Positions 1 through 64,000 of a DNA stretch of 64,000 bases are shown here, one piece after another (the stretch's first letter is position 1; every line of letters starts with the position of its first letter). This stretch comes from Cyanophora paradoxa CCMP329. Taxonomy: Eukaryota > Plantae > Glaucophyta. The notes below the pieces were generated by a model. It worked only from the letters and a program-made list of their open reading frames with translations, did no database searches and was not told the origin of the DNA. A program made the position numbers and the translations under genes. The stretch lies in assembly GCA_004431415.1 (NCBI GenBank), contig QPMI01000054.1, forward strand, positions 1-64,000. The letters run 5' to 3'.

Positions 1-1
1 G

Positions 2-244
2 GCTCGGCAGGCGACGCTCTCTTCGATGGACCAGGTGCAGCCGATCTTAGAGGAGCTGGTGATTAAGTACTCGCGCTACGTGACCCTGGGGCCCGAGGCG
101 CGCCTGGGGATGGCCCTGGTGCAGACGGTGCTGGCGGTGCACGCGGCGAACGCGAACCCGGAGGTAATGAAGGAGGTGACGGAGGCGGCGGCCTCGACGG
201 CGGCGGAGCCCAGGGCGGTGGGCGGCAAGTTCAACGGCCTTTGA
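2..244 (+). CDS. 3' end of a DUF5767-like conserved NCLDV protein (frame open to the window edge)
   Basis: QPILEELVIKYSRYVTLGPEARLGMALVQTVLAVHAAN resembles the recalled EELxxKY...PExRL...H.xN pattern of this viral family. The frame is open from position 2. Confidence 0.5.
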   Translation, partial: ARQATLSSMDQVQPILEELVIKYSRYVTLGPEARLGMALVQTVLAVHAANANPEVMKEVTEAAASTAAEPRAVGGKFNGL

Positions 245-284
245 GTGTAAACGCGTGTAATCAATTGCACCAAAAATTCACAAT

Positions 285-1075
285 TTATTCGTCCGAGCTA
301 CTGCATGGGGCTGCGTACATAGACTCGGGGTTTAGGTAGGGCTCGAAATCGGCCTCGTTGTCGTAGGGCTTGAAGGCCAGCTCGGGGGCGCGCCCGGCGA
401 AGCGAAAGGCGCCGACCTTGCACTGCTGCACGGCGAGGAAGGACCACTTGAGGCCGAACTTGCCCTCGGGGATGGCGTAGGCGGTGTCGATTTTAATGAG
501 CGCCGCCACCAGGTCTCCGGTGCCGATGGTGGCGCGCTCGGTGATGAGGTAGTTGGACATGTCGACGACGGGCACGGTCTTGCGCTTGCCGCCATCGTCT
601 GGGTGCGGATGCGCATGTTGAGTACTTGTAGAAGGCCTGGCCCGACTCCTTGTCGACCTTGATGCGCACGCTGGGCGTCTGCAGCACCGAGATCTGATCC
701 TTGGAGAGGAGCGGCCGGGCGAGACCTTGAGCTTGGCCTGGTTCTGCTGCACGAACTCGCAGAATTTCGCGTCCAGGGCCTCCAGCAGCTTGAGGAACTC
801 GTCCGCGGCTGGGTTCGTCTGGCCGTCGACGGCGCTGAGATCGGTGAGGTCCAGCGTGTAAAATCCGCCGTTTTCTTCCATGACGAAGGCCTTCTTCTCG
901 TCGCTCCACGCCTTGCCTTGCTCTGTGTTGATGCACGGGTTGATCGTGACCATGGGCGGCGCGTACATCATGAGGCCCTGCAGGCCGTCGTACTTGGCCT
1001 TGATGCGGCCGGTGGCGTCGATCTCGAAGGCGAGCTTGGCGGGTCGATCTCGTTGGCGTTGCGGACGGTGGCCAT
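285..1075 (-). CDS. Viral ssDNA-binding protein (T7 gp2.5-like OB fold, NCLDV DUF2738-type), with ~3 frameshifts
   Basis: Reconstructed MATVRNANEID(P)AKLAFEIDATGRIKAKY...EFLKLLEALDAKFCEFVQQN...IGTGDLVAALIKIDTAYAIPEGKFGLKWSFLAVQ, ending in an acidic tail. Indels near 1045, 720 and 615. Confidence 0.7.
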
Positions 1076-1140
1076 GTTTGCGTTAGCTTAGAGTGTGCTT
1101 CAGCCTAGCGCTAGAAAATATTTAAGGGCGCCCCACCCGA

Positions 1141-1180
1141 CTTCAGCTGACCTCGGGTGAGCGCTCAGGTGATTCAGGTA
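1141..1180 (-). promoter_or_regulatory. Cluster of TCAGGTGA/TCAGCTGA (E-box-like) motifs upstream of the SSB gene
   Basis: cttcagctga cctcgggtga gcgctcaggt gattcaggta, followed toward the ATG by the AT-rich aaatatttaa. A similar cluster occurs at 1521-1566. Confidence 0.45.
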
Positions 1181-1249
1181 AAACACGTGTTCAATTCACC
1201 ATCAGATCCTCTACGACGGCTACACGAATCGAGCTAATCTTGAACCTGC

Positions 1250-1459
1250 CTACAATGCACTTCTCTCTCCACAGTACGATCTCGTTCTTGAGGGGAGCAG
1301 TTGAATCCAATCATACTCATCGCCCTTGCGGTGCTCCGACGAAATGTCGCGAAGGAGCTTGCAGAAGTAGAACGTGTTTCGGTCGAACTCATCGTCGTAT
1401 ATGACGTATGCGAAGATGCCGAAGGTGAGACAGCAGGTGAAGTACGTGGGGATGCACAT
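1250..1459 (-). CDS. Small hypothetical viral protein (69 aa, hydrophobic N-terminus)
   Basis: ATG-started ORF with GC3-biased codons, preceded by the same motif cluster as the SSB gene. Confidence 0.45.
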   Translation of the reverse strand: MCIPTYFTCCLTFGIFAYVIYDDEFDRNTFYFCKLLRDISSEHRKGDEYDWIQLLPSRTRSYCGERSAL

Positions 1460-1520
1460 TCTTGATTTCTCTTGCTTTGAAGTGTGAGGAGAGGGCGCGG
1501 CGGGGCTGCGGTTTTGAGGC

Positions 1521-1645
1521 CGTTCAGGTGAGGGTCAGGTGAGCGCTCAGCTGAGTTTCAGGTGAGGGCAACTTGAAAATTCGGCGTCATTACGTCCGCG
1601 TCATTTACGTCAGCGTCATTTACGTCACGGAGTTGGGACTCGGCC
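1521..1645. promoter_or_regulatory. Divergent regulatory region: TCAGGTGA cluster plus CGTCATTTACGTCA (CRE/ATF-like) repeats
   Basis: Four TCAG(G/C)TGA motifs at 1521-1566, then cgtcattacgtccgcgtcatttacgtcagcgtcatttacgtcacggagtt at 1585-1635, a partial copy of the 2444-2533 module. Confidence 0.55.
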
Positions 1646-1718
1646 TGGCCCCCGGCCCAGGCCTCGCCCGTAAAAAAGGACTTGGACTTGGCGCCATTTT
1701 CTAAAGCTCTGCTGTACC

Positions 1719-2357
1719 ATGGAGCCGCTATCTCCCAGCTAGTCTCTCAGGGCGCCAAGCTCGACAAGGCCCTGAACATCTACCTTCAGCTGATCGAGCT
1801 GGCCTGGCCCGAGCCAATGATAGCTCAGGCCTGCAAATCGCTCCACGTGGCGTTCGATGCGCCGTTCTCAGGTGACCCGGATCAGGTGACATCCTGGACC
1901 AAGGAGGAGATAAAGGCCGACTTCGAGGCGCTTTTCTCATTTATGAGCAAGAAGTATGCCGAAATCGAAGCAGCTAAGGCCTCAGCAGCCGAAGGCGGTG
2001 AAGCCCCAGCCGAAGGCCCTGCCGGCGACCAAGGCACCGAAGTTCAAGGCGCTGGGCCCCTTGCAGAGGGCGAAGGCCAAGGCGGACCTGCGACCGCGTA
2101 GGCCCAAGGACATAGCCAAGGAGGCAAGCGGCCACAGGCCGGACTGGCCGGCGCCGGCGCCCTACCGCTACCTCAAGCTGGACAAGAGCAACGATACCGG
2201 CTTCACCAGGAGGAGGTGGCCTGAGCCCCTCAGGTGGCTGGAGCCAAGGGAGATCAAGTCCGGAGGCGGTATCGAGCTAGCGCTAGCGCTGGGCGGCGGC
2301 GGCGGTGCAGACTTGGAGGAGCAGGCCCTGCTAGATACCATCAACTTGGGCAAGTAG
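1719..2357 (+). CDS. Hypothetical viral protein (~210 aa, basic K/P/A-rich C-terminal half), frameshifted
   Basis: Joins ORFs 1682-2101 and 1956-2357 through indels near 1724 and 1980, giving MEAAISQLVSQGAKLDKALNIY...PKAVKPQPKALPATKAPKFK...INLGK. Confidence 0.5.
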
Positions 2358-2363
2358 AGCTGT

Positions 2364-3027
2364 GATATCTAGCTAGCTAGCGCTTGCTTAATTAACTCAA
2401 CTGAAGTTACCTGACATTTACCTGAAGGGTTGCGGAGGTTACCGAAGGGTCGCGTCATTTACGTCAGCGTCATTTACGTCACGGAGTTTGCCGGCGACTC
2501 GGGACTCGGGCCCAACTTCTCCCGGTAAGTTCGAGACTTGGAAAAATAGGGTATCCCTATTACTTATCGTTATTATTATTACTATTATCGTTATTCACAT
2601 TGAATGAATGCTTAAATCTATAAAAGCTGTACCAGTATCGGTGGCTACTAGTACTAAGCTAGTAGTACTAAGTAGTACCAAGTAGTACTAAGTAGTACTA
2701 CGTAGTACTAGCGGTACTAGTAGCTACTGGTCGTGACGAACTTACCGGGAGAAGTTGGGCCCGAGTCCCGAGTCGCCGGCAAACTCCGTGACGTAAATGA
2801 CGCTGACGTAAATGACGCGACCCTTCAGGTTAATTAATTAAGCAAGCGCTAGCGCTAGCTAGCTAGATATCGATACCACCTAGCTAGTAGCACTAGGACA
2901 CTAGGACACTAGGACACCGGGGGTACCCCCGCCGAGTTCAAGTCTCGAACTTACCGGGAGAAGTTGGGCCCGAGTCCCGAGTCGCCGGCAAACTCCGTGA
3001 CGTAAATGACGCGGACGTAAATGACGC
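2364..3027. repeat. Inverted-repeat module (90-bp arms at 2444-2533 and 2737-2826, AT-rich spacer, third copy at 2939-3027); candidate origin or terminal-repeat junction
   Basis: gaagggtcgcgtcatttacgtcagcgtcatttacgtcacggagtttgccggcgactcgggactcgggcccaacttctcccggtaagttcg and its reverse complement. Outer imperfect arms lie at 2364-2396 and 2835-2871. Confidence 0.9.
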
Positions 3028-3096
3028 AAATCCCATTGGAGCTACGTTCGCACACTCCGGACGCCTCCCACAATTTTCCAAGGTACCCAGCAAGCA

Positions 3097-3383
3097 TGGA
3101 CTTCACCGATTGCGCAGGTATCAAGCAGGAGCCTGAGGACCTTCTCACCGCCGCCGCCTCGGCGCCCAAGCAGCGCCGCCGCCGCGGGCCCAAGTCCCTC
3201 TGCTCCGAGCCCGAGATCCTGGCGGCTCCGGCGCGCGGGCCGGAGACCGTGGACCTGACCCTGGAGGAGCCGGCGCGCGGCCCGCCGCGCCTTCTGATCC
3301 TTGCGGCGGCGGCGGCCGCGCTCTACTACGCCGCCCGGCGCCTGGGCCCGCAGCTCTCGGGCCTGGTCCGGAACCTTTTCTAA
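3097..3383 (+). CDS. Small viral protein with C-terminal hydrophobic segment
   Basis: MDFTDCAGIKQEPED...LLILAAAAAALYYAARRLG. GC3-rich and packed tightly against the next ORF. Confidence 0.55.
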
Positions 3384-3394
3384 GTCCCTCCTCA

Positions 3395-3736
3395 ATGGAG
3401 GCCCTGCTAGATCTCATGGCCTTTGCGCTGCCCATCTTCTTCCTGGTGGGCCTCAGCCGCATGGAGCGCGAGGCGCGCCAGCCCGAGCGCGTCGAGCGCG
3501 GCCTCACCCCCGCAGAGCAGCGCAACCTCACCGAGTGGGACCTGGCGCTCATGGCCGGCCGCATGCTCGACGGCAACCGGCTCGAGCCGGGCCACCGCCT
3601 CAAGCTAGAGGACGGCGGCACGGCCCTCTGGGACGGCGAGGCCTGGAAGCACGATTCGACGGGCGAGCCGATGAAGCTGCTCGCCTCCGGCAACAAGTAC
3701 TGGCGCGGCGACTCGATGGAGTTCCGGCGCCCGTGA
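3395..3736 (+). CDS. Small viral protein with N-terminal TM/signal anchor (113 aa)
   Basis: MEALLDLMAFALPIFFLVGLSRM..., with coding-like codon bias. Confidence 0.65.
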   Translation: MEALLDLMAFALPIFFLVGLSRMEREARQPERVERGLTPAEQRNLTEWDLALMAGRMLDGNRLEPGHRLKLEDGGTALWDGEAWKHDSTGEPMKLLASGNKYWRGDSMEFRRP

Positions 3737-3784
3737 TTGCTAGTGATTTTCTGGTCCCTCTTCTAACCCTTCTACCAGCAAAGA

Positions 3785-4069
3785 ATGCCCGACCCCTCGC
3801 CCGACCCCGCCGCAGGTGCCGAGAGCGCGGGCAGCTCGGACGAGTACTCCGAGCTCACGGATCCCGACCCCGACGAGCCCGGCGACGCCTTCGCGACGGA
3901 GAACGAGCGCTCCCTCATGCGCGTCTACGAGGCGCTGCGCGAGGCGATCTACTGGGAGGATCCCCGCCTGGGAACCCTGATGAACTTTGCAAAGTTCGCC
4001 GAGTTCATGTTCGCTATGACCGTGCCCTTCACCCGAGTCGTGCTCTGGGATAGGAACAGGAACTGGTAA
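3785..4069 (+). CDS. Small acidic hypothetical viral protein (94 aa)
   Basis: Acidic N-terminus followed by ENERSLMRVYEALREAIYWEDPRLGTLMNFAKFAEFMF. Coding-like codon bias. Confidence 0.6.
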   Translation: MPDPSPDPAAGAESAGSSDEYSELTDPDPDEPGDAFATENERSLMRVYEALREAIYWEDPRLGTLMNFAKFAEFMFAMTVPFTRVVLWDRNRNW

Positions 4070-4096
4070 AGGCATTGAATACAACAGTACAGAGCC

Positions 4097-4471
4097 CTAC
4101 GAGCTAGAGCTGCTATCGCCCGAGTCCAGGCGCGCCTTCTTGGCCTTGGAGCGGCGGAGGCGGGAGACGTACTGCAGGCGCAGGTTGCGCACTAGGAGCT
4201 CGCCGGCCGTGGTGCCCGGCAGCCCGGGAACCGAGTCCGTGGGCAGCAGCTGTCCCTCGCGTATCGCCTTGTACGTCTTGCGCTTGTTGAATGCAACCTT
4301 CTCCGTATCCTCCGCGACCGGGACTTCCAGCGCCAGCGTGCGCTTGGCCTTCTTGACGGAGACTGCGTTCGCACGCTCCAGCTTCACTCCGGGCTCCAGG
4401 GGGGTAGGGGCGACTGCGTTCGCCACCGGGTTCTCAGCGAAGGAAACACGGGGGGAAGAGCCGCCGCGCAT
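4097..4471 (-). CDS. Basic hypothetical viral protein (124 aa)
   Basis: ATG ORF with a K/R-rich C-terminus (SRLRRSKAKKARL, NLS-like). Confidence 0.55.
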   Translation of the reverse strand: MRGGSSPRVSFAENPVANAVAPTPLEPGVKLERANAVSVKKAKRTLALEVPVAEDTEKVAFNKRKTYKAIREGQLLPTDSVPGLPGTTAGELLVRNLRLQYVSRLRRSKAKKARLDSGDSSSSS

Positions 4472-4483
4472 GGTTCGCTCGCT

Positions 4484-4884
4484 TTACCTAGCCTTTAGAA
4501 AATAGTCGAGCTGGGCGCTCTGCAGGCGCGCGCCCTGGTAGGCGCCGCGCAGCTGCCACGCGAGCCAGATCGCAAGGAGCACCGCGGCGACGCCGGCGGC
4601 GATCTTGGCGTAGTGCCAGCCCTTCATCGCAAGCTCCGGCACGGCCGCAACCGCCTGCCCGACCTTCACGCCCGCGGCGCCCGTCCGATCGATTCCCGTC
4701 AGCGTGCTGCCGAGTGCGCCCGCGGCCACGTCGGCCCAGGAAGCTTGCCGTCGTTCTTTAGGATGAGCTCGTTGTTCTTGCGCTCGATCGTCGTGCTGAT
4801 CGCCGCGGCCAGGTTGAAGCTCGGCGGCGGCTGCGCGCTCTTCGGTCCGAAGACCTTGGTCAGCACGGCGTCCACCCAGCCCAT
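4484..4884 (-). CDS. Viral membrane protein (MG- start, C-terminal TM), one frameshift near 4733
   Basis: MGWVDAVLTKVFG...KNDGKLPG joined to DVAAGALGSTL...HYAKIAAGVAAVLLAIWLAWQLRG. Confidence 0.55.
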
Positions 4885-4910
4885 CTTTGACCTAGACTTC
4901 GAAAAACTAT

Positions 4911-5390
4911 CTAAATGACCAGGCCGCGCAGGTACCAGACCATCAGGAGCGAGCCGCCCAGCGCCACCAGCAGCGGCAGGTGCCCGTCCACGGCGCGCCG
5001 CATGCGGTTGTCGCACAGCTCCTGGCAGCTCAGCCGGTTGGCCTCGTCGAAGTAGGCGCTCACGGCGTAGGGGCGGTCGGCCGGCGGGTGCAGCCCCCGG
5101 CCCAGGCACGGGTAGGCCTCCGCCTGGCGCCGCGCGGCCAGCGCCGCCGTCGCCGCGTGCGCCGCCTCCCTCTGCCCCGGCGCGATCGCCACGAGGGGCA
5201 GCGCCCCCACGCTCCTGCCCTTGCCCGCCCCCTTGATCGTTTTCAGCGACGGCGGCGCGGGATCCGCCGCCTTCACCCTGGGCCCCTCCGCCGCCGCCCC
5301 GCCCTTAGCCCTCGCCGCCTCGCCGATCTTGCTGCATCGCGAATCCGATTTGAACACGGTGCACAGCAGCTTCTCTACCGCGCTCGACAT
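4911..5390 (-). CDS. Cys-containing viral protein with C-terminal TM anchor (159 aa)
   Basis: MSSAVEKLLC...LSCQELCDNRMRRAVDGHLPLLVALGGSLLMVWYLRGLVI. Confidence 0.6.
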   Translation of the reverse strand: MSSAVEKLLCTVFKSDSRCSKIGEAARAKGGAAAEGPRVKAADPAPPSLKTIKGAGKGRSVGALPLVAIAPGQREAAHAATAALAARRQAEAYPCLGRGLHPPADRPYAVSAYFDEANRLSCQELCDNRMRRAVDGHLPLLVALGGSLLMVWYLRGLVI

Positions 5391-5485
5391 CTTCGAACGT
5401 GTAACGAGAATGAAGAAAATTTAAAAGGGAACGCCAACGGACTCGGAACTCGGAAAAGGGGGAGGGGAGAATGAACTTTGAAAAG

Positions 5486-5674
5486 TTAGCGCCCGGCGGG
5501 GCGCATGCCGGCCGCCGCCTGCGAGGCGCCGCCGGGGGCGTAGAGGGACTTGGCGGCGTAGCCGAAGCCCACGCCTATGACCGCCGAGGCCGTGGGGGTG
5601 CCGCCGAGGAGCCAGGTGAGGGTCGCGGCCAGCGCTCCTAGCGAGTAATGGGCAGGATAAGCTTCGAAGGCCAT
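5486..5674 (-). CDS. Small two-helix hydrophobic protein (62 aa)
   Basis: YSLGALAATLTWLLGGTPTASAVIGVGFGYAAKSLY. Confidence 0.5.
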   Translation of the reverse strand: MAFEAYPAHYSLGALAATLTWLLGGTPTASAVIGVGFGYAAKSLYAPGGASQAAAGMRPAGR

Positions 5675-5722
5675 CGCGGGACCGAATTGAGGGAGGGTTG
5701 AGAAAAAATACCGCCTCGGGCC

Positions 5723-8700
5723 TCAGTGGTGCAGGTGCCGGAAGCGCGCGTTGTCCTCGGCCTCCTCGCGCGCCGCCTGCTCCTCCGCCGCGTCGATCTC
5801 CGCCCGCGAGGCCTCCCGCGCCGCGGCCGACGCGTAGTCCTTGAGCACGGGCACGCGCCGGTAGCTGTAGCCGAGGCCCTTCGCCAGCCCCGCCGACTCC
5901 GCCTCGAACGCCCGCCAGCGCTCCGAGGCCTCCGCCCCGGCGATCTGGCCGGCGCGGAAGCCGGAGTCCAGCTCGGCGCGGAAGGCGATGGTGGCCTGCA
6001 GGCGCTGGGCCCAGAGGGCCTGGCGCCGCTCCTCCGCCTCGCGCGCCTGGCGCGCCGCCAGCGCCCGCCGCTCGGCCTCCTGCTGGGCCCCGAAGCCCTG
6101 GATCGCGGTGAGGACGGCGCCGGGGCCGGGGAGGGGGCTGGGGCCGTCGGCGCTCGCGGAGGAGGCCGAGCTCCCGTAGCCGCTCGGGCCCGCGCCGCCG
6201 TTCGTCGGGGTACCCTGCCCTTGGATCAGGAGGGGGGCGGGGGGAGGGGGGTACGGGAGGGAAGGCGGGGGTACGCGGGGCCGGACCTGGCGCGGCAGCA
6301 TCTCGTCGATGCGCTGCTGGCCGGGGCGCTGCTGGGGGGCCGTGGCGGGGGGCTGGGGCGGGAGGAAGGCCGGCGCCGAGTTGCGGGTGCGCTTGCCCTT
6401 GCCCTTGGTGTGGGGCTTGACGAGGAAGGGCCCGACGTCGGGCGCCGGGTCCTTGAACTGGGCGACGGGGATCGCGATCGCCTCCAGCGCCGGCTGGCTC
6501 TCGCCGAGGGAGAGCGGGGCCTTGGGGACGATGCCGCGGATGTAGGTCTGCCAGACGCCGCCGAGCTTGTAGGAGTAGGGGCGGCACCAGGAGCCGAAGC
6601 CGGCGAGGGTCTCGTCCAGCCGGCCGTTCTCGATGTCGGCGCCGACGGCGGCGGAGGTGTCGGGGCCCTCCGTGCGCGCGATGTACTCGACGATGCCCGC
6701 GACGCTCGTCATGTAGCCCTCCGTGTTCGGGGCGGCGACGTAGGTGGTGGGGTCGACGGCGCAGTGGGTGATGATGAAGCGGGTGAGGGGACAGGAGGCC
6801 GTCTCCTGCCAGAAGCCGAGGCGCTGCGCCCGCAGCCACGCCGGCTCGAAGGCCTGGATGCAGGAGGCCTTGCCGTCGGAGAGCGCGTGGATGATCTTCC
6901 ACGCGAAGGTGAAGGCCGCGACCATGAGCGCCGGCAGCTCGTTCTCGCGGATGTCGGAGTGGAGGTAGGTGCGCTTCTTGGCCGGCTTGTGGTCGAGGGG
7001 GATCAGGACGACGCGGGCGAAGAACTCGAGCATGCGGTTCTCGAGCTGCGCCGGGGCAAGTGAGAAAGGGCGCCGGGGAAGGGGAAGGGGGGCAGGGGAA
7101 CGGGCGCACCTGCGGGAAGCTGTTGCAGACGATGACAAGCACCTTGCGCGTAGCCTTGGTGCGCACATCGTCGCCGCGGACGTTCTTGAAGTTGCGGGAG
7201 TAGGCGTCGCCGGAGCGCATCTTGAGCTCCTCCTCCGAGCAGGCCTTAGGGTCGAGGCCCTCCGCCATCACCATGCAGATCGCCTCCTCGCCGCCGTGCT
7301 CCGAGAAGGCCGAGCCCTTGGAGGGGCGGTAGACGCAGACGCGGCCCGGCGGCAGGCACTCCGTCATGATCTGCGTCACCATCGACTTGCCTGTGCCCGA
7401 CTGGCCCTTGATGATGCCGCAGTACTGCAGCATGGCGCCCTCGGACGGCGGCTCGATCTCCGCGCGCGGCTCCCGGTCGAAGACGGGCTTGTCGCAGAAG
7501 TTCCACGGCCCGACGAGGTTGAAGGCGTAGAGGACGGCCGCCGCGTAGCCGAACTCGTCGGCCGTCACGTAGCCGTTGTCCGCCAGGTGCTTGACGACGT
7601 TGGGCATGAAGGGGTGCAGCATGCCGTACACGGTGGGCCAGTCGCAGGTCTCGGTCGCCTCCTCGATGCCCGCGGGCAGGCGCCCCTGGATGTAGCAGGT
7701 GTTCATGTAGCCCGCGTACCGCTCCCGTGCCTCCTCGTGCGTCATGACGAGGACGCAGGCGCTGCCCGTGCTGTCCTGCGGCGCCCGCACCACGAAATCT
7801 GCGCAAGGGGCGTCGGCGGGGGTACGGGGCGGGGCGCAGGGGTACGGGCGGCGCACGCGTGTCGCAGGCGAAGGCGAAGCCGGGGATGACGGGCATCTCG
7901 GGGCAGACGTCCTCGAGCTGGAGGGACTCCTCCACGAACGTGCGCGTCCGCCCCGAGAGCACCTCCTTCGAGAAGGTGAACTCGAAGGAGCCGGGGTTGG
8001 ACTCGTAGGTCTTGTGGAAGGTCATCGCCAGCAGCTGGATGACCTCCTTCATCGTCCCGCGCCCGGCGTGCCTGTTCGCGCTGACCTTGTCGTACACGAA
8101 GAGGTTCGGGAGCTCGACGTAGAAGGTGGGCGGGGAGTTCGGGCCGTAGGGTCTCTGGCGCACGATCCGCTGCGCCGGCAAAAGGGGGTTAGCGGGGTTC
8201 GAACGCGGGGAGGGGGGCGCACCGGCCGAAGGCGGCTCGGGCCCAGCGCCTTAAGCAGCTGGGCCACGGCCGCCTCCGGCCTCTAAGGGGGCGGGGCGCG
8301 CAGCTAAGGGGGGCGGGGCGCACGTTGTTCTTGACGAAGAGGCGGAGCGCATCCTGAATGGCCGCCTCCTTCTTGGACTTGTTGTCCTTGCTGTACGTTG
8401 TCACGTCGTCGTACTTGGACATGTCGATCTCGGGCGCCTCGCGCGGCTGCGCCGCCAGCTCCGCCCGCGCCAGCTCCAGCCTGGTGGCGCGCGGGGGCTC
8501 GCCGTCGCTCTCCGACGCCTGGCCGTCGTCGTGGTCCGCCTCCGCCTCCGCCCGCTGATCGCGCAGCAGCTGCCGCTCGCGCTCGCGCCGCTGCTGGGCC
8601 CGGCGGGAGAGGCGGCCGGCGCGGGGGGCCGGAGGGGGCGGAGGGGGCATGTGGCCGAGGGAGGAGGCGGGCGTGGCGACGGGCGTGCCCCGCGGCGGCG

Positions 8701-11201
8701 AGGGGATGGGGCGGGCGAGGGGGGTACCCTGGACGGAGGGCGGCGGGCGCTGCGAGGGCTGCGAGGGGCGGAAGGGACTGAAGGCCGAGGGGTTGCCGCT
8801 CGGGCGCCAGGAGACGTCGGAGGCGGCGGGGCTGGCGGGGGGCACGGGGGCGGGCGGGCGGCGGGGGGAGACGAGGGGCGGCCTGGGGCCGGCGTCGCCG
8901 GGCTCGTCGTCCGAGAACTCCTCGATGGGCGGCGGCGGGGCGCCGTCGAGGGAGGGGGAGGGCGGGAGGGGGTAGAACTCGTCGACGGGGGGCTCGGGCT
9001 CGAAGGTGTCCCCCGCCCCCGCCTCCACCGTCGCCGCCAGCTCCGCATCGGGCTCGCCCTCGCGCTCGCGCTCGCGCTCCAGCTCCATCGCGTACTCCTC
9101 CGCCACCTCCAGCTCGCGCGAGGCCTTCGCGTCCGCCGCCGCCGCCAGCGCGGCCTCCTCCTCCATCTCGCGCTCGGCCTCCAGCTCCTCCTCTGAGGGC
9201 AGGGTCATTCCTTTGCGCCTCTGGAACGCCCTAGGCTCAGAAATTAGGGGCGGGGAGGGCGCACCGGCCGCCTTGGGGGCCGCCGCCTCCATCTCCTCGC
9301 CGAGATCGCGCCGCGCCGCCGGGGCACCCGCCTCCTCCTCCTCGAACCGCAGGTCGATGTAGGCGGCCTTGCCCTTGCCCTTGCCCTTCGCCTGGGCCTG
9401 GGCCTGGGCCACGCGCATGGCGCGCGCGAGGCCCTCCGCCGTGATCATGCTGCCGCCGGCCCGGGCGCCCGAGGCGGAGGCCGTCGCCTCGCCGATCGCC
9501 GCCTGGAAGGCCGCGGCCATCGCCTGGCCGGCGCGCGGCAGGCTCCGCGCCCGCTCCAGCTCCTCCTCCGTGAAGTCCAGCGCCCGGGCCGCGGCGGCGG
9601 CCTCGGCCTCGCGCTCCGCCTCGGAATCCGAGTCGGAATCCGAGGACTCCGCGGCCGCGAGCATGGGGCGGGGGCGGGAGGCGGCGGCGGCGGCGGCGGC
9701 GGCCGCCTTGTCGAAGACGGGGACGAAGAAGGTGAGGGCGAGGGTGCGCCGCGGCACCACGTACTTCACGGCGCCGTGGATCATGGGCCGCCCGTGCGAG
9801 TCCGGCATCGAGCACCGGCGGATGACCTGCGAGGGGGTTTAAATGGCATCTAAATAGTCTAAATAGCATCTAAATAGCATCCAAATAGAAACGGCTGGAA
9901 ACGGCGCACCTGCACGCGGTCGCCGATGGTGACGCCGGGCACCTCGAACTCAGGAACCAGGTCGAAGGCGCAGATGCCCTGGCGCCCGTGGCGGTCCCGG
10001 CACGTCCGGCAGGCCGCCTCCAGCACGATGCGGATGGCGTAGGCGTCGGTGAGGACGCCGGTGTCCGGCCGCTCGCCCCAGACCGCCGAGCTCTCGTGGC
10101 GCGTGATGAACGCGCGGCTGTTCCGCATGATGCAGCGCGCCTCGACGCCCATGATGCCCTTCGCCAGCCTCTGCGGGCCGGCGGGGGTCGGCGGGGAGGG
10201 GCGGCCGCGGCTGCACGGGCGGCCGGGGGCGCACCTCGGGCGTGTAGGCCGGGTCCGAGCTGAGCACCAGCAGCCAGAGCAGGTGCGGGGCCGCCTCCGC
10301 CATGCGGTTGAAGTAGAACTCCTCCGGGCCCGCCAGCAGGCCAATCGTGCGCCACTCGCCCTTGGCGATGTGCCGGGGCACGGCGCCCATGAGCAGCCGC
10401 AGGCGCTGCGCCGCGAACAGCCGGCGGGCGTCGGCATCGCGCCCGGGCTTCGGCTTGCTCGGCGTGTCGAAGTTCTCCTCCGTCATGTTCAGCGCCGCGT
10501 GCATCGCCCGCACGTCCGCGTCCTGCGAGCGCGGCGGCGCCTCAGCCGCTGCGAGCCGAGCGCGCGAGGGAGAAAGAGGCAGCGAGCACCTCCGCGAGCC
10601 GCAGCCGCGACAGGACGGAGTCGATGGAGAACTGCACCGACGGGCCGGGGGCACCCTCGGCGTTCAAAGTCCGCGCCGCGGCCAGCTTGCGCTTGCGCTC
10701 GGCCAGCTCGGTCTTGCGCAGCACATCCTTGCTGTTCGGGCTGAACTGCATGCCATCCTCCAGCGCACGCGCCTGCGCCTCCTTCGCCTGGTCGCTGATA
10801 CCGGCCTCGAACACCGTCCAATCGACGCCGAAGCTGTCGCCGATGCAGAGAACGTCGTACAGCGTGTTCTTCGCCAGCTTAGCCGGGATCTCCGGAGGGA
10901 GCGCGAGCCGAGACATGCTGCTGCCGCCGATGCTGCCGCCGGTGCTGCGCGCGCTCTGCTGGGAGTGCTGCGCGCGCTGCGAAGGTTCTGGCGCCAAGGT
11001 TCCAGCCGATTTGAACGAGCGGCCTGCATTGCATCGCCGGACTGGGCAGTCAAAAAAAGCGAGAAACCGACCGGGGTTCGAGCCCAAGGGGGGTACGCAT
11101 TTTGAAGGGGGGGAGAAGCGGGCTTCAAGTCTGAGTCTTCGCGAGTTGGGAAGGGAACAAGCCAGCGGGGGTACGACGTTGAACGGAATCCGTTGAGACA
11201 T
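5723..11201 (-). CDS. Large multi-exon protein (~1,550 aa) with an SF3 (D5-like) helicase domain; start uncertain (10916-11201)
   Basis: Walker A GIIKGQSGTGKS (~7385-7415), Walker B ICMVMAE, motif C VLVIVCN, Arg-finger-like EFFARVVLI. Frame-restoring or in-frame GT-AG introns at 10523-10599, 10171-10234, 9827-9909, 8283-8323, 8170-8222, 7799-7856, 7046-7109 and 6215-6286. Confidence 0.8.
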
Positions 11202-11221
11202 CGCGGGCAGTAACACTCGCG

Positions 11222-13699
11222 ATGCAGGCGGCGACCTTCCGCTCGTGCGCGAAGCAGCAGCAGCCCGGCGAGCAGGACAGCATAGCCCGCGATCTCGGCA
11301 GCCTGTCGGCGGAGGAGGCGCTCAACGCGATGACCTGCGATAGCGTGTTCAACTCGGCCGGCGTGCCGCGCTTCGAGCCGTTCGGCGGGCTGAAGAAGAT
11401 CCAGAACACGGACGGCCACCCGAAGCGCTTGAAGACCAAGGGCCAGTTCACGCCGGTGAATAAGTTCAACGAGGTTCGCGGTTTCGCCCGCACCGCTTCG
11501 GCCCCGGCTCACATGCCCCGGCTCGCGTGCCCCGCGCGCAGATCGTGCCTTACAGCATTCACGAGCTGCCGGAGCATGTGAAGGCGAAGTACGGCTTCAC
11601 GCACGGCGATGTGGCGCTGTTGCTGATGTCCGACAATGCGGCGGCGGGCTGCTTCAACAGCATCGCGCTCCATCGCGATTTCCATCCGCGCGCGATCTTC
11701 TCCGGCACTCCGGAGCAGAAGGAGTTCCTCGCGGACCTCAAATCCGGCAGCGGCGGCGCCCACGGGGTGAGGGCCCTTCCCTGCGCTCGCGTGCCCGCGC
11801 TTGCTCACGCCCGGGCCGCCGCAGCTCTTGATCGCGCGGGATCAGTGCCTGGCGTCGGTGACGGAGAAGGAGAAGGCCAGCCCGTCCGGCCTCGGCGTTC
11901 GGTGCGATTACGTCATCGTCACCAAGCGCATCAACCCGACGTACGCCAAGAAGTACGACCTCAACTTCGTCTACGTGAAGGAGGGGCCGCCGGCCTCGCA
12001 GTACACCGTCACCGTCCAGGCCGGCATCTGCGCCGGCGAGACCATCCAAGGCGCGTACCACGGCGTCGGCACGCTCCCGTCCGGCGGCTTCTTCGACGTC
12101 GTTGATCACATGTTCCTCTCCTGCGCCGATGACATTTACGTGCGCGAGAGCCCGCCCTTTCCCCTTTCCCCTGCCCCTGCGCGCGCTAAGGTCGCGTCCG
12201 CAGGTCGGAGAGAACCCGAGCGCGGAGAGCCCGCTGGGCTACGCGTACTGGCTGGTCAGCGTGCAGAAGGTGCTCTCCTGCGCGGCCCTTCTGAAGTACG
12301 CCAGCGTCTGCGACTCCGGCATGCGGCCCCAGCTCCAGCTTCTCGTGGATCAGGGCCGGAGCGACGAGACCCGCCAGCGCCACCGCGATCTCGCGCGGAC
12401 GGCCGTGCTGAAGCTGGAGGAGGTTCTGCGCGAGGGCCACCCAAACGGGCCGGCCCGCGCCCGTGAGATCCTCTCGGCGGCCATCTCCGTGATCGTCGGC
12501 GAGCTCTCGCACACGGTCCGCCGCCGCCCCGCTTAGCCCGCCTCTCCTCCCTGACCCCGGGCCCTCGGAGCGCAGGAGGAGTCGGACGTTCTCACGGCGC
12601 GGGCGGACGAGTTCCAGCGCCAGGCGGAGAAGATCAAGTGCTGGTACGAGAAGGTGAAGAAGGCGGAGGAGACGGACCTGCGCGACTGGGGCAGCAAGAG
12701 CGGCGACGCCGAATTCGACCGCGACAAGCTCAAGCGCGTCTTCTTCTGGATGCGCATCTGCGCCAAGCTGGAGGCGCTGATGGACGAGTGGCACATCGAG
12801 GGCGTCCGTCTGGCGAAGGCGATGATCGCCATGGAGTGGGGCCACGGCCACCCGGCGCGCAAGGAGTGCAGCATGCTGGCCAAGGAGATCGGCCGCCGGG
12901 GCCGCTACATCAAGGAGGTGGCCTACGGCATCGAATGTGCGTCCGCCCCGCCCTTGGCCTGCGCCCCCGCCCTTGGCCTGCGCCCCGCGCTCTCCCCGCT
13001 CACCCCCTCTCCCGCAGTTACCATCCCGCTCGTCCAATTCTTCCAGCGCGAGTTTGTGCTGATCCAGGCCTCCATCATCAAGATCGGGTCGCTCTCCGCC
13101 AAGGAGGTGGACGAGGCAAGGGACGAGGGCCAGGCGGAGGCGGAGGCGCGCTGGGACGATGCGGCGTTCAGCGCCGTCTGGGGCGTCGGGACAACGCGCT
13201 CTCGCCCCCCGCCCCGTTCGGCTTCAGCGGGCGGCCCGCGCTGGCGTTCGACGAGCACGGCCTCCCCGAGCTGGCGGAGGCGGACGCCGTCGGCTTCAAC
13301 TGGGCGACGTTCGAGGCCCGCATCGACGAGAAGGCGAAGGAGGTGCAGATGCGGCTGCTGGAGGAGGGCCTCGTCCCGGCGCCGGTGCCCGCGCCCTTCC
13401 CCCTTCCTCTCCTCCTCGGCCCCTCTCACCGCCTCCTCCAGCCCCCGGCGTCCTCGGCTCCGGCGCCCTTGGCTCCGGCCCTCTGCCCCACCTACGGAGA
13501 GAGGTGCGCCCACGGCGCCGATTGCGCCCTCAACGGCTCCCACCTCCTGCCCGCCAAGAAGGCCCGCCTCGGCCTCTTCTCACCCCACCCTCTCAGCCCG
13601 GTGAGTGACTCTGAATCGGAGGGCTCGGAGGCCTATAGCACGCCCCGCGACCCCGACGCCCCGCCCCACAAGGCCGGCGCCTTCGGCTTCTGTGAGTGA
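11222..13699 (+). CDS. Multi-exon orphan protein, divergent from the helicase gene; may extend to ~14202
   Basis: Coding-like exons joined by GT-AG introns at 11474-11541, 11767-11824, 12140-12203, 12516-12575 and 12937-13017. Probable indel near 13185. No family recognised. Confidence 0.65.
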
Positions 13700-14256
13700 C
13701 GCCCCCGCGCAGGCCCTGCCGACGCCGCCCGTCGCCAACCGCACCGTCTTCGTCCAGGTGAGTGCCAGGGCTGCCGCGAGTGGCGGCTCGAGAACTTCTC
13801 GGCTCAGGTCCCCGCCACGCAGCAGGCCGGCGCGATCCCGGCCTCGCCGCCCGTGACCGTCGACGTCGAGGGCGGTATGTTCGAGATGGAGCTGGAGCCG
13901 GCGCCCTCGCAGGCCCTCGCCACCCAGGGCTCGGCCCCGGGCTCGCCGCCGCCGTCCCAGCCCTCCCTCCCGCTGGTGCACGCCAACTCCAACATCTTCG
14001 AGGGCTGCTGAGGGCCCTGAAACGGTGCGCGCAGGCCCGTCCCGCCCTCCCAGAGCAAGTGGTCCACAACGCCATAGTGGACGCCATGTGGGATAACAGG
14101 GGCCGCCTCCCCCACCCCTTCCGCTACGTCTCTATGGCCCTCCGCGGCCTCGCCTTCCCGCCCCCTGCACCGAGCAGCTCAACCAAATCCTGCGCGGTCT
14201 GATTCATTACAGACTCGCCTACCCGGCCTGGGCCTGAGCTACACCAAGCTACGGTG

Positions 14257-14392
14257 AGTCCGACCAAGCCCTGTCCCGGGTCCCGGAAAATTTATATTAA
14301 GATTCCAAAGACCTGGGACAGAAGTAGTCTGACCAAGAGACGTGTCCGGACCCTCCCAATAATCATATAGAGTATTGGAAAGGTCCGGACAC
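14257..14392. terminator. Twin 51-nt hairpins between convergent genes (putative 3'-end signal or protein-binding site)
   Basis: ctgtcccgggtc...gacctgggacag (14271-14321) and gtgtccggacc...ggtccggacac (14342-14392). Each is preceded by agtc(c/t)gaccaag. Confidence 0.5.
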
Positions 14393-15056
14393 TAGAGGAG
14401 GGCGTACGACTTAAACTCGCGCAGCGCCGCCTGCTCCTCGCTGAGGTTCTCTGACTTCATTCGATCGCTGTAGGGCTCGGGCGGCGTGCCCTCCTTGACG
14501 TGCATCCAAAATAGATGTAAGCACTTCCTCATGAGCTTGATGTACCTCTCGTCCCGTCTGACGTACCACGTTTGCACGCGCAGAGGAGTGAAGCAAAAAA
14601 GTTCGGCCCACTCGCGGCCCGTTATGTCCAGCAGGCCCTGGAGCTGGGGCATGTAATAAGTTGGGACCTTTTCGTAGAGTTCTTGTTTGTAGGGGCATTT
14701 TATTTCAAGTATACGATCGCTTCCAATCAGCCCGTCCGGGCTGCCGCCAGGAAGGGCAGTTCCTTATGTTCGTGCAATCCAGTATGTTGCACGTCCACGT
14801 TGTTGTTCGACGTTTTGTAGAGAGAGACCGCGAAGGGCTCATAGTCATGCCCGTAGGTTAGCGCAGGGTTGTCGAAGTTGTTTTCCTCCGCTATGCCGCT
14901 TAGCTCCGCCCAGAGGCGGGCCCTGGATTTCCAGGGATTTATGCCGCACGCAGCCGCAAAGTTCGAGGCAGTTAGCTTTTCGCGGCGCGCCGCGTGCCAC
15001 GCCGCGCTCCCCTGTTGCAAGTTCTCGCAAGTCTCGCAATCTGTATCGGTATGCAT
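14392..15056 (-). CDS. YqaJ-like viral recombinase / lambda-type exonuclease, one frameshift near 14742
   Basis: QQGSAAWHAARREKLTASNF...YGHDYEPFA...PFLAA(S)PDGLIGSDRILEIKCPY...YYMPQLQGLLDIT. All hallmark YqaJ motifs are present once one base is restored. Confidence 0.92.
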
Positions 15057-15107
15057 GACTTGGTCTCGCAGTAGCGTTTAGAATTTCTTGATGTGTGCAA
15101 TTGCAAA

Positions 15108-15804
15108 TGTCGGATGCAGAGGAAGCGCCCAAGGACGTGATCGCACAGTTCATAGATCAGGTCAAGGACCTTAGACGCTGGGTGGTAGAGCAGGCCTCGC
15201 GACCGAATCGACAGCGCCAACCCTGGCCGGTGCTGGAGCTGGCCCGGGCAGGGTGGCTGGACAGCCATTACAACTATGGCGGGCCTCATACGTCCGGAGC
15301 CACGACGAGGGCAGGATTATCGACGAGTTCAAGCGCATCTGGTTCGCCCTGGGCTCCAAGCTCAGCATACTCTCGACCCTCCCGGACCACATTCGCATGC
15401 AAATCCTCGAGCGGTACGCGAAGGCAAGGGACTCGGAATGGGACGACGTAAATTTGCGCGACCTCTCGCGCTTGCGCTCGGCTGTGACGGCGTACGTCAC
15501 GAACTATGAGTATCACACCAAAAAGCCCCAATTCGAAGTTGAGCCGATTCCGGCAAATCTGGTACCCCTGGGCTGGGAAGAGTACCCCGAGTACTCGTGG
15601 AACAGGGGCCTCAACCCCCGGCGCCAGGCCCTGCCAGCCCCGCCCGCCCCACCGATAAACGCCCCCGCCCCACGTGACGTCGGGCGAGACATACGCGAAT
15701 GGGAGGAGTGGAGCAACGACCCGAAGAACTGGCTACCCGAGGAGGCGGAGATGCGCAAGCGCGCGAGGCTGATGCCCGGCTACAAGTACCCCGACCGCGA
15801 GTAG
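15108..15804 (+). CDS. Hypothetical viral protein (~230 aa), frameshifted near 15280
   Basis: Joins ORFs 15095-15451 (MSDAEEAPKDVIAQFIDQVKDL...) and 15253-15804 (SHDEGRIIDEFKRIWFALG...). Confidence 0.5.
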
Positions 15805-15841
15805 GGGGTACAGGTAGAAATTCTCAGCGAGCCGCGAGCGA

Positions 15842-16556
15842 ATGTCGTACGGCGATCAGGAAGCATGGTTCAAGCTACACCGCCTCTTTCCTGATAAATT
15901 CGGCAATGCGCGCTACCCCCTCAACCTAATGACGCGAGTCAACCGGCGGACGAGGGACTTCAAAATCGAAGTGTTCTCTTCCTCTCCCGAGAGCGGCCGC
16001 TCCGCGGACAACGACGCTATGGCATGGCTGTACGGCTTTGTGCAGCCTCGGGTTGGTACTAGCCCGGCCACAGTCGAAATAGAGAGCTACTACAACGATT
16101 ACGGGCCGCAGGGGGGTACGGGACGCCCGAGCAGAATAACGCGATGCGGGGGTAGGCAAAATCATGCTGCGGGCGGCTGTGAACGCGCTGCAACGCTCCG
16201 GGCTCATTAGCTCGTCGGACCCGGGCCAGCACCCGTTGGAGCTCAGGGCCCTCCCAGACGCAGTGGATTACTACCAAAGGGAATTGAACCTGCGTGAGAG
16301 ACAGGTCGACTATAGGCCGTCCCTAATACCCATGGAGGGTACAGTGCAGAACATCATCGACAACACGTACAACGTGGCCGTTCGCTGGCGCAAAGCGGCG
16401 GCGGATCTCGTAAAGGGCAACTACAGGGACCTCGCAAACGAAGACAACCCCGTGGGGGAGTACATGGAGCTGGCAAGCGGGAGCATCGTACCCCGCCGGA
16501 GGCCCCCATGGCCCCACCCCGACCTCGAGTGGGGACCGTCGCACTTCGGCCAGTGA
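15842..16556 (+). CDS. GNAT-family acetyltransferase (two 1-nt deletions in G runs at ~16113 and ~16150)
   Basis: The restored sequence ...NNAMRGVGKIMLRAAVNAL...LELRALPDAVDYYQRELNL fits the GNAT acetyl-CoA-binding motif A (RGxG) and the C-terminal A..(F/Y)Y helix. Confidence 0.65.
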
Positions 16557-16769
16557 GGGGGTACAGCATTCAGTTAGAGTCTGAGCATAGTTAGAGGCCG
16601 GAGGCCCCGAGGGGTACGTCGGACGTGTTAGTCCCCGTGCCTCCCCGAATGCAATATAACAATGCAACCTCCGCAACGCGTGACTCATCAACCTCCGAGG
16701 GTTAACAATACATTGACAGCGAAGGGGCAAGCTCGAGAGCTCAACGCTTCACAAAGGCCCACATATATA

Positions 16770-16830
16770 GCTAGTAGTAGACTACTACTAGACTAGTACT
16801 AGTCTACTAGTAGTACTAGTCTAGTACTAG
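16770..16830. repeat. TAGTAC/CTAG low-complexity palindromic tract
   Basis: ctagtagtagactactactagactagtactagtctactagtagtactagtctagtactag. A similar tract lies at 2645-2730. Confidence 0.75.
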
Positions 16831-17652
16831 CACTGCCGGCGCCGCAGTGCGGCAGTGCAGCGGCACTTAGTGACTGCACTGGCAGCCCAGTGGCATGGCA
16901 GGCTCTTGACATGTGGCCACTGGCCACCGGGCCGATGAATCCCAAATTCCCATGCAAATTGATGCAATTCGTTTGAAAGAGTTTTTATTTGGGGTACAGC
17001 ATTGTTGACTTCCGGCGTCTTCCGCAAGCTATAGAGGCGGGGGCCCCGGGCTCGATCGCGAGCCTCCAGTGCCCTCCACGCTCGAGCCCGAATTGCCAGC
17101 TCGAGCCGAGCTCGAGCCGGGAGTCCGGGACCCCTCGAGCCGAAAGCCGGCCGCGGCTAGCACTCGAGCGGGTGGAGGAAGGGGGTACGTAGTGCCAGTG
17201 CCACTGTGCCAGTCTTGTATAACATCGATATATATACTAGTAACTTCGTAATATTCGGCAATTCGACGACAAACGGCACCCTCATGCATATGTGATCACA
17301 AAGCCCCACCCAGCTCGAGCCGGCGCCGGCTGATCATATATATATAATTCATGAGCTGCAGCTGTGCCCCTACGTACTAGGTCTTCGACTCGCCCCCGCC
17401 CCCGCTCGTCTCAGGAGGTGCAAGGTGGGGTCTAAAGTAGGGACGCTGGCAGAGTACAAAAAATATATAATTATATATAACTTAGTAAGTAATACTCAGC
17501 GAGCATATATACAACTAAGTATAATGCTAGGCGTAGGCGGCTAGGCCTGGGCCTGCGCGCAGCGCCGCCCGGCGGCCGCCCACAGTGCCTCCGCCCCGCC
17601 CGGCGAACTGCACCGCCGCCTGCACCTCCGCCCCGCGGGCCGGTGCCAGGAG

Positions 17653-17830
17653 AGCTGCGCCGCCGCCTGCCGAGCCGCGCCGCCGCCTGCCGAGCCGCGC
17701 CGCCGCCTGCCGAGCCGCGCCGCCGCCTGCAGAGCCGCGCCGCCGCCTGCCGAGCCGCGCCGCCGGCCGGCTGAGCCGCGCCGCCGGCCGGCCGATCATG
17801 AGCTGAGCTGCCACGCGCGCGTCGCGCCTC
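17653..17830 (+). repeat. 20-bp minisatellite (GCCGCCTGCCGAGCCGCGCC, ~6-7 units) plus unique tail
   Basis: Tandem units are directly visible. Positions 17781-17830 are identical to 29041-29090. Confidence 0.9.
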
Positions 17831-17831
17831 A

Positions 17832-18437
17832 CAGAACGGCAAGAGGCACGCGGCCTCATCGTTCGAGCGCGACCCGCTCCACGTCTGGCCGCACTTCCGG
17901 CGCGCCCCCTACATTCACGTCTACATTCCCAACGCGGAACACCACGCGGACTTCCTGACGCGCTGCCTCGGCGAGCGTGGCGACGCGATGGAGACGGCGT
18001 ACCCCCATGCTCGAGAAGCCTTGAAGGTGCTGGGCGGGGCGGTCCTCGTCCCCTATTTTCAGTACCCGTGCACGGACTGCGCGGGTACAAGCGACGAGGC
18101 CCGGGCGGAGGCGCTCTACTGCACAGAGCACAACCTGCCACTCCACCATCCCACCAACAACCGCCCCTGCCCCGCGAAGCGAAGCCAAGTAGCAGCGGCC
18201 AGGGCCGCCGAGGCGGCCGAGCAGCAGGCCCAACGGGCCGAAGTTCGGAAGCAGTGGCAAACCCCGGCGCAGATCGCGTTGGCGGACGCGGCGCGGGCGA
18301 ACGCCGAACGGCAGCGCAAGCAGGACGAGGACCGCGGCGAGGTGGCAGCTCGGGCCCGCCAGCGCCTAGAAGAACGGATGCAAGGCAGCCGGCCTGGCGG
18401 TGCGGGACCCAGCTTCAAGCGCAACCGCAGTGGCTGA
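17832..18437 (+). CDS. C-terminal part of retrotransposon ORF1 (Cys/His knuckle-like motif plus coiled coil)
   Basis: Frame is open from the junction (QNGKRHAASSFERDPLHVWPHF...) through CTDC...H...C to the stop at 18437. Confidence 0.55.
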   Translation, partial: QNGKRHAASSFERDPLHVWPHFRRAPYIHVYIPNAEHHADFLTRCLGERGDAMETAYPHAREALKVLGGAVLVPYFQYPCTDCAGTSDEARAEALYCTEHNLPLHHPTNNRPCPAKRSQVAAARAAEAAEQQAQRAEVRKQWQTPAQIALADAARANAERQRKQDEDRGEVAARARQRLEERMQGSRPGGAGPSFKRNRSG

Positions 18438-18438
18438 C

Positions 18439-20598
18439 ATGAGCCCGAGTGCGCTCGAACTACCCCCCATTTATAGTTTTAATGCTCCAGCCGCCCAGCC
18501 TGCCCCGCCCTCACCGACGGCCCCGCAGACCCCGATCCGACCTCGCGCGTACCCAGCGCTTCTGGACCCGCCCCCCGCCCCTCTCCCCGCGCGACATAGA
18601 TCTAGATCCGAACCACTCTCCCGCACCGCGCGCGCTAGCGCTGTCTCCCCGCCCAGAGACCCCGCTGTCTCCCCCGCCCCCGCGATGCCGGCCTTGTCCT
18701 CTCGCCGAATGCACCATATCCTCGATCCCCACCTCTTCGCCTGCCCCCCTCGTGCCCGCGTGCTAGGATGCCGTCCCGCTTGCAACGTGCCCGGACATTG
18801 GGCACCGGGTCCCAAGGGGAGACCGCGAGCCACAGGCCGCGGGGGGGACACTCGAAAGGCAAGGCCACCAAAGACGCTAAGGCACCTCTCAAGCAAACAG
18901 GGCAGGCCTAGCCTCAAGCTCACCCGCAGCCCGCGAGAACCGAGAGCGGAGGGAACCGGAATGGGGGATCTAAACGTGATCATCACTCCTCCGCGGAACA
19001 AAGCAGACAGAACGCCGCCGGATCTATACCTACGGGCTCTGGCTCCCCGGCATCGACGCCGTCACCACCTTCCGACCAGTCCGCGAAGAGTCTACGCCAC
19101 CGCGGCCACAGTCGAAAGCACGTCGGCGGGCACCACTGCCACTCGCCCGGACCTCCGGCTGCGCCCGCAGTCAACCGTGGGCAAGCGAAGACGCCGCGTC
19201 GACAAGAGCGGTGATAATAAGTCCACGCGCACCCTGCAGAAGCTCGCTGCACCACCCCGGCTCGCCGGCCCACTGCGCCTCCAAACAAGCATGACGGCGG
19301 GGCACCCGCCGCCTCGCGCACTCCCGCCCCGATCCCCGTGGCCCCAGGGGGTCGGCCGACCAGTCAACCAAGCGCACGTGGACTCCGGGCTCGCCGCTGA
19401 TCCGGGTGCGCTGAAGGATCACGGGCCGGAGCGCGCGCCGCTGCGGCAGAGGCTGCGACACGCAGGTCACAATGAGGACGAGATGCTTCTGCTCCACCTC
19501 GTCCCAGAGATGATAACAATCGAACTGTCTATGCCTAAGACCGAACTGCTCAGGCTCGGGCCGCCTCTCCTGGAAAAGTCGAATGCCAGGGGCGCATCGC
19601 CAGAGCGTCGAAGTCACCTCACGAGCGCGCCGAACCGGGCCGGTCCACTGAGCTCGCAGACGCTCGAGAAGAGCGAGATGGCTAACGCGAGATGTGATCG
19701 GCTCACCGCGAGGCCGGCCGCCACACGCAACAGCACGCGGCACTCTAGGCATTTTGGCGGGGTGCCACTCCCTTCGCTGCCGCTGGCAGGTGACGCGGAA
19801 CATGATTGCGCAGCTGGACCTCGGCTAGCTAATGGCACCGAGCGCCCTGCCCGCCCAAGCACTCCCGTACCCCCCCACGGATTCTCCGGGAATTTCTCCC
19901 GCTGCATGGCCGCAGCGAGCAACGAGCCGGCGGTCGAAGGGACCTACACTCGGGTCCGGATAGCCTATGGGGAAGTCCCCAACGCCAGCCTTCACCCCCC
20001 GCACATACCGGACGTCACGGTCCTGCTGGAGGCGAGCGGCGACCACTACGCCCTCTTCAATGGGCGCACGCACCACCTCCTGGTCGTCCCCGGCGACATT
20101 GAGCGCGTGACGGCACTGCGAACGACGGAACACGCGGATGAACTTCGCGTCCTGATGTCGGATGAGACGAACTGGCAGGCAACTGGGAGCCGCCGCGTGG
20201 GGAGCATCACCCTGCGATGGGACGGCAAGACCGTGCGCTCCCGCGTCTGGCTAGCTGGTCCGCCACCGCATACGCAGCACGCGAAGTGCCGATCGTCCTT
20301 CCAGCACCGACTGCGCTCGCAGGAACGCGGGGCTCAGGGCGCGTGGTGCTTCCAGCGGCGTCTCGGCCGCTGTCACAGATGCACGAATGCCTCCTCCGGA
20401 ATCAAGAAGCGCAAGGCCCGCAGCACTTTCCCCGCATGGCTGACCCCACCGTTCCCCGGCCGCCGCTGCTCGGCTGGCTCCGCTCTCCTGGCTATTACCT
20501 TAGCTAGCTATGAGGGCCCTAACAGAGGCGCCCACGCTCCCCGCCATGTCTTAAATACAGATGCAGTCTCTTTTTGCCTGCGCGTCGCCTGCCCCTAA
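18439..20598 (+). CDS. Additional ~720-aa ORF, or N-terminal extension of ORF2
   Basis: The ATG is 1 nt after the ORF1 stop (tgaCatg). The frame is stop-free for 2.1 kb and overlaps the ORF2 start. The segment at 19906-20300 looks globular. Confidence 0.4.
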   Translation: MSPSALELPPIYSFNAPAAQPAPPSPTAPQTPIRPRAYPALLDPPPAPLPARHRSRSEPLSRTARASAVSPPRDPAVSPAPAMPALSSRRMHHILDPHLFACPPRARVLGCRPACNVPGHWAPGPKGRPRATGRGGDTRKARPPKTLRHLSSKQGRPSLKLTRSPREPRAEGTGMGDLNVIITPPRNKADRTPPDLYLRALAPRHRRRHHLPTSPRRVYATAATVESTSAGTTATRPDLRLRPQSTVGKRRRRVDKSGDNKSTRTLQKLAAPPRLAGPLRLQTSMTAGHPPPRALPPRSPWPQGVGRPVNQAHVDSGLAADPGALKDHGPERAPLRQRLRHAGHNEDEMLLLHLVPEMITIELSMPKTELLRLGPPLLEKSNARGASPERRSHLTSAPNRAGPLSSQTLEKSEMANARCDRLTARPAATRNSTRHSRHFGGVPLPSLPLAGDAEHDCAAGPRLANGTERPARPSTPVPPHGFSGNFSRCMAAASNEPAVEGTYTRVRIAYGEVPNASLHPPHIPDVTVLLEASGDHYALFNGRTHHLLVVPGDIERVTALRTTEHADELRVLMSDETNWQATGSRRVGSITLRWDGKTVRSRVWLAGPPPHTQHAKCRSSFQHRLRSQERGAQGAWCFQRRLGRCHRCTNASSGIKKRKARSTFPAWLTPPFPGRRCSAGSALLAITLASYEGPNRGAHAPRHVLNTDAVSFCLRVACP

Positions 20599-23500
20599 CG
20601 CACCGGATACGGAGGTAGCTCAGCCCGCCGCCACGCAAGCCCAGCCAGCCCCCCTCACCCTCACCTTCAGTAGTCTCTTCCCGCCCGCGCACTTTGCTGC
20701 TGGGAGCCCTCTCATAGGCCCGGCGCCCGCCCTCCCCCGCCACAAGCCCGCCGGTGCTCTCAGAGTGATGACGTTCAACACAAGGGGCACGTCGGCGGGC
20801 CGGCTACAGCAGGCGGAAGACTTTGCGGCGAAATGGGCACTAGATTTGATGGCGCTGCAGGAGCTCTCGATTTCGAATGCTGAGTTGCAGGCGGCTCTCT
20901 TCACCCCGGCCGCTGCCCCCGGCGAGGCCCCGCTCAGCTCGATCACGCGCGGGAGGCTGATCCACTCGATTAAGAAATCGAAAACCAAAGGGAACGGGAC
21001 TGCTCTCTGGGTCGCCGAGCCGTGGGCGCGCCACATCGCGCGGCACTACCGCTGCCCGGGCAGACTCGCCGGGTGTGAAATCCGCCTCAAGGCGAACCGC
21101 CAGCTGTTCGTCGCGAGCGTCTACATGCCTCCCACCGAGAGTAAACCTGAGCACATCGCGGATCAAAAGGCGCTGATGGGGTGCCTCGAGCGCATCAACG
21201 CGGACTTTCGCTCTCGCGCGAAAGCTCACCTGATTCTCCTGGGTGACTGGAACTCTGTTGCGATCCCGGCCATCTCCCGCATTCGTCAAGGCAGCTTCGT
21301 CCAGTCCCAGATACCGGAACGCGCGTGGTGGGGGACGCTGCGAGGCACTTGGGGACTGTTGGATGCGGCAGAAGAGAAAAGAAAAGGAGCGGAGGTCACC
21401 TTTATTGCCCGCCACGGCCCGCCAGCGGAGACATCGGGGGCCCCGCCAGTGGACGACGACGAAAACGGGGACTCGGCGGCCGAGGCGCCGGAACTCGTGC
21501 TGGACGACCGCCTGCTGGATCCTGCGCCCGACGACGTTATCATCTCGGCGGGGCGCATCGATGCGGTGCTTCACTCGGCGAGCCTGAAAAAGGCGCTGCG
21601 ATCGGTACATGCACTGCCCCGAGCCGTGGCCATGCCGCACCCCTCCGATCACCTTCCCGTCATGGCCGACTATGACCTGAAAACGGCGGGGCTCAGCCAG
21701 CCAGCCAAGGACGAGGCGCGCCCGGCGAAGCCCCCGCCCCTCTTCGCGCTGCACCTCATAGACAAAGAAAAGCTCCCGGCGTTCCGAAAGGCGGTGGAGG
21801 AGCGCTTGAAAGGACTGGAGACAGAACTGGACAAGGCCCTGAACGGCGTCGGCGGCGGCACCGACGAGGAGCGGCGGGAGCGAATCGGTACCCTCTACCG
21901 GCGGGCCACCGAGGACGTGCTGGCGCTAGCTAAAGAACACAAGTGCCTGAAAGCGCGCGGCTCCCGCCCCGCGAACCGGCGGCCGGTCGCATGGCAGCTG
22001 GTGATGGACAGGAAGGTCGGTCGCCTACTCGCTGGATGGGCTGCAGAATCCGCTGGAGGCTTACCATCATCCCGATTGATCACCCGGATCGAGAAACTTG
22101 AGGGCCTCGTCAAAAGCCTCGTCCCGGGACCCGAACCCATGCCGCGCCGCCTCGTCCGTGACCCGGACGACGCAGCGCCCTTCCCGGCCCGCTACGGGTC
22201 GTGGCGACTCTACTTCAAGCTCCTGAACAACTGGCGGAACCGCGTTCGCAGACGCCACCAGAAAGAGACGAGCGCAGAACGTAACCGGCAGATCCAGGAG
22301 TTCGTCACGGCGCGCCAGGCACGCTTTGCGGACCCGCGCCAGCTGCGCAGCTATCTAAACTCTGTACTTGAACGCTCGCGCGGGGAGCCGATCATGCACG
22401 TCACGCGACTAGCGCGCGACGGAAACTTTTACGAAATTTACACGTCCCCCGATGAGGTCAAAGCCGTCATGGCCGAGCACTGGGAGCAATGGTGTGCCAA
22501 ACGCAACCCCCAGCTTGGCGGCACAGTCGACCTGGTGCCCGACTCCGCGCTAGACTACCTGCCCCCCGACTTCTGGCGTGCAGCCTACCGGCCCCTGGTT
22601 CTGCAAGCTGGTGCAGCAGATGCATTCGCCGGGACAATGATCGAGCCTACGTACGAGGAGCTAGGGGCGTACGTGCGCTCGCTGACAGACGGGGCGGGCG
22701 GGCCCTCGAACTGCACAAACGCAATCTTGAAGACGCTCTGGAACCCGGAGCTGCCCGACGCGATGGATCCGGAGGCGTACCCACCCCGCGGGCGCCGGCT
22801 CCTGATGGCGATCGTCTGCGAGGTGCTCCGCCTCCGCGACCTGCCCAGCGAGATGTGTGAGAGCAACATCTTCGGGATCCCGAAGAAGGGGGTCTGGGAC
22901 GGGGACATCGAAGGCAATCTCCGCCCCATCACGCTCCAAGAGGTCGGCCTGAAGCTAGCAACGGGCCTGCTCACGAAGCGACTAGCGGATGCTATAGAGA
23001 AGCACGGGGTGCTGAAGGGGGTGAACTACGGCTTCAGGAAAGCCAAGTCAACGGACGACGCCTTGCACCTCACGGTGGCCATCCTAGAGGACGCTAAAGA
23101 GCACCAAAAGCCCATCTATATCTTGCTCCAGGACATCCGGCGGGCGTACGACTCAGTGTCGTGGGTCAGCATGGAGCTCTCCCTCCGCCGGATCGGGGCC
23201 CCGGAGGGGTACATTGACCTGCATCGCAATATCTTTGAGCGCCGGCGCGCGCGCGCGATCACGGGGCACGGACTCTCTGACGCCTTCGAGCTTGAATGCG
23301 GCCTTCCGCAGGGCGGCATCGAGTCACCGCTCCACTGGCTCATCTTCTACGATGCCCTCCTCTGCGCTCAGCAAGAGTTGGACAGAATCGACTGCGATCA
23401 AGGCGGGGAGGGGGTCGCGTACGTTCTGGGCGATGCGGTCGCGGACGCCGGGCAGCCCCGCGCGCGCGTCACGGGGTGCGCGTACGCGGACGACACCCAG

Positions 23501-26500
23501 TGGTGGAGCGGCACAGCGGCCGGGATTCAGAGACTGGCCGACGTGGCCTCCGAGTTCTTCCGCATGCACGACATTACGGTCAACGCTTCGAAAACCGAGT
23601 TCACGTACAACAACGTCTCACCCGAGCCAAAAGCTCCGCTGCTGGGCCATCCGCGCGTGCCGGTCGGCAAGAAACTGGCGCCGGGCGCGCACTTTAAGCT
23701 GCTCGGCGTCTACTTGACCGCGAACCTGTCGTGGACCGAGCAAATCAGACAGATGGAAGCGCAAGCCCGCGAGACCGTTGCGGTCATTGCACGCAAGCAA
23801 CTGACCGCGCAAGAGGCCTGCTACATCGTCGAGGCCGTCGTGCAGGCCCGGATCGCGTACGGGCTCAAGGTGGTGCCGATGTCGGAAGCCCAGTGCGACC
23901 GTCTGGACGCCATCTGGCTGCGAGTAGTTAAGCACCACGGTGGACTAGCGGCGTCGACATCGAACTATGCGCTCTGGAGCCACGGCACGTATCGCCTCCC
24001 GCGCACGGCGCACCTGATGGCCAAGAACCAGATCACGGATCTGCTCGCGCGGCTCTGCGGCGAGCCTGACGATCTGCTCTCCCAGGTGATGGCCCACCGC
24101 GTTCGCGCCCTCCAGCGACAACTAGGCGTGCCGTTGCTGCCGACAGAGTTCCTGAACGCGCGCGTCACGCCCCAACTCGCGAAGGCCAACACGATCGCCG
24201 CTGTGATGCCGCTGCTACAGCGCCGTCAGTACAGGATCCAATCGAACCACGCACGCTACGTGAGCGCCCCGTACCCCCCTGGGAGTGGGGTACCCTGGCC
24301 GAAGCCGGCAGAGCTCATGCGCGAGTACGTTTTGGCGACTCATATCCCCAAAGATATCTTCAACGACGCCGCTCCTGCCCTCTATGCTGCCGGCATGTAC
24401 TGGATGTCCTCTGTCACAGCACGCGACGGCGAGCGCCTCTGCACCTGGCGGGACCTGCACCTCCGCGCCCCCCGCGACACACTGCCTTGGGCCGCCCCCC
24501 CCTGGTGGAAACCCCTGGCCCAGGCCCTGACGCTAGACTCCATCGGCAAGGGCGCCCTGCGGTACCCGATGCGGCAGCCCCCCGGCACCCCCCCCTCGGC
24601 CATGGCGCAGCTGCCAGGCGGAGCTAAGAAATACATTCACCGCCCGGACGACTTCATCTGCTACTTCGACCTAGCGACCATTCACGATGCCACGATACCG
24701 CCCCACGTAGGACGCCTCCGTACGGCGGAGTCCGAGCCGGGCCGCCTCGTTGCGACGGAATGCCGGCTCGAACACTGGATCCCTGTCCCGGAAGAAGCGG
24801 ACCCGGTCGCCGACGGCGCCTACTGCCGCTGCGATGGGCACTGTCAGCACGAAATCCGGGAGCCGCCCCTTGCGCAGCGCCGCTACAATATCATACCCGG
24901 GGAGGGCCGACGGCACTGGCACGACGATCACACCTGCCCGCGGGCCGCCGGCGCGGCCTGCCGCGCGACGAGCACCTGCGACGATGCAGGGGAGCACGGC
25001 ACTTCTATCGGGGGCTGGGTCGAACACGCCGCCGCGCTGGGAACCGTACCTGGCTCCATGTCAACCGCTGCGCTCAGCAACGTGCCCGTGGACGAATGCG
25101 AGGGCCAGGTCGCTACCCGTTCAGGTCGCGCCAGCCGCAAGGTCCTGCGCCAAGGCTTACTCGAATACTTTCACCCCGGGCGAACCGCGGCAGAGGCGAT
25201 GGACGCGCACCGGTGGCGGATGCTGCTGCAAGCCAGGCAGGAAGGGGACGAGCGCGTTCAATGGCACCTCCTCTCACCCGAGGATGCCGCCCGCCTCGCC
25301 GAGCTGGAAGCGGACCCGCCGGATCCGTTGCACCTGCCGCAAGACGAGGCGGCCCCGATTACCGATAGGCAGGCACGGCAATACTACTGCGCACTGAGGG
25401 ACGAGGACTCCTGGGCGACCTTTCTGCAGGCATGGGATGGGCTGGAGGGGGACCTCCGCCGCGAGCTGTGGGCAGCTGAAGCCGCCTCCGACGGGACCTA
25501 CGAGGCGGCCGCGCCAGCCCAAGCCTGGACGGACGGGAGCCTGCTGGACGGTCAGACGAGCCTAGCGCGCGGGGCCTATGCGGTCCACTGGCCCGCGCGT
25601 CACCTACGCACGGGCGCGAACCTCCACCCGCCGGAAGTCTTTCCCAGCTTTCGCGCCCGCCTGAGTGGGACGCAGGAGATCAACAAAGCGGAATTACAGG
25701 CAGTGCTTATGGCGGACATGCTATCCCCGTTCGGAGCCGTCGTCCACATCGACAACCAGAACGCGATCCGCTGGTGTAAGGAATTCGTTCTCGACGCTGC
25801 CCAGCGTAGCCCGCGGGAGTACATCCGGCACGTCTGCTCTGCCGAACTGTATGCGTGGCGTAAGCTCAGGACCCAACTAGATATGCGGGGCGGCCGCTCA
25901 CGCTGGTGAAAGTGAAGGCGCACGCGCAAGGCGAAGCGCGCGACCTGCACAATGACGTTGCCGACGCTCTTGCGAATCGCACAGCCGACGAACAACTCCC
26001 TGCAGAGAGTCTTCACGAGCCCGTTTTCCTGCCACCGGAGTTCAGCATGCCAGCCGTCCTCACAGTCGGTAACGGGGACGGCACCGTGCGACGGGTGGAA
26101 GGCGACCCGAAGGAACACATGGACACCTTACATGAGCATCACACACACTTCGCTTGGGCTCAACAACCACTGGCTGGTGCGTTTCTACGCCGCGGAGACG
26201 CCGGGGCAGACATCGGCGGGCTGTACGCGGAGACAGCCGTAGGACCCCGGTTCCGCGGCGCGAGCGGAGCTCGCAACGCGCTTTTCAAGTTCAGGACCCA
26301 ATTGATCTGCAGCTCGCTCCCAGCGAACGAAGTCCGGGTACGGGATAGGCCTGACCTCTACGCAGCCTATAACCCGGGCGGCCGCTGCGCGGCCTGCGCC
26401 ACGAGGACACCGAGTACCCGGCGAGACCGTGCAAGCCCAGCTGAAGCGAACGAGCAGCCAGTGCAGGCCGGCCCCAGCAGACGGCGCGAGGTACCGATAG

Positions 26501-27201
26501 CTCTCACGGCGGGCCCGGCGGAGACATTCACACACGTCTTCCTCTGCCCGGGGCCCCATGCAGTGGCGCACCGCGCGGAGACCGCCCGTGAACTGAATCG
26601 CTTCCTGCGGCGCGCCCACCGCGAGACTCACGGACCCCAACTCAAGAACATTGATCCCACGATAGCGCTCACCTCCGGCCTTGTGCCCACCTATCTGCGC
26701 GTAGCCGACGATGACGCCGAAGCGCGCAGCTCCGACGACCGCCCAACCACGTACTCGCGGCTCTGGGTCCTCCAAGGTGTTGCCCCGCAGTCGCTCGAGC
26801 GGGACTTGATCCGCGCCCTCGACCTCGACCCGCACCGCGCGCCCCGCACGGCCAAGCGCGTACGCCAGATGCTGATCGAACGCGCGCGTCGGCTCTGGGC
26901 CAGCCGGTGCGAGATCAACGCAGCATGGGAACGAGACTGTCGCATCTCTCAAACCACTAAGCGTCGCCCGCGCCCGCCCCGCACAGGAGCTAGAGCTAAA
27001 GAACGCGCCCGCGGACCCCGGGTCCCGATAGAGCTCTGTCCTGCCTGCGACGGGCCCATACACCTTCATAACGACCTTCGCGCAGCTCAGAACGCGGACT
27101 GCCCGCCGGAATACCGAGGATGGAAGGCAGCGCTTCAAGCCCAAGAGCTCTACGACAGCACCAAGGTCCGCCCCTGGAGCCTGCCCCCCCCGGACGATTA
27201 A
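20561..27201 (+). CDS. Retrotransposon ORF2: AP endonuclease - reverse transcriptase - RNase H - CCHC (1-nt frameshift at ~25897)
   Basis: APE: MTFNTRG, LQE, LLGDWN, RID, SDHLPV. RT: RPITL, NYGF, QDIRRAYDSV, GLPQG, YADD (23483). RNase H: WTDGS, NKAEL, HIDN, (LTL)VKVKAH, NDVADALA. C-terminal CAAC...ETFTHVFLCP. Confidence 0.95.
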
Positions 27202-28293
27202 CCTACCCTCGTAGGGGGAGGGGGGGGGGGGGGGGGGGGCTACAACTGGAGGAGACGCGGAGACACGGAGACTCCACCACTACGCCCACTGACGACCTCA
27301 CTCTCAACCTATCACCTACGGCCGCCCGCCGGGCCCTCGCGCCCGCCGCCGACCCGCCGCCGCCTGCGCGACTTGCGCCTCCACACCTCCCTCGCTACCG
27401 CCGACACGCTCGCCTCCCGCCGCCACCGCTGCTCTTGCCCCCTCTGCCCTCTCTCGCCCATTGCCCCAGTCGCCCTCTCCCACGGCCCCACCTTTCACCC
27501 CTTCTGCCCCGCCGTTCTGCTGATCTCCCGCTACCCAGGGAGGGGACGGTGGTGCGGGCTGCCAGGTGGAAGGTCGTCGGTCGGCCGCTGAACCCACCGG
27601 CGCCTGCCCCGGCCACGCGCCAGGCCGGGGCGGTCGGACCGCCGCGGGGGGGGCTCGTCATTGCCCGCGGCGGGGGGGAGGCGGTCGGCAGGCGGCTGGA
27701 AGCCCGGCGGAACGCGCCACTGGAACCTCCCTCCTCCCGACCGCGGCCGCCCGACCCGGTCCTCCCCCGTCCTTTCCCGCCGCCCAATGCTGCCCCATGC
27801 CGTGCCCCCCTCCTCGCCCCCATCCCCCCTTCCCCCGACCAATCTTTCCCGATGCTCTGAGCCCGGCGGCCCCACCAGGCCTGCTCTCGCACGAGCGAGC
27901 CCCCGACCCGACCCGCCGTGCCGACGACACGGCGGGCCGTACTCTAGCGTGTACAGAGTGGTTAGATTATAGTGCGCCTTCTCGGAGGCCCTAGCCTACT
28001 AGGCATAGAGCTAGCTACAGCTGCAGCTCACTTCGCTGCCCGCCTCTGATTTCTACTCTCGTCCCCGGGTAGCCACTCCCTCTCCCGCGTAGGATCTTTC
28101 CTGTGCTGCAGCTCTACTACTAGGCTGGACTTAGTTCCCGGGGTAGCGTCTTCAGTTACTTTCATATCCGAGCTCCACCCGGTCCGATGTCCGAAAGGCT
28201 TAGTCCCGTAGGCTCATCTCTCGACTTGACACAGATGGACACCTCAGCTATATCTCTAGCCATTTGTCTCGGTGTGTGCGAATTCATTCGAGA

Positions 28294-29090
28294 GCCGCCG
28301 CCTGCCGAGCCGCGCCGCCGCCTGCCGAGCCGCGCCGCCGCCTGCCGAGCCGCGCCGCCGCCTGCCGAGCCGCGCCGCCGCCTGCCGAGCAGCGCCGCCG
28401 CCTGCCGAGCCGTGCCGCCGCCTGCCGAGCCGCGCCGCCGCCTGCCGAGCCGCACCTCTAGATCTGCCCACCGCGCTCCCGTCCCGCCTGCCGAGCCGCG
28501 CCGCCGCCTGCCGAGCCGCGCCGCCGCCTGCCGAGCCGCGCCGCCGCCTGCCGAGCCGCGCCGCCGCCTGCCGAGCCGCGCCGCCGCCTGCCGAGCAGCG
28601 CCGCCGCCTGCCGAGCCGTGCCGCCGCCTGCCAAGCCGCGCCGCCGCCTGCCGAGCCGCGCCTCTGCCCACCGCGCCCCCGTCCCGCCTGCCGAGCCGCG
28701 CCGCCGCCTGCCGAGCTGCGCCGCCGCCTGCCGAGCCGCGCCGCCGCCTGCCGAGCCGCGCCGCCGCCTGCCGAGCCGCGCCTCTGCCCACCGCGCCCCC
28801 GTCCGCCTGCCGAGCCGCGCCGCCACCTGCCGAGCCGCGCCGCCGCCTGCCGAGCCGCGCCGCCGCCTGCCGAGCCGCGCCTCTGCCCACCGCGCCCCGT
28901 CCCGCCTGCCGAGCCGCGCCGCCGCCTGCCGAGCCGCGCCGCCGCCTGCCGAGCAGCGCCGCCGGCCGGCCGAGCCGTGCCGCCGCCTGCCGAGCCGCGC
29001 CGCCGCCTGCCGAGCCGCGCCGCCGGCCGGCCGAGCCGCGCCGCCGGCCGGCCGATCATGAGCTGAGCTGCCACGCGCGCGTCGCGCCTC
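28294..29090 (+). repeat. Long 20-bp minisatellite array (~35 units, with ctctgcccaccgcgccccc variant units) plus 50-bp tail
   Basis: Same unit as 17653-17790 and ends in the identical tail gccgatcatgagctgagctgccacgcgcgcgtcgcgcctc. Confidence 0.92.
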
Positions 29091-30689
29091 CGAGGCTCCG
29101 TCCCGCTTGGCGAGCCGCGCCGACCGCTGCCCGACCGCCCCGCCCGTCATATGCATGGCGCCGGCCTCGCGTCGCGCAGCCGGCCGCTGCGCACTCCCGC
29201 GTGCCGCGCCTGGGCCGGCCGCGGGTTAGCTGAGCAGCTAGTGCCGCGCGGGCCAGGCGCGGGGACCGTCGGACACGGGAGCTCGAGTGCGGTGGCGCGC
29301 GCGGCTCGCGCGCCGGCAGAGCGGAGCGCGCGCGCGGCGCGACGCCCTGCGGCCGGCCGCGCGCGGAGGCGCGGCGGGCGGCGCGCGGCGCGATTATGCT
29401 TAGCTGCGCTCTACAAGCAGTGCATGCTGCCGCAGTGCAGTGCAGTTGTAGGCTGGCACATCGCGGTTGCGTGGGCGGCAAGTCGTCGGCGGCAAGCTTG
29501 CGCGGGATACAGCAAAAAGAGACGTCCGGCGGCGCCGGCCTTATCCACAGCGGGGTACCACAAAAAGACTTATCGCCGACGGAAAAAAGACCGACTTGCA
29601 AACTGGCCGACTTGGACAGCGTGACAGACAATCCGACGGGTAGCAAGGGGGGTTTGAGCAGCTGACCCCCCCTTGCAATATACTAGCCCCCTATAGCTAG
29701 GCCTCGAGCGGCTCGAGGCTCGAGCTCGGCGCTCGCCTCGGCTCGAGCCGACCGGCTTGGCTCGAGCCGGCCCAGCTCGAGCCCCATCTACGTATACGTA
29801 GCAACTTGGTCCGCAAGCTCAGATGCATTCTTCAAGCTTAAGTTTCGAATCGCCGAATCGGCGCCTCATCAAACTCAGATCTATAGCTAGAGGCGGGTGG
29901 TTAGTTAGGCGTTTGCCCACCGGTACCGGTACTTATTCGATTCTGAAAGACGTGGACAAATTAAAGTTTTAATGAGTTGCTGCCACTTGCTGCAAGGCAT
30001 GCGCCAAGGCTGCCAGCTGCAGGCTGGGTCGGCGCCGCAGCCGGCGTGGTGGCGCCGGCGCCATGGCCAAGCTTAAGCTTAAGGCCGGCGCTCCATACAG
30101 GCAGCGTTATAGTGTACCCCAATTGAGCACAATTAGGAGGGGAGCGGATAAAGTTAATTTATTAGACAAATGGGTTGAGATATATTTCTTGTCATTATTG
30201 AATTAACATCACGCGTGCACGCACCGTGGCGCCGGCGCCGCGCGCGGCGCCGCGCGCGCGCGGCCGGGCCCGGCGCGCGCCGCGGGCCGCGGCGCGCGGG
30301 CCGCCCGGCAAGCTGCCGCAAGCAGCACGTTGCAAGCAGCACGTTGCGTATCCATATGCATATGCAATGATGTGCATGCGCGCACGAGGAAGACAGGGCA
30401 TTGGCGTTCCTGGATGATCATGACAGTTCGTTCGCGCGCTGATCGATATCATAATCATGAACGCATTTGGCTTTATGCCATGGCCATGATCTGCAGCTGC
30501 GGCCTCAAGCTTCTAATTCTTTCTATGCGCAGTGAACTATGTGTGTGGAGTTTGTGGCCAGCTGCTGCCGCAGTATACTCATACGTACTAGTCCTTATCA
30601 CAGCACACGTGTATATCATGTACGCTCACACGCACACGCACATGCATCTGTGCGTGCGAGGCAGCTGTGCACCGCACTCTTTCTTTTCA

Positions 30690-33600
30690 GCTGTATGGGG
30701 ATTTGGCGGATGTGCAGTCTCGCGCAGTCAACGTCCCAAGGAGTAGGTGCGCATCGCTGATCTGTCGCGATCGGTTGACGTAGAATATGCTTGTAACGAA
30801 TGCATCTTCCTCATCATCGATTTCGCCCGCGCAGGCTCGGCGGGGAGCGTTCGCGTTCTGTCCTTTTCGCCGGCGGCGGGGCCGGCGGGCTCCGCGCTCG
30901 ACTTCACGGCGTCGGGCGTCGAGGGCCTCGTCGGCCAGGGCGCCTCCTTCGAGTGCGTCTTCGACTGGGCCGCCTCCCCCGCGACCGTCGACGCCTCCGG
31001 CCGCGGCTCCTGCGCCGTGCCCCCGCTGGACTCCGCCCGCGAGTACCCCTTCGGCCTCCGGCGGCGCGCGGCGCTCGCGAGCTCGACCGGTACCTCGACC
31101 GCGGCGACGAGCGCGAGCGCCGAAATCGCGTGGGCCTCCACTGGTTTCACCCGTGCGCATGCGGCATACCTTCAGCTTCTAATTAATATACACGCCTTCT
31201 GTTGATGGCCCATTTAATTCCTTCACGTCACCAGTGACTGGGAGACTCCCGCCGGCTGCCTTAGTCGAAGGCTCGCACATCGCCCTCTCGGAGGCGGGCG
31301 GGCGGGGCTGGGCCCTGCACACCTTCTCGCCCCTCCAGTACGGGGGCGGCGCCGGCCGCACGTCACTCCTGGAGTCCTCGGCCGCGCTGGCCCCGGGCCG
31401 CCTCGCTTTCTCCGTCTCTCGCGCCCGCCTCCTGTCCACGCAGTACGCGTGGGACTCCCGAGCGCTCGAGGTGAGGGGGGCGAGATCCGACAAATCTGAA
31501 TCATTTCACGCGAAGCTTTCACGCGAAGCTCGCTTGCTGACGGTGGAGTTCGTTCGGCTCTCCTTCCGCAGCTGAACGTATGGTCCCTCGACGTGCAGCT
31601 GCAGAGGGTCCAGGCCGTCCCCGCGCCCCCCAGCACAGCGAAGCCCCCCGCCGTCGCGCCCGTCTCCGGCGCCTTCGCGGGCCCCCTCGCCGCCGTCGCG
31701 TTCGGCCTGCAGGAGCCGGCGACGTCGACGTCGGCCGGGGCCTCCGGGTCGGGGTCGAGCTCGGCGGTGGCGTACGCGCTCGGGGCGCGGTGCGGGGACG
31801 CGGCATGCAGCGCCTCCCTCTCCGCCCCCGGCGTCCTCTCCGTCGACTCGGGCACGGGCGCCGTCCTCGCCCAGGCCTCCCTCGCGGCCCTGCAGCAGGA
31901 CGCGGACCTCTTCCCCGTCCTCGGCGGCCTCGCCGTCGACGCCGCCTCCGGCGCGGCGTACGCGCTCGTGCAGCAGGCGCCGCGCGGCTCGGCGGCCGCG
32001 GGGCAGCGCCTCGTCGTCGCCGTCGACCTCGCGACGGGGGCGGTGCGCTCGCGGGCGGCGCTGCGGGCGCAGTCGGAGGGCGTGGACGGGCTCGTGTGGG
32101 ACCTGCGCGCCTCGCGCCCGGGATCCTCGTTCTCGCTGCTCGCGGTGGGCGGGCCCCGCAGCCCCACCGAGGGCTCCTGCGCCGGCCTCTGCGTCGTCTC
32201 CATCGACCCCGCCTCCGGCGTGGGTGCGCATGTTGCCTTGATTGCAATTGCGTTTTTATGATAGTTAGCCGTCGCTGTGCATGCCGACGCTCTCCTGAAA
32301 CCTTCAGCTTGCATTGTAACTTCGTGTGCGCGCCGCTTCCGCAGTCACGAAAGTGTCGGACATGCAGAGCGGCTCGTCGTCGGCGGACGACGCTCGCAGG
32401 GAGGCGACGCTCTTCGCCGCCGCCCTCGACCCGCTGCGCGGCGCCCTCCTCGTGCCGCGGCCCGGCGGCGCGCGCATGCCCTCCGGCGGCCGCGTGCACT
32501 TCGCGTACGGCCCGGACGCGCCCCCCGACCTCCCGCTCGATTTCAGCCCCAAGATGCTCATCAACACCTTGGAAGGTGCTGCCATCGTGCTGCTATCGGT
32601 TCAGCAACGGCGAAATTCCAAACTCGGTGCTATTTTCGCAGACTCGGTGGCGGTGCTCAGCGTCGCCCCGCGCGTAGGGTGGACGACGGAGAACACGACC
32701 GTTCTCGCCCTCGTCGACTTCGTCCGCCCGTGGCCGCTCGGGGTCGACTGCGCCTTCGGCGAGCGGCGCACGGCCGCCTCGGTCCTCAACGCCTCCTACG
32801 TCGCCTGCCGGGCCCCGCCCTCCCCGCCCGGCCCTGCGGCGTTCGCCCTCTACGTGCAGGGCCGGCGCGCCTCCGGAGACTTCTCGTTCCTCTACGAGAC
32901 CCCGCCCCGTGCGCCCTCTATTGAAATTATCGCGAGCGGTTTAATTCAAAATTGAACGCGAGCGCGAATCTACGTGGTCCGCAGCGGTCTACGTGGTGGT
33001 GGCTCTGCCGGCGACGCACACGGCCACGCTCCCCAGGGAGGAGATCGTCGTGGATGCCTCCGGCTCCTACGTGACGGAGGCCGGCGCCGCCCGCTCGTGC
33101 GCCTGGTCCCAGGTGATTATGTTTGATTATATTACACAACCTGCACCGCGTTTTCCTTCAATTCGGAGTTCGAATTCGCTGAATCGGAATCTTGTCGTGG
33201 CCAGGCTGCCGGCTCGCGGCCCTTGCGGCTTGTGCCCGTCCCCGCGAACTGCTCGGTCCGCGTTATCCGGCCGTCGGCCGGGACGTGGCAGCTCTCTCTT
33301 GTCGTCTCCGATGGATTAGGTTAGTAGTTACCACCGCAATGAAAATAAACCGGTGACGGCCACATGAATGTGATTGACGTTGCGCAGGGAACTCGAAAAC
33401 TGCCGTCACGACGCTGACGGTCAACCCGCCCCCGAGTGCGTGACGCGAGTGCAAAAGCACCCGTCTGGAATACTCGAATCGACCGGTATTGTTTTTAACA
33501 TCTTGACTTGGCTGCTCGCCCGCAGCATTCGCGGTGTCGATTCGGCTCGACACGGACTTCGCCACGTTCTCGAGCCAGTACCCGTCCCTCGAGGACGGCA

Positions 33601-35658
33601 GGCTGCAGGCGAAGCTCGGCTCCGCCCTCGCCGTCCAGTCCAGCCAGGCGAGCGCTTCAATCTTCGCGCGCTGCGCTCTTTGCTTTCGCGATATTAAAAT
33701 TCACCGAGTCGGTCGATCTTGACACGTCTTCTCAGGTTTTCGGGCTGAACATTCGGCCGGGGAGCGTTCTCATGTCCTTCCGAGTCGCGCCCTTGGTCAC
33801 AGAAGACTCCACCGCGTTGAAGGCCCGGTTGGACACCTTGCAGGTCAGACCGCCCATCGCTCTGCTTGATCTTCTGTCTCGCACCATTTCTGGAATTGCA
33901 ATTTCATTTTCATTCGGTTCGATTCGACTCGACAGACTTCCGATGGCATCCAGCGGATTGCTTCCGAGTTCCAGCTCCCTTCCGGGAGTGTGACTGCTTC
34001 TGTCGCCGAGGCAGCCGTTGTGGGTGCGGCCTCAAAGCAGCCCATCATGATCATCGAAGTCGACGATTTCTTTGCGCCGGTCCACGCCTGACCTCCGATC
34101 CGCGCGCCGCAGAGCAATCAACGCCCATCGTCTCCGCGCCCCAGGCGCTCTCCATCCGCCAGCGCAACGAGACGGCCGTCGTCCGTGGGGCCGCGCGCGA
34201 CGACCTCGTCTCGATCGCGCTCCAGCAATGGACGCAGAGCGAGGGGCCGGCGCCCGTGAGCCTGCCGGCCTCGGGGGCCTCGTTCGTGTTCCCGGCGGAC
34301 ATGCCCGAGGGCGCCTACGCCTTCTCCTTCCTCGCCGTCAACCGCCTCAACGCCGAGGCGTCGGCTAGCACGCTCATCATCGTCCAGTACCAGCGGCCCG
34401 TGCGCCCCATCGCGATCGAATTTGGCTCCGCAATCGTTTGTGAGGAGATTCGTTTCTGAAACGCTCGCGATCGCAGGTGGATGTGCAGGCGGTGGCAGAG
34501 GGCAACAGCGTCGGGCAGACCGTCACCACGGTGCGGTAATAATTGTTTTTCTCCTCCCTCGTGATTGATAAAGAGACAGAAGAAGCAGCAGTAGTGCGCA
34601 TGCTAGCGTTGCTCGCCGAGTCTAATCTGTTCCGCAGGTCGTGGCGGTCACCATCGGCGCGGCGGTCACAGCGAGCGTGGCCACTGCCGTCGCGGCGTCC
34701 ATAGCGACGGCTGCAGGTTCGCGCTTCGCTTAAGCTTTTTGCGAGCGTGCATTCGTGCGTAGGAGCGTAGCTAAATTTCCCCCTGCAGCTGCATCCGTGG
34801 CCACAGCAGCAGCGGCCTCCGTCTCGACAGCTGTGGCGGCAAGCGCCGCCTCGGCTGTTGTAGGGTGCGCTATAATATTAATATTGTTTCGCGGAGTTTT
34901 GTTTTTGACGTCCAGCGGCCGATACGAACGCGCTCGCAGGTCTACGGCGGGGGCGGCAGTCACCTCGGCGGGAGCCGCTGCGGCATCTAGTGCGGCCGCA
35001 GCGGCCGCAAGCGGCGCAACCGCTGCCGGGGCCGGCACAGGAGCTTCGATGGCGGGCGCGGGGACGACGTTTGGCTTCGGCGGCTCTGCGATGGGCGCCG
35101 GCGGAGTCGGCCCTATTTCTGGAGGAAGTGTCGTCAGCACCGGGTTCGGCGCCGGCGCCGGCGCGACGGGTGCCGGAGCCGGAGCCGGGGCCGGCGCCGG
35201 GGCCGGGGCTGGGGCCGGTGCCGGAGCTGGCGCGGGGGCCGGCGCCGGCGGAGCTGCGGGAGGGGCCGGCGGCGCCGCTGGCGGCGCCGCTGGCGGCGCC
35301 GGAGGTGCCGCCGGGGCGCAGGAGGAGCCGCGGGAGGGGCCGGCGGAGCCGCCGGCGGTGCGGGGGAGCCGGCGCGGGCGCGGGAGGCGGCGCTGCAGGC
35401 GGCGGCGCCGGCGCTGGTGGGGCTGGAGGAGGCGCGGCCGGCGGCGGAGCGGGCGGCGCAGGCGGGGCGGGCGGTGCGGGCGGAGGAGCCGGGGCTGGCA
35501 CCTCCGCGACGGCTTCTGGCGGCGGAGGCGGGGCCGGGGCCGGCGGCGGGTCTGCCGCAACGGCGCAGACGGCCGGAGGCGGCGGCGGAGGCGGAGGAGC
35601 GGGCGGAGGCGGCGGCGGCGGAGGCGGCGGCGGCGGAGGCGGAGGCGGAGGCGGCGGC

Positions 35659-35714
<56 letters not shown>

Positions 35715-38700
35715 AGGCGGGGTGGCTCGGCGTCGACGTCTGGCCCCGCGCAAGCTCAAGCGGCCACCGACAAGGGCTCTTCTGGCCAAGCTGGCAGCAG
35801 CGCGCAGCCGGCGTCAAGCCAGCAGGCGTCGTCTGCGCCGCAGCACACGCAAGGAGGCTCGCAACAGGCATCGGCCCCAGCGCAGCAGGCGGCCGGCGGG
35901 CAGGGCCCGCAGCCGGCGCAAGGGCCCGGAGGGCCCGCGGCAGACGCCTCGCACGGGCACCGGGACGCGGGGGCGGTGGCGGAGACGGGGCGGGGCGGGG
36001 GCGGGGAGGGGCTGGAGGGGGCGACGTGACGGAGCGGAAGGAGATCGACGTGGACGACCGGCGCAAGTCCATCCGCCGCCTCTCGAAGGACATGGCCGAC
36101 CTCAACATCGACGGCACCCGCGGCGCCCGCGACGCCGGCGACGCCGGCGCCAGCGGAGGCGCAGTCAGCGCGCGGCTGGCCGCCGATCCCGCGGCCGATC
36201 GCGAGGGCCGCTCGCGGTCGCGCCCCGCCTCCAACCGGTCCATGAAGTCCGCCCGCGACGGCTCCGGAGGGGGGCCGAGGCTCACCGGCAACAGCCTGCA
36301 CGCGCGGAGCGCAAGCCGCGGCTCAGCGCGGTGGGGCGGCTTCAACGGCGCCGTCGAGCCGGAGGCCGCGTCGGGGCCCGCTGAGGTCGAGTCGAGGCCG
36401 CTCACGGCCCGCTCGTTCCGCCAGCGAGTCGAGATCGTCATTTCCGGTGCAGGTGTGTGCATGTTTGGTTTTTTGTTTGCATTATTCAATGCCTCATCAA
36501 GAGTAACTCTAACGTTAACTGCCCGCCAGGCCCGACTGCCGCGGGCCCGGAGGAGGCGCCGGCGGCGCGGACGCCGCTGCCCGCCCTGCCGCCCGTCTTC
36601 GCGCTGCCCACGCACGCCGCCCGCGTCGTAGTCGGCGACGACGACGATGGCGAGGAGGAGAAGGAGCCGAAGGAGAAGCCGGCGGGGAAGGCCGCGGGCG
36701 GCAGCGTCGATTTGAGCTTAAGCGTCAACAGGGGCAACGTGTCGGACGGGAAGGCGAGCTCGCGGCCCGACTCGGCGCGCTCGGCGGGGACGACGCGCAG
36801 CGAGAAGATCAAGCAGGCCGGAAAGGTCCTCGCCGCCGGCGGCGGCAAGATCCTGGTGCCCCCGTTTCCTCTCTAATTTGAATCCGAGCGGCGCGCTCCG
36901 ATCGCGACAAGAAGCTAAGCCGCGCGGGGCAGAACATGCTGCAGCACCTGAGCTTCCTGGCCTCGATCTCCTTCGTGGGGGGCGACGTCGTCCCCGACGC
37001 CTACGCCGGCATGAGCGACGCCCTCAGTGCGAATCTTGAAATCTTAGAATTTCGAGTAGACGTTTGCACGTCGCGCTCGGCTGACGGGCCGCCCTGGATC
37101 CTTAAATTTGAACTCAACCTGGATCCTTCGAGTTTATTTCGAGTTTAAACTCACAAGTCGGGCTCGGCTGACGGGCCGCCCTGGGTGCAGGCTGGACGCT
37201 GATGATGCCGACGGCGCCGCCGTGGGCGGGGGTCCTCGTGAGGCGCACCTGCCAGGAGTTCTACGAGCCCGCCTGCGAGTGCGACATCGAAGCTCAATTG
37301 CAAGCCGCGTTTCGGCTCGCGATCGCTCACGGCCGCTCTCGCGGCAGCAACCCGCCGGCGAGCCTGGAGAAGTGGCCGAAGAACTCGCGGGCGGGCGCCG
37401 TCCTCCAGTTCACCACCGTCCTCTTCTGGGCCCTGGGCGGCGCCGCCGTCCTCCGCCTCGCCTGGCACGCCGCCGCCCTGCCCCTCTGGCGCCGCCTCAC
37501 GCGGGGCCGCCCCATGCCCCGCGAGTGGAACGCCCGCAAGTTCGAGATCATGGCGCGCCGCCCTATATCGAATTCCCCGCACATCTTTCTGCTCTCTGAT
37601 CGTGAACTCCGCCGCCCGGCAGCTGGCGCTGTTCTCGCTGAACGGGGTGATGCTCCAGACGGGGCGCGCCCTCGCCCTGCTCCACCCCGTCTGGACGACG
37701 GCCGCCGCCGCCGCCCTCGCCGGCGCCCTCGCCCTCCTCGCTCTTGCCGCCCTTGCCATCGTCCTTAACATCAGACGCCGCTGCCTCATCGTCTTCGAGG
37801 TCCCCCGCCCTCCCCATTCGTCCCTGTCCAGACTAGAGCTAGAGCTAACAATTTGCGGCCCGCCCCTTTTCGCAGAAAACGGGGCAGAGCATGCGGCGGC
37901 GGCTGCGCGCGAGCCTCGCGTCGCTGGTCAAGCAGGCCCGCGAGGCCGGAGGCGGCGAGGCCGGCGCCGGCGCCGGCGGGCGGCTCGGGATCGGCCCCCG
38001 AGTGCGGGCGCGGCTGCGGGAGGCGCTGAGGCGGCTGCGGGAGCTCGAGGGGGCGCGGGACCCGCGCGCTCTGGCGAGGGCCGTCGCGGGGCTCCCGCTG
38101 GGGGCGCTGGGGCTCCTCGGGGGCGCCTTCGTCGTGCTCGGGAAGGTCGCCACGAGGATCGAGACCTTCGCGGACCGCGGGCGGTGGAAGGCCCCCGCCG
38201 ACGTGCGCCGAACTTTATATAACTGTGTTCAATTACAATCTCTAATCCCTCTTCTTATAAAGGAGGGGGAGGACTTCATGGAGAAGCACTCGCCCCTCTT
38301 CGAGCTCTACGCCTACAAGCGCCTCGTGCGCGAGAGCGTCCCGCCTCCTCCGCCCACATCGAAGCCGATGCCCCGCGCCCCGCGCCGAATTGAAGCCGAC
38401 GCCCCGCGCCCCGCGCCCCGCGCAGGCGTACCTCGCCGGCATCGAGGACCTCTTCCGCAAGATCCTCAGCGCCCTCATCCTCGGTCCGCTCAGCTTCGCG
38501 TTGCTAATACATTTTCGGTGAATATTCTCAAGCCCCTCGCGTCGCCGGCGCAGGGGCGTTCAGCGCGGGGTCGGGGTCGGCGACGACGCTGCAGCTGGGC
38601 CTGCTCCTCGGCGTCTCGGCCTCCCACTTCGCCTTCATCCTCGCCTCCCGCCCCTGCATCGACCACGTCGAGACCGTCACCCAGGCCCGCCCCCCGGGCC

Positions 38701-40160
38701 CCAGCGCTTTCTCAAGACTTTAACTTTAGAGAGCCTATTCCTCGGCTGATTGTATTCTTTGCAGAGTTTGGCGACGGGGATCGAGCTGGGGATCTTCTCC
38801 GTCCTGCTCGCCATCAACATCGACCCGACCCGCAAGGAGGGCCTCGGCAAGCGTGCGCGCCCCCAGGCCACCCCCCTCCCCGCCCCACAATACGTATACG
38901 TATACGGGGCGCTTCGTATACGGGGCGCAGTGCTGCTGTATCTGAACATGGGGACGACCTTCCTCCTCATCGGGAACCAGATGCGCGCCTTCCTCGCCAT
39001 GTTTGCTGTGCGCCCCAAATTAAAACATTTGAATTTGATCGCTCGCTCCCGGCTCGATCGAATTCTTCGCTTCGGAATTCGCTGACGCGGCCCTGCGCAT
39101 GCAGTCGCTGCCGGCGCTCGGAACCAAGATAAAGCGGTGGTGGCTGCGGCGCACGCGCCGCTGGAAGATCTTCAAGAGCCGCCTCGCCCTCGCCAGCCCC
39201 GTCCTGTCTTCGAAGGTGCGCGCGGGCGCCCCAGCCTTGGCTCGACTCTAGATCTGCTCACCGACCGGCGTCGACTTTCGCAGGCGAGGGGCGGGGCGAA
39301 GAAGAAGCGGAAGAAAGGCGCGAAGAGCGTCCGCATCGCCGGCGACTTCGACGTCGACGAGGAGGCGGCCGACGACGAGGGGCGGGGCCCGCGGCGGGGC
39401 CGCCGGGAGCCCGAGACGGGGACGGAGGGCCCGAGCGCGAGCGCGAGCGGGTACGAGTCGGCGCGGTGGTCGGAGGCGGCGTCGGCGGCGGGGACGGAGG
39501 CGGCGCGGGACGAGCGGACGGCGGAGTGGGTCATGGAGGACCTGGACGCCGACGACCCGTACCGCTCCGCCGCCGAGCCGGCCGCGACCGACCGCGACCC
39601 GGCCACGCCGTCGGCGGCGGCGGCTTCGGCGCGCACGCCGGCGGCGCTCGCGATCGCCGTCACCGCCGCGGAGGGGGAGACGCCGGGGCGGCCGGGGGCG
39701 TCGGCGCCGGCGCTGACCGCCCGCTCGCTGCGGTCCGTGCGGCTGCCGCCCCTCGCCGCCGAGCGGCGGAGCGCCCTGCCGCTGCCGCTGGGCGCCATGC
39801 CGGGCAGCGCCAGCGAGGGGGACGACGAGGCAGCAGCCGCCTACGCGGCGGCCGCGGAGGAGTCGCGCCGCTCGCGGGCGACGCGGAGCCAGCGGTCGCG
39901 CGGCCGCCGGGCCGCAGCCGCGCGCCCTCGGCCGCGGGGGACGACGAGGGCGAGGGGGCCCGGAGCCCTCCCGCCCGCTCACGGTGCGCACCGCGTGGAG
40001 CGAGGCGCCCTCGGGCGAGGCGCCGGCGCCGGCGCCGGCCAGCCTCAGCGCAAGCCGGACCCCGTCGGCGGCGCCGAGCGGGCGCTCCGGGCCCCCCACG
40101 AGGACGCCGTCGCGGGCCCCCTCGGACGACGGGAGCGACATCCCCGAGGAGGAGGCGTAG
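30690..40160 (+). CDS. Large multi-exon membrane protein: IPT/TIG- and PKD/REJ-like ectodomain, Ala/Gly-rich linker, multi-pass TM C-terminal region
   Basis: Exons VLSFSPAAGPAGS..FECVF, VLSVAPRVGWT..DCAFG..VACRAP, IVVDASGSY, WTQSEGP...YAFSF, VAVTIGAAVTASVATAV, LQHLSFLASI..PDAYAGMSDALSW, then several TM exons. Start and exact exon model uncertain. Confidence 0.65.
35575..35722 (+). repeat. (GGC)n poly-Gly trinucleotide tract inside the membrane-protein gene
   Basis: Long ggc/gga run within a Gly/Ala-rich exon. Confidence 0.85.
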
Positions 40161-40597
40161 CACCCGCGCACGCGGCGGGCGCCCTCGAGCTCGCGCAGTC
40201 GACCGACGGCCGACGTCGGACGATGATGCATATGCATGTGACGTCGATGTCCCGGATATCGATGGGGGGATCTAGGAGGCGGCAAACTTATTTCTAACAC
40301 TGAATTTCTATTTCGTTCTATGCTTTTTGCGTATTGTGTTATCGACCATATTTATAATCTTACATAACGTATAAATTTACTCGTTCACCCTTAAGCTTGC
40401 TTCGTTAAAGTATCTCCTTTGCGAGCTAAAGAATGTTGATCGTATTAAGGCTTTTGTACTATCACTGATTCACTGAATCGCTGTACTTGAATACGAATCT
40501 AGAAATGAATTTTGCAATTTGTAATCACTGATCGTGAATCGCTGTATTTGCAATATGAATCGATGATTCCAGATATGAACATATGCATTATATAATT

Positions 40598-40770
40598 AAC
40601 GTTGACTGCGCCGATCGGTAGCACTTTGCACATTAATATTGTATACGTGGCCGATCACATTATTGTTTAATCTCAAGACTCATATGCATGTGGGTTCCAT
40701 GCCGTCAACGTTGACTGCGCCGATCGGTAGTGCTTTGCACATTGTATACGTGGCCTTTATTGTTTAATAT
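40598..40770 (+). repeat. Imperfect ~65-70-bp direct repeat in AT-rich intergenic DNA
   Basis: aacgttgactgcgccgatcggtag..tttgcacatt..gtatacgtggcc..ttattgtttaat at 40598 and 40707. Confidence 0.8.
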
Positions 40771-41189
40771 CATGATCCATGTTTTTATTTTTTTGGACAC
40801 GTTGTGGGGGATCCATGTATACCTTTGAAACTGTACATGCCATGATGTGAGTTACGGAATGCATATGCATGCGCATGCGAGCGACTCGGCGAATTAATAT
40901 TAATGCGGACTGTATACGTAGTGCACGTAGTGATTACTCCAGCTCACTGGTTCAGTCAGGAAGCGACGAATTGAAGTTGATTACAGGCCGCTATCCGGGA
41001 TTGAGTCGATATCATGGACCAGATCAATATCTCAATATTGATCCCTGCCAGAAGCGAAGCCAGATCTAGAGCTCTACAGATAGATCCTTAAGCTTCTACT
41101 GTCTTGCACCTGATCATGATTGATCATGAGTCGGACAAGATAGCTCTACGATAAGCACACCGCTCAAACAAAATTCAAAGAGCTGTTAA

Positions 41190-42500
41190 TACAATTGCTC
41201 ATCGACTCGGGCCGGCCCCGCGGGTGAAAGGGTCGTAAGGACGGGTGGGACGGGCGAGCGGCCGCGGGCCGCCGGGAGGCAGGTAGGGGCGCGTGGGGCG
41301 GGGGACAGAGGCGACGCGCGCGGCTGCGGGAGCGGCTGCTTGAGCGGCAGCAGGCCCCGCGCTTCCGTTGGAGCTCGAGGGCTCTGGATCCGAAACGAAG
41401 GTCGCGGCCACGGCTGCGGGGGCCGGGAGGGCAGGCGGCGCGGGGGCAGAGGCGGCCGGCGCCACGGAAGGGCCCGCGGGCGCCAGTGGAGCGGAGCTCG
41501 AGGCGGCGGAAGGGCCGGCCACAGGATGCATTTCCGCAGCTGATGTCGAGATGCCAGAGGGGCCGGCAGCCGCGAAGGGGTCGCGGCACGTCGGGCAGGT
41601 GGCCGACGCCCCCGCCTTCGCTCGCCACGTGTCAATGCACAGCGCGCAGAAGCAGTCCTGATCTGCAGAGGCGTCAGTGAGGCGATATTGATCATGACCA
41701 TTATCGCAATCAATGCACGGCCGCAGGAGAAGAGAACGGTGGAGGAGCTGGCGCCGGCGGCAGCGCCCAGGGGCTCGTAGCAGATGGCGCACTCGCCCTC
41801 CTCCCCCGCAGGGCCGGCCGCGTCCACGCCGACGCCGACGCCGGGCGCGGGTGCAGGCGGCGCGGTGCGGCCGCTGCTTCCAACGTCACCGCCCCCAGTC
41901 GGCGCGGCGCCGGTGTGGGCGAACCTGCCCAAGCGACTGAGGGCACACGGACTCGAGGAACCGGCGATCATGATCAGTGTTCCGCACCGGCACCGAGCGC
42001 CGAACGCGCAGGAGCCCCGCGCGTAGTGCCTGCAGGGTGGCTGCCTGGAAGGGCCGGCAGCTGCGTCGGCCGCGACGGCGGGGTCGGGGGCAGCGCTAGC
42101 GCTGGTCGTGGGGCGTGGATCATGAGCCCCCTCGCGTCGCGAATGCTCGACCTCCGCCCCCTCCTCCCGCTGCGCATGTCCCTGTTCTTCTTGGTCTACG
42201 CGCCCTTGCAACTGGTCGTCCTCTGCCGCATCCATTCCAGCCCCCCGCCGCGAGCGCATAGAGCTCTCTGCCTTCTGCCGCTCCTGCTGCACCCTGCCGT
42301 TCGAATTCTCTGAGAAGGGGAAATGCACGCACTGATCATGAGAAACACGACAACGTACTTTGCGAGCAGCTCGCGATCAGTCCCGCCGTCCGAGGCGGCG
42401 AGCTCGCGCTCCCAGGCCTCGGCCTCCCGGACGGCCGCCTCCAAGTCGCCCGCCCCCGCCACGCACTCTGCGCCGGACACGATCATGAGATGCGGGCAAA
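41190..42500 (-). CDS. CCCH zinc finger + RING finger protein (makorin-like arrangement), 3' exons
   Basis: CRHYARGSCAFGARCR|FAH and ECAICYEPL...FSCG|H.CFCALCIDTWR...CPTCR, both across introns. Confidence 0.75.
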
Positions 42501-42619
42501 GCAAGGAAGGACGGCTTTGAAGCGCGCACGAATGCGGAGCAGGCGTGCCACGGTGTCCTCTGGAGAACGCTGCACGTTAACAGTAAAAAGTCAACGTCAT
42601 TACTGATTTTAATACAAGG

Positions 42620-44840
42620 AAGCGGATGAAGGACCTTGAGGACAGCGTTGAGCAGCTGGCGAGCGCGTGGCCACTTCAGCCGCTGCATGTGCCTGAGCGC
42701 CGCTTCCTGCGCGAGCTCGCGATCGGTCGTTACGACGGTAGAGGTAGAAGGGGAAGCGGTATCGGGAATCTGGGCGCACGCGGTCGGCAGCGTCGCGGTC
42801 GGCGTGCTCAGCGCGCTCCGCTTCCCGCCGCGCCTGCTCGCGCAGCGCCTCCGCCCGCTTTGCCTCCTCCGCTGCCCGCTTCCGCTCTTCCACCTTGGCC
42901 GAGATCTTCATCATCTGCGCGGGTGCGCTTAAGCTTGAGCGATGGATGGACGACAATGACTCGCAATCGCACTTCAAAAAGACTCTCGAGGCTCTCGGGT
43001 GTCAATTGCAATGAGATACCCGGAGTACCCGCTTTCAAATTAATGCAAGCAGGCATCTTTCTGGTCTCACGGACGAACGCGCGAAGTTTCTGGAACGCGC
43101 GATGGGTAGACATAAATCAAGTACGAATGCCAGGCACATCATGATCACCTGAGAGCAGAAGGAGGCGAGGGCCGCATCGTGCTTCCTAGACAACAATGCA
43201 AAGATCGACTCGAAGAAACGATCGCTCTCCTCATTTACCAGCCCACGCATTGCTTCGAGCAACACGAAACCGCGCTGCGTCGGATCAGCTCTTGAGAATC
43301 ACAAATCATACGTATACTCCGGAGGTAAACGTTAACGGCGTACGCGTAAAAATGCCGCGGCCTCGACGAAGTGATCCGACTCTAAGCTCAAATTACCGAG
43401 CCAGTGCAGGATGCGCGGAAGGTCTCTAGATCTGTTTTCGCAGCGCCACTGCTCCGTTTCAAGGACCACCCGCTGTGCGTCCAAGTTGCAGCTGATCATA
43501 AAAGATGCGGGCCGGGTCAGGGGGCACGCCCACCTTGAGGCACGACTCGCCCCTCGCCAAGTCCAGGCGCCTTTTGACAAGCAGCTCTCCAAGGACGCAG
43601 AGCGCGTCGGCCAGGAAGCCAGATTTCCTGCAAGCCTCGCACGCTGCTTCCGCAATCTCCAAGTGCAACTGCATCGAGTTCTGTGATGCCGACTGCAAAA
43701 AAGCACACGCACACCTCCAAGATTCGAAGCTTTTCATCGAGTTCGTACAGCTCCGCGATCTGAAGGAGCAGAGAGCCCCGACGGCAGCAGCGGATCGCCA
43801 GTCGCCGTTCATCCCCCGACGCGCGGTCGCTCTCGTTCGCCAGCTGCGTATGCACGCGATTCAGCCTGGCAGGGGGCCGAGAACATGCAGTGCTGCGCGG
43901 AGGGCGCGTGAATTTTCGAAGCTCACCTGGGCGTACCTCCGTGCATTATCTCGCTCCTTCAGCCCGAGGCAGGATCGGGCTAGGAACGAGTACGCAGTTG
44001 CGACTTCGTCGCTGTTATCACCAAACGTGGTGAATCGCTGTATGATATCCAACACGACCTACCGAGAGCAGCGGTACCGGTTCTTGTAAGCTTTAAGTTT
44101 CAAAGCTCCGCGCGCCTCGAGCTCAAGCTGTAGCTCTAGACTATAGCACGAACCAGCATAGTCTTCTTAATGGACGCGTATTCCAAACGATGCATGTGAT
44201 CTCCGGCGAAGCACGCGGAGGCATAGCTGAACGCGTGATGCACAAGCGAGTCTTGCGAGGCGGCGCCCAAGAGCTCGTCCCTCCGAGCCTCGCACGCGAA
44301 GAGACGGGGCAAGAGGTAGCGCTGCAGACAGAGGAAGCTTAAGCATGCACACGTCATTTGATCACGAGCACTGGTAACCATCAGATCTAAATTTCTCGAG
44401 CACCTCGTACAGATTGCGGGCTTTGCTGTGCATTTTGCTTCTGAAGAGGAGGTGGGCGAGCCGGAGGGCGAGCGCGACGGACGCGAGGCGCTCTTCGCCC
44501 AGCTCGGCCACGCAGGCTTCGAGCTCGCCCTGCGCACGTGCGCAAATTACCCATTTTACACGAGTCGAAGGGCGGGCAGTCGCAAACCTACCACCGGGCC
44601 GCACAGGCCTCGAGCTCCGAGCCGCGGACGTCATTGCATTCGATACAGGCCGGCATTTCCTCCAGGTGAAACACGAAGTCTTCGCAGAAGCACGAGCCCG
44701 CCACCCCGGTGGGCGAGCGCGCCTCCTCGCACTCCTGGCACGCGCATTGGTACTCGCACGCCCACGACCGAGGCTCGGGCCTGCGCCACCGAATTGCGAA
44801 AGAAATCGTAAGCACATATATAGCACCGGGAAAATGCCAT
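42620..44840 (-). CDS. Helical/TPR-like multi-exon region, probably the 5' part of the CCCH-RING gene
   Basis: Exons with TPR-like helices (EVATAYSFLARSCLGL, LADALCVLGELL) and a coiled coil (EERKRAAEEAKRAEALREQ). Model incomplete. Confidence 0.4.
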
Positions 44841-46548
44841 GCTAGTGCTGGACCTCGAGCTCGCGCATAAGCACGCGCACCGGGAACACTCCGCGCATTG
44901 ACAATCCTTGCAGGGGCATGACCACGTCTCCGGATCCGCCTCATGATCAGCCGCGGGGCTGCAAAATGGCTCACGATCAGAATGGGGCCGGAGAGGATCG
45001 TGAGTAGAATACATATGACCAGTCCTATCGTGCAGCCACACCTGGACTGTTCTTCTGCAACAGCATTCGCAACTCTTGACGTCGACTGCGGACCGTGGTG
45101 GCCGTGGGGCCAGGCCGGGTGAGAGTGAGTTTCTAGATGTCGCGATCCTGCGCATGCGGCGACCGCGACCACGGCCGCGGCCGGGCCATGGCCACGCGTA
45201 CGGTGCGAACCTCGGAGTTCATTTCAGCTCCAGACGTAGATGCAGACATAGATAGAGCTGTGTGAACTTGTGTCGTCGTACCGATATGACGGCGCCCGGG
45301 CGGTGCCGGCCGCGGCGCGAGCCACGCTACAGGTAGTGTCGCGTGCGCCCTGGCTCGAGCTCGAGCTTGAGCTCACGTGCACCCGCGGGCCGGGCCGGCT
45401 CGCTAACCTACGCCCGGACGATCGCGAATTCGAAGACGTCGACTCGCCGCGCGCGGCGCGCGCAGACGGTCGGCCCTCCGGGCCCGATGACCGCCACGAT
45501 TGCGGGCCTGGTGGCCTGTCGCTGTGGCTTTCCGGTGCGAACTGCAGTTGCGATTGCTCGCAATCGCGTGCGCGCGGCCGGCCGCGCCCGCGGCGCGCCC
45601 CGGCTCCCGGGCCGGGATCGTGATTGGTCGGTGCTCAAACCCTAAAGGATGTTCATGGGTCATGAATCATGATCAGCCACAGAGCGCGCGCGCGCACGAC
45701 TCGCGCGACTCGGCGACGCACGCGTACGGGCGACGGCCGCGGCCGCGACGTCGACCACCTGTCGCCTCCGCTCGCTCGCGCGCGCGAGCGAAGATCTCCC
45801 CTATGCTTTGTTGCCCTCCCGGCGTGTTGGTCGCCTCCGGGGCTCGCTTCCGACTGGGCGGCGCGCGCCCTTCTGGAAGCGAACGCTGCCGATGCAGCTG
45901 GCGCGCCAGGCCGGCCGCGCGCCGTACCGGCGTACCAGGCCGCGGTGTGAATCGGGGTGCCGAAGCACGCTTAGGCCGCTCTAGCTTGCAAGCTCTCGCG
46001 GTACGCCCCCCCCCCCCCCCCCCCCCGCCCCCGCCCCCCCCCCCCCTTCCCCCCCCGCGCGCGCGCAGACGAGCTGACGGAGCCGTATACGTACGGGCCG
46101 CTGCGCATGCCGCGCAATGAGCAGTGAGAGCCCCAGCGCTAGGGCTAGCGTCGACGTCCCAAAAATCAGCCCCAGCGCTAGGGCTAGCGCGCGTCGACGT
46201 CCCGCAAGCGTTTTGGAAGAGGTCAAACGTCCTGGAAGAGTAAATGAAATTGCAGTTGGAGATTCAGGAAGCGCTACAGCTAGGGACAGAGGGCTGGGGT
46301 GGCAGGGCGCCGGCGAGTGTCATAGTATCCGCGGGCAGACGATTGACAGGGTTCAGGCTGCGGGTCCAGCTCGGAGGCAGGGCGCAAACGACCCAGAATC
46401 AGCGCCGGCGATCATCCCGGAAGCTGAAGGATGCTCCGATCGAGTCTGCGGGAAGCCGTGCCGCTCCTAGCTAATGGAGGGCGCCGAGCGCCGGCGAGCG
46501 CCGCTGAGCGCCATTGTGCTGAGGGGAATGGGCGATCGTGGCTGGAAG

Positions 46549-47015
46549 CTATCGCTTCTTCTTGCTGTTCTTCGCCGCGGCGCCCTGCATCTGTGCCTGC
46601 TGCCGCTTCTCCTTCGCTTCCTCCTCCTCGGTCGCGCGCCACGAGACTGGGTTCCGCTGATACAGGAAGGGCCAGTCGACGAGGCAGAGCTACGAAGCGA
46701 GCGATTGAGACGCAGAATGGCGGAACGCGGGCGAAGGCGGCGCACCGCGCAGGAGATGGCGAGCCCGACCCCAAAGACGTTCATCATCGACCGGATGTTC
46801 TGCTGCACGAAGCCGACGACGAATCCGACCACCTGAGACGTAGCGCCGCGCTCGAAGGCGTCGCCGCGACGCGTGGCGGGCGAGCGGACCGAGAAGATGA
46901 GGATGATGGCCTGGTAGAGCCGCTCGCACAGCTTCTGGCCTTCGAAGTCCTGCGCGAGCAGCTTGAGCGTCCGGGATAGGCCGGGGCGCGCGCGGGGGCG
47001 GACCATTGAGCCCAT
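46549..47015 (-). CDS. SPCS1: Signal peptidase complex subunit 1 (SPC12)
   Basis: Spliced MGSM|DFEGQKLCERLYQAIILIFS|VVGFVVGFVQQ...GLAISCA|LCLVDWPFLYQRNPVSW, matching the SPC12 family signature. Confidence 0.92.
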
Positions 47016-47246
47016 CGTCGTGGCTTCTTGTGTGCTGTACCCTGCCGCGGTCTTTGGTTCTGGCTTTTGCCGAGCCCCTGCCAGCTCAAAAGCTCTCGCT
47101 GTCTGACCGGGACACGCGCAGCGCATCGGCCGCGAGCAGGGCGAGTCGGAGGGCGAGTAGAACCAGTCCCGCAAAGCTCCCAGGATTGCCGGCGGGCCCA
47201 CCGCTGCCAGCCGCCCGAACGCTCTAGCGAGCCGCCGACTTCCGGT

Positions 47247-49671
47247 ATGCAGGGCGCGTCTGCGCCCGGAGGCGCGGGGCGCCCGCTGCGGAATCCCGGC
47301 GCGGGCGCGGAGCTCGAGGAGGAGTTGCTGGCGCCGCGCGCGGATGCAGAGAAGAACGATCCGCCGGCGCAGCCTTCGGAGCGCCCGGCTGCGCGAGCCG
47401 AGCCGCCCGACGGGGTCGAGGTCCCCTCGCGCTGGTCCCTGCAGCTCGGCGCGGGCGACCTCCGCATCGCGGCCGTCCCCGGCCGCGGCCTTGTCTTCCA
47501 CGCCTCGGAGCGGGCGCGCCGCCTCCTGACCGGCGCGCTCGTCGCCGGCGGCGCGCTCTTCGTCCTCGTCTTCGTCGCCCTCGCCGCCGCCGACAACGTC
47601 CACCGCCTCAGCGCCGTGCTCGGCCTCGCCGTCTTCGCGTCCATCGCCTACCTCTGCAGCGACAACAAAAAGGCCGTGCGCGCGCCCGCCGCGCTGCCCC
47701 GGCGCCGGCGCCCTCCGCCCCGCTGACGTCTGCGCGCGGGGCCAGATCTCCTGGCAGCCCGTCCTCTGGGGCTTCTTCCTCCAGGTACCCCCTTCCGGCT
47801 TCTTCTCTCCCCTCTACCCCTCACCCTTTCCCCAGTTCTTCCTCGGCGTCATCATCCTCCGCACGCGGCCGGGGTATGTCGTCTTCGAGTTCCTGGGGCG
47901 AGGTGCCCGGCCCGTACCCCCCTCCCGGACATGTAATCCTCCTAAATCTGGGTACCCAGTCTTCTCGAACTTTCTGGACAACAGCGACGCCGGCTCGCTC
48001 TTCCTCTTCGGACCGAAGTTTGCGAACCACTTCTTCGCGATGAAGGCGCGCGCTCCGCGAACCGCATACCCCCTAGTCTCGGGCCTGTGCGCTAATGGCG
48101 CACCCCCCGCAGGTCCTCCCCACCCTGGTCTTCTTCTCTGCCTTCATCTCCGTCCTGTACTACGCCGGCGTGCTCCAGTGGGTCGTTCAGGTTGGCGGGT
48201 ACAGAGATTCTGGAGGGTACCGCAGTGTTCTGAGCCCCGCCGGCGTTCCGCCAGATCCTGGCGGCGCTCATGCAGCGCGTGCTCGGCACGAGCGGCGCCG
48301 AGAGCCTCTTCCTCATCTTCGTGCGTACCCCCCTCGCGTTTCCCCCATCCCGCCGTCTTACTTACACGTACCCCCCCTCAGGTCCACCTCGTCGGCAGCT
48401 CCGAAGCTCGCCCACTCCAATCCCCCGGTATCCCCCCGGGCCCTGACCGCGTACCCCCCAGGCCTCGCTCTTCATCAAGCCGTACATCTCGGCGCTGACG
48501 CACTCGGAGATGCACATGGTCATGACGGGCGGCTTCGCCACCATCTCGGGGTACACCCCACCCAAATCTCCGGCTGTACCCCGGCCTCACTCCCCCCCCC
48601 CAGGTCGCTGCTGGTGGTGTACATCCAGATGGGGGTGCCCTCCTCGCACCTCCTCGCCGCCTCCGTCATGTCCACCCCGGCCTCCCTCGCCCTCTCCAAG
48701 GTCCCGCAGCTCCCGCCCCTCCCCTCTCCCACCTCACCTAGGGTACACAGCTGATGGCGCCGGAGACGGGGGAGCCGAGCACGCGCGGCACCGTCAGGCT
48801 CCAGCACGTCGAGGTCCGACGCGCCCCAGCCTCTGCCGCCTCCCTCCTTCCTCCCTCCCTCTCCCTCCTCCTGCTCGCCGCCCCTCACGGGGCCGGGGGT
48901 GCAGCACGGCTCGAACCCCGTGGACGCCGCCCGCCTCGGCGCCGCCGAGGGTGCCCCCGCCCCGCCCCTCCCACCCCCCTTGCTGCCCCCCTGAGCCGTC
49001 CCGCAGGCCTCAGCATCGCGCTGCACATCCTCGCCATGCTCGTCGTCCGCTGGCCCCTCTCCTCCCTTCCACATCCCCCCCCGGCTCAGGGTAGCCCGGG
49101 CAGGCGTTCCTGGGGATCCTGGCGGCCGTCGACGCCGGCCTCTCCGCCCTCGGCCAGGTCCGTTCTCTCCCCCCCCCCGCCCAGCGGTGGCCGAGCGGGG
49201 CCTTCCGGGGCCAGCTCTTCGGGCTGGCGGCGGGGGCGCTGACCCTCGAGGCGGCCCTCGGCCTCCTCCTCCGCCCCGCCGCCTGGCTCATGGGTGCGCC
49301 CCTTCCTTCTTCCTCCTTGATCCCCGCCCGCCCCGCCAACTGCCCGCAGGGGTGCCGTGGGGGGACTGCGCGGCGGTGGGGACGCTGCTCGGCCGGCGCA
49401 CCCTCCTCAACGAGTTCATCGCCTACCTCGACCTCAAGGTCCCCGCTTCGATGGGATTATCTTCTAGGTCCTTCTAGAGCGCGGGCGGGCCCCGGCTCCG
49501 CTCGCTGCCTGGGCCTCGCGCCCACTCGCCCCCGGGGCAGGCGATGATGGCGGCGGGGCGGATCGGGGAGCGGGGCGCGGCGATCGCGACGTACGCCCTC
49601 TGCGGCTTCGCCAACCTCGGCTCCATCGGCGTCACCGTGGTGCCGCACCCCCCGCCCCGCCCCGCCCCGGC

Positions 49672-49711
<40 letters not shown>

Positions 49712-49856
49712 CCTGCCCTCTGAGTGCCGGCAGGGGTGCCTGGGGTCGATCAGCCCGGGGCGCAAGGCGGACGCGGCGCGGCTGGGCCTGCGGACGATGC
49801 TCGCCGGCTCCCTCGCCCTCTGCATGACCGCCGCCGTCGCCGGCATCCTCGTCTAG
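47247..49856 (+). CDS. Concentrative nucleoside transporter (CNT/SLC28, NupC family), many small introns
   Basis: ISWQPVLWG..LQF, VLPTLVFFSAFISVLYY, MTGGFATISG, HLLAASVMSTPA, LNEFIAY, YALCGFANLGSIG. Confidence 0.93.
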
Positions 49857-50101
49857 CCTGGCCCTCGCCGCACCGCACCGCACCGCCTCGCCTCGCCCGG
49901 GTCTCGAGCCCTGTAGCGCTATTTGTAGTGACCTTCAGTAATAGGGACTAGTCGTGGGTCTTTCAGGCAAGCAGACCACGTGAATTAAAGCACAGATTAC
50001 CGAAATAATCGCAATCATGCATAAGAAGATAGAAAGGATACGATTACACAACTATAAATAGTAGAGAACTATAAGGAACGCAAGGTGCCTCGGGCTCGAG
50101 C

Positions 50102-51202
50102 CTATGGGACGGCCGACTTGCCGAGGCCCTGGTGGCACGTCAACCCGTTCCCGTTCCTCAGATTCGGGTCCGCCCCCTTCGAGATCAGGTACTCCCCTGG
50201 GGGGAACAAGTGAGAGGGGGTACGCGAATTGGAAGAACGGGGTACGCGAACCGAGGTCCGTGTACTTGTACGCGTAGCAGAAGTGCAAGACCGTGTTGCC
50301 CGCGTTCTGGGGGGAGCGTTAGCCAGGGGCTGCAGGGCGAAGCGGGGGAGGGTACGGGCGCGCGTTCTGCATGTTGATGTTGGCGCCCCACCTCAGTACG
50401 AGCTTCGCGATCCGTTTGTGGCCGTTCTGGCCGCATATGTGAAGGAGCGTGTTCCCGTGCTTGTTCCTCGTCTGCGGCGCGGCACCCCCTTCAGCCCAAG
50501 CCGACTCGGCGCCCGGCCGGGGGGCGACTCACGTCTACGGGAAACCCTCTGTTCAAACAATCTTCGACCTCCCGATACTTATTGTGCCTACACCTGCTGT
50601 ATACCTGCGGCGGCGCGGCGCGGGAGCGCGTGAGGAGGGGGCCTCTCGAGGCGAGCGGGCGGCTGGGGAGTCGCCGCCCCGGTGCTCCGCGGCGCACCTT
50701 CGATATCTTGTCCTCTGTTAGATCCTCGAAGCTCATCCCGGCGACGAGGCGCGCGGAGGCATCCGAGAGGGCGGCCGAGTAGGGCCGGGGGATGCCGACG
50801 CCGGCGCCCTGGGCGGCCGAGGCGGCCTGCAGGGCCCCGATGTTGAGCCTGAACGTGTCCGCGTCGCTCGGAATGACCCGCATCCCGTCCTCGTCGTACT
50901 CCGCGTCTGAAGAGCGTCGCTCGGCCTCGGAGTTCCCGGGAGAGGCGCGGGGACGGGCGCGGCGCACCGCGCGGGGTGTAATACGACGTTCCCCAGCTTA
51001 TCGAGGTCGATTCGCTGCGCGGCGTCTCGAAGCGCGAACTGCTCCCCGTGTCGCTGGAGCTGCTGCTCAGTGCCGAGCTGGCACCGATGGCGCCGATAGC
51101 TAGGACGCGCGGGGGCCGAGCCGTTGAGCGTGGGCCCCGTGGAGGTGGGGGCGGGCCCATGGGCGGCGCCAGGGAGCCTGGCAGCGGCTGTAATGCGTCC
51201 AT
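50102..51202 (-). CDS. Ankyrin-repeat protein
   Basis: SRCRHNKYREVE...NKHGNTLLHICGQNGHKRIAKLVLRWGANINMQN|..GNTVLHFCYAY...YLISKGADPNLRN. Confidence 0.88.
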
Positions 51203-51491
51203 GGCATCGGCGTCCGGCGGGGCGGGCCCCGCGCGGTATAGTTCCGCACGAGGCGATAGCCGCATCTCGGCTGAACTTTTCCTAGTGCTAAAGCTGCCGT
51301 TGCTGCATCGCGGTGAAGGGGGGGCTATCTACGGAGGCTTTTCGCGTACCCGGGAATTGCTAAGAAGGACAGGCCGGCCAGCAGAGCTAGCACCGCATCA
51401 GCGGCAGCGCGGGAGCAAGCCGAGTGACGTAAAGCACTTGCAGGAAGAACCGCAACGCGCGCGGAGCCCGGCATAGCGAGCGGCGCGAGAG

Positions 51492-54392
51492 ATGCCGCCG
51501 AAAGGCGGAGCGAAGGCTGGGGGCAAAGGTGGCAAGGATGCGAAGCCCACGACGCCCAGGGATCCCGATGAGCCCCCGCCGCCGGACCCCGAGGAGGTCA
51601 AGCGCCAGGTCCAGGAGTTCTGCACGAACGAGGTCGAAGTGCTATGGCGCAACGTGCTGGAGATCGTCACCGAGAAGTACTACGAGAGCCGGGAGCTGCC
51701 GTTCTCGATCGAGCGCGTCTGCGAGGACATGCTCGGCGTCGTGGACGTGCGCCCCTGCCGACCCCGCGCCTTCCGGCCCCAGCTAAGCGCTCCCCGCAGT
51801 GGTACTACATAGAGCACGACCCAGGCGTGCAGAACGCGCACGAGGACCCCTCCTGGCTGCAGGACGCCGGTGCGAGCGCGCCCCGCCGCGGGCCTCCCGC
51901 CGGCGCCGCCGGCGCTGCCAACGCAGCCGGCCGGGGCAGAGCCGACGCCGACGCCGATCGACACGTGGGCGAGGGCGGTGGTGCCGGTGAGGAGGCGCTT
52001 CAAGCTGGAGCTGCACCAGAACCCGTCGGCGGGGAGCATCGGGCCGGGCAGCGGGCGGCGCGTCGGCTCGAACCGCTCCCGCCCGGGATCCCGCGGCTCC
52101 CGCCCCGGCAGCGCCCGCTCCGCCATCTCGCCCATCGCCTCTGAGCGCTCCAACGCCGTCTCTCTCAAGGAGGGCAGGCGCGCCCGCCCGCCCGCCCCGG
52201 CCGCCCTGCCCGCCCGCCCGCGGCCCGCCCCGCCCCCCCAACCGCCGCGGCCCGCAGCGTGTCGGGGGGCCCCGGCAAGGCGGGGAAGCCCTCGAGGCCG
52301 CAGGCGAGGAAAATCGCGCTGCCGTCCGTGGTGCGGCGTACCCCCCTCGCACGGGGCGGGGCCGGGGCACCCCGGCTGAGCGCCCGCCCGCCCGCCGCCT
52401 CGGCGCAGCCGCAGGGGAAGGAGATGCAGGTGACGGCGTCGTACCGGGAGGAGATGGCGCAGCGCGAGGCCGCCGAGCGCATGCAGCGCAAGCTCGAGGA
52501 GGAGATCAAGACCGAGCAGGTGCCCCCGCCTCCGCGGCCTCCCGGCCGGCCGGCCGGCTCGGCCCCGGTTCGAATCGGGGCCCCGCTTCGCGCGCAGGTG
52601 AAGTTCGCGAAGCTGAAGAAGGAGCTGGAGGGGAAGGAGTTCACGTACGACCGCAACGGGAACATCATCGTCATCAGCACCCTAGAGCCCGACAAGCTCC
52701 CCTCCGGCAGGTCCGCCGCCACCCATGCTCGCTCGCTTGTTCGAGGGCCTTGGAGGGAGCCGGGCCGACGGGGGCCGCCCGCAGCGTGAACCCGCGGGTG
52801 GCGCTCCAGCCCACGGCGGAGGAGGAGGCGGCGGCTGCGGCGGCAGCGGAGCGGGCGAAGCGGGGGGGGCGGGGGGCGCCCCCCAAGAAGGACCCGCCGA
52901 CGGCGGAGCAGAAGCGGGCGGCGGCGGCGGCGAAGAAGCGGGCGGCGGAGGGGCCCTACGGGCAGCGCGACGTCGTCCTGCACGCCGCCGCCTCCCAGCC
53001 CCCCGTGGCGCGCCCCGGCCCGACCCGAGGGGCGCGGGAAAGCCGAGGCGCGGCGCGAGCTGACGCGGGCCGGCTGGCGCGCAGATCGAGACGATCACGA
53101 TGAAGGCGGGGGTGACGCTGCGGGACGGCGGGCGCACGAAGGCGGGGCCCCGGCCGCCCCCCGACGAGCGCCACATGAGCCGCAAGGACTTCACGGCGCG
53201 CACGCCGTACCCCCCGCCGTCCTGCCCCCCTCCCCCCCCGCCCTGACGCGTCGTACCCCCCGCAGGCAACGTTCGGCGGCTCGGGGGTGCTCCGCGCCAT
53301 GCAGAGCGGTGAGCGGGCGGCTTTTCGGTGCAGTCGAGCCAGCGCGCTGACGCCCGCCTCAGGGACGAGGACGAGCACGCGACGACGACGCCGGCCGCCG
53401 GCGTGCGGCCGGCCGCGGCCGGGGGCCCGCGGGCCCGACCCGCGGCCCTCGGGGACCTGCCCCTGGGCGGCGTGCCCTCCGCCTCCGCCCTCGCCGGCCC
53501 GGGCGGCCCGAGCGCGGCGCCGCAGCGCCGATGACGGCCGGGGGCGGCGTGGACGCGATCCCGGACACGGACCTGCTGGCGGCGGCGCGGGCGGGCGCCC
53601 CGGGCCGGCGTGGCGGCGGCGGCCGGCGGCCCGGCGCCCGACGACCCCGCCCTCCGCCTCGTCTCGGCCCCCGACTGGGGCCAGAACGTCCCCTCCGACC
53701 CGGGCGCCTTCTCCGGCCCCGCCCGCCTCCCCGCCGCCCCCGCCGCCAAGGAGGGCGCCCTCGGCTCCAGGCCCCGCTTCCCCCGGGACCGGCCCTACGT
53801 CAACAAGTCGCCCCCGCGGCACCTGCCCCCGCCCGTCGCCCCCAACACCACCGGCCACGGCTTCAACACCGCCTACTTCGCCGACGTGCGCGCTGCTTGT
53901 TTCTTCGTTCGTTCGGGCCGCCGCTGAGGGGTGCGGGCGCAGCTCTCGCAGGTCGCGGTGCCCTCGCGGGACGCGACGGCCCCCGGGGCCAGCCTCGGCT
54001 TCTCCCTCGATCGCAACAGCACGGCCGGGGTGCGCGCTCGCGTCCTCCCGCGTCTGCGTTTCCTCCCCCCGGCCCGACCAGCGACTGACCTCCCCCCGCG
54101 CAGGGCCAGGCGCCGCCCAGGGCGCCTTCCGTGGCCACGAACGCCGGCACGTACCCCCGCGAGTTCGCCAAGGTGGGCCCCGCTTCCTCCCCGCCCCCCT
54201 TCCTCCGCTTGGGAAAGTGCCTGACCTAGTCGAACCCAGATCCCGCCGGAGAGCCAGATCCGGACGATGAACCCGCGCCTGGCCTCGGCCCTGGTCTCCT
54301 CGTCGCCCAACCCGCCCGCCAGCCGGCCCGACAGCCGCGCCTCGGGCACCGGCGGCGCCGGCCGGCCTGCGGCCCCCGCGCAGGGCTCCTAG
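51492..54392 (+). CDS. C2orf81/DUF4639-like protein (probably flagellum-associated)
   Basis: MPPKGGAKAGGK start. WYYIEHDPG...DPSWLQDA|EPTPTPIDTWARAVVPVR matches the recalled family motif. Multiple introns. Confidence 0.6.
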
Positions 54393-54607
54393 CTGCAGGC
54401 AGGCCCCGCTGCAGGCTCCCGCTTTCTATAGCTAAAAGTAGGCTCTAGCTGGCGCGATTCTGAAATTGAATTGAAGGAAAAAAGCTTGCAATGCTAACCT
54501 GCTATGTAAACAACGTGCGGGCGGGACGCGGGCGCGGCGCGGGGATGGGGGCGGGGTCGCCCCCTACAAATACACTGTAAATATTTTAATATGGGCACGG
54601 GCCCCGC

Positions 54608-57600
54608 TCAAGCCCTGCGGTGGGCGAGGGGTGGGGGCAGGACGGGGGCCCCCGCGGGGAGGGCGCGGGGCCCGGCGGGCAGGAGCGGGGCGGAGGTGTA
54701 GACGGGGCGGGCGGAGGCGGGGCGGGGGATGGGGCGGGGCGCCTGCTTCTCGGCGGATCCGGAGGGGAGGAGGCTGGCGCGGGAGGCGGCGCGGTAGAGG
54801 ATGCCGGCGACGTGGCGGGCGCGCAGGCCGCGCAGGGCCCGCCGCGCGAGGAGGCAGCGCACGAGCGCCTGCACCGCCGTCGCCGCCCGCGACTCCAGCC
54901 GCCTCTGCCGCGTCCGGCGGAGCGTGCGGAGGGCGGCGCGGGCGCGGGCCCACGCCCGCCAGCGGCGCCCGAGGGCGAGGGCGAGCGCCTCGGGGGCACG
55001 GGGTCGGGGTCGAGGGGGTACAGGGAGTGCTGGTCGCTGGAGAGGGGCGCACGGCGGAGGGCGCCGGAGGCGGGGGCCGAGGCGGCGCTCCAGGGGCGGG
55101 CGGGCGGGGCCGGGGCGGGGCCGGGCGCCGACGTCGGCCGCGCCAGCCACGCGACGTACTTGCCGCCCCCCGCGGCGGCCCCGGGGAGCCCGGCGGCCCC
55201 GGCGGCCCTCTCCTCCTAGAGGGGACCCGGGCTCAGCTTCAGGCGAGGGGGCGGGCGGGGGGCGGCTCACCGCTCGAACGCCAGCGCGAGGGGCGCGCCC
55301 GAGGCCGGGGCGCCCCAGTGGGACCGCTGCGGCGAAAGGCGTCAGAGGGGGGAAAGAGACGCGGGAAGGGGGGCGAAAGCGAGGACCTGGGGCAGCATGG
55401 CGGAGCTGGGCCGGAGGCGGGCGACGGCGGCCCCCGCGCCGGCGGCCACGCGCGCGGGGCGGAGCGGCGCCGGCGGCGACCACTCCGCCTCCGGCGACCC
55501 GTCCCCGTCCCCGTCCGCGTACCCCTCGCCCTCGGGGGGTGCCGCGCTCGAGTGGATGGCGAAGGGGAGGAGGGAGACGTCGACGGCGCCGCCCGGGCGA
55601 ACGGTCACCCGCAGCTTGTGCACCAGCGACGACTGCGCCAGCGGGCCCGCCAGCACGTCCTGCGCGCGGGTTCGGCTCCGCGCGGGGCCATATCGAAGAA
55701 GCGGCAGAGGAACGCTCACCAGCTCGACGGACGAGGATTCGTCCTCGAGGATGGACGCATCTGAGGGGCGAACGGTCAGCCGGGCAAGGCACCGGAGAGG
55801 CGGAGGCGGAGACGGGGCCGGCACGCACGGGACGTGGGATCGGATCCCAGCGGGAGCGGCAGGATGCGGATCGTGCGCTCGTCGACGACGCGCACGCGGC
55901 CGTACCCGTCGCCACCGGCTTCCGAGTACCCGTCCGCCCACTCCGAGGCGCGTTCGGTGCTGGCGGGGGTGGGGAGGGGGGCCCCGGGGCGGGCGAGGGC
56001 CGGCGAGTCGGCGCCGGAGCCGGCGGCCGGGGCCGGGGCGGGGCCCGGCGGGGGCCGGAAGACGGGCACGGGGCGGGGGGCGCGGGGCGCGGGGGCCGGC
56101 GCCGGGACGGCGAGGACAGGGGGCTTTGGGGCGAGGGGGCGCGGGCGGGCGGGCGGGGCGGAGGGCCGGGCCGGCGGTGGCTTGTGGACCGGGGCGGGCA
56201 CACGCGGCGGCGACTCCGGGACCGCGGCCGGGGCGACGACGGCTGCGGGCGCCGTTGCAGGAGCGCTGGCGGGGAGCGGCGCCGCGGCGTGGCCTGGGGC
56301 GCCGCGGGCGCCGGCGCCGGCGTCGCCTGCCTCTCCTCAGCCGCGGTCGCCGGCGCCGGTAACGCTGCCGGCGCCGCCACCGGGTGAGACTCCGCCGGAG
56401 TCGCCGGGGCCTCTGGCACCGCCGGGGCCGGCGCCGGCGCCGCCTGCGCGCCGGCCGCTGGCGTCGCCGGAGCCGGAGCCGGCGACGGCGGCGGCGGCGG
56501 GGCCGGCGGCGTGTGGGGAGCACCCTCCCCCTCCTCCTCCTCGGGCTCCTCCGCCAGCGGGGCCGGCAGCCGCGGGGGCGAGACCCCCGCCGCCACCTGC
56601 CGCGAGTGAGCGCTCGAGGCCAGACGAAGCGAACGGGACGGAGAGGGCACCTGCATGGCGGCCTCGGCGGAGGGGCCCCAGGAGGCAACGGAGGCGTCGG
56701 CCGAGGCCGGCGCGGCGGCCGGCGGCGCCACGGGCGACTCGGGCGCCTCGAAGGGCGCCGCGGGGGCCTCCCGCGGCGGCGTCGCCGGCTGCGCGGGCGC
56801 GGCGGGAGGCGGGGAGGTCGGGAGGGAAGCCGGCGGGGCGCGGGCGGGCGGGAGGGCGGGGAGGCGGGAGCGGGGGCGAGGCGGGCCCCGGGCGGCCCCG
56901 GGGCCTCGGGTTCGGCGGGGAGGGAGCGGCCGGAGGTGGAGCGCCGGAGGGCGGCGACGCGGCCGACGAGGCCGCCGAGCTCCCGCTCCGCCGCCGCCGC
57001 CGCCCGCTGCGCCAGCGACGCCCGCCGCTCCCCGCCCGCCGCCTCCCCGATGGCTGGGCGGCAGGCGGAGCCGCCGGCTGGGCCGCTTGCTGCGGGGCCG
57101 GCTTGGGGGCCGCTTGCTCTGCCGGCTGGGCGGCGGGGGGATCGGGGCCGGGCGGGGTCGGCGGGCGGGGCCGGGGCGGGGCCAGGATCGGGGAGGACCC
57201 GAGGAGGGGCGAGGGGTCGTCCTTGGGGTCAGGGCGGACGTCTCGGGGTCGCCGCCACCACCGCCACCTGCGGGGCCCGCCCGCCCCGCGGCGCCCGCCG
57301 CCGGCGCCGGCGCGGGGAGGGCGGGAACTTGGGGCGGCGCGAGGGCCCTCCGTCCTCGTCGGCGCGAGGTCGGGCGCCGGTGCGGGGGCGGTGCGGGGCG
57401 GGGTCCCTCGAAGGAGACGATGGAGATGACGGGGGACGGGGACGGGGAGCGGGCGGCCTGCGAGGGCTTCGCGATCGACAGCCCGACGCCGGAGCCTGCA
57501 CGCGCGGCCGGCGGGTTCAGGGTACAGCGAAGAAGCAAAGAGGGCGGGGCGGGATTCGAACCGTCGTCGCTGGCATCGTCGGGCAGGGGCGCGCGCCGGC

Positions 57601-60600
57601 GCTCGGGCGAACGACCGGGGCGGGCGGAGGGCGGGGCGGGGCCGGGGCGGGGTCCGGAGGGGCGCAATCGAGCTGCGGCGGCCGCGGTTCGCGCCGGCGA
57701 TGGCGGCGAGGAGGTTGGGGCCCGTCAGGTCCACCGGGCCCCGGGGCGAGGCGCCCGGCCGCGGAGAGGGGCGCGGCGAGAGGCGGCGCGCGCTCGCCGG
57801 CGGGTCGACGGGCAGAGCGGCTATGGAACCGCGGCGGCCGCGCGGGGCGGGCCCCGGAGCGGCGGGGCTGGCGGCGGGCTGCGCGGGGCTGGCGCCCTCC
57901 TCCAGGGGCGGAGTGAGGCGGCGCGGGGAGGTCTCCGGGGCGGCCAGGCCCTGGAGGGAGCCGCGGCGGCCCTCGGGCACGCTGGAGGCGGTGGAGCCGC
58001 GGCGGCCGGTCGAGGCGGAGCCGCGCCGTCCGGCGGGGGCCCCGGCGGCGGGGGAGTTGACGGCGAGGATGGCGGCGAGGAGGGCGGGCCCGGCGAGGTC
58101 GACGGGGCGGCCTGCTGCCTGAACGAGCCGCGGAGGGAGCTGTGCGCGAACGAGGAGCGCCGCGAGGCGTGCGCCGGGTCCGACGCCGTCGACGAGCGCC
58201 GCGACGGCACGAACGGCGTCGCCAGCGCCGCCCCGGGGCCGCCCCGGGGCCGGGGCGGGGTCGCCGGGGTGGCAGGGGCCGGGGAGCGGGAGCGGGCGCG
58301 GGCGGAGGGCAAGGGGCGTCGGCGGGGTGGAGGGAGGAGAGGCTGGCGGGGCGGCCGTCCCGCCGGCGCGGGCCGAGGGCAGCGAGCCGAGGCTGCGCGG
58401 CCGCTCGGGGTAGGCAGGCCGTCCCGGGGCGTGGTGGAGCCGGCGGCCGGCCAGAGCGCCGCCATGCGCCGGGCGGACGTCGAGCGGGAGCGGCGGCCGG
58501 GCGAGGCGGGGCCTGCCCCGCCTCCTCCGCCACGACCGCGGCCAGCCGGCTCGCGAGGCCCGCGCCGGCCCCGGCCCCGGCCCCGTGCACCGGCGAGCCG
58601 CTGCGTGAGCCGCGCCCTGGAACGAGCCCGAGCGCGCCAGCGCCGCCGCCGCCGCCGCCCTTCGCTTCGGCGGCGTGTTCGACGAGGCCGCCGCAGCCGC
58701 TGACGCGCCGGAGCCGCGGCGGTCGGCGGCGGCGGCGGCGGCGGCGGCTTCCGTGTCGTCCGCGCCGGCGCGCGACCCGCGCCGCTGCACCGCGGGCGTC
58801 AGTCGCTCGCGCGCGGGATCGGACGAGGATCGAGCAGCGAAGTCGCGCACCCCGCGGGAGTGCTCGGCGAGGAGCGAGAGGATGTCGGGCACCGGCTCGG
58901 GCCCGCGCGGGGCCGTGACGGAGGGCCGGCGCTGGCCCGAGACCGAGGGCGGCGGGCCCCGTGCTGCGGCTCTCCCGGCCCCGTCGGGGGCGACGTCGGG
59001 CCGAGGGGCGCCTGTCCCCCGGGCCGAGGGGCGCCCGGCGGCGTGCGCCTCCCGGCCTCCCGGGGGGGCGACGTGTGGATGGCGGGGCGGCGGGCCGGCC
59101 CCTCGCGGCCTTCCCTGGGCGGCGAGGCGGGGGCCGGGGCGGAGTCGCGGCGCTCCCGGCGGGCCGCCTCCTCGCGCCCCGCTTCGCTGCCCCGCCCGGC
59201 GGGGGCGGCCACCGGCTCCCGGAGGAGGGCCGCGAGGGGCTGCGCGGCGGACTGGGCCACCCCGGGCGGCGAGGCGAAGGCCGCGGGGGCCGTCGGGGGC
59301 GGGGCTGGGGCGGGAGCGGCGGCGGGAGCAGGGGCCGCGGGGCGGCCGGAGCGGGCGGGGGAGGGCGGGGCGGGGCGAGGCGGCGAGATCGGGGCCGATG
59401 GCGGCGGCGGGGCGGCGGGGGGCGCGGGGGGCGACTGTGGGGGCGACACGGGCGCGGCGGCGTGCACGTGCCCCGCCGGCCGCTCCGCGGCGGGGGCCGC
59501 AGCCATGGCCCGGTCCGCGTGGGCCCGCGCCCCGCCGGCACAGCCGCCGGCGGGAGCGCCTGCGCCGACATCGGCGGGGCGGCCCGCGCAGGCACGGGCG
59601 CCGGGGCGGGGCGCTCCTGCGGGGAGCGGGGCTCGCGGCGCGGCGCCGGCGCCGGGCGCATCTGCGGGGAGAGAGGCTGCGAGGGCGGCCGCCCGGCGTT
59701 CGCGGGGGCGCCCCGAAGGGCGAGCCAGGGGAATGGGCGAGCCCCAGCGGGGAGAGCGGTGGCGGCGAGGGGGGCCCTGGGCGGGGGGGAAGGGCGGCGA
59801 GGCCGGCACGGGGGCCAGCGCGGAGACGCTGTTGCGGCGGGGCAGGCGCTGCGGCTCCTCGGAGGGGCGGTAGTAGTGCGGGGCGGCCGGCGAGACGGCG
59901 CTCGAGCCGCTGACGCTCGAGCGGTGCGACGAGGGCCCGATCGAGGGCGACCGCTGCCCCGCGGGGCCCCGCTCGCCGCGGCGATGCCACTGCGCGCCCT
60001 GCCCGCCGGCGGAGGAGCTGGAGCGCTCCGTGTCCTGGTGGGCCGCCCCGCCCGCGCCCGGCCCGCTCCCCTTTCCGGAGCGGCTCCGCGGCCGGATTAT
60101 CGTCGGCTCCGCCGGCCCGTCGAACGAGCGGTGCCTGCCCGGGCCGCTTAAGAAATTTTAAAGGCTTAATTTTCAATCACTAAGCACCTCTTGAGCGCCT
60201 TCTGCTGCTTGGCGAGCCTCTCCTCCGCTTCGATCGCCTCGGCGGCGCTGCGCCGGGCTAGGCTCAGCCGGGTACCCGAGAGAATGGGAGGGGGGTACGG
60301 ACGTGGAGGGGATCCACTGCCCCGCGAGGCTGTGCCGGCGGGAGCGCATGGGGTACGGCTGCGGCGCGGAGGCGGGGGCGGGGGCGGCGCCCGAGGAGGA
60401 GGGGGCGGGGCTGGGGGAGGGGGCGGCCTGGGTCAGGGAGCGGGGCAGGGAGCCGCGCCTCTCGGAGGGCCCGAAGGAGAGGGCGGGGGAGGGCTGGGAG
60501 AGCGAGCGGGCCATCTCGGCCGGCATCGAGGCGCGGCGGCTCCCGGCGGCGAGGTGCGCGGCGGGGGACGGGGAGGGGCCCACGCGGGGCGCCAGCGCGG

Positions 60601-61360
60601 CGTAGCTCGCCGAGATGCACCCGAGGAGCCACTCGAGGGCCTCCTCGAGGACGCGCTCGCGCCTGCGGACGTTGATCGCGCAGACTCGGAGCGGGCGGCT
60701 CCCCACCTGCCGCGCCCCGCCCAGCGCCTCCACCAGCGCCTCCCCCTTCAGCGCCCCGTGCATGTCGTTCACCGTCCCCAGGCTGCCCCGGCGGCGGCGC
60801 CCGGCCCCGCGTCGGCGCGAGAGGGGCGGGGCGGGCCGTGGCGGGCTGCGAGTCGGCCGGGCGGGGCGCACATGAGCAGGGGGACGGTGGGGTCCACGGA
60901 GGCGGCGACGGCGGCGAGCGCGCCGCGGGCCTCGGCCCATGGCGTGCTCTCCGCGTTGCAGTCCGTCACGAACACGATGCCGAAGCTCTGCCGCCGCGGG
61001 CCGGCGTGAGGCCGGGGCGCGGAGGGAGGGCGGAGGGCGGGGCCGCGGCAGAAGAAGCGGCACCGAGCGGAGGAGCCCCTCGACGTGGGGCGGCGGCGGG
61101 CCCGCCAGGTCGACGCTCATGAACGCCGGCCCGCATCCGTGGGCGCGGTACCTGGCGCCGCCCCGTGAGCCGCCGGCGCACGGAACGGCGAGGTCGCAGG
61201 CGGATTCGGACCACTGCGTGTAGGCGGCCGCCGTGCGCCGCGCGTCGGCCCAAAGGATATTCAGGACCGGGACGAGCTGAGTCTTGCAGGGGCTGGGCGG
61301 GCCGCACAGCAGGACCCGCAGGTCTCCGGCCGGCCGAAGGTCCCCCGCCCGCACCAGCAT
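54608..61360 (-). CDS. Large low-complexity protein with an N-terminal degenerate Arf-like (Arl13-like) GTPase domain and a C-terminal IQ-like motif
   Basis: LRVLLCGPPSPCKTQL, SVDLAG, FGIVFVTD, VPLLILGTVNDMHGA, LEEALEWLLGCI at the N-terminus. AATAVQALVRCLLARR near the 3' end. Several indels; it could be two genes. Confidence 0.5.
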
Positions 61361-61627
61361 TTTGGCGCGCTCTGACTTGCCGCCAGGCTCGGCTCTCAGG
61401 GCCGGTCAGCGCGGACCACCATCTCGCGCGCTCCAAGTTGCTGCCGTCAGCTCGGCCGCATCTCGTACCAGCAGCAGGCCACTAGTTCAAGCGCAGCCGC
61501 GCAGCCGCGGCCCTCTGGCGTGGATGCGGGGAAGGCCGCAAGTTCTATTGCGGACCTATATGCTGGCGGGGTAGCGAGCTCCACTTCGTTCGCGACGCGC
61601 AAGTCTGGAAATTTCAACGACATGCAT

Positions 61628-63208
61628 ATGTTCGCCTGGGCGGCGTGCCCTGCCGCTCCTGTCACCTCTGGAGGTGTTCGGGGCGCGCCCGCTAGCGTGC
61701 GGCTGTCTCTGCTCCGACCCGGGTCCCGCCCGCGCTCACGGCTCCGCAGCGGTCGGCTCGGTGCACGTGCTTAAACCGGTCCCATCCCATCGGCACTCCG
61801 ACGGGAGCGCGCAGGTTGGCGCGCATCGCAGCCCCGGGCTCGTTGCTGAGCATCGCGCGTGCCGCAGGTCCCCGGCTGTCGCTGTTGCGATAAGAGCTGC
61901 GCCGGCAAGGAGGACGCGCTTTGAGGCGCATGTGGGGACTCTCGGAGGCCGGCGCGCATTGCCCGGCCGCGATGCCTGGGTCGCCCCGCTTCGAATGCGG
62001 CCGGCGGTCCGCCGGGCGCTCGGGCCGGCGATCTTCCCGACGCCCGCGCGGGCCGCGGCGGCGCGGAATGACGAGGACTACTACAAGATCCTCGGGCGCG
62101 CCCCGCCCTGGCGCCGCCGACGCTCCAGCCCCCGCCGGCTCACTGCGCCCCGCAGCGTCTCGCACGGCGCGTCGCTCAAGGAGATGAAGACGGCATTCCG
62201 CTCCGCCGCCAAGAAGGTCCCGCCATCCCGCCCCGCCAACCGAGCCGCCCGGGAGCTCAGGGCGGGGGCGGGCAGCTGCACCCGGACGTGAACCCGTCGC
62301 CCTCGGCGGCGGAGGAGTTCAAGCGCCTCCTCCGCGCCTACGAGACGCTCTCCGACCCAAAGGTCCGTCCGCTCACGCCCATGCCCCGATCCGCCGGGCG
62401 CTTACGCGGGGCCGGCCCGGGCGGCACCGCAGGCCCGCCTCGCGTGGGAGGCCCAGCGCTCCCGCGGCCCCTACTCCTCCTCATCCCGCTCCTCCTCCTC
62501 CTACGCCTCCTCCTCCTCGTCCTACAGCTACACGCCCCCGCCGCCCGTGCGCACGCGCCCCCTCGCACCTCTCCGGGATCCGCCCAGAATCGCTAATGGA
62601 TGCCGCCGCGCAGGGCTCGTTCGATTCCTTCTGGGAGGATTTCCTCGGCGGGCCCGAGCCCGCCGAGCCCCTCGGTACCCCCCCCCCCGCCCCGCCGCTG
62701 CAGCCGAGCCGCCTGTACCCCTCGCGTGAGATCCGCTCATCCCGCCGCCCGCCCTCCCCCTCCCCTCGCAGACGACGATTTCGGGCGCATCCTCAAGGGT
62801 CCGCCCCGCACGGCCGTCGCGTCCGATCCGGGGCTCTCCTAACCGCGTACCCCCGCAGACCTCTTCTCCCAGGTCGACTCGAAGGGGGCGGGGAGCATCC
62901 TGGAGGACTTCGTCTCGTTCTTCGAGAAGGTGATTGATGGTTGTTCGCGGGAGGGCCTGTCCCTTTTGGACTCCGTGTAGGCCGTCTTCAGTTCCAACGT
63001 CGAGTCTGACTCGCGACCGCCGCGCCGGCGGGGGCCGCAGGAGCTTCAGATCGACGAGGAGGGCGAGAAGCGGAGGCGGGAGGAGGAGGAGGCGCGGAGG
63101 CGCGCGCGGGCCGCCGCGCCGCCGCCGCCGCCGCCGCCGCCGCCCAAGAACACGGCGGCGGAGGTGGACGCCGAGCTGGCGGAGCTGAAGCGGAGGATGG
63201 GCAAGTAG
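61628..63208 (+). CDS. DnaJ (J-domain) co-chaperone, possibly organelle-targeted; start uncertain
   Basis: DYYKILG|VSHGASLKEMKTAFRSAAKK|LHPDVNPSPSAAEEFKRLLRAYETLSDP. C-terminus is EVDAELAELKRRMGK. Confidence 0.88.
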
Positions 63209-64000
63209 CGCCCCCGCGCCCGCCAGCCCAGCGGGGTAGCAAGAGTGTGCTTTTCAAAGCTTCGCGTGCCTAGCTACAGCCGCCCGGCCTGCCGCCTACC
63301 TTCAGGGACTGCCGCCTGAGGCGCGGCGCCGGCCGCGGCTGCGGTAGCCGGCGCCCGCCGCGCACACATGCGCAGGGTTGCGCAGGGTTGGATGAAGCGC
63401 TAGCGCTAGCATGCGCACGCTGCTTCGATTTCGTCCACCGAATCGACGCTAGCGCTTGATTTCAGCGCGAGGTGCACGTGCTGCATGACTCTGCTGAGCG
63501 GCCTGAGCAGCTCGAGCTCAGCCTCGAGCTCACGATCGGATCGGAGAACAATCGCGCTGGAGCCTGTGGTACCCCCGCCGGGCCGCGCGTGGTGACGTCG
63601 TCGGGAAAGCTGAAGGCCGGGCAACGTTTGGCGGGGCCGCAGGCCGCGGCTTCAGCCGGGCGCATCATCCCCGCGCATGTGCGGGCTGCAGCAGAGCCCT
63701 GGCAGAATGCGCTCCTGTCCTCCAGCAGCCTAGAGCTGGCAAACAAGAGGGGAGCAGGGGATCAACCGACCAACTTTGGGACCGGAGTAGTGCAGGCGTT
63801 GTCTCGACAAAGCTTCGAGCTTCTGAACGGCAGGCTCGTCTGCAGCTTAGACCTCAACGGCAGTGGCAGCTTAGAATCCCGACTCCCGAGCCTCCGAACT
63901 TGAGTCCGAAGGCCGAAGCTTGAGTCTGCGCGAGCGCAAGGAGAGCGTAGACCGAGGAGAGAAGAGCAGAAGCGCACTGCGTCTCGCGCGCGCGCGCGGG

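Follow-up and report, generated by a model that had tools for sequence, protein, structure and literature searches.

The first 16.8 kb of the window (the whole stretch of DNA analysed, 64,000 nucleotides of contig QPMI01000054.1) carry the following features; the host is Cyanophora paradoxa, from which all of the EukProt accessions also come.

1..244, + strand: 3' end of a DUF5767 gene (PF19071; gamadvirus family profile, E 1.7e-14), by position a putative Mriya_48 envelope protein
298..1075, − strand: ssDNA-binding protein (SSB) with T7 gp2.5 fold, gamadvirus PEV_26 family (profile, structure match, short-read contigs)
1250..1459, − strand: small ORF, variable among copies (ORF list, copy comparison)
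1719..2101, + strand: small ORF with WWWTTC motif, its start out of frame in the assembly
2353..3027, unstranded: non-coding palindrome (inverted arms) with TGACGT motifs and an AT-rich TAGTAC core, a candidate origin or enhancer
3096..3736, + strand: a pair of short ORFs, 3096-3383 and 3395-3736, containing hydrophobic segments (hydropathy)
3785..4069, + strand: small ORF, by position putatively PEV_34, the gamadvirus family adjoining RuvC (profile E 9e-4)
4097..5674, − strand: four short ORFs, of which three contain hydrophobic segments by hydropathy (4097-4471, 4484-4883, 4911-5390, 5486-5674)
4714..4931, + strand: two GT-AG introns, 4714-4812 and 4859-4931, in a transcript running antisense to small membrane ORFs (RNA-type contigs)
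5723..10916, − strand: 1543-codon spliced gene with seven GT-AG introns (six of them in RNA-type contigs) and a C-terminal P-loop domain with SF3-helicase-like motifs
11222..14011, + strand: divergent spliced gene with at least five introns, function unassigned by homology; 3' end uncertain, frameshift at 13187
14392..15056, − strand: YqaJ / PD-(D/E)XK exonuclease in two frames (PF09588, E 3.8e-18 and 5.7e-6, one per frame)
15107..16556, + strand: two accessory ORFs (15107-15804, 15842-16556), each in two frames, the second GNAT-like by motif only
16770..16831, unstranded: hairpin rich in TAGTAC, where the multicopy sequence ends on the right; the low-depth junction contig starts at 16745

This block makes up the right-hand 17 kb of a repeated virus-derived element, present on dozens of C. 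paradoxa contigs. In particular, at least 35 contigs carry the block: the SSB has named copies on 35, helicase matches at 67-100% identity (24/24 hits) fall on 21, the SSB and DUF5767 gene numbers are consecutive on 17, and the helicase is 3-10 gene numbers from the SSB or DUF5767 gene on nine. Contig depth in one DNA run (X3) was 1464-3675 within the element vs 79 at the junction contig, and in another (X14) 338-1013 vs 13; contig depth is not copy number, as the tool itself warns, and genes were not ranked by depth. The initial annotation had raised the concerns that the proteins might group with cellular orthologues and that the junction might be chimeric. No cellular orthologue was found for the SSB, the DUF5767 protein or the helicase exon, and the right junction is spanned by low-depth short-read contigs in two independent DNA studies, the same contig (16745-17403/4) having 0 mismatches in both DNA runs, so that it is not chimeric. 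That the assembler misjoined host sequence to a culture-borne virus, free or episomal, is accordingly very improbable; the element's depth, tens of times that of the flank, could include a contribution from an episomal pool, but the junction contig is identical in the two studies and copies on many contigs diverge down to 67% identity.

To the right of the element lie, in order, ~1 kb of flank, a 20-nt satellite, an 11-kb LINE (RVT_1, E 2e-20) and then host genes, the first at ~30.7 kb, including a nucleoside transporter, SPC12 and DnaJ. The element had been placed next to ordinary host genes; such genes do lie to its right, but they do not abut it. (Note that one junction was observed, and that the link from it over the satellite to the host genes rests on the assembly.) The terminal hairpin folds at -18.1 kcal/mol, whereas 100 mononucleotide-shuffled sequences gave -4.2 +/- 1.9, and the right end matches no other sequence in the window, the left end lying outside it.

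The SSB gene is intact. Its five single-base deletions are assembly errors, an extra base being present at 306, 588, 621, 707 and 1040 in the runs covering these sites; indeed, every frameshift that we could check proved to be an assembly error, including those at 4738 and 13187, and the one-base break in the YqaJ gene is likely another. Pseudogene decay of the SSB and of the plus-strand spliced gene was considered and rejected, the frames being restored by short-read contigs. The predicted SSB structure (AlphaFold pLDDT 84.7) has T7 gp2.5 as its top PDB match (Foldseek E 7.8e-8), and the protein matches the gamadvirus SSB profile, which bears out the gp2.5-like SSB initially proposed; the fold matches Megaviricetes proteins as well. 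A search of 1.84 billion proteins with the SSB returned 38 hits, namely seven close copies, two repeat-protein artefacts and 29 others, and all of the latter (29/29) score on the gamadvirus SSB profile (33-434 bits). The element thus has the PEV_26 SSB, a feature of the Gamadviridae, the Pleurochrysis endemic viruses of the class Mriyaviricetes (PMC11253617; 10.1101/2022.07.28.501842); in Table S1 of PMC11253617, gamadviruses and Phaglo_G are distinguished by this type of SSB, which the Yaraviridae rows considered lack. In a quick tree, built with no outgroup and subject to a long-branch warning, the Cyanophora clade forms a long branch outside the core gamadviruses.

Other genes of the block point in the same direction. 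The DUF5767-like ORF of the initial annotation has full-length copies elsewhere, one of which matches PF19071 (E 2.7e-13), and these match the gamadvirus DUF5767 family (E about 1e-30), through which the element would have the Mriya_48 envelope protein, a Mriyaviricetes feature; the name was assigned by comparing gene order with Table 1 of PMC11253617. In another copy, a fused model matches weakly (E 0.08, PEV_20-like) the gene preceding DUF5767 in gamadviruses. YqaJ exonuclease also holds as originally read, with PF09588 in both frames, and provides the PD-(D/E)XK nuclease typical of Mriyaviricetes, although phage RecE-like profiles score similarly (70 + 53 bits vs 75 + 63 bits on the gamadvirus profile). 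The PEV_34-like profile gave its sole hit among 1012 window segments (E 9e-4) at 3785..4069.

The claim of host-style spliced replication genes is substantiated by 10 introns that were observed in RNA-type contigs within the two large divergent genes: 6/7 in the helicase gene (X16, X18, X19) and four in the plus-strand gene (X15 and X17). (Note that no run is recorded as RNA; X15-X19 were treated as RNA because GT-AG introns are skipped there and kept in DNA runs.) The helicase gene model agrees with EukProt tig00000204_g17674.t1 at 1519/1519 residues. Its product has a Walker A motif, GQSGTGKS (AAA_22 E 0.003, below cut-off), and by eye B, B' and C motifs that we take to be SF3-like. Mriyaviricetes have a large protein with a C-terminal SF3/SF2 helicase; a fit in architecture and motifs is seen here, without significant family, structure or profile match: family, profile and structure-database searches gave no D5 family, PDB or phage match, and the fold prediction, made with a shallow alignment from a gene copy whose model is partly wrong, reached pLDDT 30. 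Nor did the protein match the helicase segments of gamadvirus loci, the SF3_hel2 of Gamadviridae was not found, and profile-profile comparison with the gamadvirus helicase gave a probability of 2% (E 0.023). The SF3, D5-like helicase first proposed stays an assignment at the level of motifs. The plus-strand spliced gene had no match in family searches, and neither it nor most of the small ORFs had any in our other searches. The RNA-type contigs cover intronless genes too, and an expression ranking is not derivable from them.

A spliced antisense RNA runs across the membrane-protein genes. Its joint at 4859-4931 is present in X15-X19 (three studies) and that at 4714-4812 in X18 and X19; both are absent among the joints listed for DNA runs X3, X14 and X9. 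As to the membrane ORFs themselves, put at about six in the initial annotation, 19-residue hydropathy reaches at least 1.7 in four of the 11 proteins examined and 1.3-1.4 in two more. The GNAT reading likewise stays at the level of motifs, Pfam, PHROG and NCBIfam having given no GNAT hit and a GxG-type motif being seen by eye only; some copies lack parts of the accessory ORFs (joint 15111/15804, reduced depth). The palindrome has perfect 90-nt inverted arms (2444-2533 / 2737-2826) with a third arm copy at 2939-3027, and an opposite-strand joint, 2352/2887, occurs in two DNA runs.

The intronless genes of the element have in common a WWWTTC motif that is also enriched in gamadviruses. Within the window it lies upstream of 11/13 intronless ORFs, 0/2 spliced genes and 9/319 other ATGs, the pattern having been derived from these same ORFs. 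In an independent test on gamadvirus loci, WWWTTC was present at 391/836 starts vs 1993/29,864 ATGs, and de novo k-mer ranking in those loci puts this motif at the top.

These genes make it likely that the block is one end of the genome of a small DNA virus, a relative of mriyaviruses, which sequence comparison suggests are its closest group. We consider the element to be, quite probably, a temperate provirus; the virus would be a mriyavirus that branches deeply and is related to Gamadviridae. Profiles for MCP, ATPase, VLTF2, VLTF3, RuvC and mCP match nothing in the window, and the element continues past its left end. No HUH gene was recognised in the window, with no match against loci holding presumed HUH genes, and Pfam gave no DNA or RNA polymerase in the 16.8 kb (Mriyaviricetes genomes are 35-45 kb). 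One could instead see a capsid-less mobile element that arose from a mriyavirus, kept some viral genes, acquired a new spliced helicase module and spread like a transposon. With this would agree the lack of virion core genes in the window, a helicase unrelated to those of gamadviruses, a reshuffled gene order, many near-identical copies and a right end formed by a CTAG-terminated hairpin, which we take to be Helitron-like. We regard it as unlikely, given that in many copies both the DUF5767 gene, of envelope type, and several membrane ORFs have stayed intact and that an MCP tree of Mriyaviricetes in a preprint includes glaucophyte insertions, perhaps of another element.

As initially stated, neither pPolB nor an rve integrase is seen: Pfam found none in the window, nor a tyrosine integrase or a PLV capsid module. 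Polinton-like viruses of C. paradoxa (PMC12220804), likewise multicopy integrated DNA viruses of the same host, are typed by the PLV capsid module, pPolB and rve, whereas the genes of the element match mriyavirus families. It is improbable that the element is a Polinton-like virus from the groups related to mriyaviruses (Zoravirus/VC102, VC134, VC218) or part of a larger Megaviricetes insertion. Mriya48 and integrases do occur in these PLV groups, according to section 6 of 10.64898/2026.06.19.733378, Table S6 of PMC12220804 has 156 PLV-type elements for Glaucocystophyceae, giant-virus-like insertions in C. paradoxa have been reported (10.1101/2025.04.15.648976), and the SSB fold has Megaviricetes matches; yet the SSB sequence finds gamadvirus-family proteins alone, the nuclease, PEV_34-like ORF and promoter motif agree with gamadviruses, and pPolB, integrase and any giant-virus core gene are absent from the 17 kb. 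A mirusvirus was also considered, with no supporting match.

A provirus related to Gamadviridae would have much in common with these viruses and Phaglo_G: the gp2.5-type SSB (PEV_26), PD-(D/E)XK nuclease, DUF5767/Mriya_48, PEV_34-like ORF, WWWTTC, an intron-bearing large helicase gene, and no polymerase or integrase seen. Phaglo_G likewise comes from a host assembly and has short tandem repeats on its flanks. In contrast to both, the element resides in a glaucophyte in dozens of integrated copies, has a helicase without detectable homology to theirs, departs from the conserved gamadvirus gene order, and has an extra spliced gene, a palindromic region and antisense RNA; its SSB, on a long branch, is only ~30% identical. 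Pattern scans of IMG/VR and JGI metagenomes with the SSB, DUF5767, helicase and palindrome motif found no close relative, and a nuclease scan of the same gave four loci, the one examined being a phage, and no close relative either; scans of this kind detect close relatives only. The element had been called an undescribed small NCLDV relative integrated in an alga; an integrated Nucleocytoviricota relative is supported, with mriyaviruses closest, but Mriyaviricetes-related regions in a Glaucocystophyceae assembly were already noted in a preprint that views nucleocytoviricot insertions as mainly accidental (10.1101/2025.04.19.649669, section 10, Fig. 5f). Those regions are probably the same element family in the same genome; the passages concerned offer no copy number, splicing, promoter or expression.

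On the provirus reading, host polymerase II and the spliceosome would express the two intron-containing genes in the nucleus from one divergent promoter, and the WWWTTC promoter of the intronless genes would be read with viral late factors (VLTF2/3) in a productive cycle; an early/late split is not supported, because the RNA-type contigs also cover intronless genes and cannot rank expression. The DNA may be copied by host polymerase, aided by the viral helicase, SSB and exonuclease, with an HUH nickase starting at a hairpin origin. Because no integrase is in view, we propose that HUH strand transfer, or recombination at the hairpin end assisted by the exonuclease and SSB, might bring copies into the chromosomes. 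We predict that the capsid, ATPase, VLTF and HUH genes lie upstream of the window. A bolder proposal, which we put forward tentatively as possible though doubtful, is that mriyaviruses are temperate nuclear viruses with intron-bearing replication genes across lineages, and that C. paradoxa holds dozens of intact, transcribed, integrase-less and particle-inducible proviruses of a new family-level lineage, kept latent with spliced antisense RNA over virion genes.

Mriyaviruses have been proposed as the closest living relatives of the giant-virus ancestor, with a nuclear rolling-circle cycle that is predicted only (PMC11253617). In a 2026 preprint, 10.64898/2026.08.29.747986, the lack of introns in other nucleus-dependent nucleocytoviruses is called 'enigmatic' and persistent infection is suggested to favour intron gain, an idea on which spliced replication genes in an integrated, transcribed relative have a direct bearing, as do the introns predicted for environmental gamadviruses. 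The latent Punuivirus provirus of Chlamydomonas (10.64898/2026.10.09.758095) also has two gene classes, intron-bearing and host-like vs intronless with a viral promoter motif, but it is a giant virus with 506 genes, its own RNA polymerase and TIRs, whereas the element is small and multicopy. Spliceosomal introns likewise mark nuclear reproduction in the intron-rich mirusviruses (PMC12768974); these belong to another realm, and no mirusvirus gene was recognised in the element. Integrase-less integration, latency and induction become testable, since C. paradoxa is a model alga in culture for which genome, RNA and methylation data exist.

Environmental relatives may have similar introns. We fetched 80 IMG/VR loci with SSB relatives (a Pfam check was made of one, L028), among which an ATPase is present in 73, VLTF3 in 72, MCP in 43 and a nuclease in 76; six are of the same length as gamadvirus representatives listed in Table S1 of PMC11253617. 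Core genes used as controls (SSB, ATPase, VLTF3, RuvC, Mriya_48) are mostly uninterrupted ORFs in gamadvirus loci. In-frame length variants of MCP (5/44) and mCP (8/48) fit GT-AG excision at scattered positions; the excision test is by itself insufficient to prove introns, and these variants were not counted. At the gamadvirus helicase breaks, where the defining paper reports 'frameshifts' (PMC11253617), 6/6 tested give GT-AG introns that are best or within 3 points of best among 1058-2090 excisions, which suggests that the breaks are GT-AG introns; the predicted junctions include 20700/20576 and 20291/20142 in locus L093 and 19270/19211 in locus L087. Together with the spliced genes of C. paradoxa, such introns would mean that the published view of a degrading helicase gene needs correcting, and they suggest that these viruses, the smallest relatives of the giant viruses, make use of the host nucleus.

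The first 16.8 kb of the window consist of short, densely packed intronless ORFs that surround two large genes, which diverge from 10916-11222; Pfam matches within this virus-derived block are YqaJ, DUF5767 and a weak P-loop. The SSB gene (298-1075, minus strand) carries five frameshifts, each of a single base and each restored by short-read contigs, as are the single-base frameshifts at 4738 and 13187; the genes checked in this way are intact. Both large genes are spliced. In particular, six of the seven introns modelled in the helicase gene (5723-10916, minus strand) are skipped in RNA-type contigs from three studies, as are four introns of the plus-strand gene (11222-14011) in contigs from two studies, and no such joints were found among those listed for the DNA runs. 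Every one of the 1519 residues of tig00000204_g17674.t1 is present in the spliced helicase model, which is 24 residues longer. Introns in the element are mostly 58-83 nt long (one is of 154), mostly start with GTGCG and end with CAG, and resemble candidate host introns in the window. Two further plus-strand introns, at 4714-4931, belong to an RNA antisense to membrane ORFs. After splicing, one frame of this RNA runs for ~270 codons without a stop but shows no methionine within the stretch examined, and so the RNA either does not code for protein or begins with an exon that was not seen. We also observed that RNA-type contigs X16-X19 lack 79 bases (5639-5717) in which a small ORF directly past the helicase stop has its promoter and its start; this gap does not figure among the joints listed for the DNA runs, and thus the copy with the highest expression may carry a deletion.

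A search with one helicase exon returned 24 proteins among 901 candidates, all of them EukProt models (21 contigs, 67-100% identity) from a gene set whose accessions are those of Cyanophora paradoxa. SSB copies lie on at least 35 contigs by name, SSB and DUF5767 gene numbers are consecutive on 17 contigs, and the helicase is 3-10 gene numbers from SSB or DUF5767 on 9 contigs (~60 away on one); these neighbouring gene numbers indicate that the block moves as one unit. In two short-read DNA runs (X3 and X14), contigs within the element had roughly 20-75 times the depth of the contig that spans the junction, contig depth not being an exact copy number, and the junction-spanning contig (16745-17404) had no mismatch to the window. 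The depth contrast and the mismatch-free junction contig support true integration at this site together with tens of copies. One ENA contig of 3422 bases, listed for an SSB at 88% and also for a DUF5767 protein at 76%, suggests a wild relative. The element is real, multicopy, transcribed and provirus-like, and we consider it quite probable that it represents a deep mriyavirus lineage.

The fold of the SSB resembles T7 gp2.5 and nucleocytovirus SSBs. Its 29 distant sequence relatives (23-36% identity) led to 80 IMG/VR loci (the best 80 of 81) with the common order MCP, RuvC, nuclease, SSB, ATPase, VLTF3, DUF5767. When 32 profiles from these loci were compared with the element, four gave convincing matches, namely SSB, nuclease, DUF5767 and a small RuvC neighbour; by gene order against Table 1 of PMC11253617, DUF5767 would be Mriya_48 and the RuvC neighbour PEV_34. 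In a midpoint-rooted SSB tree of 57 rows, built by a quick method after proteins <200 residues, loci >70% identical and two artefacts had been removed, the Cyanophora clade sits on a long branch outside the core gamadviruses, and neither a search of the fetched loci nor profile comparison detected orthology between its helicase and that of gamadviruses. We therefore regard the element as working like a gamadvirus relative but do not place it in Gamadviridae. Two environmental gamadvirus-like contigs, L073 and L081, have a rearranged gene order; in L073 a helicase of 1038 aa (5809-8922) adjoins SSB.

Some gamadvirus helicase genes are said to contain frameshifts (PMC11253617 and its preprint); 'intron', 'splic' and 'promoter' do not occur in the mBio text of PMC11253617. 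We fetched 19 loci around VLTF2, analysed 18, and used the unbroken helicase ORF of L097 as reference for six breaks in four other loci, picked from the blast table. Each of the six resolves to a GT-AG intron (60-488 nt) whose excision has the top score, or one within 3 points of it, among the 1058-2090 that are possible; candidates of the GT-AG type number only 1-6 per break, and a near-identical intron position is common to two viruses.

Predicted helicase introns in environmental gamadvirus loci
L093, 20700-20576 and 20291-20142, minus strand, two GT-AG introns
L096, 20632-20145, minus strand, one GT-AG intron
L087, 19270-19211 and 19069-18999, minus strand, two GT-AG introns
L092, 20079-19973, minus strand, one GT-AG intron

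These six breaks, published as helicase 'frameshifts', are predicted, from sequence rather than RNA, to be spliceosomal introns. The helicase genes of L102 and L103 are likewise in pieces. Among 76 loci, 10 (L009, L010, L012, L023, L028, L047, L074, L078, L079 and L082) have in their nuclease gene an in-frame GT-AG insertion of 69-75 nt at residue 47-50, whose canonical donors share one codon position; it is likely a conserved intron, and in many other loci this gene is split in two ORFs. Some environmental gamadvirus contigs may be endogenous themselves.

The motif WWWTTC[TCG] lies 23-42 nt 5' of the ATG in 11 of 13 intronless ORFs, neither spliced gene and 9 of 319 other ATGs, a count that is circular because the pattern was drawn from the same ORFs. 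In gamadvirus loci, which offer a test independent of the element, it was found at 391 of 836 core-gene starts versus 1993 of 29,864 ATGs, counts not independent of one another because the loci are related; top de novo 6-mers there include TTCTGA, TTTCTA and ATTTCT. The motif may represent a late promoter. A similar split of genes into two classes is described for punuivirus (10.64898/2026.10.09.758095).

A non-coding palindrome of ~530 nt at 2353-2887 has TAGTAC at its core as well as repeats of TGACGT; the right end of the element is marked by a hairpin with TAGTAC. At or after 2649 in the element, 16 of 19 TAGTAC hits fall in the palindrome and right-end hairpin tracts plus two further hits; the other 47 kb of the window hold 6. 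The palindrome and hairpin could serve as origin and integration end. In DNA contigs, 2352 and 2887 are joined on opposite strands, which points to other copies that are inverted here or whose perfect arms are longer.

Publications already hint at the element's presence in C. paradoxa. Several sources report Mriyaviricetes-related regions in a Glaucocystophyceae assembly (10.1101/2025.04.19.649669, sections 10 and 11), methylated giant-virus-like insertions in C. paradoxa (10.1101/2025.04.15.648976), PLVs listed for C. paradoxa / Glaucocystophyceae (PMC12220804), Phaglo_G (10.1101/2022.07.28.501842) and the absence of integration genes from mriyaviruses (10.64898/2026.06.19.733378). PMC10120064 leaves Cyanophora unnamed in its main text and assumes endogenous viruses to be intron-free. 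The intron passages checked in three of seven papers that mention both Mriyaviricetes and introns, among them 10.64898/2026.08.29.747986, report no introns in mriyaviruses. In the literature searched, part of it available as excerpts, we found no account of the splicing, shared promoter, antisense RNA or reading of 'frameshifts' as introns; bioRxiv supplements or figures may already show the element.

The element is followed on its right by ~1 kb of flanking sequence and a 20-nt satellite, then by an APE-RT LINE and finally by ordinary spliced host genes. The LINE (17800-29100; 11 kb, apparently intact) lies inside the satellite, comprises endonuclease, RT and, by eye, an RNase H-like C-terminus, and has the same ~45-nt sequence plus satellite at both ends (17785-17830 and 29045-29090); it is possibly a satellite-targeting retrotransposon. 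Within the element, the tract separating the plus-strand gene from the nuclease (14270-14400) holds short repeats, varies among copies and includes an imperfect inverted repeat at 14342-14392.

Follow-up and report, generated by a model that had tools for sequence, protein, structure and literature searches.

A palindrome with tandem bZIP-type sites inside a multi-copy virus-like element of Cyanophora paradoxa: a candidate enhancer/promoter region and possible replication origin

The palindrome at 2364–2871 of the window (the whole stretch of Cyanophora paradoxa DNA that was analysed, 64 kb) is internal to a virus-like unit that is present in tens of copies. We read it, with a probability of about 40%, as part of a non-coding internal region that may serve as a bZIP-site promoter/enhancer for the flanking genes and, additionally, as a replication origin. 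Of the options raised in an earlier sequence-only reading, that of an internal origin or enhancer fits the repeat anatomy and is the one preferred here. The features of the region and of the surrounding unit are as follows.

1–16740, no strand assigned: multi-copy repeated unit recognised by contig depth, extending past the left window edge and with an approximate right end (16.70–16.74 kb).
2–244, plus strand: C-terminal end of a DUF5767 protein (full length ~240–270 aa; Pfam 21.5 bits, below the cut-off).
285–1082, minus strand: ORF resembling the giant-virus clusters DUF5871/DUF2738 by language-model features only (score 0.95, of low recognition value).
1584–1690: diverged module copy 1, with three 15-nt GCGTCATTTACGTCA units (1584–1627), a GC-rich segment and a TAAAAAAGG tract (D3/I3, TRF).
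1719–2357, plus strand: gene A, ~212 aa, of no known family, with at least 40 gene models in C. paradoxa.
2364–2443: outer, imperfect part of the left arm, GATATCTAGCTAGCTAGCGC..TTAATTAA..TTGCGGAGGTT (I5, I9, I18).
2444–2533: left arm, with two 15-nt units (2452–2481) and a 52-nt GC-rich segment, terminal CCCGGTAAGTTCG.
2534–2736: spacer, 203 nt, asymmetric, with an AT-rich left half and (AGTAGTACTA)x5 in the right half.
2737–2826: right arm, the exact reverse complement of 2444–2533 (I1, 100%).
2827–2871: outer part of the right arm, shorter in this copy than the left outer part (I5, I9).
2872–2938: linker, (CACTAGGA)x3.4 (TRF).
2939–3027: third module copy, oriented as the right arm, with 15-nt units at 2998–3027 (I2 99%, D2 99%).
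3096–4069, plus strand: gene B, of no known family, with one GT..AG intron at 3733–3815 (joint 3732/3816 in a contig of a probable RNA run).
5726–10916, minus strand: gene of a P-loop protein (GQSGTGKS) of 1519 aa, a candidate SF3/D5-like helicase, whose gene model maps in 7 blocks.
14727–15056, minus strand: N-terminal part of a YqaJ-like nuclease (PF09588, E = 3.2e-18, 66.9 bits vs a cut-off of 22).

The core of the palindrome is the inverted repeat I1, whose arms (2444–2533 and 2737–2826; 90 nt) are 100% complementary with 203 nt between them, exactly as the sequence-only reading had described. The further copies that it noticed were also recovered. The one at 2939–3027 is aligned at 99% by both the inverted repeat I2 (2452–2540/2939–3027, 89 nt) and the direct repeat D2 (2737–2818/2946–3027, 82 nt), and the diverged one near 1585–1690, with its three 15-nt units, is aligned by I3 and D3 over 1597–1670 (74 nt, 77%). 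Altogether there are four copies of a ~90-bp module with tandem TGACGTAAATGACGC sites, and the tandem TGACGT-type sites claimed for each of them are present; this 15-mer, allowing at most one mismatch, occurs eight times in the 64-kb window, every time within 1598–3027, with 0.00 occurrences expected from 100 shuffles. TRF finds 3.0 copies of the 15-nt unit at 1584–1627, 2.0 at 2452–2481, 2.0 at 2789–2818 and 1.9 at 2999–3027, and an array of (AGTAGTACTA)x5.0 at 2661–2710 within the spacer. The GC-rich 52-nt half of the arm is found three times in the window (0 expected), and 7 of the window's 33 TGACGT hexamers lie in 1598–3027. A second tandem motif, TCAGGTGAG, was observed in the adjoining intergenic regions (1524–1568 and 1165).

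The arms continue outward imperfectly to 2364 and 2871 (I9: 24 nt, 96%; I5: 46 nt, 80%), and 2364–2871 is thus an imperfect palindrome of ~500 bp (508 bp). As single-stranded DNA it is predicted to fold at −194.8 kcal/mol, compared with −61.8 ± 4.6 for shuffles (z = −29). In variant copies of the unit, the sequences at two loose ends, behind 2440 (GCGGACGCGTC) and before 2829 (GACGCGTCCGCAACCTCCGCAACCTTTCA), mirror each other as reverse complements along the stretch they have in common; together with an RNA contig on 1967–2386, these ends show that other copies have a longer, more symmetric arm. Likewise, a contig connects 2352 with 2887 on opposite strands, in X2 as in X3, the two DNA runs compared here. 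Of 40 substitution rows, 15 fall in 2061–2315, 10 in 3200–3305 and none in 2316–3199, a zero that short contigs may partly explain.

Between the arms, the 100 nt at 2526–2625 have a GC content of 26%, the lowest in the entire 64-kb window; with the palindrome left aside, the next lowest 100 nt of the unit reach 41%. This AT-rich core is bracketed by the inverted 15-nt clusters at 2452–2481 and 2789–2818, which lie 337 bp apart from centre to centre, so that an easily melted element between inverted site clusters, as looked for in a palindromic origin, is present. The spacer holds no ATG-started ORF of at least 30 aa, and forms only local hairpins in the predicted fold. Its resemblance to its own reverse complement is weakly above that of shuffles (58% identical columns, a score reached by 12 of 500 mononucleotide shuffles), and its left half scores 14 against the reverse complement of its right half, compared with 9.0 ± 1.5. 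A poxvirus-type hairpin junction was considered and rejected, as the spacer lacks palindromic symmetry.

Two of the four modules carry a tandem TGACGT core no more than ~100 nt upstream of a gene (1584–1631 and 2998–3027), the arrangement expected of a bZIP promoter element. The last positions of the 15-nt clusters, 1631 and 3027, are 88 nt and 69 nt upstream of the ATGs of gene A (1719) and gene B (3096), respectively. Module copy 1 itself ends (1690) 29 nt 5′ of the gene A ATG, and an in-frame ATG at 3021 falls within the last 15-nt unit of the third module copy. According to passages of PMC5022239, TGACG and TGACGT are sites bound by plant TGA bZIP factors. The two remaining modules, which form the arms, have no downstream ORF and turn their GC-rich sides inward, and a pure promoter role therefore fails to explain them.

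In the window, 1-nt assembly deletions make gene A look frameshifted; a +C behind 1724 is present in all DNA depth, and the ATG at 1719 is in frame once the deletion at 1724 is corrected. For annotation it matters that errors of assembly, and not decay, produce the frameshifts that the flanking genes seem to have. Several genes of the unit are spliced (GT..AG) and covered by contigs of the runs X15 and X16, which were taken as probable RNA runs from the GT..AG joints in their contigs. Sites for host-type factors are expected in an element whose genes have spliceosomal introns and probable RNA cover. One RNA contig, on 1967–2386, reaches the 3′ end of gene A and overlaps the outer left arm. Across 2387–2811, X15 and X16 give almost no contig cover (depth 0.22 in a single bin of X16), an absence that carries no evidential weight. 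Two sources account for the cover in 2812–2918: the 3′ end of gene A, which matches the inverted outer arm, and a different transcript (loose end 2846). Ends of RNA contigs are not readable as transcript starts, and the one that begins at 3088 probably reflects a break in the graph, as a DNA contig also begins at 3081. No Pfam match was obtained for gene B, the small minus-strand ORFs or the exons of gene C, whose product has an N-terminal domain in common with the P-loop protein.

In the preferred reading of an enhancer/promoter region that doubles as an origin, a bZIP-like factor of the host or of the element would bind the TGACGT(AA) sites and activate genes A and B, and the inverted site clusters would place initiator or helicase assemblies head to head beside the easily melted core. 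The identity of the arms could be maintained by intramolecular gene conversion, or could be explained by the youth of the family.

The best of the rival explanations is purely regulatory: a promoter/enhancer cassette was duplicated, once in inverted orientation, and the palindrome and its AT-rich core are by-products with no role in replication; they might also separate the 3′ end of gene A from the promoter of gene B as a terminator or insulator. We regard this as possible, if on the whole somewhat unlikely. It accounts for the two modules at promoter distance from ATGs and for TGACG sites as such, which passages of PMC5022239 treat as classical bZIP promoter elements; the outer arms, moreover, have abundant stop codons in every frame (2364–2443) and overlap the 3′ end of the gene A transcript (RNA contig 1967–2386). 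The TCAGGTGAG motif of the neighbouring intergenic regions would fit in as well, tandem motifs of this kind being expected of promoter motif classes, and the paralogues of the element are 98–100% identical, which marks the family as young, so that perfect arms require no selection. What a purely regulatory role leaves unexplained, however, is the placing of an inverted pair around the window's most AT-rich 100 nt, the symmetry kept in variant copies, and the presence of two cassettes that face a spacer free of ATG-started ORFs of 30 aa or more.

The extent of the unit is apparent from contig depth, which is ~10–50 times that of the flanking DNA. Summed depth in the DNA run X3 is 165–2027 over 1–17342 and ~20–25 over 18010–20000, and that in X1 is 44–747 and 4–9 over the same intervals; a contig of depth 13.1 covers 16745–17404. 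The gene models of the unit are C. paradoxa entries in EukProt, and no fewer than three further contigs show the same succession of P-loop protein, gene A and DUF5767 that here spans the palindrome. The P-loop gene and gene A are 4–6 gene numbers apart on tig00020938, tig00020564 and tig00020855, and gene A and DUF5767 are 2–5 gene numbers apart on seven of the nine contigs that carry the EukProt DUF5767 representatives. One palindromic region of this kind is visible, the left part of the unit lying beyond the window.

The claim that viral genes lie on both sides stands on the left with DUF5767, for which a full-length paralogue (P0061) scores 50.3 bits against a Pfam cut-off of 26.9 and which numbers 31 sequences in EukProt, and on the right with YqaJ (E = 3e-18) and the P-loop protein. 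It is weaker for the helicase family of the latter, to which D5/DUF5906-like language-model features (0.97) are the sole pointer. In Pfam the P-loop protein matched AAA_22 only (18 bits vs a cut-off of 27), with no match to D5_N, DUF5906 or Pox_D5, and searches of PHROGs, NCBIfam and PDB sequences returned nothing. Against phage P4 alpha, hhalign gave a probability of 2% with the Walker A motif alone aligned; the AlphaFold single-sequence model was unusable (pLDDT 34), and no relatives were found in viral contigs with the single-protein query or alignment A1. There are 24 helicase-like gene models on 21 contigs. The ORF at 285–1082 has no Pfam match. Three nearby genes have a possible role in replication, namely the YqaJ nuclease, the D5/DUF5906-like P-loop protein and the DUF5871/DUF2738-like ORF. 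Four loci with distant YqaJ relatives (36% identity) showed no inverted repeat of 35 nt or longer.

A wider reading appears rather doubtful: the region would be an internal, host-factor-dependent origin and enhancer in an undescribed family of endogenous glaucophyte viruses of the polinton-like type, intron-bearing and transcribed. Under this reading, the perfect 90-bp arms might also let the core invert in flip-flop fashion. Among the ORFs scanned in 1–18.4 kb, neither a double jelly-roll major capsid protein nor a penton protein nor a packaging ATPase was found, a scan in which introns and assembly frameshifts fragment the ORFs and which reaches only the window's portion of a unit extending further left. 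Searches with the region itself gave nothing beyond chance: Rfam returned only a chance match to MIR7526 (26 bits vs 110), a scan for bacterial-type promoters and terminators remained at chance level, the double 15-mer was unmatched in viral contigs, and the bare 15-mer was found at 118 or more metagenome loci, with a single match in each of the 80 listed, which is chance level for a collection of this size.

The sequence-only reading had also proposed two terminal repeats joined end to end. Here the arms would be terminal inverted repeats, fixed at the junction of a concatemer or circle that was later integrated, with the palindrome as a site of packaging or resolution. The ~135–190 nt of the arms with their outer parts fall within the size range of the terminal repeats that polinton-like viruses have; many copies sharing one junction are the expectation for unit-length concatemers, and contigs are blind to the ends of molecules. 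A junction of two termini should nevertheless be a palindrome without a unique centre, and here 203 asymmetric nt intervene. This spacer has a contig depth of 345.9 in X3 and 1680 in X2, compared with 13–20 for single-copy flanks in X3, and is therefore not host DNA between two insertions; part of the copies may be without it, since its contig depth is ~1/3 to 4/5 of that of neighbouring single contigs. In addition, the arm 15-mer and 52-mer are absent from the 64-kb window outside 1598–3027, including the right end of the unit at ~16.7 kb, the other module copies precede genes, at distances of 209 nt and 854 nt from the arms, and the portion of the unit that lies in the window yielded neither an integrase nor a protein-primed polymerase nor a packaging ATPase. 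Fused termini are thus quite unlikely, because the gene order recurs, the spacer is multi-copy and asymmetric, and the module is absent at the right end.

A nested, non-autonomous foldback or MITE-like insertion (2364–2871) carrying a captured promoter fragment is very improbable. Long inverted arms around a short non-coding centre would be in keeping with such an insertion, and the palindromic GATATC at each border, beside which no other direct repeat or clear target-site duplication was seen, could mask a target duplication. The X3 depth over 2384–2811 (578–1173) is, however, not above that of the flanking genes (1040–1435 on the left and 631–975 on the right), so that there are no extra copies outside the unit, and within the 64 kb the module is confined to this region. 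The scattering of the module as a MITE, raised as a counter-case in the sequence-only reading, is hence not what the depth shows.

That the palindrome is an artefact of long-read assembly, a counter-case also named in the sequence-only reading and nourished by the many 1-nt deletions in the window relative to short-read contigs, is barely credible, as short-read contigs of three DNA runs cover it: independent contigs of X2 and X3 match 2597–2766 (spacer into right arm) without mismatch and give depth in all bins across 2384–2918, X1 gives depth in coarser bins (667 nt) over 2002–3335, and the inverted architecture is found in variant copies as well.

To our knowledge, next to nothing has been established about origins, enhancers and packaging sites in polinton-like viruses and other mid-sized endogenous DNA viruses of protists, and consequently little about the upkeep and expression of such elements. 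The palindrome is a concrete candidate cis site in a young element with tens of copies and probable RNA cover, and C. paradoxa can be cultured axenically. If the region is indeed the internal origin and enhancer of such a polinton-like family, it would be the first candidate internal origin for helicase-encoding eukaryotic virus-like elements of this class; if it is a promoter cassette only, TGACGTAAATGACGC would still be a defined motif for glaucophyte bZIP-type regulation.

Several known systems combine some of these features. Adenovirus inverted terminal repeats place TGACGT (ATF) sites beside an AT-rich replication start, at genome ends and together with a protein-primed polymerase, whereas the repeat described here lies inside the element, and the window yielded no polymerase of that type. 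Phage P4 shares the use of internal cis sites with short direct and inverted repeats, its ori and crr being needed for replication by its own primase-helicase (annotation of NC_001609). Its repeats are, however, iterons of 8–10 nt and not bZIP-like, and the detectable homology of the P-loop protein to P4 alpha is confined to the Walker A motif. Integrated polinton-like viruses have been reported to carry a YqaJ-like recombinase and a DUF2738/5871 protein (bioRxiv 10.1101/2022.07.28.501842, Fig. 4 legend), and such viruses are reported in C. paradoxa in passages of PMC12220804, whose supplements list a C. paradoxa element under another identifier and use no contig names like those cited here. 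The element that hosts the palindrome likewise has YqaJ-like and DUF2738/5871-like genes; it differs in its spliceosomal introns, in having no capsid or packaging genes in the window's part, and in an internal repeat where those viruses have terminal repeats at their ends.

Tandem TGACG motifs (TGACGTAA...TGACGC) in the promoter of an element of viral or mobile nature are a feature shared with the as-1/ocs elements of plant pararetrovirus and T-DNA promoters. Promoters of this type rely on host bZIP factors, and in as-1 the TGACG motifs start 12 nt apart; here the starts are 9 nt apart, the host is a glaucophyte, and the sites also form a large inverted pair. Baculovirus hrs consist of several dispersed arrays with ~72-bp units and 30-bp imperfect palindromes bound by the viral IE1. 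In contrast, the present unit shows a single region with perfect 90-nt arms and a 203-nt spacer, and no baculovirus genes. The likeness lies in non-coding palindromic repeats with bZIP-type sites, for which the function here is predicted: hrs combine palindromes with CRE-like and TRE-like sites (passages of PMC13513840) and are origin and enhancer in one (passages of PMC4535591).

The palindrome with an AT-rich centre, located between genes and accompanied by bZIP-type sites, also resembles the lytic origins of herpesviruses. Those of HSV-1 (oriL/oriS) and the oriLyt of EBV, KSHV and HCMV are intergenic palindromes with an AT-rich centre beside replication genes, where flanking transcription-factor sites, including bZIP/ATF sites, aid initiation. 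The arms here are longer, the centre is 203 nt and asymmetric, there are no herpesvirus genes or origin-binding-protein boxes, and the element is multi-copy and ~17 kb or more in size. If the palindrome is an origin, elements of this kind would, like herpesviruses and baculoviruses, pair sites for host-type transcription factors with an unwinding element.

The palindrome between genes A and B has at its core a perfect 90-nt inverted repeat, as the sequence-only reading had described. A repeat search placed the arms at 2444-2533 and 2737-2826, 100% complementary and with 203 nt between them, and returned a third arm copy at 2939-3027 (99% identity) and a diverged one at 1597-1670 (77% identity). 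Across the 64-kb window the 15-mer TGACGTAAATGACGC, allowing ≤1 mismatch, gave 8 matches against 0.00 expected, all within 1598-3027, and the GC-rich 52-nt half of the arm gave 3 against 0; the repeat is real and no chance feature. Tandem Repeats Finder assigned the 15-nt unit 3.0, 2.0, 2.0 and 1.9 copies in the four modules (~90-bp repeats with tandem TGACGT-containing units) and detected (AGTAGTACTA)x5 in the spacer. The perfect arms form the centre of a longer imperfect palindrome, 2364-2871, whose outer parts GATATCTAGCTAGCTAGCGC...TTAATTAA pair at 80-96% in the repeat search, and as single-stranded DNA these 508 nt fold with -194.8 kcal/mol (z = -29 against shuffles). The window consists of eukaryotic DNA with a high GC content (69% overall), and its most AT-rich 100 nt, at 26% GC, are 2526-2625, the left half of the spacer; with the palindrome left out, the runner-up within the repeated unit, which contig depth delimits as window 1 to ~16.7 kb, has 41% GC. 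The two arms face one another over this AT-rich core, with no ATG-started ORF of ≥30 aa between them.

Features of the repeated unit and of the adjoining DNA
2-244, forward: DUF5767 protein, C-terminal end (full-length paralogue 50.3 bits, cut-off 26.9)
285-1082, reverse: ORF resembling giant-virus DUF5871/DUF2738 clusters by language-model features alone (0.95, low recognition value); no Pfam match
~1250-1455, reverse: small ORF
1719-2357, forward: gene A, without known family
2364-2871, no strand: palindrome (inverted repeat)
3096-4069, forward: gene B, without known family
4097-5390, reverse: small ORFs
10916-5726, reverse: gene of the 1519-aa P-loop protein
11338 to ~14250, forward: gene C, intron-rich
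15056-14727, reverse: YqaJ nuclease (E = 3.2e-18)
15107-16556, forward: three ORFs
18439-25909: LINE, with ORF1 at 18439-20598 and ORF2 (endonuclease and reverse transcriptase) at 20561-25909

In its canonical form the module comprises two or three 15-nt units, a ~50-nt GC-rich segment and GTAAGTTCGAGACTTGG with an A-rich tract behind it. The left arm has this form, the third copy has it inverted and copy 1 (1584-1690) has it in a diverged state; the inner flank of the right arm departs from it. Copy 1 ends 29 nt, and its site cluster 88 nt, upstream of the gene A ATG, while the site cluster of the third copy ends 69 nt upstream of the gene B ATG; by their placement, both appear to occupy promoter-like positions. 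The unit TGACGTAA-A-TGACGC contains two TGACG cores and may resemble the as-1 element. Plant TGA bZIP factors are described as binding TGACG or TGACGT (PMC5022239). In the neighbouring intergenic regions the tandem motif is another one, TCAGGTGAG (1524-1568 and 1165), a pattern in keeping with promoter motif classes. Tandem TCAGGTGAG/TCAGGTAA, at 1524-1568, 1150-1181 and 2404-2425, resembles E-boxes or 5' splice sites and forms a second repeated motif class, separate from the TGACGT units.

Short-read contigs from three public DNA sequencing runs (X1, X2 and X3) were aligned to the window. Summed contig depth, which does not equal copy number, was 165-2027 (X3) and 44-747 (X1) over the repeated unit and ~20-25 (X3) and 4-9 (X1) over 18010-20000; 16745-17404 and 17836-20000 were covered by single contigs of depth 13.1 and 19.9. 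EukProt holds 24 helicase-like gene models on 21 contigs, at least 40 models of gene A and 31 DUF5767 sequences, counts that are independent of depth; tens of copies is a safe estimate for the unit. Many of the EukProt models (accessions EP00741_Cyanophora_paradoxa) match the proteins encoded near the palindrome at 95-100% identity. Outside the EukProt C. paradoxa set, an ENA assembly (3422-nt contig) contributes a DUF5767 homologue of 74% identity, P0064, so the element also has relatives elsewhere.

The P-loop protein was scored as D5/DUF5906 helicase-like by the language model (0.97); no profile method confirms that identity, and 'helicase' is used here as a lead. A ~30-aa motif (..FGVDWTVFEAGISDQAKEAQ..) at its N-terminus (10916-10750) recurs near the C-terminal third of gene C (13283-13372; 50% identity, tblastn) and may represent a shared domain, possibly DNA-binding. 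The one paper that a literature search returned on DUF5767 lists the family a single time, in a table of giant-virus genomes (PMC12085832). For polinton-like viruses integrated in Phaeocystis, the reported genes include a YqaJ-like recombinase and a DUF2738/5871 protein (bioRxiv 10.1101/2022.07.28.501842), and C. paradoxa itself is reported to carry both polinton-like viruses and giant-virus insertions (PMC12220804, PMC12344493); a term search of its genome paper (PMC6704402) gave no match for 'virus' or 'viral'. Within the window, the repeated unit shows no capsid gene; we therefore call it a virus-like, probably polinton-like, element without claiming membership of the polinton-like viruses.

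Single bases are missing from the window at 306, 588, 621, 707, 1040, 1291, 1473, 1589, 1643, 1724, 2918, 13187, 14160, 15280 and other positions. The extra base is present in all or nearly all of the short-read depth, and at 2353 in part of it, so the frameshifted ORFs are assembly errors rather than pseudogenes: these are long-read assembly indels that break the element's ORFs into apparent frameshifts. Restoring the base at 1724 brings the ATG at 1719 into frame with the ORF at 1577-2101. In contigs from two probable RNA runs (an automated guess), gene B has a GT..AG joint (3733-3815), gene C has nine (11338 to ~14250), and two more fall at 4714-4812 and 4858-4930, in the small-gene stretch after gene B. 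The introns are short (57-188 nt), and RNA-type contig depth was ~60-180 over 11338-14300 and 3096-4069. So many introns, together with probable RNA cover, are unusual for an endogenous virus and suggest full adaptation to host transcription.

Several other features were observed in the window. The 11-mer TTGCGGAGGTT of the outer arm (2430-2440) has one further copy (2 matches against 0.01 expected), inverted, at 16666-16676 near the right end of the repeated unit, where it adjoins a TGACTCA (AP-1-like) site. An X3 contig of depth 619 skips 16602-16688, an 87-nt stretch that may be missing in many copies. Just beyond the unit, in DNA of single-copy depth, 16770-16830 is a TAGTAC/ACTAGT-rich palindromic tract similar to the (AGTAGTACTA)n of the spacer, and the whole window has no cluster of this kind besides these two. 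Gene C and the YqaJ gene converge, and in the interval separating their 3' ends loose contig ends cluster in both DNA runs (14268-14402), marking a region structurally variable among copies; 14269-14338, for example, is missing from others. The contig alignment covered the LINE as far as 20000, within ORF1, and over this part the DNA runs have roughly single-copy depth; the LINE is flanked by two arrays, 10.5 kb apart, of one 20-nt tandem repeat (17559-17844 and 28214-29000; family D1). Long poly-C tracts lie at 46005-46060 and 49670-49715 (family D5), and stretches of 0.80-0.86 GC at 35-36 kb, 53-54 kb and 56-60 kb.

Beyond its anatomy, we infer tentatively, with a probability of about 0.4, that the palindrome is a combined enhancer-origin. 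A bZIP-type factor recruited to the TGACGT-type sites would activate genes A and B; at the inverted pair, two initiator or helicase assemblies would be positioned facing each other, one on either side of an easily melted core. The internal origin or enhancer that the sequence-only reading had offered as one option is, on this analysis, plausible. The main rival, a promoter cassette duplicated in inverted orientation and without a role in replication, is doubtful but a serious candidate.

A concatemer or circle junction turned into a fixed internal arrangement is possible. Fused or processed genome termini are improbable, and the proposal of two terminal repeats joined end to end fared poorly on four counts: an asymmetric spacer, a multi-copy spacer, a recurring gene order and a module absent from the right end. 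The global self-reverse-complement score of the spacer (58% identical columns) was reached by 12 of 500 mononucleotide shuffles, and much of its self-complementarity is due to shared TA(C/T)TA words. The spacer contig (2597-2766) has depths of 345.9 (X3) and 1680 (X2), with neighbouring single contigs at 387-741 and 2160-4332; the spacer is repeated to the same degree as the unit and is therefore no stretch of host DNA caught between two insertions. On tig00020938, tig00020564 and tig00020855, respectively, 5, 6 and 4 gene numbers separate the P-loop gene from gene A, in agreement with the window, where three small ORFs and gene B lie between the two, and gene A lies 2-5 gene numbers from DUF5767 on contigs of at least 7 of the 9 EukProt DUF5767 representatives, such gene-order counts being lower bounds since one accession is named per sequence. 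Searches of the window with the 15-mer and the 52-mer found no module at the right end of the repeated unit.

Variant copies of the palindrome stay symmetric: loose contig ends at 2440 and 2829 are reverse-complementary over their shared part, and both DNA runs have a variant contig in which 2352 is linked with 2887 on the opposite strand, implying a longer inverted repeat there. Fifteen of the 40 contig substitution rows fall in 2061-2315, 10 in 3200-3305 and none in 2316-3199, where short contigs within the repeat weaken detection. A nested foldback element is a slim prospect, and a MITE, which the earlier reading had also considered, is not supported, contig depth over the palindrome being no higher than over its flanks. 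An assembly artefact is exceedingly improbable, excluded by short-read contigs of three runs across the palindrome.

A search of the literature on Cyanophora endogenous viral elements and polintons found no description of the palindrome region among the papers it covered. As an enhancer-origin, the palindrome would be of a kind known from other DNA viruses, to which it would add a member from a glaucophyte element family not described before. Herpesvirus lytic origins have an enhancer-origin arrangement of the same type. The proposed arrangement may likewise be likened to the baculovirus hrs, palindromes with CRE/TRE-like sites described as both enhancer and origin (PMC13513840, PMC4535591), and in phage P4, a primase-helicase-driven replicon, short repeats in direct and inverted orientation are likewise clustered at internal positions (genome annotation).

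Follow-up and report, generated by a model that had tools for sequence, protein, structure and literature searches.

An expressed and spliced nuclear gene of Cyanophora paradoxa likely encoding a diverged D5/P4-type SF3 helicase

Introduction

Primase-helicases of the D5/P4-alpha type, with the domains DUF5906 (PF19263), D5_N and Pox_D5, occur in giant viruses, phages, satellites and plasmids. Polinton-like viruses and virophage-type integrated elements often carry SF3 helicases; YqaJ nucleases are not usual partners in these elements. Short GT-AG introns are described in PMC12768974 for decaying giant-virus insertions, pandoraviruses, some chloroviruses and mirusviruses. In the genome of C. 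paradoxa, genes have 9.2 introns on average (mean length 86 bp), and those derived from bacteria contain 13-27 (PMC6704402). Here, a minus-strand gene in a 64,000-nt window (the whole stretch of C. paradoxa DNA analysed) is compared with these systems. An earlier note, made from the sequence alone, had described it as a viral-type SF3 helicase gene with eight spliceosomal introns; this observation is partly confirmed and the accompanying interpretation partly supported.

Gene structure and splicing

The helicase gene is expressed, and eight short GT-AG introns are removed from its transcripts by splicing (Table 1). The evidence comes from assembled transcript contigs, rather than reads, of six runs from three studies (X15-X20), whose RNA nature is a guessed label ('RNA? 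(a guess)'). Joints were counted in X15, X16, X18 and X20, with X15, X17 and X19 as a second set and the DNA run X1 as an unspliced contrast. RNA contigs of the six runs skip the introns and the DNA contigs, continuous over 7518-8216, 8266-9662 and 10170-11092, keep them, which bears out the proposal that the gene is transcribed and spliced. The same joints are present in variant transcript contigs that are 95-99% alike. All eight introns (58-154 nt) read CT..AC on the plus strand, hence GT..AG on the gene strand; six begin with GTGCGC and seven end in GCAG, largely as proposed from sequence. Splicing at such host-type introns points to processing in the nucleus, and transcription would be by Pol II.

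Individual introns differ in detail. In X20, intron 2 appears as an identical 64-nt skip with shifted register. Intron 3 is AT-rich (43% GC) with tandem repeats of about 11 nt, and 10 nt are missing from it at 9888 in X1. The joint of intron 4 has short sides (30 and 24 letters), though this intron is required to reproduce the public protein model and X1 is unbroken across it in the 8266-9662 contig. The joint of intron 8 also occurs in all three runs of the second set and in no contig of X1. The joint of an intron past the stop codon is flanked by 37 and 28 letters, and removal of this intron deletes the ATG of a small downstream ORF.

Joining the exons at the RNA joints yields a stop-free translation that is letter-for-letter identical to the public model P0001 (tig00000204_g17674.t1; EukProt EP00741 Cyanophora paradoxa). 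The product is 1,519 aa in length, not the approximately 1,550 aa first estimated. A sequence-only model had assembled scattered minus-strand ORFs, from ATG 10916 to the stop at 5725-5723, into a single 1,587-aa frame with seven GT-AG introns (67, 64, 83, 41, 53, 58 and 64 nt). The earlier count of eight introns holds, whereas the sizes given for them (41-83 nt) do not. The supposed separate introns of 41 and 53 nt are rejected, being the two ends of one 154-nt intron in RNA, and a putative 60-nt mini-exon between them (8282-8223) is absent from all contigs shown. A last intron of 67 nt (6286-6220) is likewise rejected, as it disrupts the frame and RNA gives 72 nt (6286-6215). The intron at 9264-9193 had been missed; introns 4 and 8, both 72 nt and in frame, are undetectable by ORF logic. 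The start codon lies at 10916, where both the public model and the paralogue P0013 begin, and not at 11201 as initially placed; the 285 nt from 11201 to 10917 form an open, in-frame leader with unsupported coding status. A transcript contig of X15 extends to 11039 within the intergenic stretch upstream, which may act as a bidirectional promoter.

Table 1. Features of the helicase gene and its neighbours, in window coordinates
Feature	Position	Strand	Remarks
Helicase gene CDS	5723..10916	-	9 exons, 8 introns; stop codon 5725-5723; product 1,519 aa
Exon 1	10590..10916	-	aa 1-109; contains peptide GDSFGVDWTVFEAGISDQAKEAQARALEDG at 10841-10752
Intron 1	10523..10589	-	67 nt, GTGCTC...GCAG; joint 10521>10589 in 3/4 runs (X15, X16, X20); X1 unbroken
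Intron 2	10171..10234	-	64 nt, GTGCGC...GCAG; joint 10170>10235 in 3/4 runs (X15, X16, X18)
Intron 3	9827..9909	-	83 nt; joint 9824>9908 (cut +2) in 4/4 runs
Intron 4	9193..9264	-	72 nt, GTGCGC...CTCAG, in frame; joint 9192>9265 in 2/4 runs (X15, X16 only)
Intron 5	8170..8323	-	154 nt; joint 8169>8324 in 4/4 runs; X15 record 2 connects 8324 straight to 8169
Intron 6	7799..7856	-	58 nt, GTGCGC...GCAG, phase 1; joint 7798>7857 in 4/4 runs; X1 7518-8216 unbroken
Intron 7	7046..7109	-	64 nt, between motif C and arginine finger; joint 7045>7110 in 4/4 runs
Intron 8	6215..6286	-	72 nt, GTCCGG...GGCAG, in frame; joint 6213>6286 (cut +1) in 4/4 runs
3' UTR intron	5638..5711	-	74 nt GT-AG, just past stop codon; joint 5636>5711 (cut +1), X15 and X16 only
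Putative SF3 (D5/P4-type) ATPase core	6923..7430	-	aa 997-1144; hhalign, ESM features, sub-threshold Pfam
Walker A	7406-7383	-	helicase core motif
Walker B	7280-7257	-	helicase core motif
B' motif ('LK..sGD')	7229-7200	-	helicase core motif
Motif C (Asn)	7142-7116	-	helicase core motif
Arg finger	7024-6995	-	helicase core motif
Likely bidirectional promoter/5' UTR	10917..11221		between helicase gene (-) and divergent neighbour (+); ATGs 10916 (-) and 11222 (+) point apart
Divergent neighbour gene, family unknown	11222..14583	+	at least 11 spliced GT-AG introns; joints in X15, X17, X19
YqaJ-type nuclease gene	14395..15056	-	single exon; PF09588 66.6 and 27.1 bits on two ORF halves

Helicase assignment

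Assignment of the product to the D5/P4 primase-helicase type of SF3 is moderately supported by sequence comparison. Walker A, Walker B, B', the motif C Asn and the Arg finger all fall within about 115 residues, and the predicted intron between the last two is confirmed by RNA. This ATPase core is preceded by a conserved domain and followed by additional conserved sequence; the protein also has an acidic, proline-rich linker of about 430 aa and a coiled C-terminal tail. When the trimmed family alignment was compared by hhalign with 11 phage primase-helicases (P4 alpha and 10 diverse proteins), 141 columns aligned, starting at Walker A and ending past the Arg finger (Prob 92%, P 6.7e-7), against P 0.63 for a reversed template and P 0.052 for the best of 20 column shuffles. 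With the untrimmed alignment, 103 columns aligned (Prob 67.6%, P 4.9e-5), placing CN and AR of the query on the template columns of the invariant N220 and R235; the register between Walker A and B differs across the two runs. Among the ESM-Atlas features, the seven hit sets shown all score 0.96-0.97 and six are DUF5906-bearing clusters, some with D5_N or Pox_D5, several viral and some from Nucleocytoviricota.

Curated profiles gave no match above cut-off. In Pfam, exon 7 alone matched RNA_helicase over model positions 3-104 of 105 (E 0.065) and DUF5906 over positions 2-94 of 114 (E 0.12; 13.5 bits vs a cut-off of 27.6), both below threshold, and the full protein and 28 family members yielded AAA_22 only, sub-threshold, in 13 of the 28. 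Searches of NCBIfam, of PHROGs with exon 7 (E<=0.1) and of PDB sequences with protein and profile found no match, and single-sequence hhalign against P4 alpha found no alignment. A primase domain was detected neither by ESM on aa 1-335 nor by Pfam. The AlphaFold model (mean pLDDT 32.7) is too low in confidence to be of use for the fold. The earlier note had held that a spliced product failing to match SF3 profiles would count against it: Pfam gave no such match above cut-off, and it is the profile-profile comparison that rescues the assignment. Because curated-profile searches fail, kinship to known helicases is argued from that comparison and from language-model features.

It is very unlikely that the core is instead a generic P-loop NTPase whose D5/P4 likeness is an artefact of common Walker motifs. 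The recurrence of AAA_22 alone in Pfam, the empty single-sequence alignment to P4 alpha and the low confidence of the AlphaFold model would fit this explanation. However, the profile alignment continues for about 100 residues beyond Walker A and takes in B', the motif C Asn and the Arg finger, spaced as closely as is typical of SF3, control alignments gave P of 0.052 or higher, and the ESM matches shown are nearly all to DUF5906. As an SF3 helicase, the core would work as an ATP-hydrolysing ring helicase in the manner of D5/P4 alpha proteins.

Neighbouring genes and intron distribution

The helicase gene is flanked by a divergent gene with 11 GT..AG joints between 11474 and 14583, for which no Pfam family was found. 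The exon 1 peptide GDSFGVDWTVFEAGISDQAKEAQARALEDG recurs in the C-terminal part of this neighbour's protein (13283-13372; tblastn). The frame of the nearby YqaJ-type gene is split in the window by a one-base gap behind 14743; a C is inserted there in all four runs, DNA included, and 211-aa YqaJ paralogues are colinear with the window gene. Two other introns on the plus strand occupy 4714-4812 and 4858-4930. The window also carries a LINE and the host SPC12 gene, an ordinary chromosomal context.

The neighbouring genes had been thought to be free of introns, and intron gain to be limited to one class of gene, perhaps early genes. Only the single-exon YqaJ gene agrees with the first claim. The neighbour with its 11 joints does not, and its spliced introns refute the second claim; the SSB and GNAT genes that were to provide the contrast were not found by Pfam among the 203 ORFs of the window. 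A virus in which early-class genes alone gained introns through host Pol II transcription, leaving the others intron-free, is thus extremely improbable, given also the two other plus-strand introns and the host-wide intron density (PMC6704402). Taken with the introns of the neighbour, this density makes eight introns the expectation for any resident gene. The helicase introns are of the ordinary host type, are not confined to one regional gene class and have no special 'early gene' meaning.

A repeated family and its origin

The gene belongs to a family restricted to the C. paradoxa genome. It comprises 28 proteins and seven further ones on 33 contigs, locus counts derived from automatic gene models that are often fragmentary. 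Fragments of 195-640 aa are numerous among the members, whose identity to one another forms a mosaic of blocks ranging from about 50% to 100%. A phmmer search with exon 7 against 1.84 billion representatives recovered 10 proteins, all of them family members with at least 62% identity and none from outside C. paradoxa. No relatives of the helicase were found in IMG/VR or JGI metagenome contigs, nor in the 0.97 Mb examined near viral YqaJ genes. For five of the seven named YqaJ proteins, YqaJ and helicase names occur on one contig, two to four gene numbers apart.

The gene probably encodes a much-diverged D5/P4-type replicative helicase, likely for the replication of an old endogenous element, either a DNA virus or a mobile element, that occupies at least 33 loci. 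Helicase and YqaJ nuclease may together form a replication module, viral or plasmid in type, that pairs a helicase with a recombinase, and the unit would have been copied as DNA, introns included. Pfam found no capsid, polymerase, integrase or packaging gene among the 203 window ORFs, and the viral origin is inferred.

A native or domesticated cellular gene family, serving a host function and linked to YqaJ through tandem segmental duplication with no present tie to a virus or mobile element, is an improbable alternative. It would accommodate the intact, expressed and spliced 1,519-aa frame, the synonymous excess (synonymous changes at 11 of the 17 variant sites that lie outside the C-terminal tail), the ordinary chromosomal surroundings and an intron density like that of host genes (PMC6704402). 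The abundance of fragments with mosaic identity and the confinement to one organism speak against it, and family descriptions give D5/P4-type helicases and YqaJ nucleases as typical of viruses, plasmids and prophages.

An origin of the loci from inserted giant viruses (Nucleocytoviricota), as remnants of such GEVEs, is also unlikely; in that case a decayed D5 primase-helicase would have acquired its introns once integrated and would owe its multiplication to segmental duplication rather than to its own mobility. GEVEs are reported in C. paradoxa (PMC12344493), spliceosomal introns are published for decaying giant-virus insertions (PMC12768974), some ESM matches are Nucleocytoviricota clusters with DUF5906 and D5_N, and 199 IMG/VR stretches, contigs named GVMAG among them, contain YqaJ relatives of 27-35% identity. 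However, Pfam found no giant-virus hallmark genes among the 203 ORFs, and the 0.97 Mb around viral YqaJ genes yielded no relative of the helicase. Genes of viral origin in C. paradoxa are methylated and mostly silent, according to PMC12344493, whereas the helicase gene appears in transcript contigs of three studies, and 33 loci with blocks of near-identity more closely resemble a proliferating unit.

Comparison with known systems

The endogenous element proposed here shares features with three described systems. Like polinton-like viruses and virophage-type elements, it is integrated in many copies into the genome of a protist and probably relies on an SF3 helicase for replication, but Pfam detected no double-jelly-roll capsid, packaging ATPase, protease, integrase or polymerase among the 203 window ORFs, and the helicase has no relative found in IMG/VR. 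With the GEVEs of green algae and intron-rich mirusviruses it shares virus-type replication genes in a protist nuclear genome and short canonical GT-AG introns. In contrast to these, the window lacks capsid, polymerase or transcription hallmark genes detectable by Pfam in its 203 ORFs, the C. paradoxa unit is small, highly repeated and transcribed rather than silent, and the helicase introns track host gene density rather than marking a viral gene class. The order and spacing of the protein's motifs match those of D5/P4-alpha primase-helicases, from Walker A and Walker B through B' ('LK..tG.D') and the Asn of motif C to the Arg finger ('R..hIPh'); a conserved domain N-terminal of the ATPase and conserved sequence C-terminal of it are likewise shared. 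The protein differs from them in scoring below every curated cut-off, in the lack of a primase domain detectable by Pfam or by ESM (aa 1-335), in its long acidic linker and coiled tail, and in being encoded by a nine-exon nuclear gene at 33 loci of one genome.

Splicing of the helicase gene

Exact GT-AG segments of the helicase gene (minus strand, 10916..5723) are skipped in contigs of six presumed RNA runs from three studies, all of them labelled 'RNA? (a guess)' and taken as RNA solely from the GT-AG joints of their contigs. Contigs of the DNA run X1 carry none of these skips and are unbroken over 7518-8216, 8266-9662 and 10170-11092, with the intron regions either unbroken or showing indels inside the introns. 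GT-AG ends and skipping in transcript contigs are found for eight of eight introns (mean 79 nt), as for spliceosomal (U2-type) introns, and joints were counted for each of them in four runs (X15, X16, X18 and X20; see table). Splicing shows nuclear processing of the helicase transcript, as an earlier note made from the sequence had proposed, the eight introns being skipped in transcript contigs and retained in DNA; we infer that the gene is transcribed by Pol II. Joining the exons at the RNA joints yields 1,519 aa without a stop, identical to the EukProt gene model tig00000204_g17674.t1 (P0001), so that the public annotation, produced with BRAKER1/Augustus on RNA-seq according to the genome paper (PMC6704402), already contains all eight introns.

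The eight introns of the earlier note proved largely right, having joints in transcript contigs that are absent from the DNA run, though their coordinates required correction: two separate introns of 41 and 53 nt are in fact the two ends of intron 5. From the sequence, seven frame-restoring GT-AG introns lead to a single ORF of 1,587 aa. Three candidate structures were discarded, namely a 67-nt intron 8 (6286-6220), which breaks the frame and is superseded by the form in the table; a 60-nt mini-exon (8282-8223), which preserves the frame yet is absent from all contigs shown; and a 41-nt first intron (10589-10549), with which stops appear once the ATG is correctly placed.

Coordinates of introns, helicase motifs and the retroelement in the window
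Feature	Position	Strand	Details
Intron 1	10589-10523	-	67 nt; joint in 3 of 4 runs
Intron 2	10234-10171	-	64 nt; joint in 3 of 4 runs, same skip, shifted, in the fourth
Intron 3	9909-9827	-	83 nt; joint in 4 of 4 runs
Intron 4	9264-9193	-	72 nt; joint in 2 of 4 runs, short sides
Intron 5	8323-8170	-	154 nt; joint in 4 of 4 runs
Intron 6	7856-7799	-	58 nt; joint in 4 of 4 runs
Intron 7	7109-7046	-	64 nt; joint in 4 of 4 runs
Intron 8	6286-6215	-	72 nt; joint in 4 of 4 runs; in a second contig set, 3 of 3 RNA runs and none in X1
Walker A	7406-7383	-	GQSGTGKS, aa 1005-1012; on template invariant G128, G133, K134
Walker B	7280-7257	-	ICMVMAEG, aa 1047-1054; template 'hhhh.E'
B'	7229-7200	-	ELKMRSGDAY, aa 1064-1073; template 'LK..tG.D'
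Motif C	7142-7116	-	VIVCN; Asn on template motif-C Asn column
Arg finger	7024-6995	-	FFAR; on template Arg-finger column
LINE-type retroelement	20555-25906		RVT_1 and Exo_endo_phos (Pfam scan of window ORFs)

Several features lie in or beside these introns. Intron 3 has 43% GC inside a gene of >70% GC and consists of tandem units of ~11 nt (TATTTAGATGC-like); in the X1 DNA it is one unit (10 nt) shorter, at 9888. Directly 3' of the stop codon, a ninth intron (5711-5638) is present in two runs of one study (X15 and X16). At 5638-5718, five RNA runs have a variant with 6 letters in place of the 79 nt just past the helicase stop, where X15 and X16 splice out the ninth intron instead, and the ATG of a small membrane-like ORF (5489-5722) falls within this segment.

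Identity of the probable helicase

The assignment to helicase superfamily 3 (SF3) made in the earlier note is likely, with the D5/P4 type as the best candidate, though all scores against curated Pfam models lie below cut-off. Exon 7 alone reaches 13.5 bits (E 0.12) with DUF5906 and 14.2 bits (E 0.065) with RNA_helicase, against cut-offs of 27.6 and 21.5 bits, each match covering nearly the whole model; neither family is matched in Pfam by the full protein or by 27 other family members, and for the whole protein and 28 family members Pfam returned only AAA_22, below cut-off. Given these scores, the protein is best described as a probable distant relative and is not classed as a Pfam member. Searches of NCBIfam, PHROGs (exon 7) and PDB sequences gave no match, and a phmmer search of 1.84 billion representative proteins with exon 7 gave 10 matches, all of them family members of at least 62% identity. 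The N-terminal 335 residues (aa 1-335) have no relative by Pfam and no usable ESM Atlas match.

Profile comparison favours a D5/P4-type SF3 core. The trimmed family alignment, compared by hhalign with a template made of P4 alpha together with ten primase-helicases of phages (20-28% identity to P4 alpha), aligned over 141 columns (aa 997-1144; Prob 92%, P 6.7e-7), against P 0.63 for the reversed template and P 0.052 for the best of 20 column-shuffled templates. A second comparison with the untrimmed alignment gave Prob 67.6% and P 4.9e-5 over 103 columns, and one against the lone P4 alpha sequence gave Prob 0.2%; a search for diverse D5-like sequences recovered only near-copies of P4 (89-100% identity). 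The Walker A segment has the GxxxxGK[ST] form of D5/P4-alpha type SF3 helicases. Walker B and B' fit the template by eye and in the trimmed hhalign, and stand in another register in the untrimmed one; in both runs the Asn of motif C and the Arg finger align with the corresponding template columns, N220 and R235 being invariant residues of the template. From these motif coordinates, intron 7 lies between motif C and the Arg finger, which bears out the position given in the earlier note.

AlphaFold2 on aa 770-1321 with a shallow 28-row family alignment gave no confident model (mean pLDDT 32.7). ESM-Atlas language-model features of aa 770-1320 scored 0.96-0.97 in all seven hit sets listed, six of which are DUF5906-bearing clusters, some also with D5_N or Pox_D5 and several of them viral; this likeness is a lead, not a test. 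Taken from the motifs and alignments, the ATPase core is likely, though not proven, to be D5/P4-type SF3, and an ASCE/AAA+-like fold forming hexameric rings and ATP-driven unwinding are putative properties of the protein.

The probable helicase family in C. paradoxa

The gene belongs to a family of 28 and 7 further proteins, all C. paradoxa gene models, distributed over 33 contigs; many of the proteins are fragments, 195-640 aa long. Compared with the window copy, they show a mosaic of identity, in blocks from about 50% to 100%; the paralogue P0013, for instance, is 97% identical to it over aa 3-109 and 57-68% over the rest. This pattern suggests recombination or gene conversion among diverged copies. 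Variant transcript contigs, 95-99% alike, have the same joints, and with the fast-evolving C-terminal tail set aside, 11 of 17 variant sites are synonymous. Ten of 14 aligned paralogues have clustered indels at aa ~478, where intron 4 lies, a hint that they may share this intron. A scan of IMG/VR and JGI metagenome contigs with the helicase alignment found no relative. The family is an unnamed, expressed set of very diverged, likely D5/P4-type helicase genes at no fewer than 33 loci, restricted to C. paradoxa; with no sequence relative beyond this genome, it is invisible to nearest-hit screens for viral genes.

Neighbouring genes and their introns

The gene divergent from the helicase (ATG at 11222, plus strand) matches no Pfam family and has 11 GT-AG joints (11474-14583) in three RNA runs; an extra G behind 13187, read in all four runs, restores its frame. 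A peptide of ~30 residues (F.VDW.VFEA.I.....AKE.Q.R.LE.G) is common to the helicase N-terminus (10752-10841, minus strand) and the C-terminal part of the neighbour protein (13283-13372, plus strand), with 50% identity between the two, and may be a docking or targeting motif. Two further plus-strand introns occupy 4714-4812 and 4858-4930.

At 3.5 kb from the helicase gene lies a YqaJ nuclease gene (PF09588, 66.6 bits against a cut-off of 22), which is a single exon. Its paralogues of 211 aa are colinear with it, and the frame is intact with a C behind 14743; since all four runs, DNA included, read this C, the frameshift is a one-base gap in the window. One extra base (G, G and C) is present in all four compared runs, DNA included, at 4738, 13187 and 14743, and either errors of the long-read assembly or a strain difference probably account for these single-base gaps. 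Two plus-strand GT-AG introns of 220 and 67 nt (14254-14583), present in RNA contigs, overlap the 3' part of YqaJ (14395-14763, minus strand), so at least some of the RNA from this stretch is antisense to YqaJ. The 90%-identity YqaJ cluster comprises seven named proteins (13 accessions), and five of the seven share their contig with a helicase family member 2-4 gene numbers off, so that helicase and YqaJ travel together. More distant YqaJ relatives (27-35% identity) are common in IMG/VR, giant-virus bins included; helicase profiles run against ORFs near YqaJ genes of viral (0.97 Mb) and metagenomic (0.13 Mb) origin detected no helicase relative, and between the window ORFs and those around viral YqaJ genes YqaJ alone matched.

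The earlier note held the neighbours to be intronless, which is right for YqaJ and wrong for the divergent gene, and the SSB and GNAT genes that it counted among them were absent from the 203 window ORFs scanned with Pfam. Its further proposal, that intron gain was limited to one class of genes, is refuted by the 11 introns of the neighbour and by the host's intron density. According to the genome paper (PMC6704402), C. paradoxa genes have 9.2 introns on average, the mean intron length being 86 bp, and those derived from bacteria have 13-27; the eight introns of the helicase and the eleven of its neighbour are therefore ordinary. The special reading, a viral helicase with introns confined to one class, falls, for this host places about nine short introns in each gene, acquired ones included. 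Introner copies were likewise rejected as their source, because the likeness between helicase and neighbour introns (best score 24) is no higher than that of shuffled sequences (22).

Chromosomal setting

The window, of about 59-84% G+C, contains a LINE-type retroelement and SPC12, a host signal-peptidase gene (Pfam), which together identify it as eukaryotic chromosomal DNA. Minus-strand ORFs scattered over 10916-5723 show a coding-type pattern of codon-position G+C. Pfam scans of 203 window ORFs (56 + 18 + 129), which have limited sensitivity to diverged or intron-split genes, detected none of the giant-virus hallmarks (major capsid protein, PolB, A32 ATPase, VLTF3 and RNA polymerase) and no Polinton-like or virophage genes (double-jelly-roll capsid pair, packaging ATPase, integrase and polymerase). 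An ORF at the left window edge (2-241, plus strand) matches DUF5767 below cut-off (E 2.5e-4, 21.5 bits against 26.9).

Repeats occur at several places. The interval 1597-3027 holds four doublets of a 15-nt unit (GCGTCATTTACGTCA), two on each strand (8 matches against 0.01 expected), and three 90-nt copies, 99-100% alike, that terminate in CCG|GTAAGT and look like a repeated promoter and 5' leader exon with a splice donor; these repeats flank an AT-rich tandem-repeat core. The LINE-type element has an array of 20-nt tandem repeats to each side, at 17559-17844 and 28214-~29000.

Probable origin of the module and comparison with known systems

Helicase, YqaJ and the partner without a Pfam family most likely make up a replication module, belonging to an old endogenous DNA virus or mobile element. 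Such a putative module would either have resided for a long time in a genome rich in introns or replicate in the nucleus. A bolder reading, which we consider improbable, is that C. paradoxa is host to a new kind of DNA element or virus, adapted to the nucleus and still active, whose module would consist of a diverged D5-like helicase, a YqaJ recombinase and a partner of ~750 aa with a common docking peptide, bearing native spliceosomal introns and spread to at least 33 loci by DNA-level copying and recombination. Were this so, no such replicon would have been described for glaucophytes before; to our knowledge, no viruses have been described for the phylum. If mobile or virus-derived, the unit would constitute a new replicon type for the phylum and a clean example in which to date the gain of introns by acquired genes.

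No description of the family was found in the literature on Cyanophora helicases, endogenous viruses, polintons, virophages and giant viruses. The words 'virus', 'viral' and 'helicase' are absent from the C. paradoxa genome paper (PMC6704402). GEVEs in C. paradoxa are described as methylated and mostly silent in a further study (PMC12344493), one text supplement of which makes no mention of the window contig. Spliceosomal introns in viral genes are recorded for mirusviruses, decaying giant-virus insertions, pandoraviruses and chloroviruses (PMC12768974), and are indicated for Chlamydomonas GEVEs (PMC9693826; bioRxiv 10.64898/2026.10.09.758095). The feature fits this known kind, virus- or plasmid-type genes with host-type introns in a protist genome, as a new, unnamed case of it.
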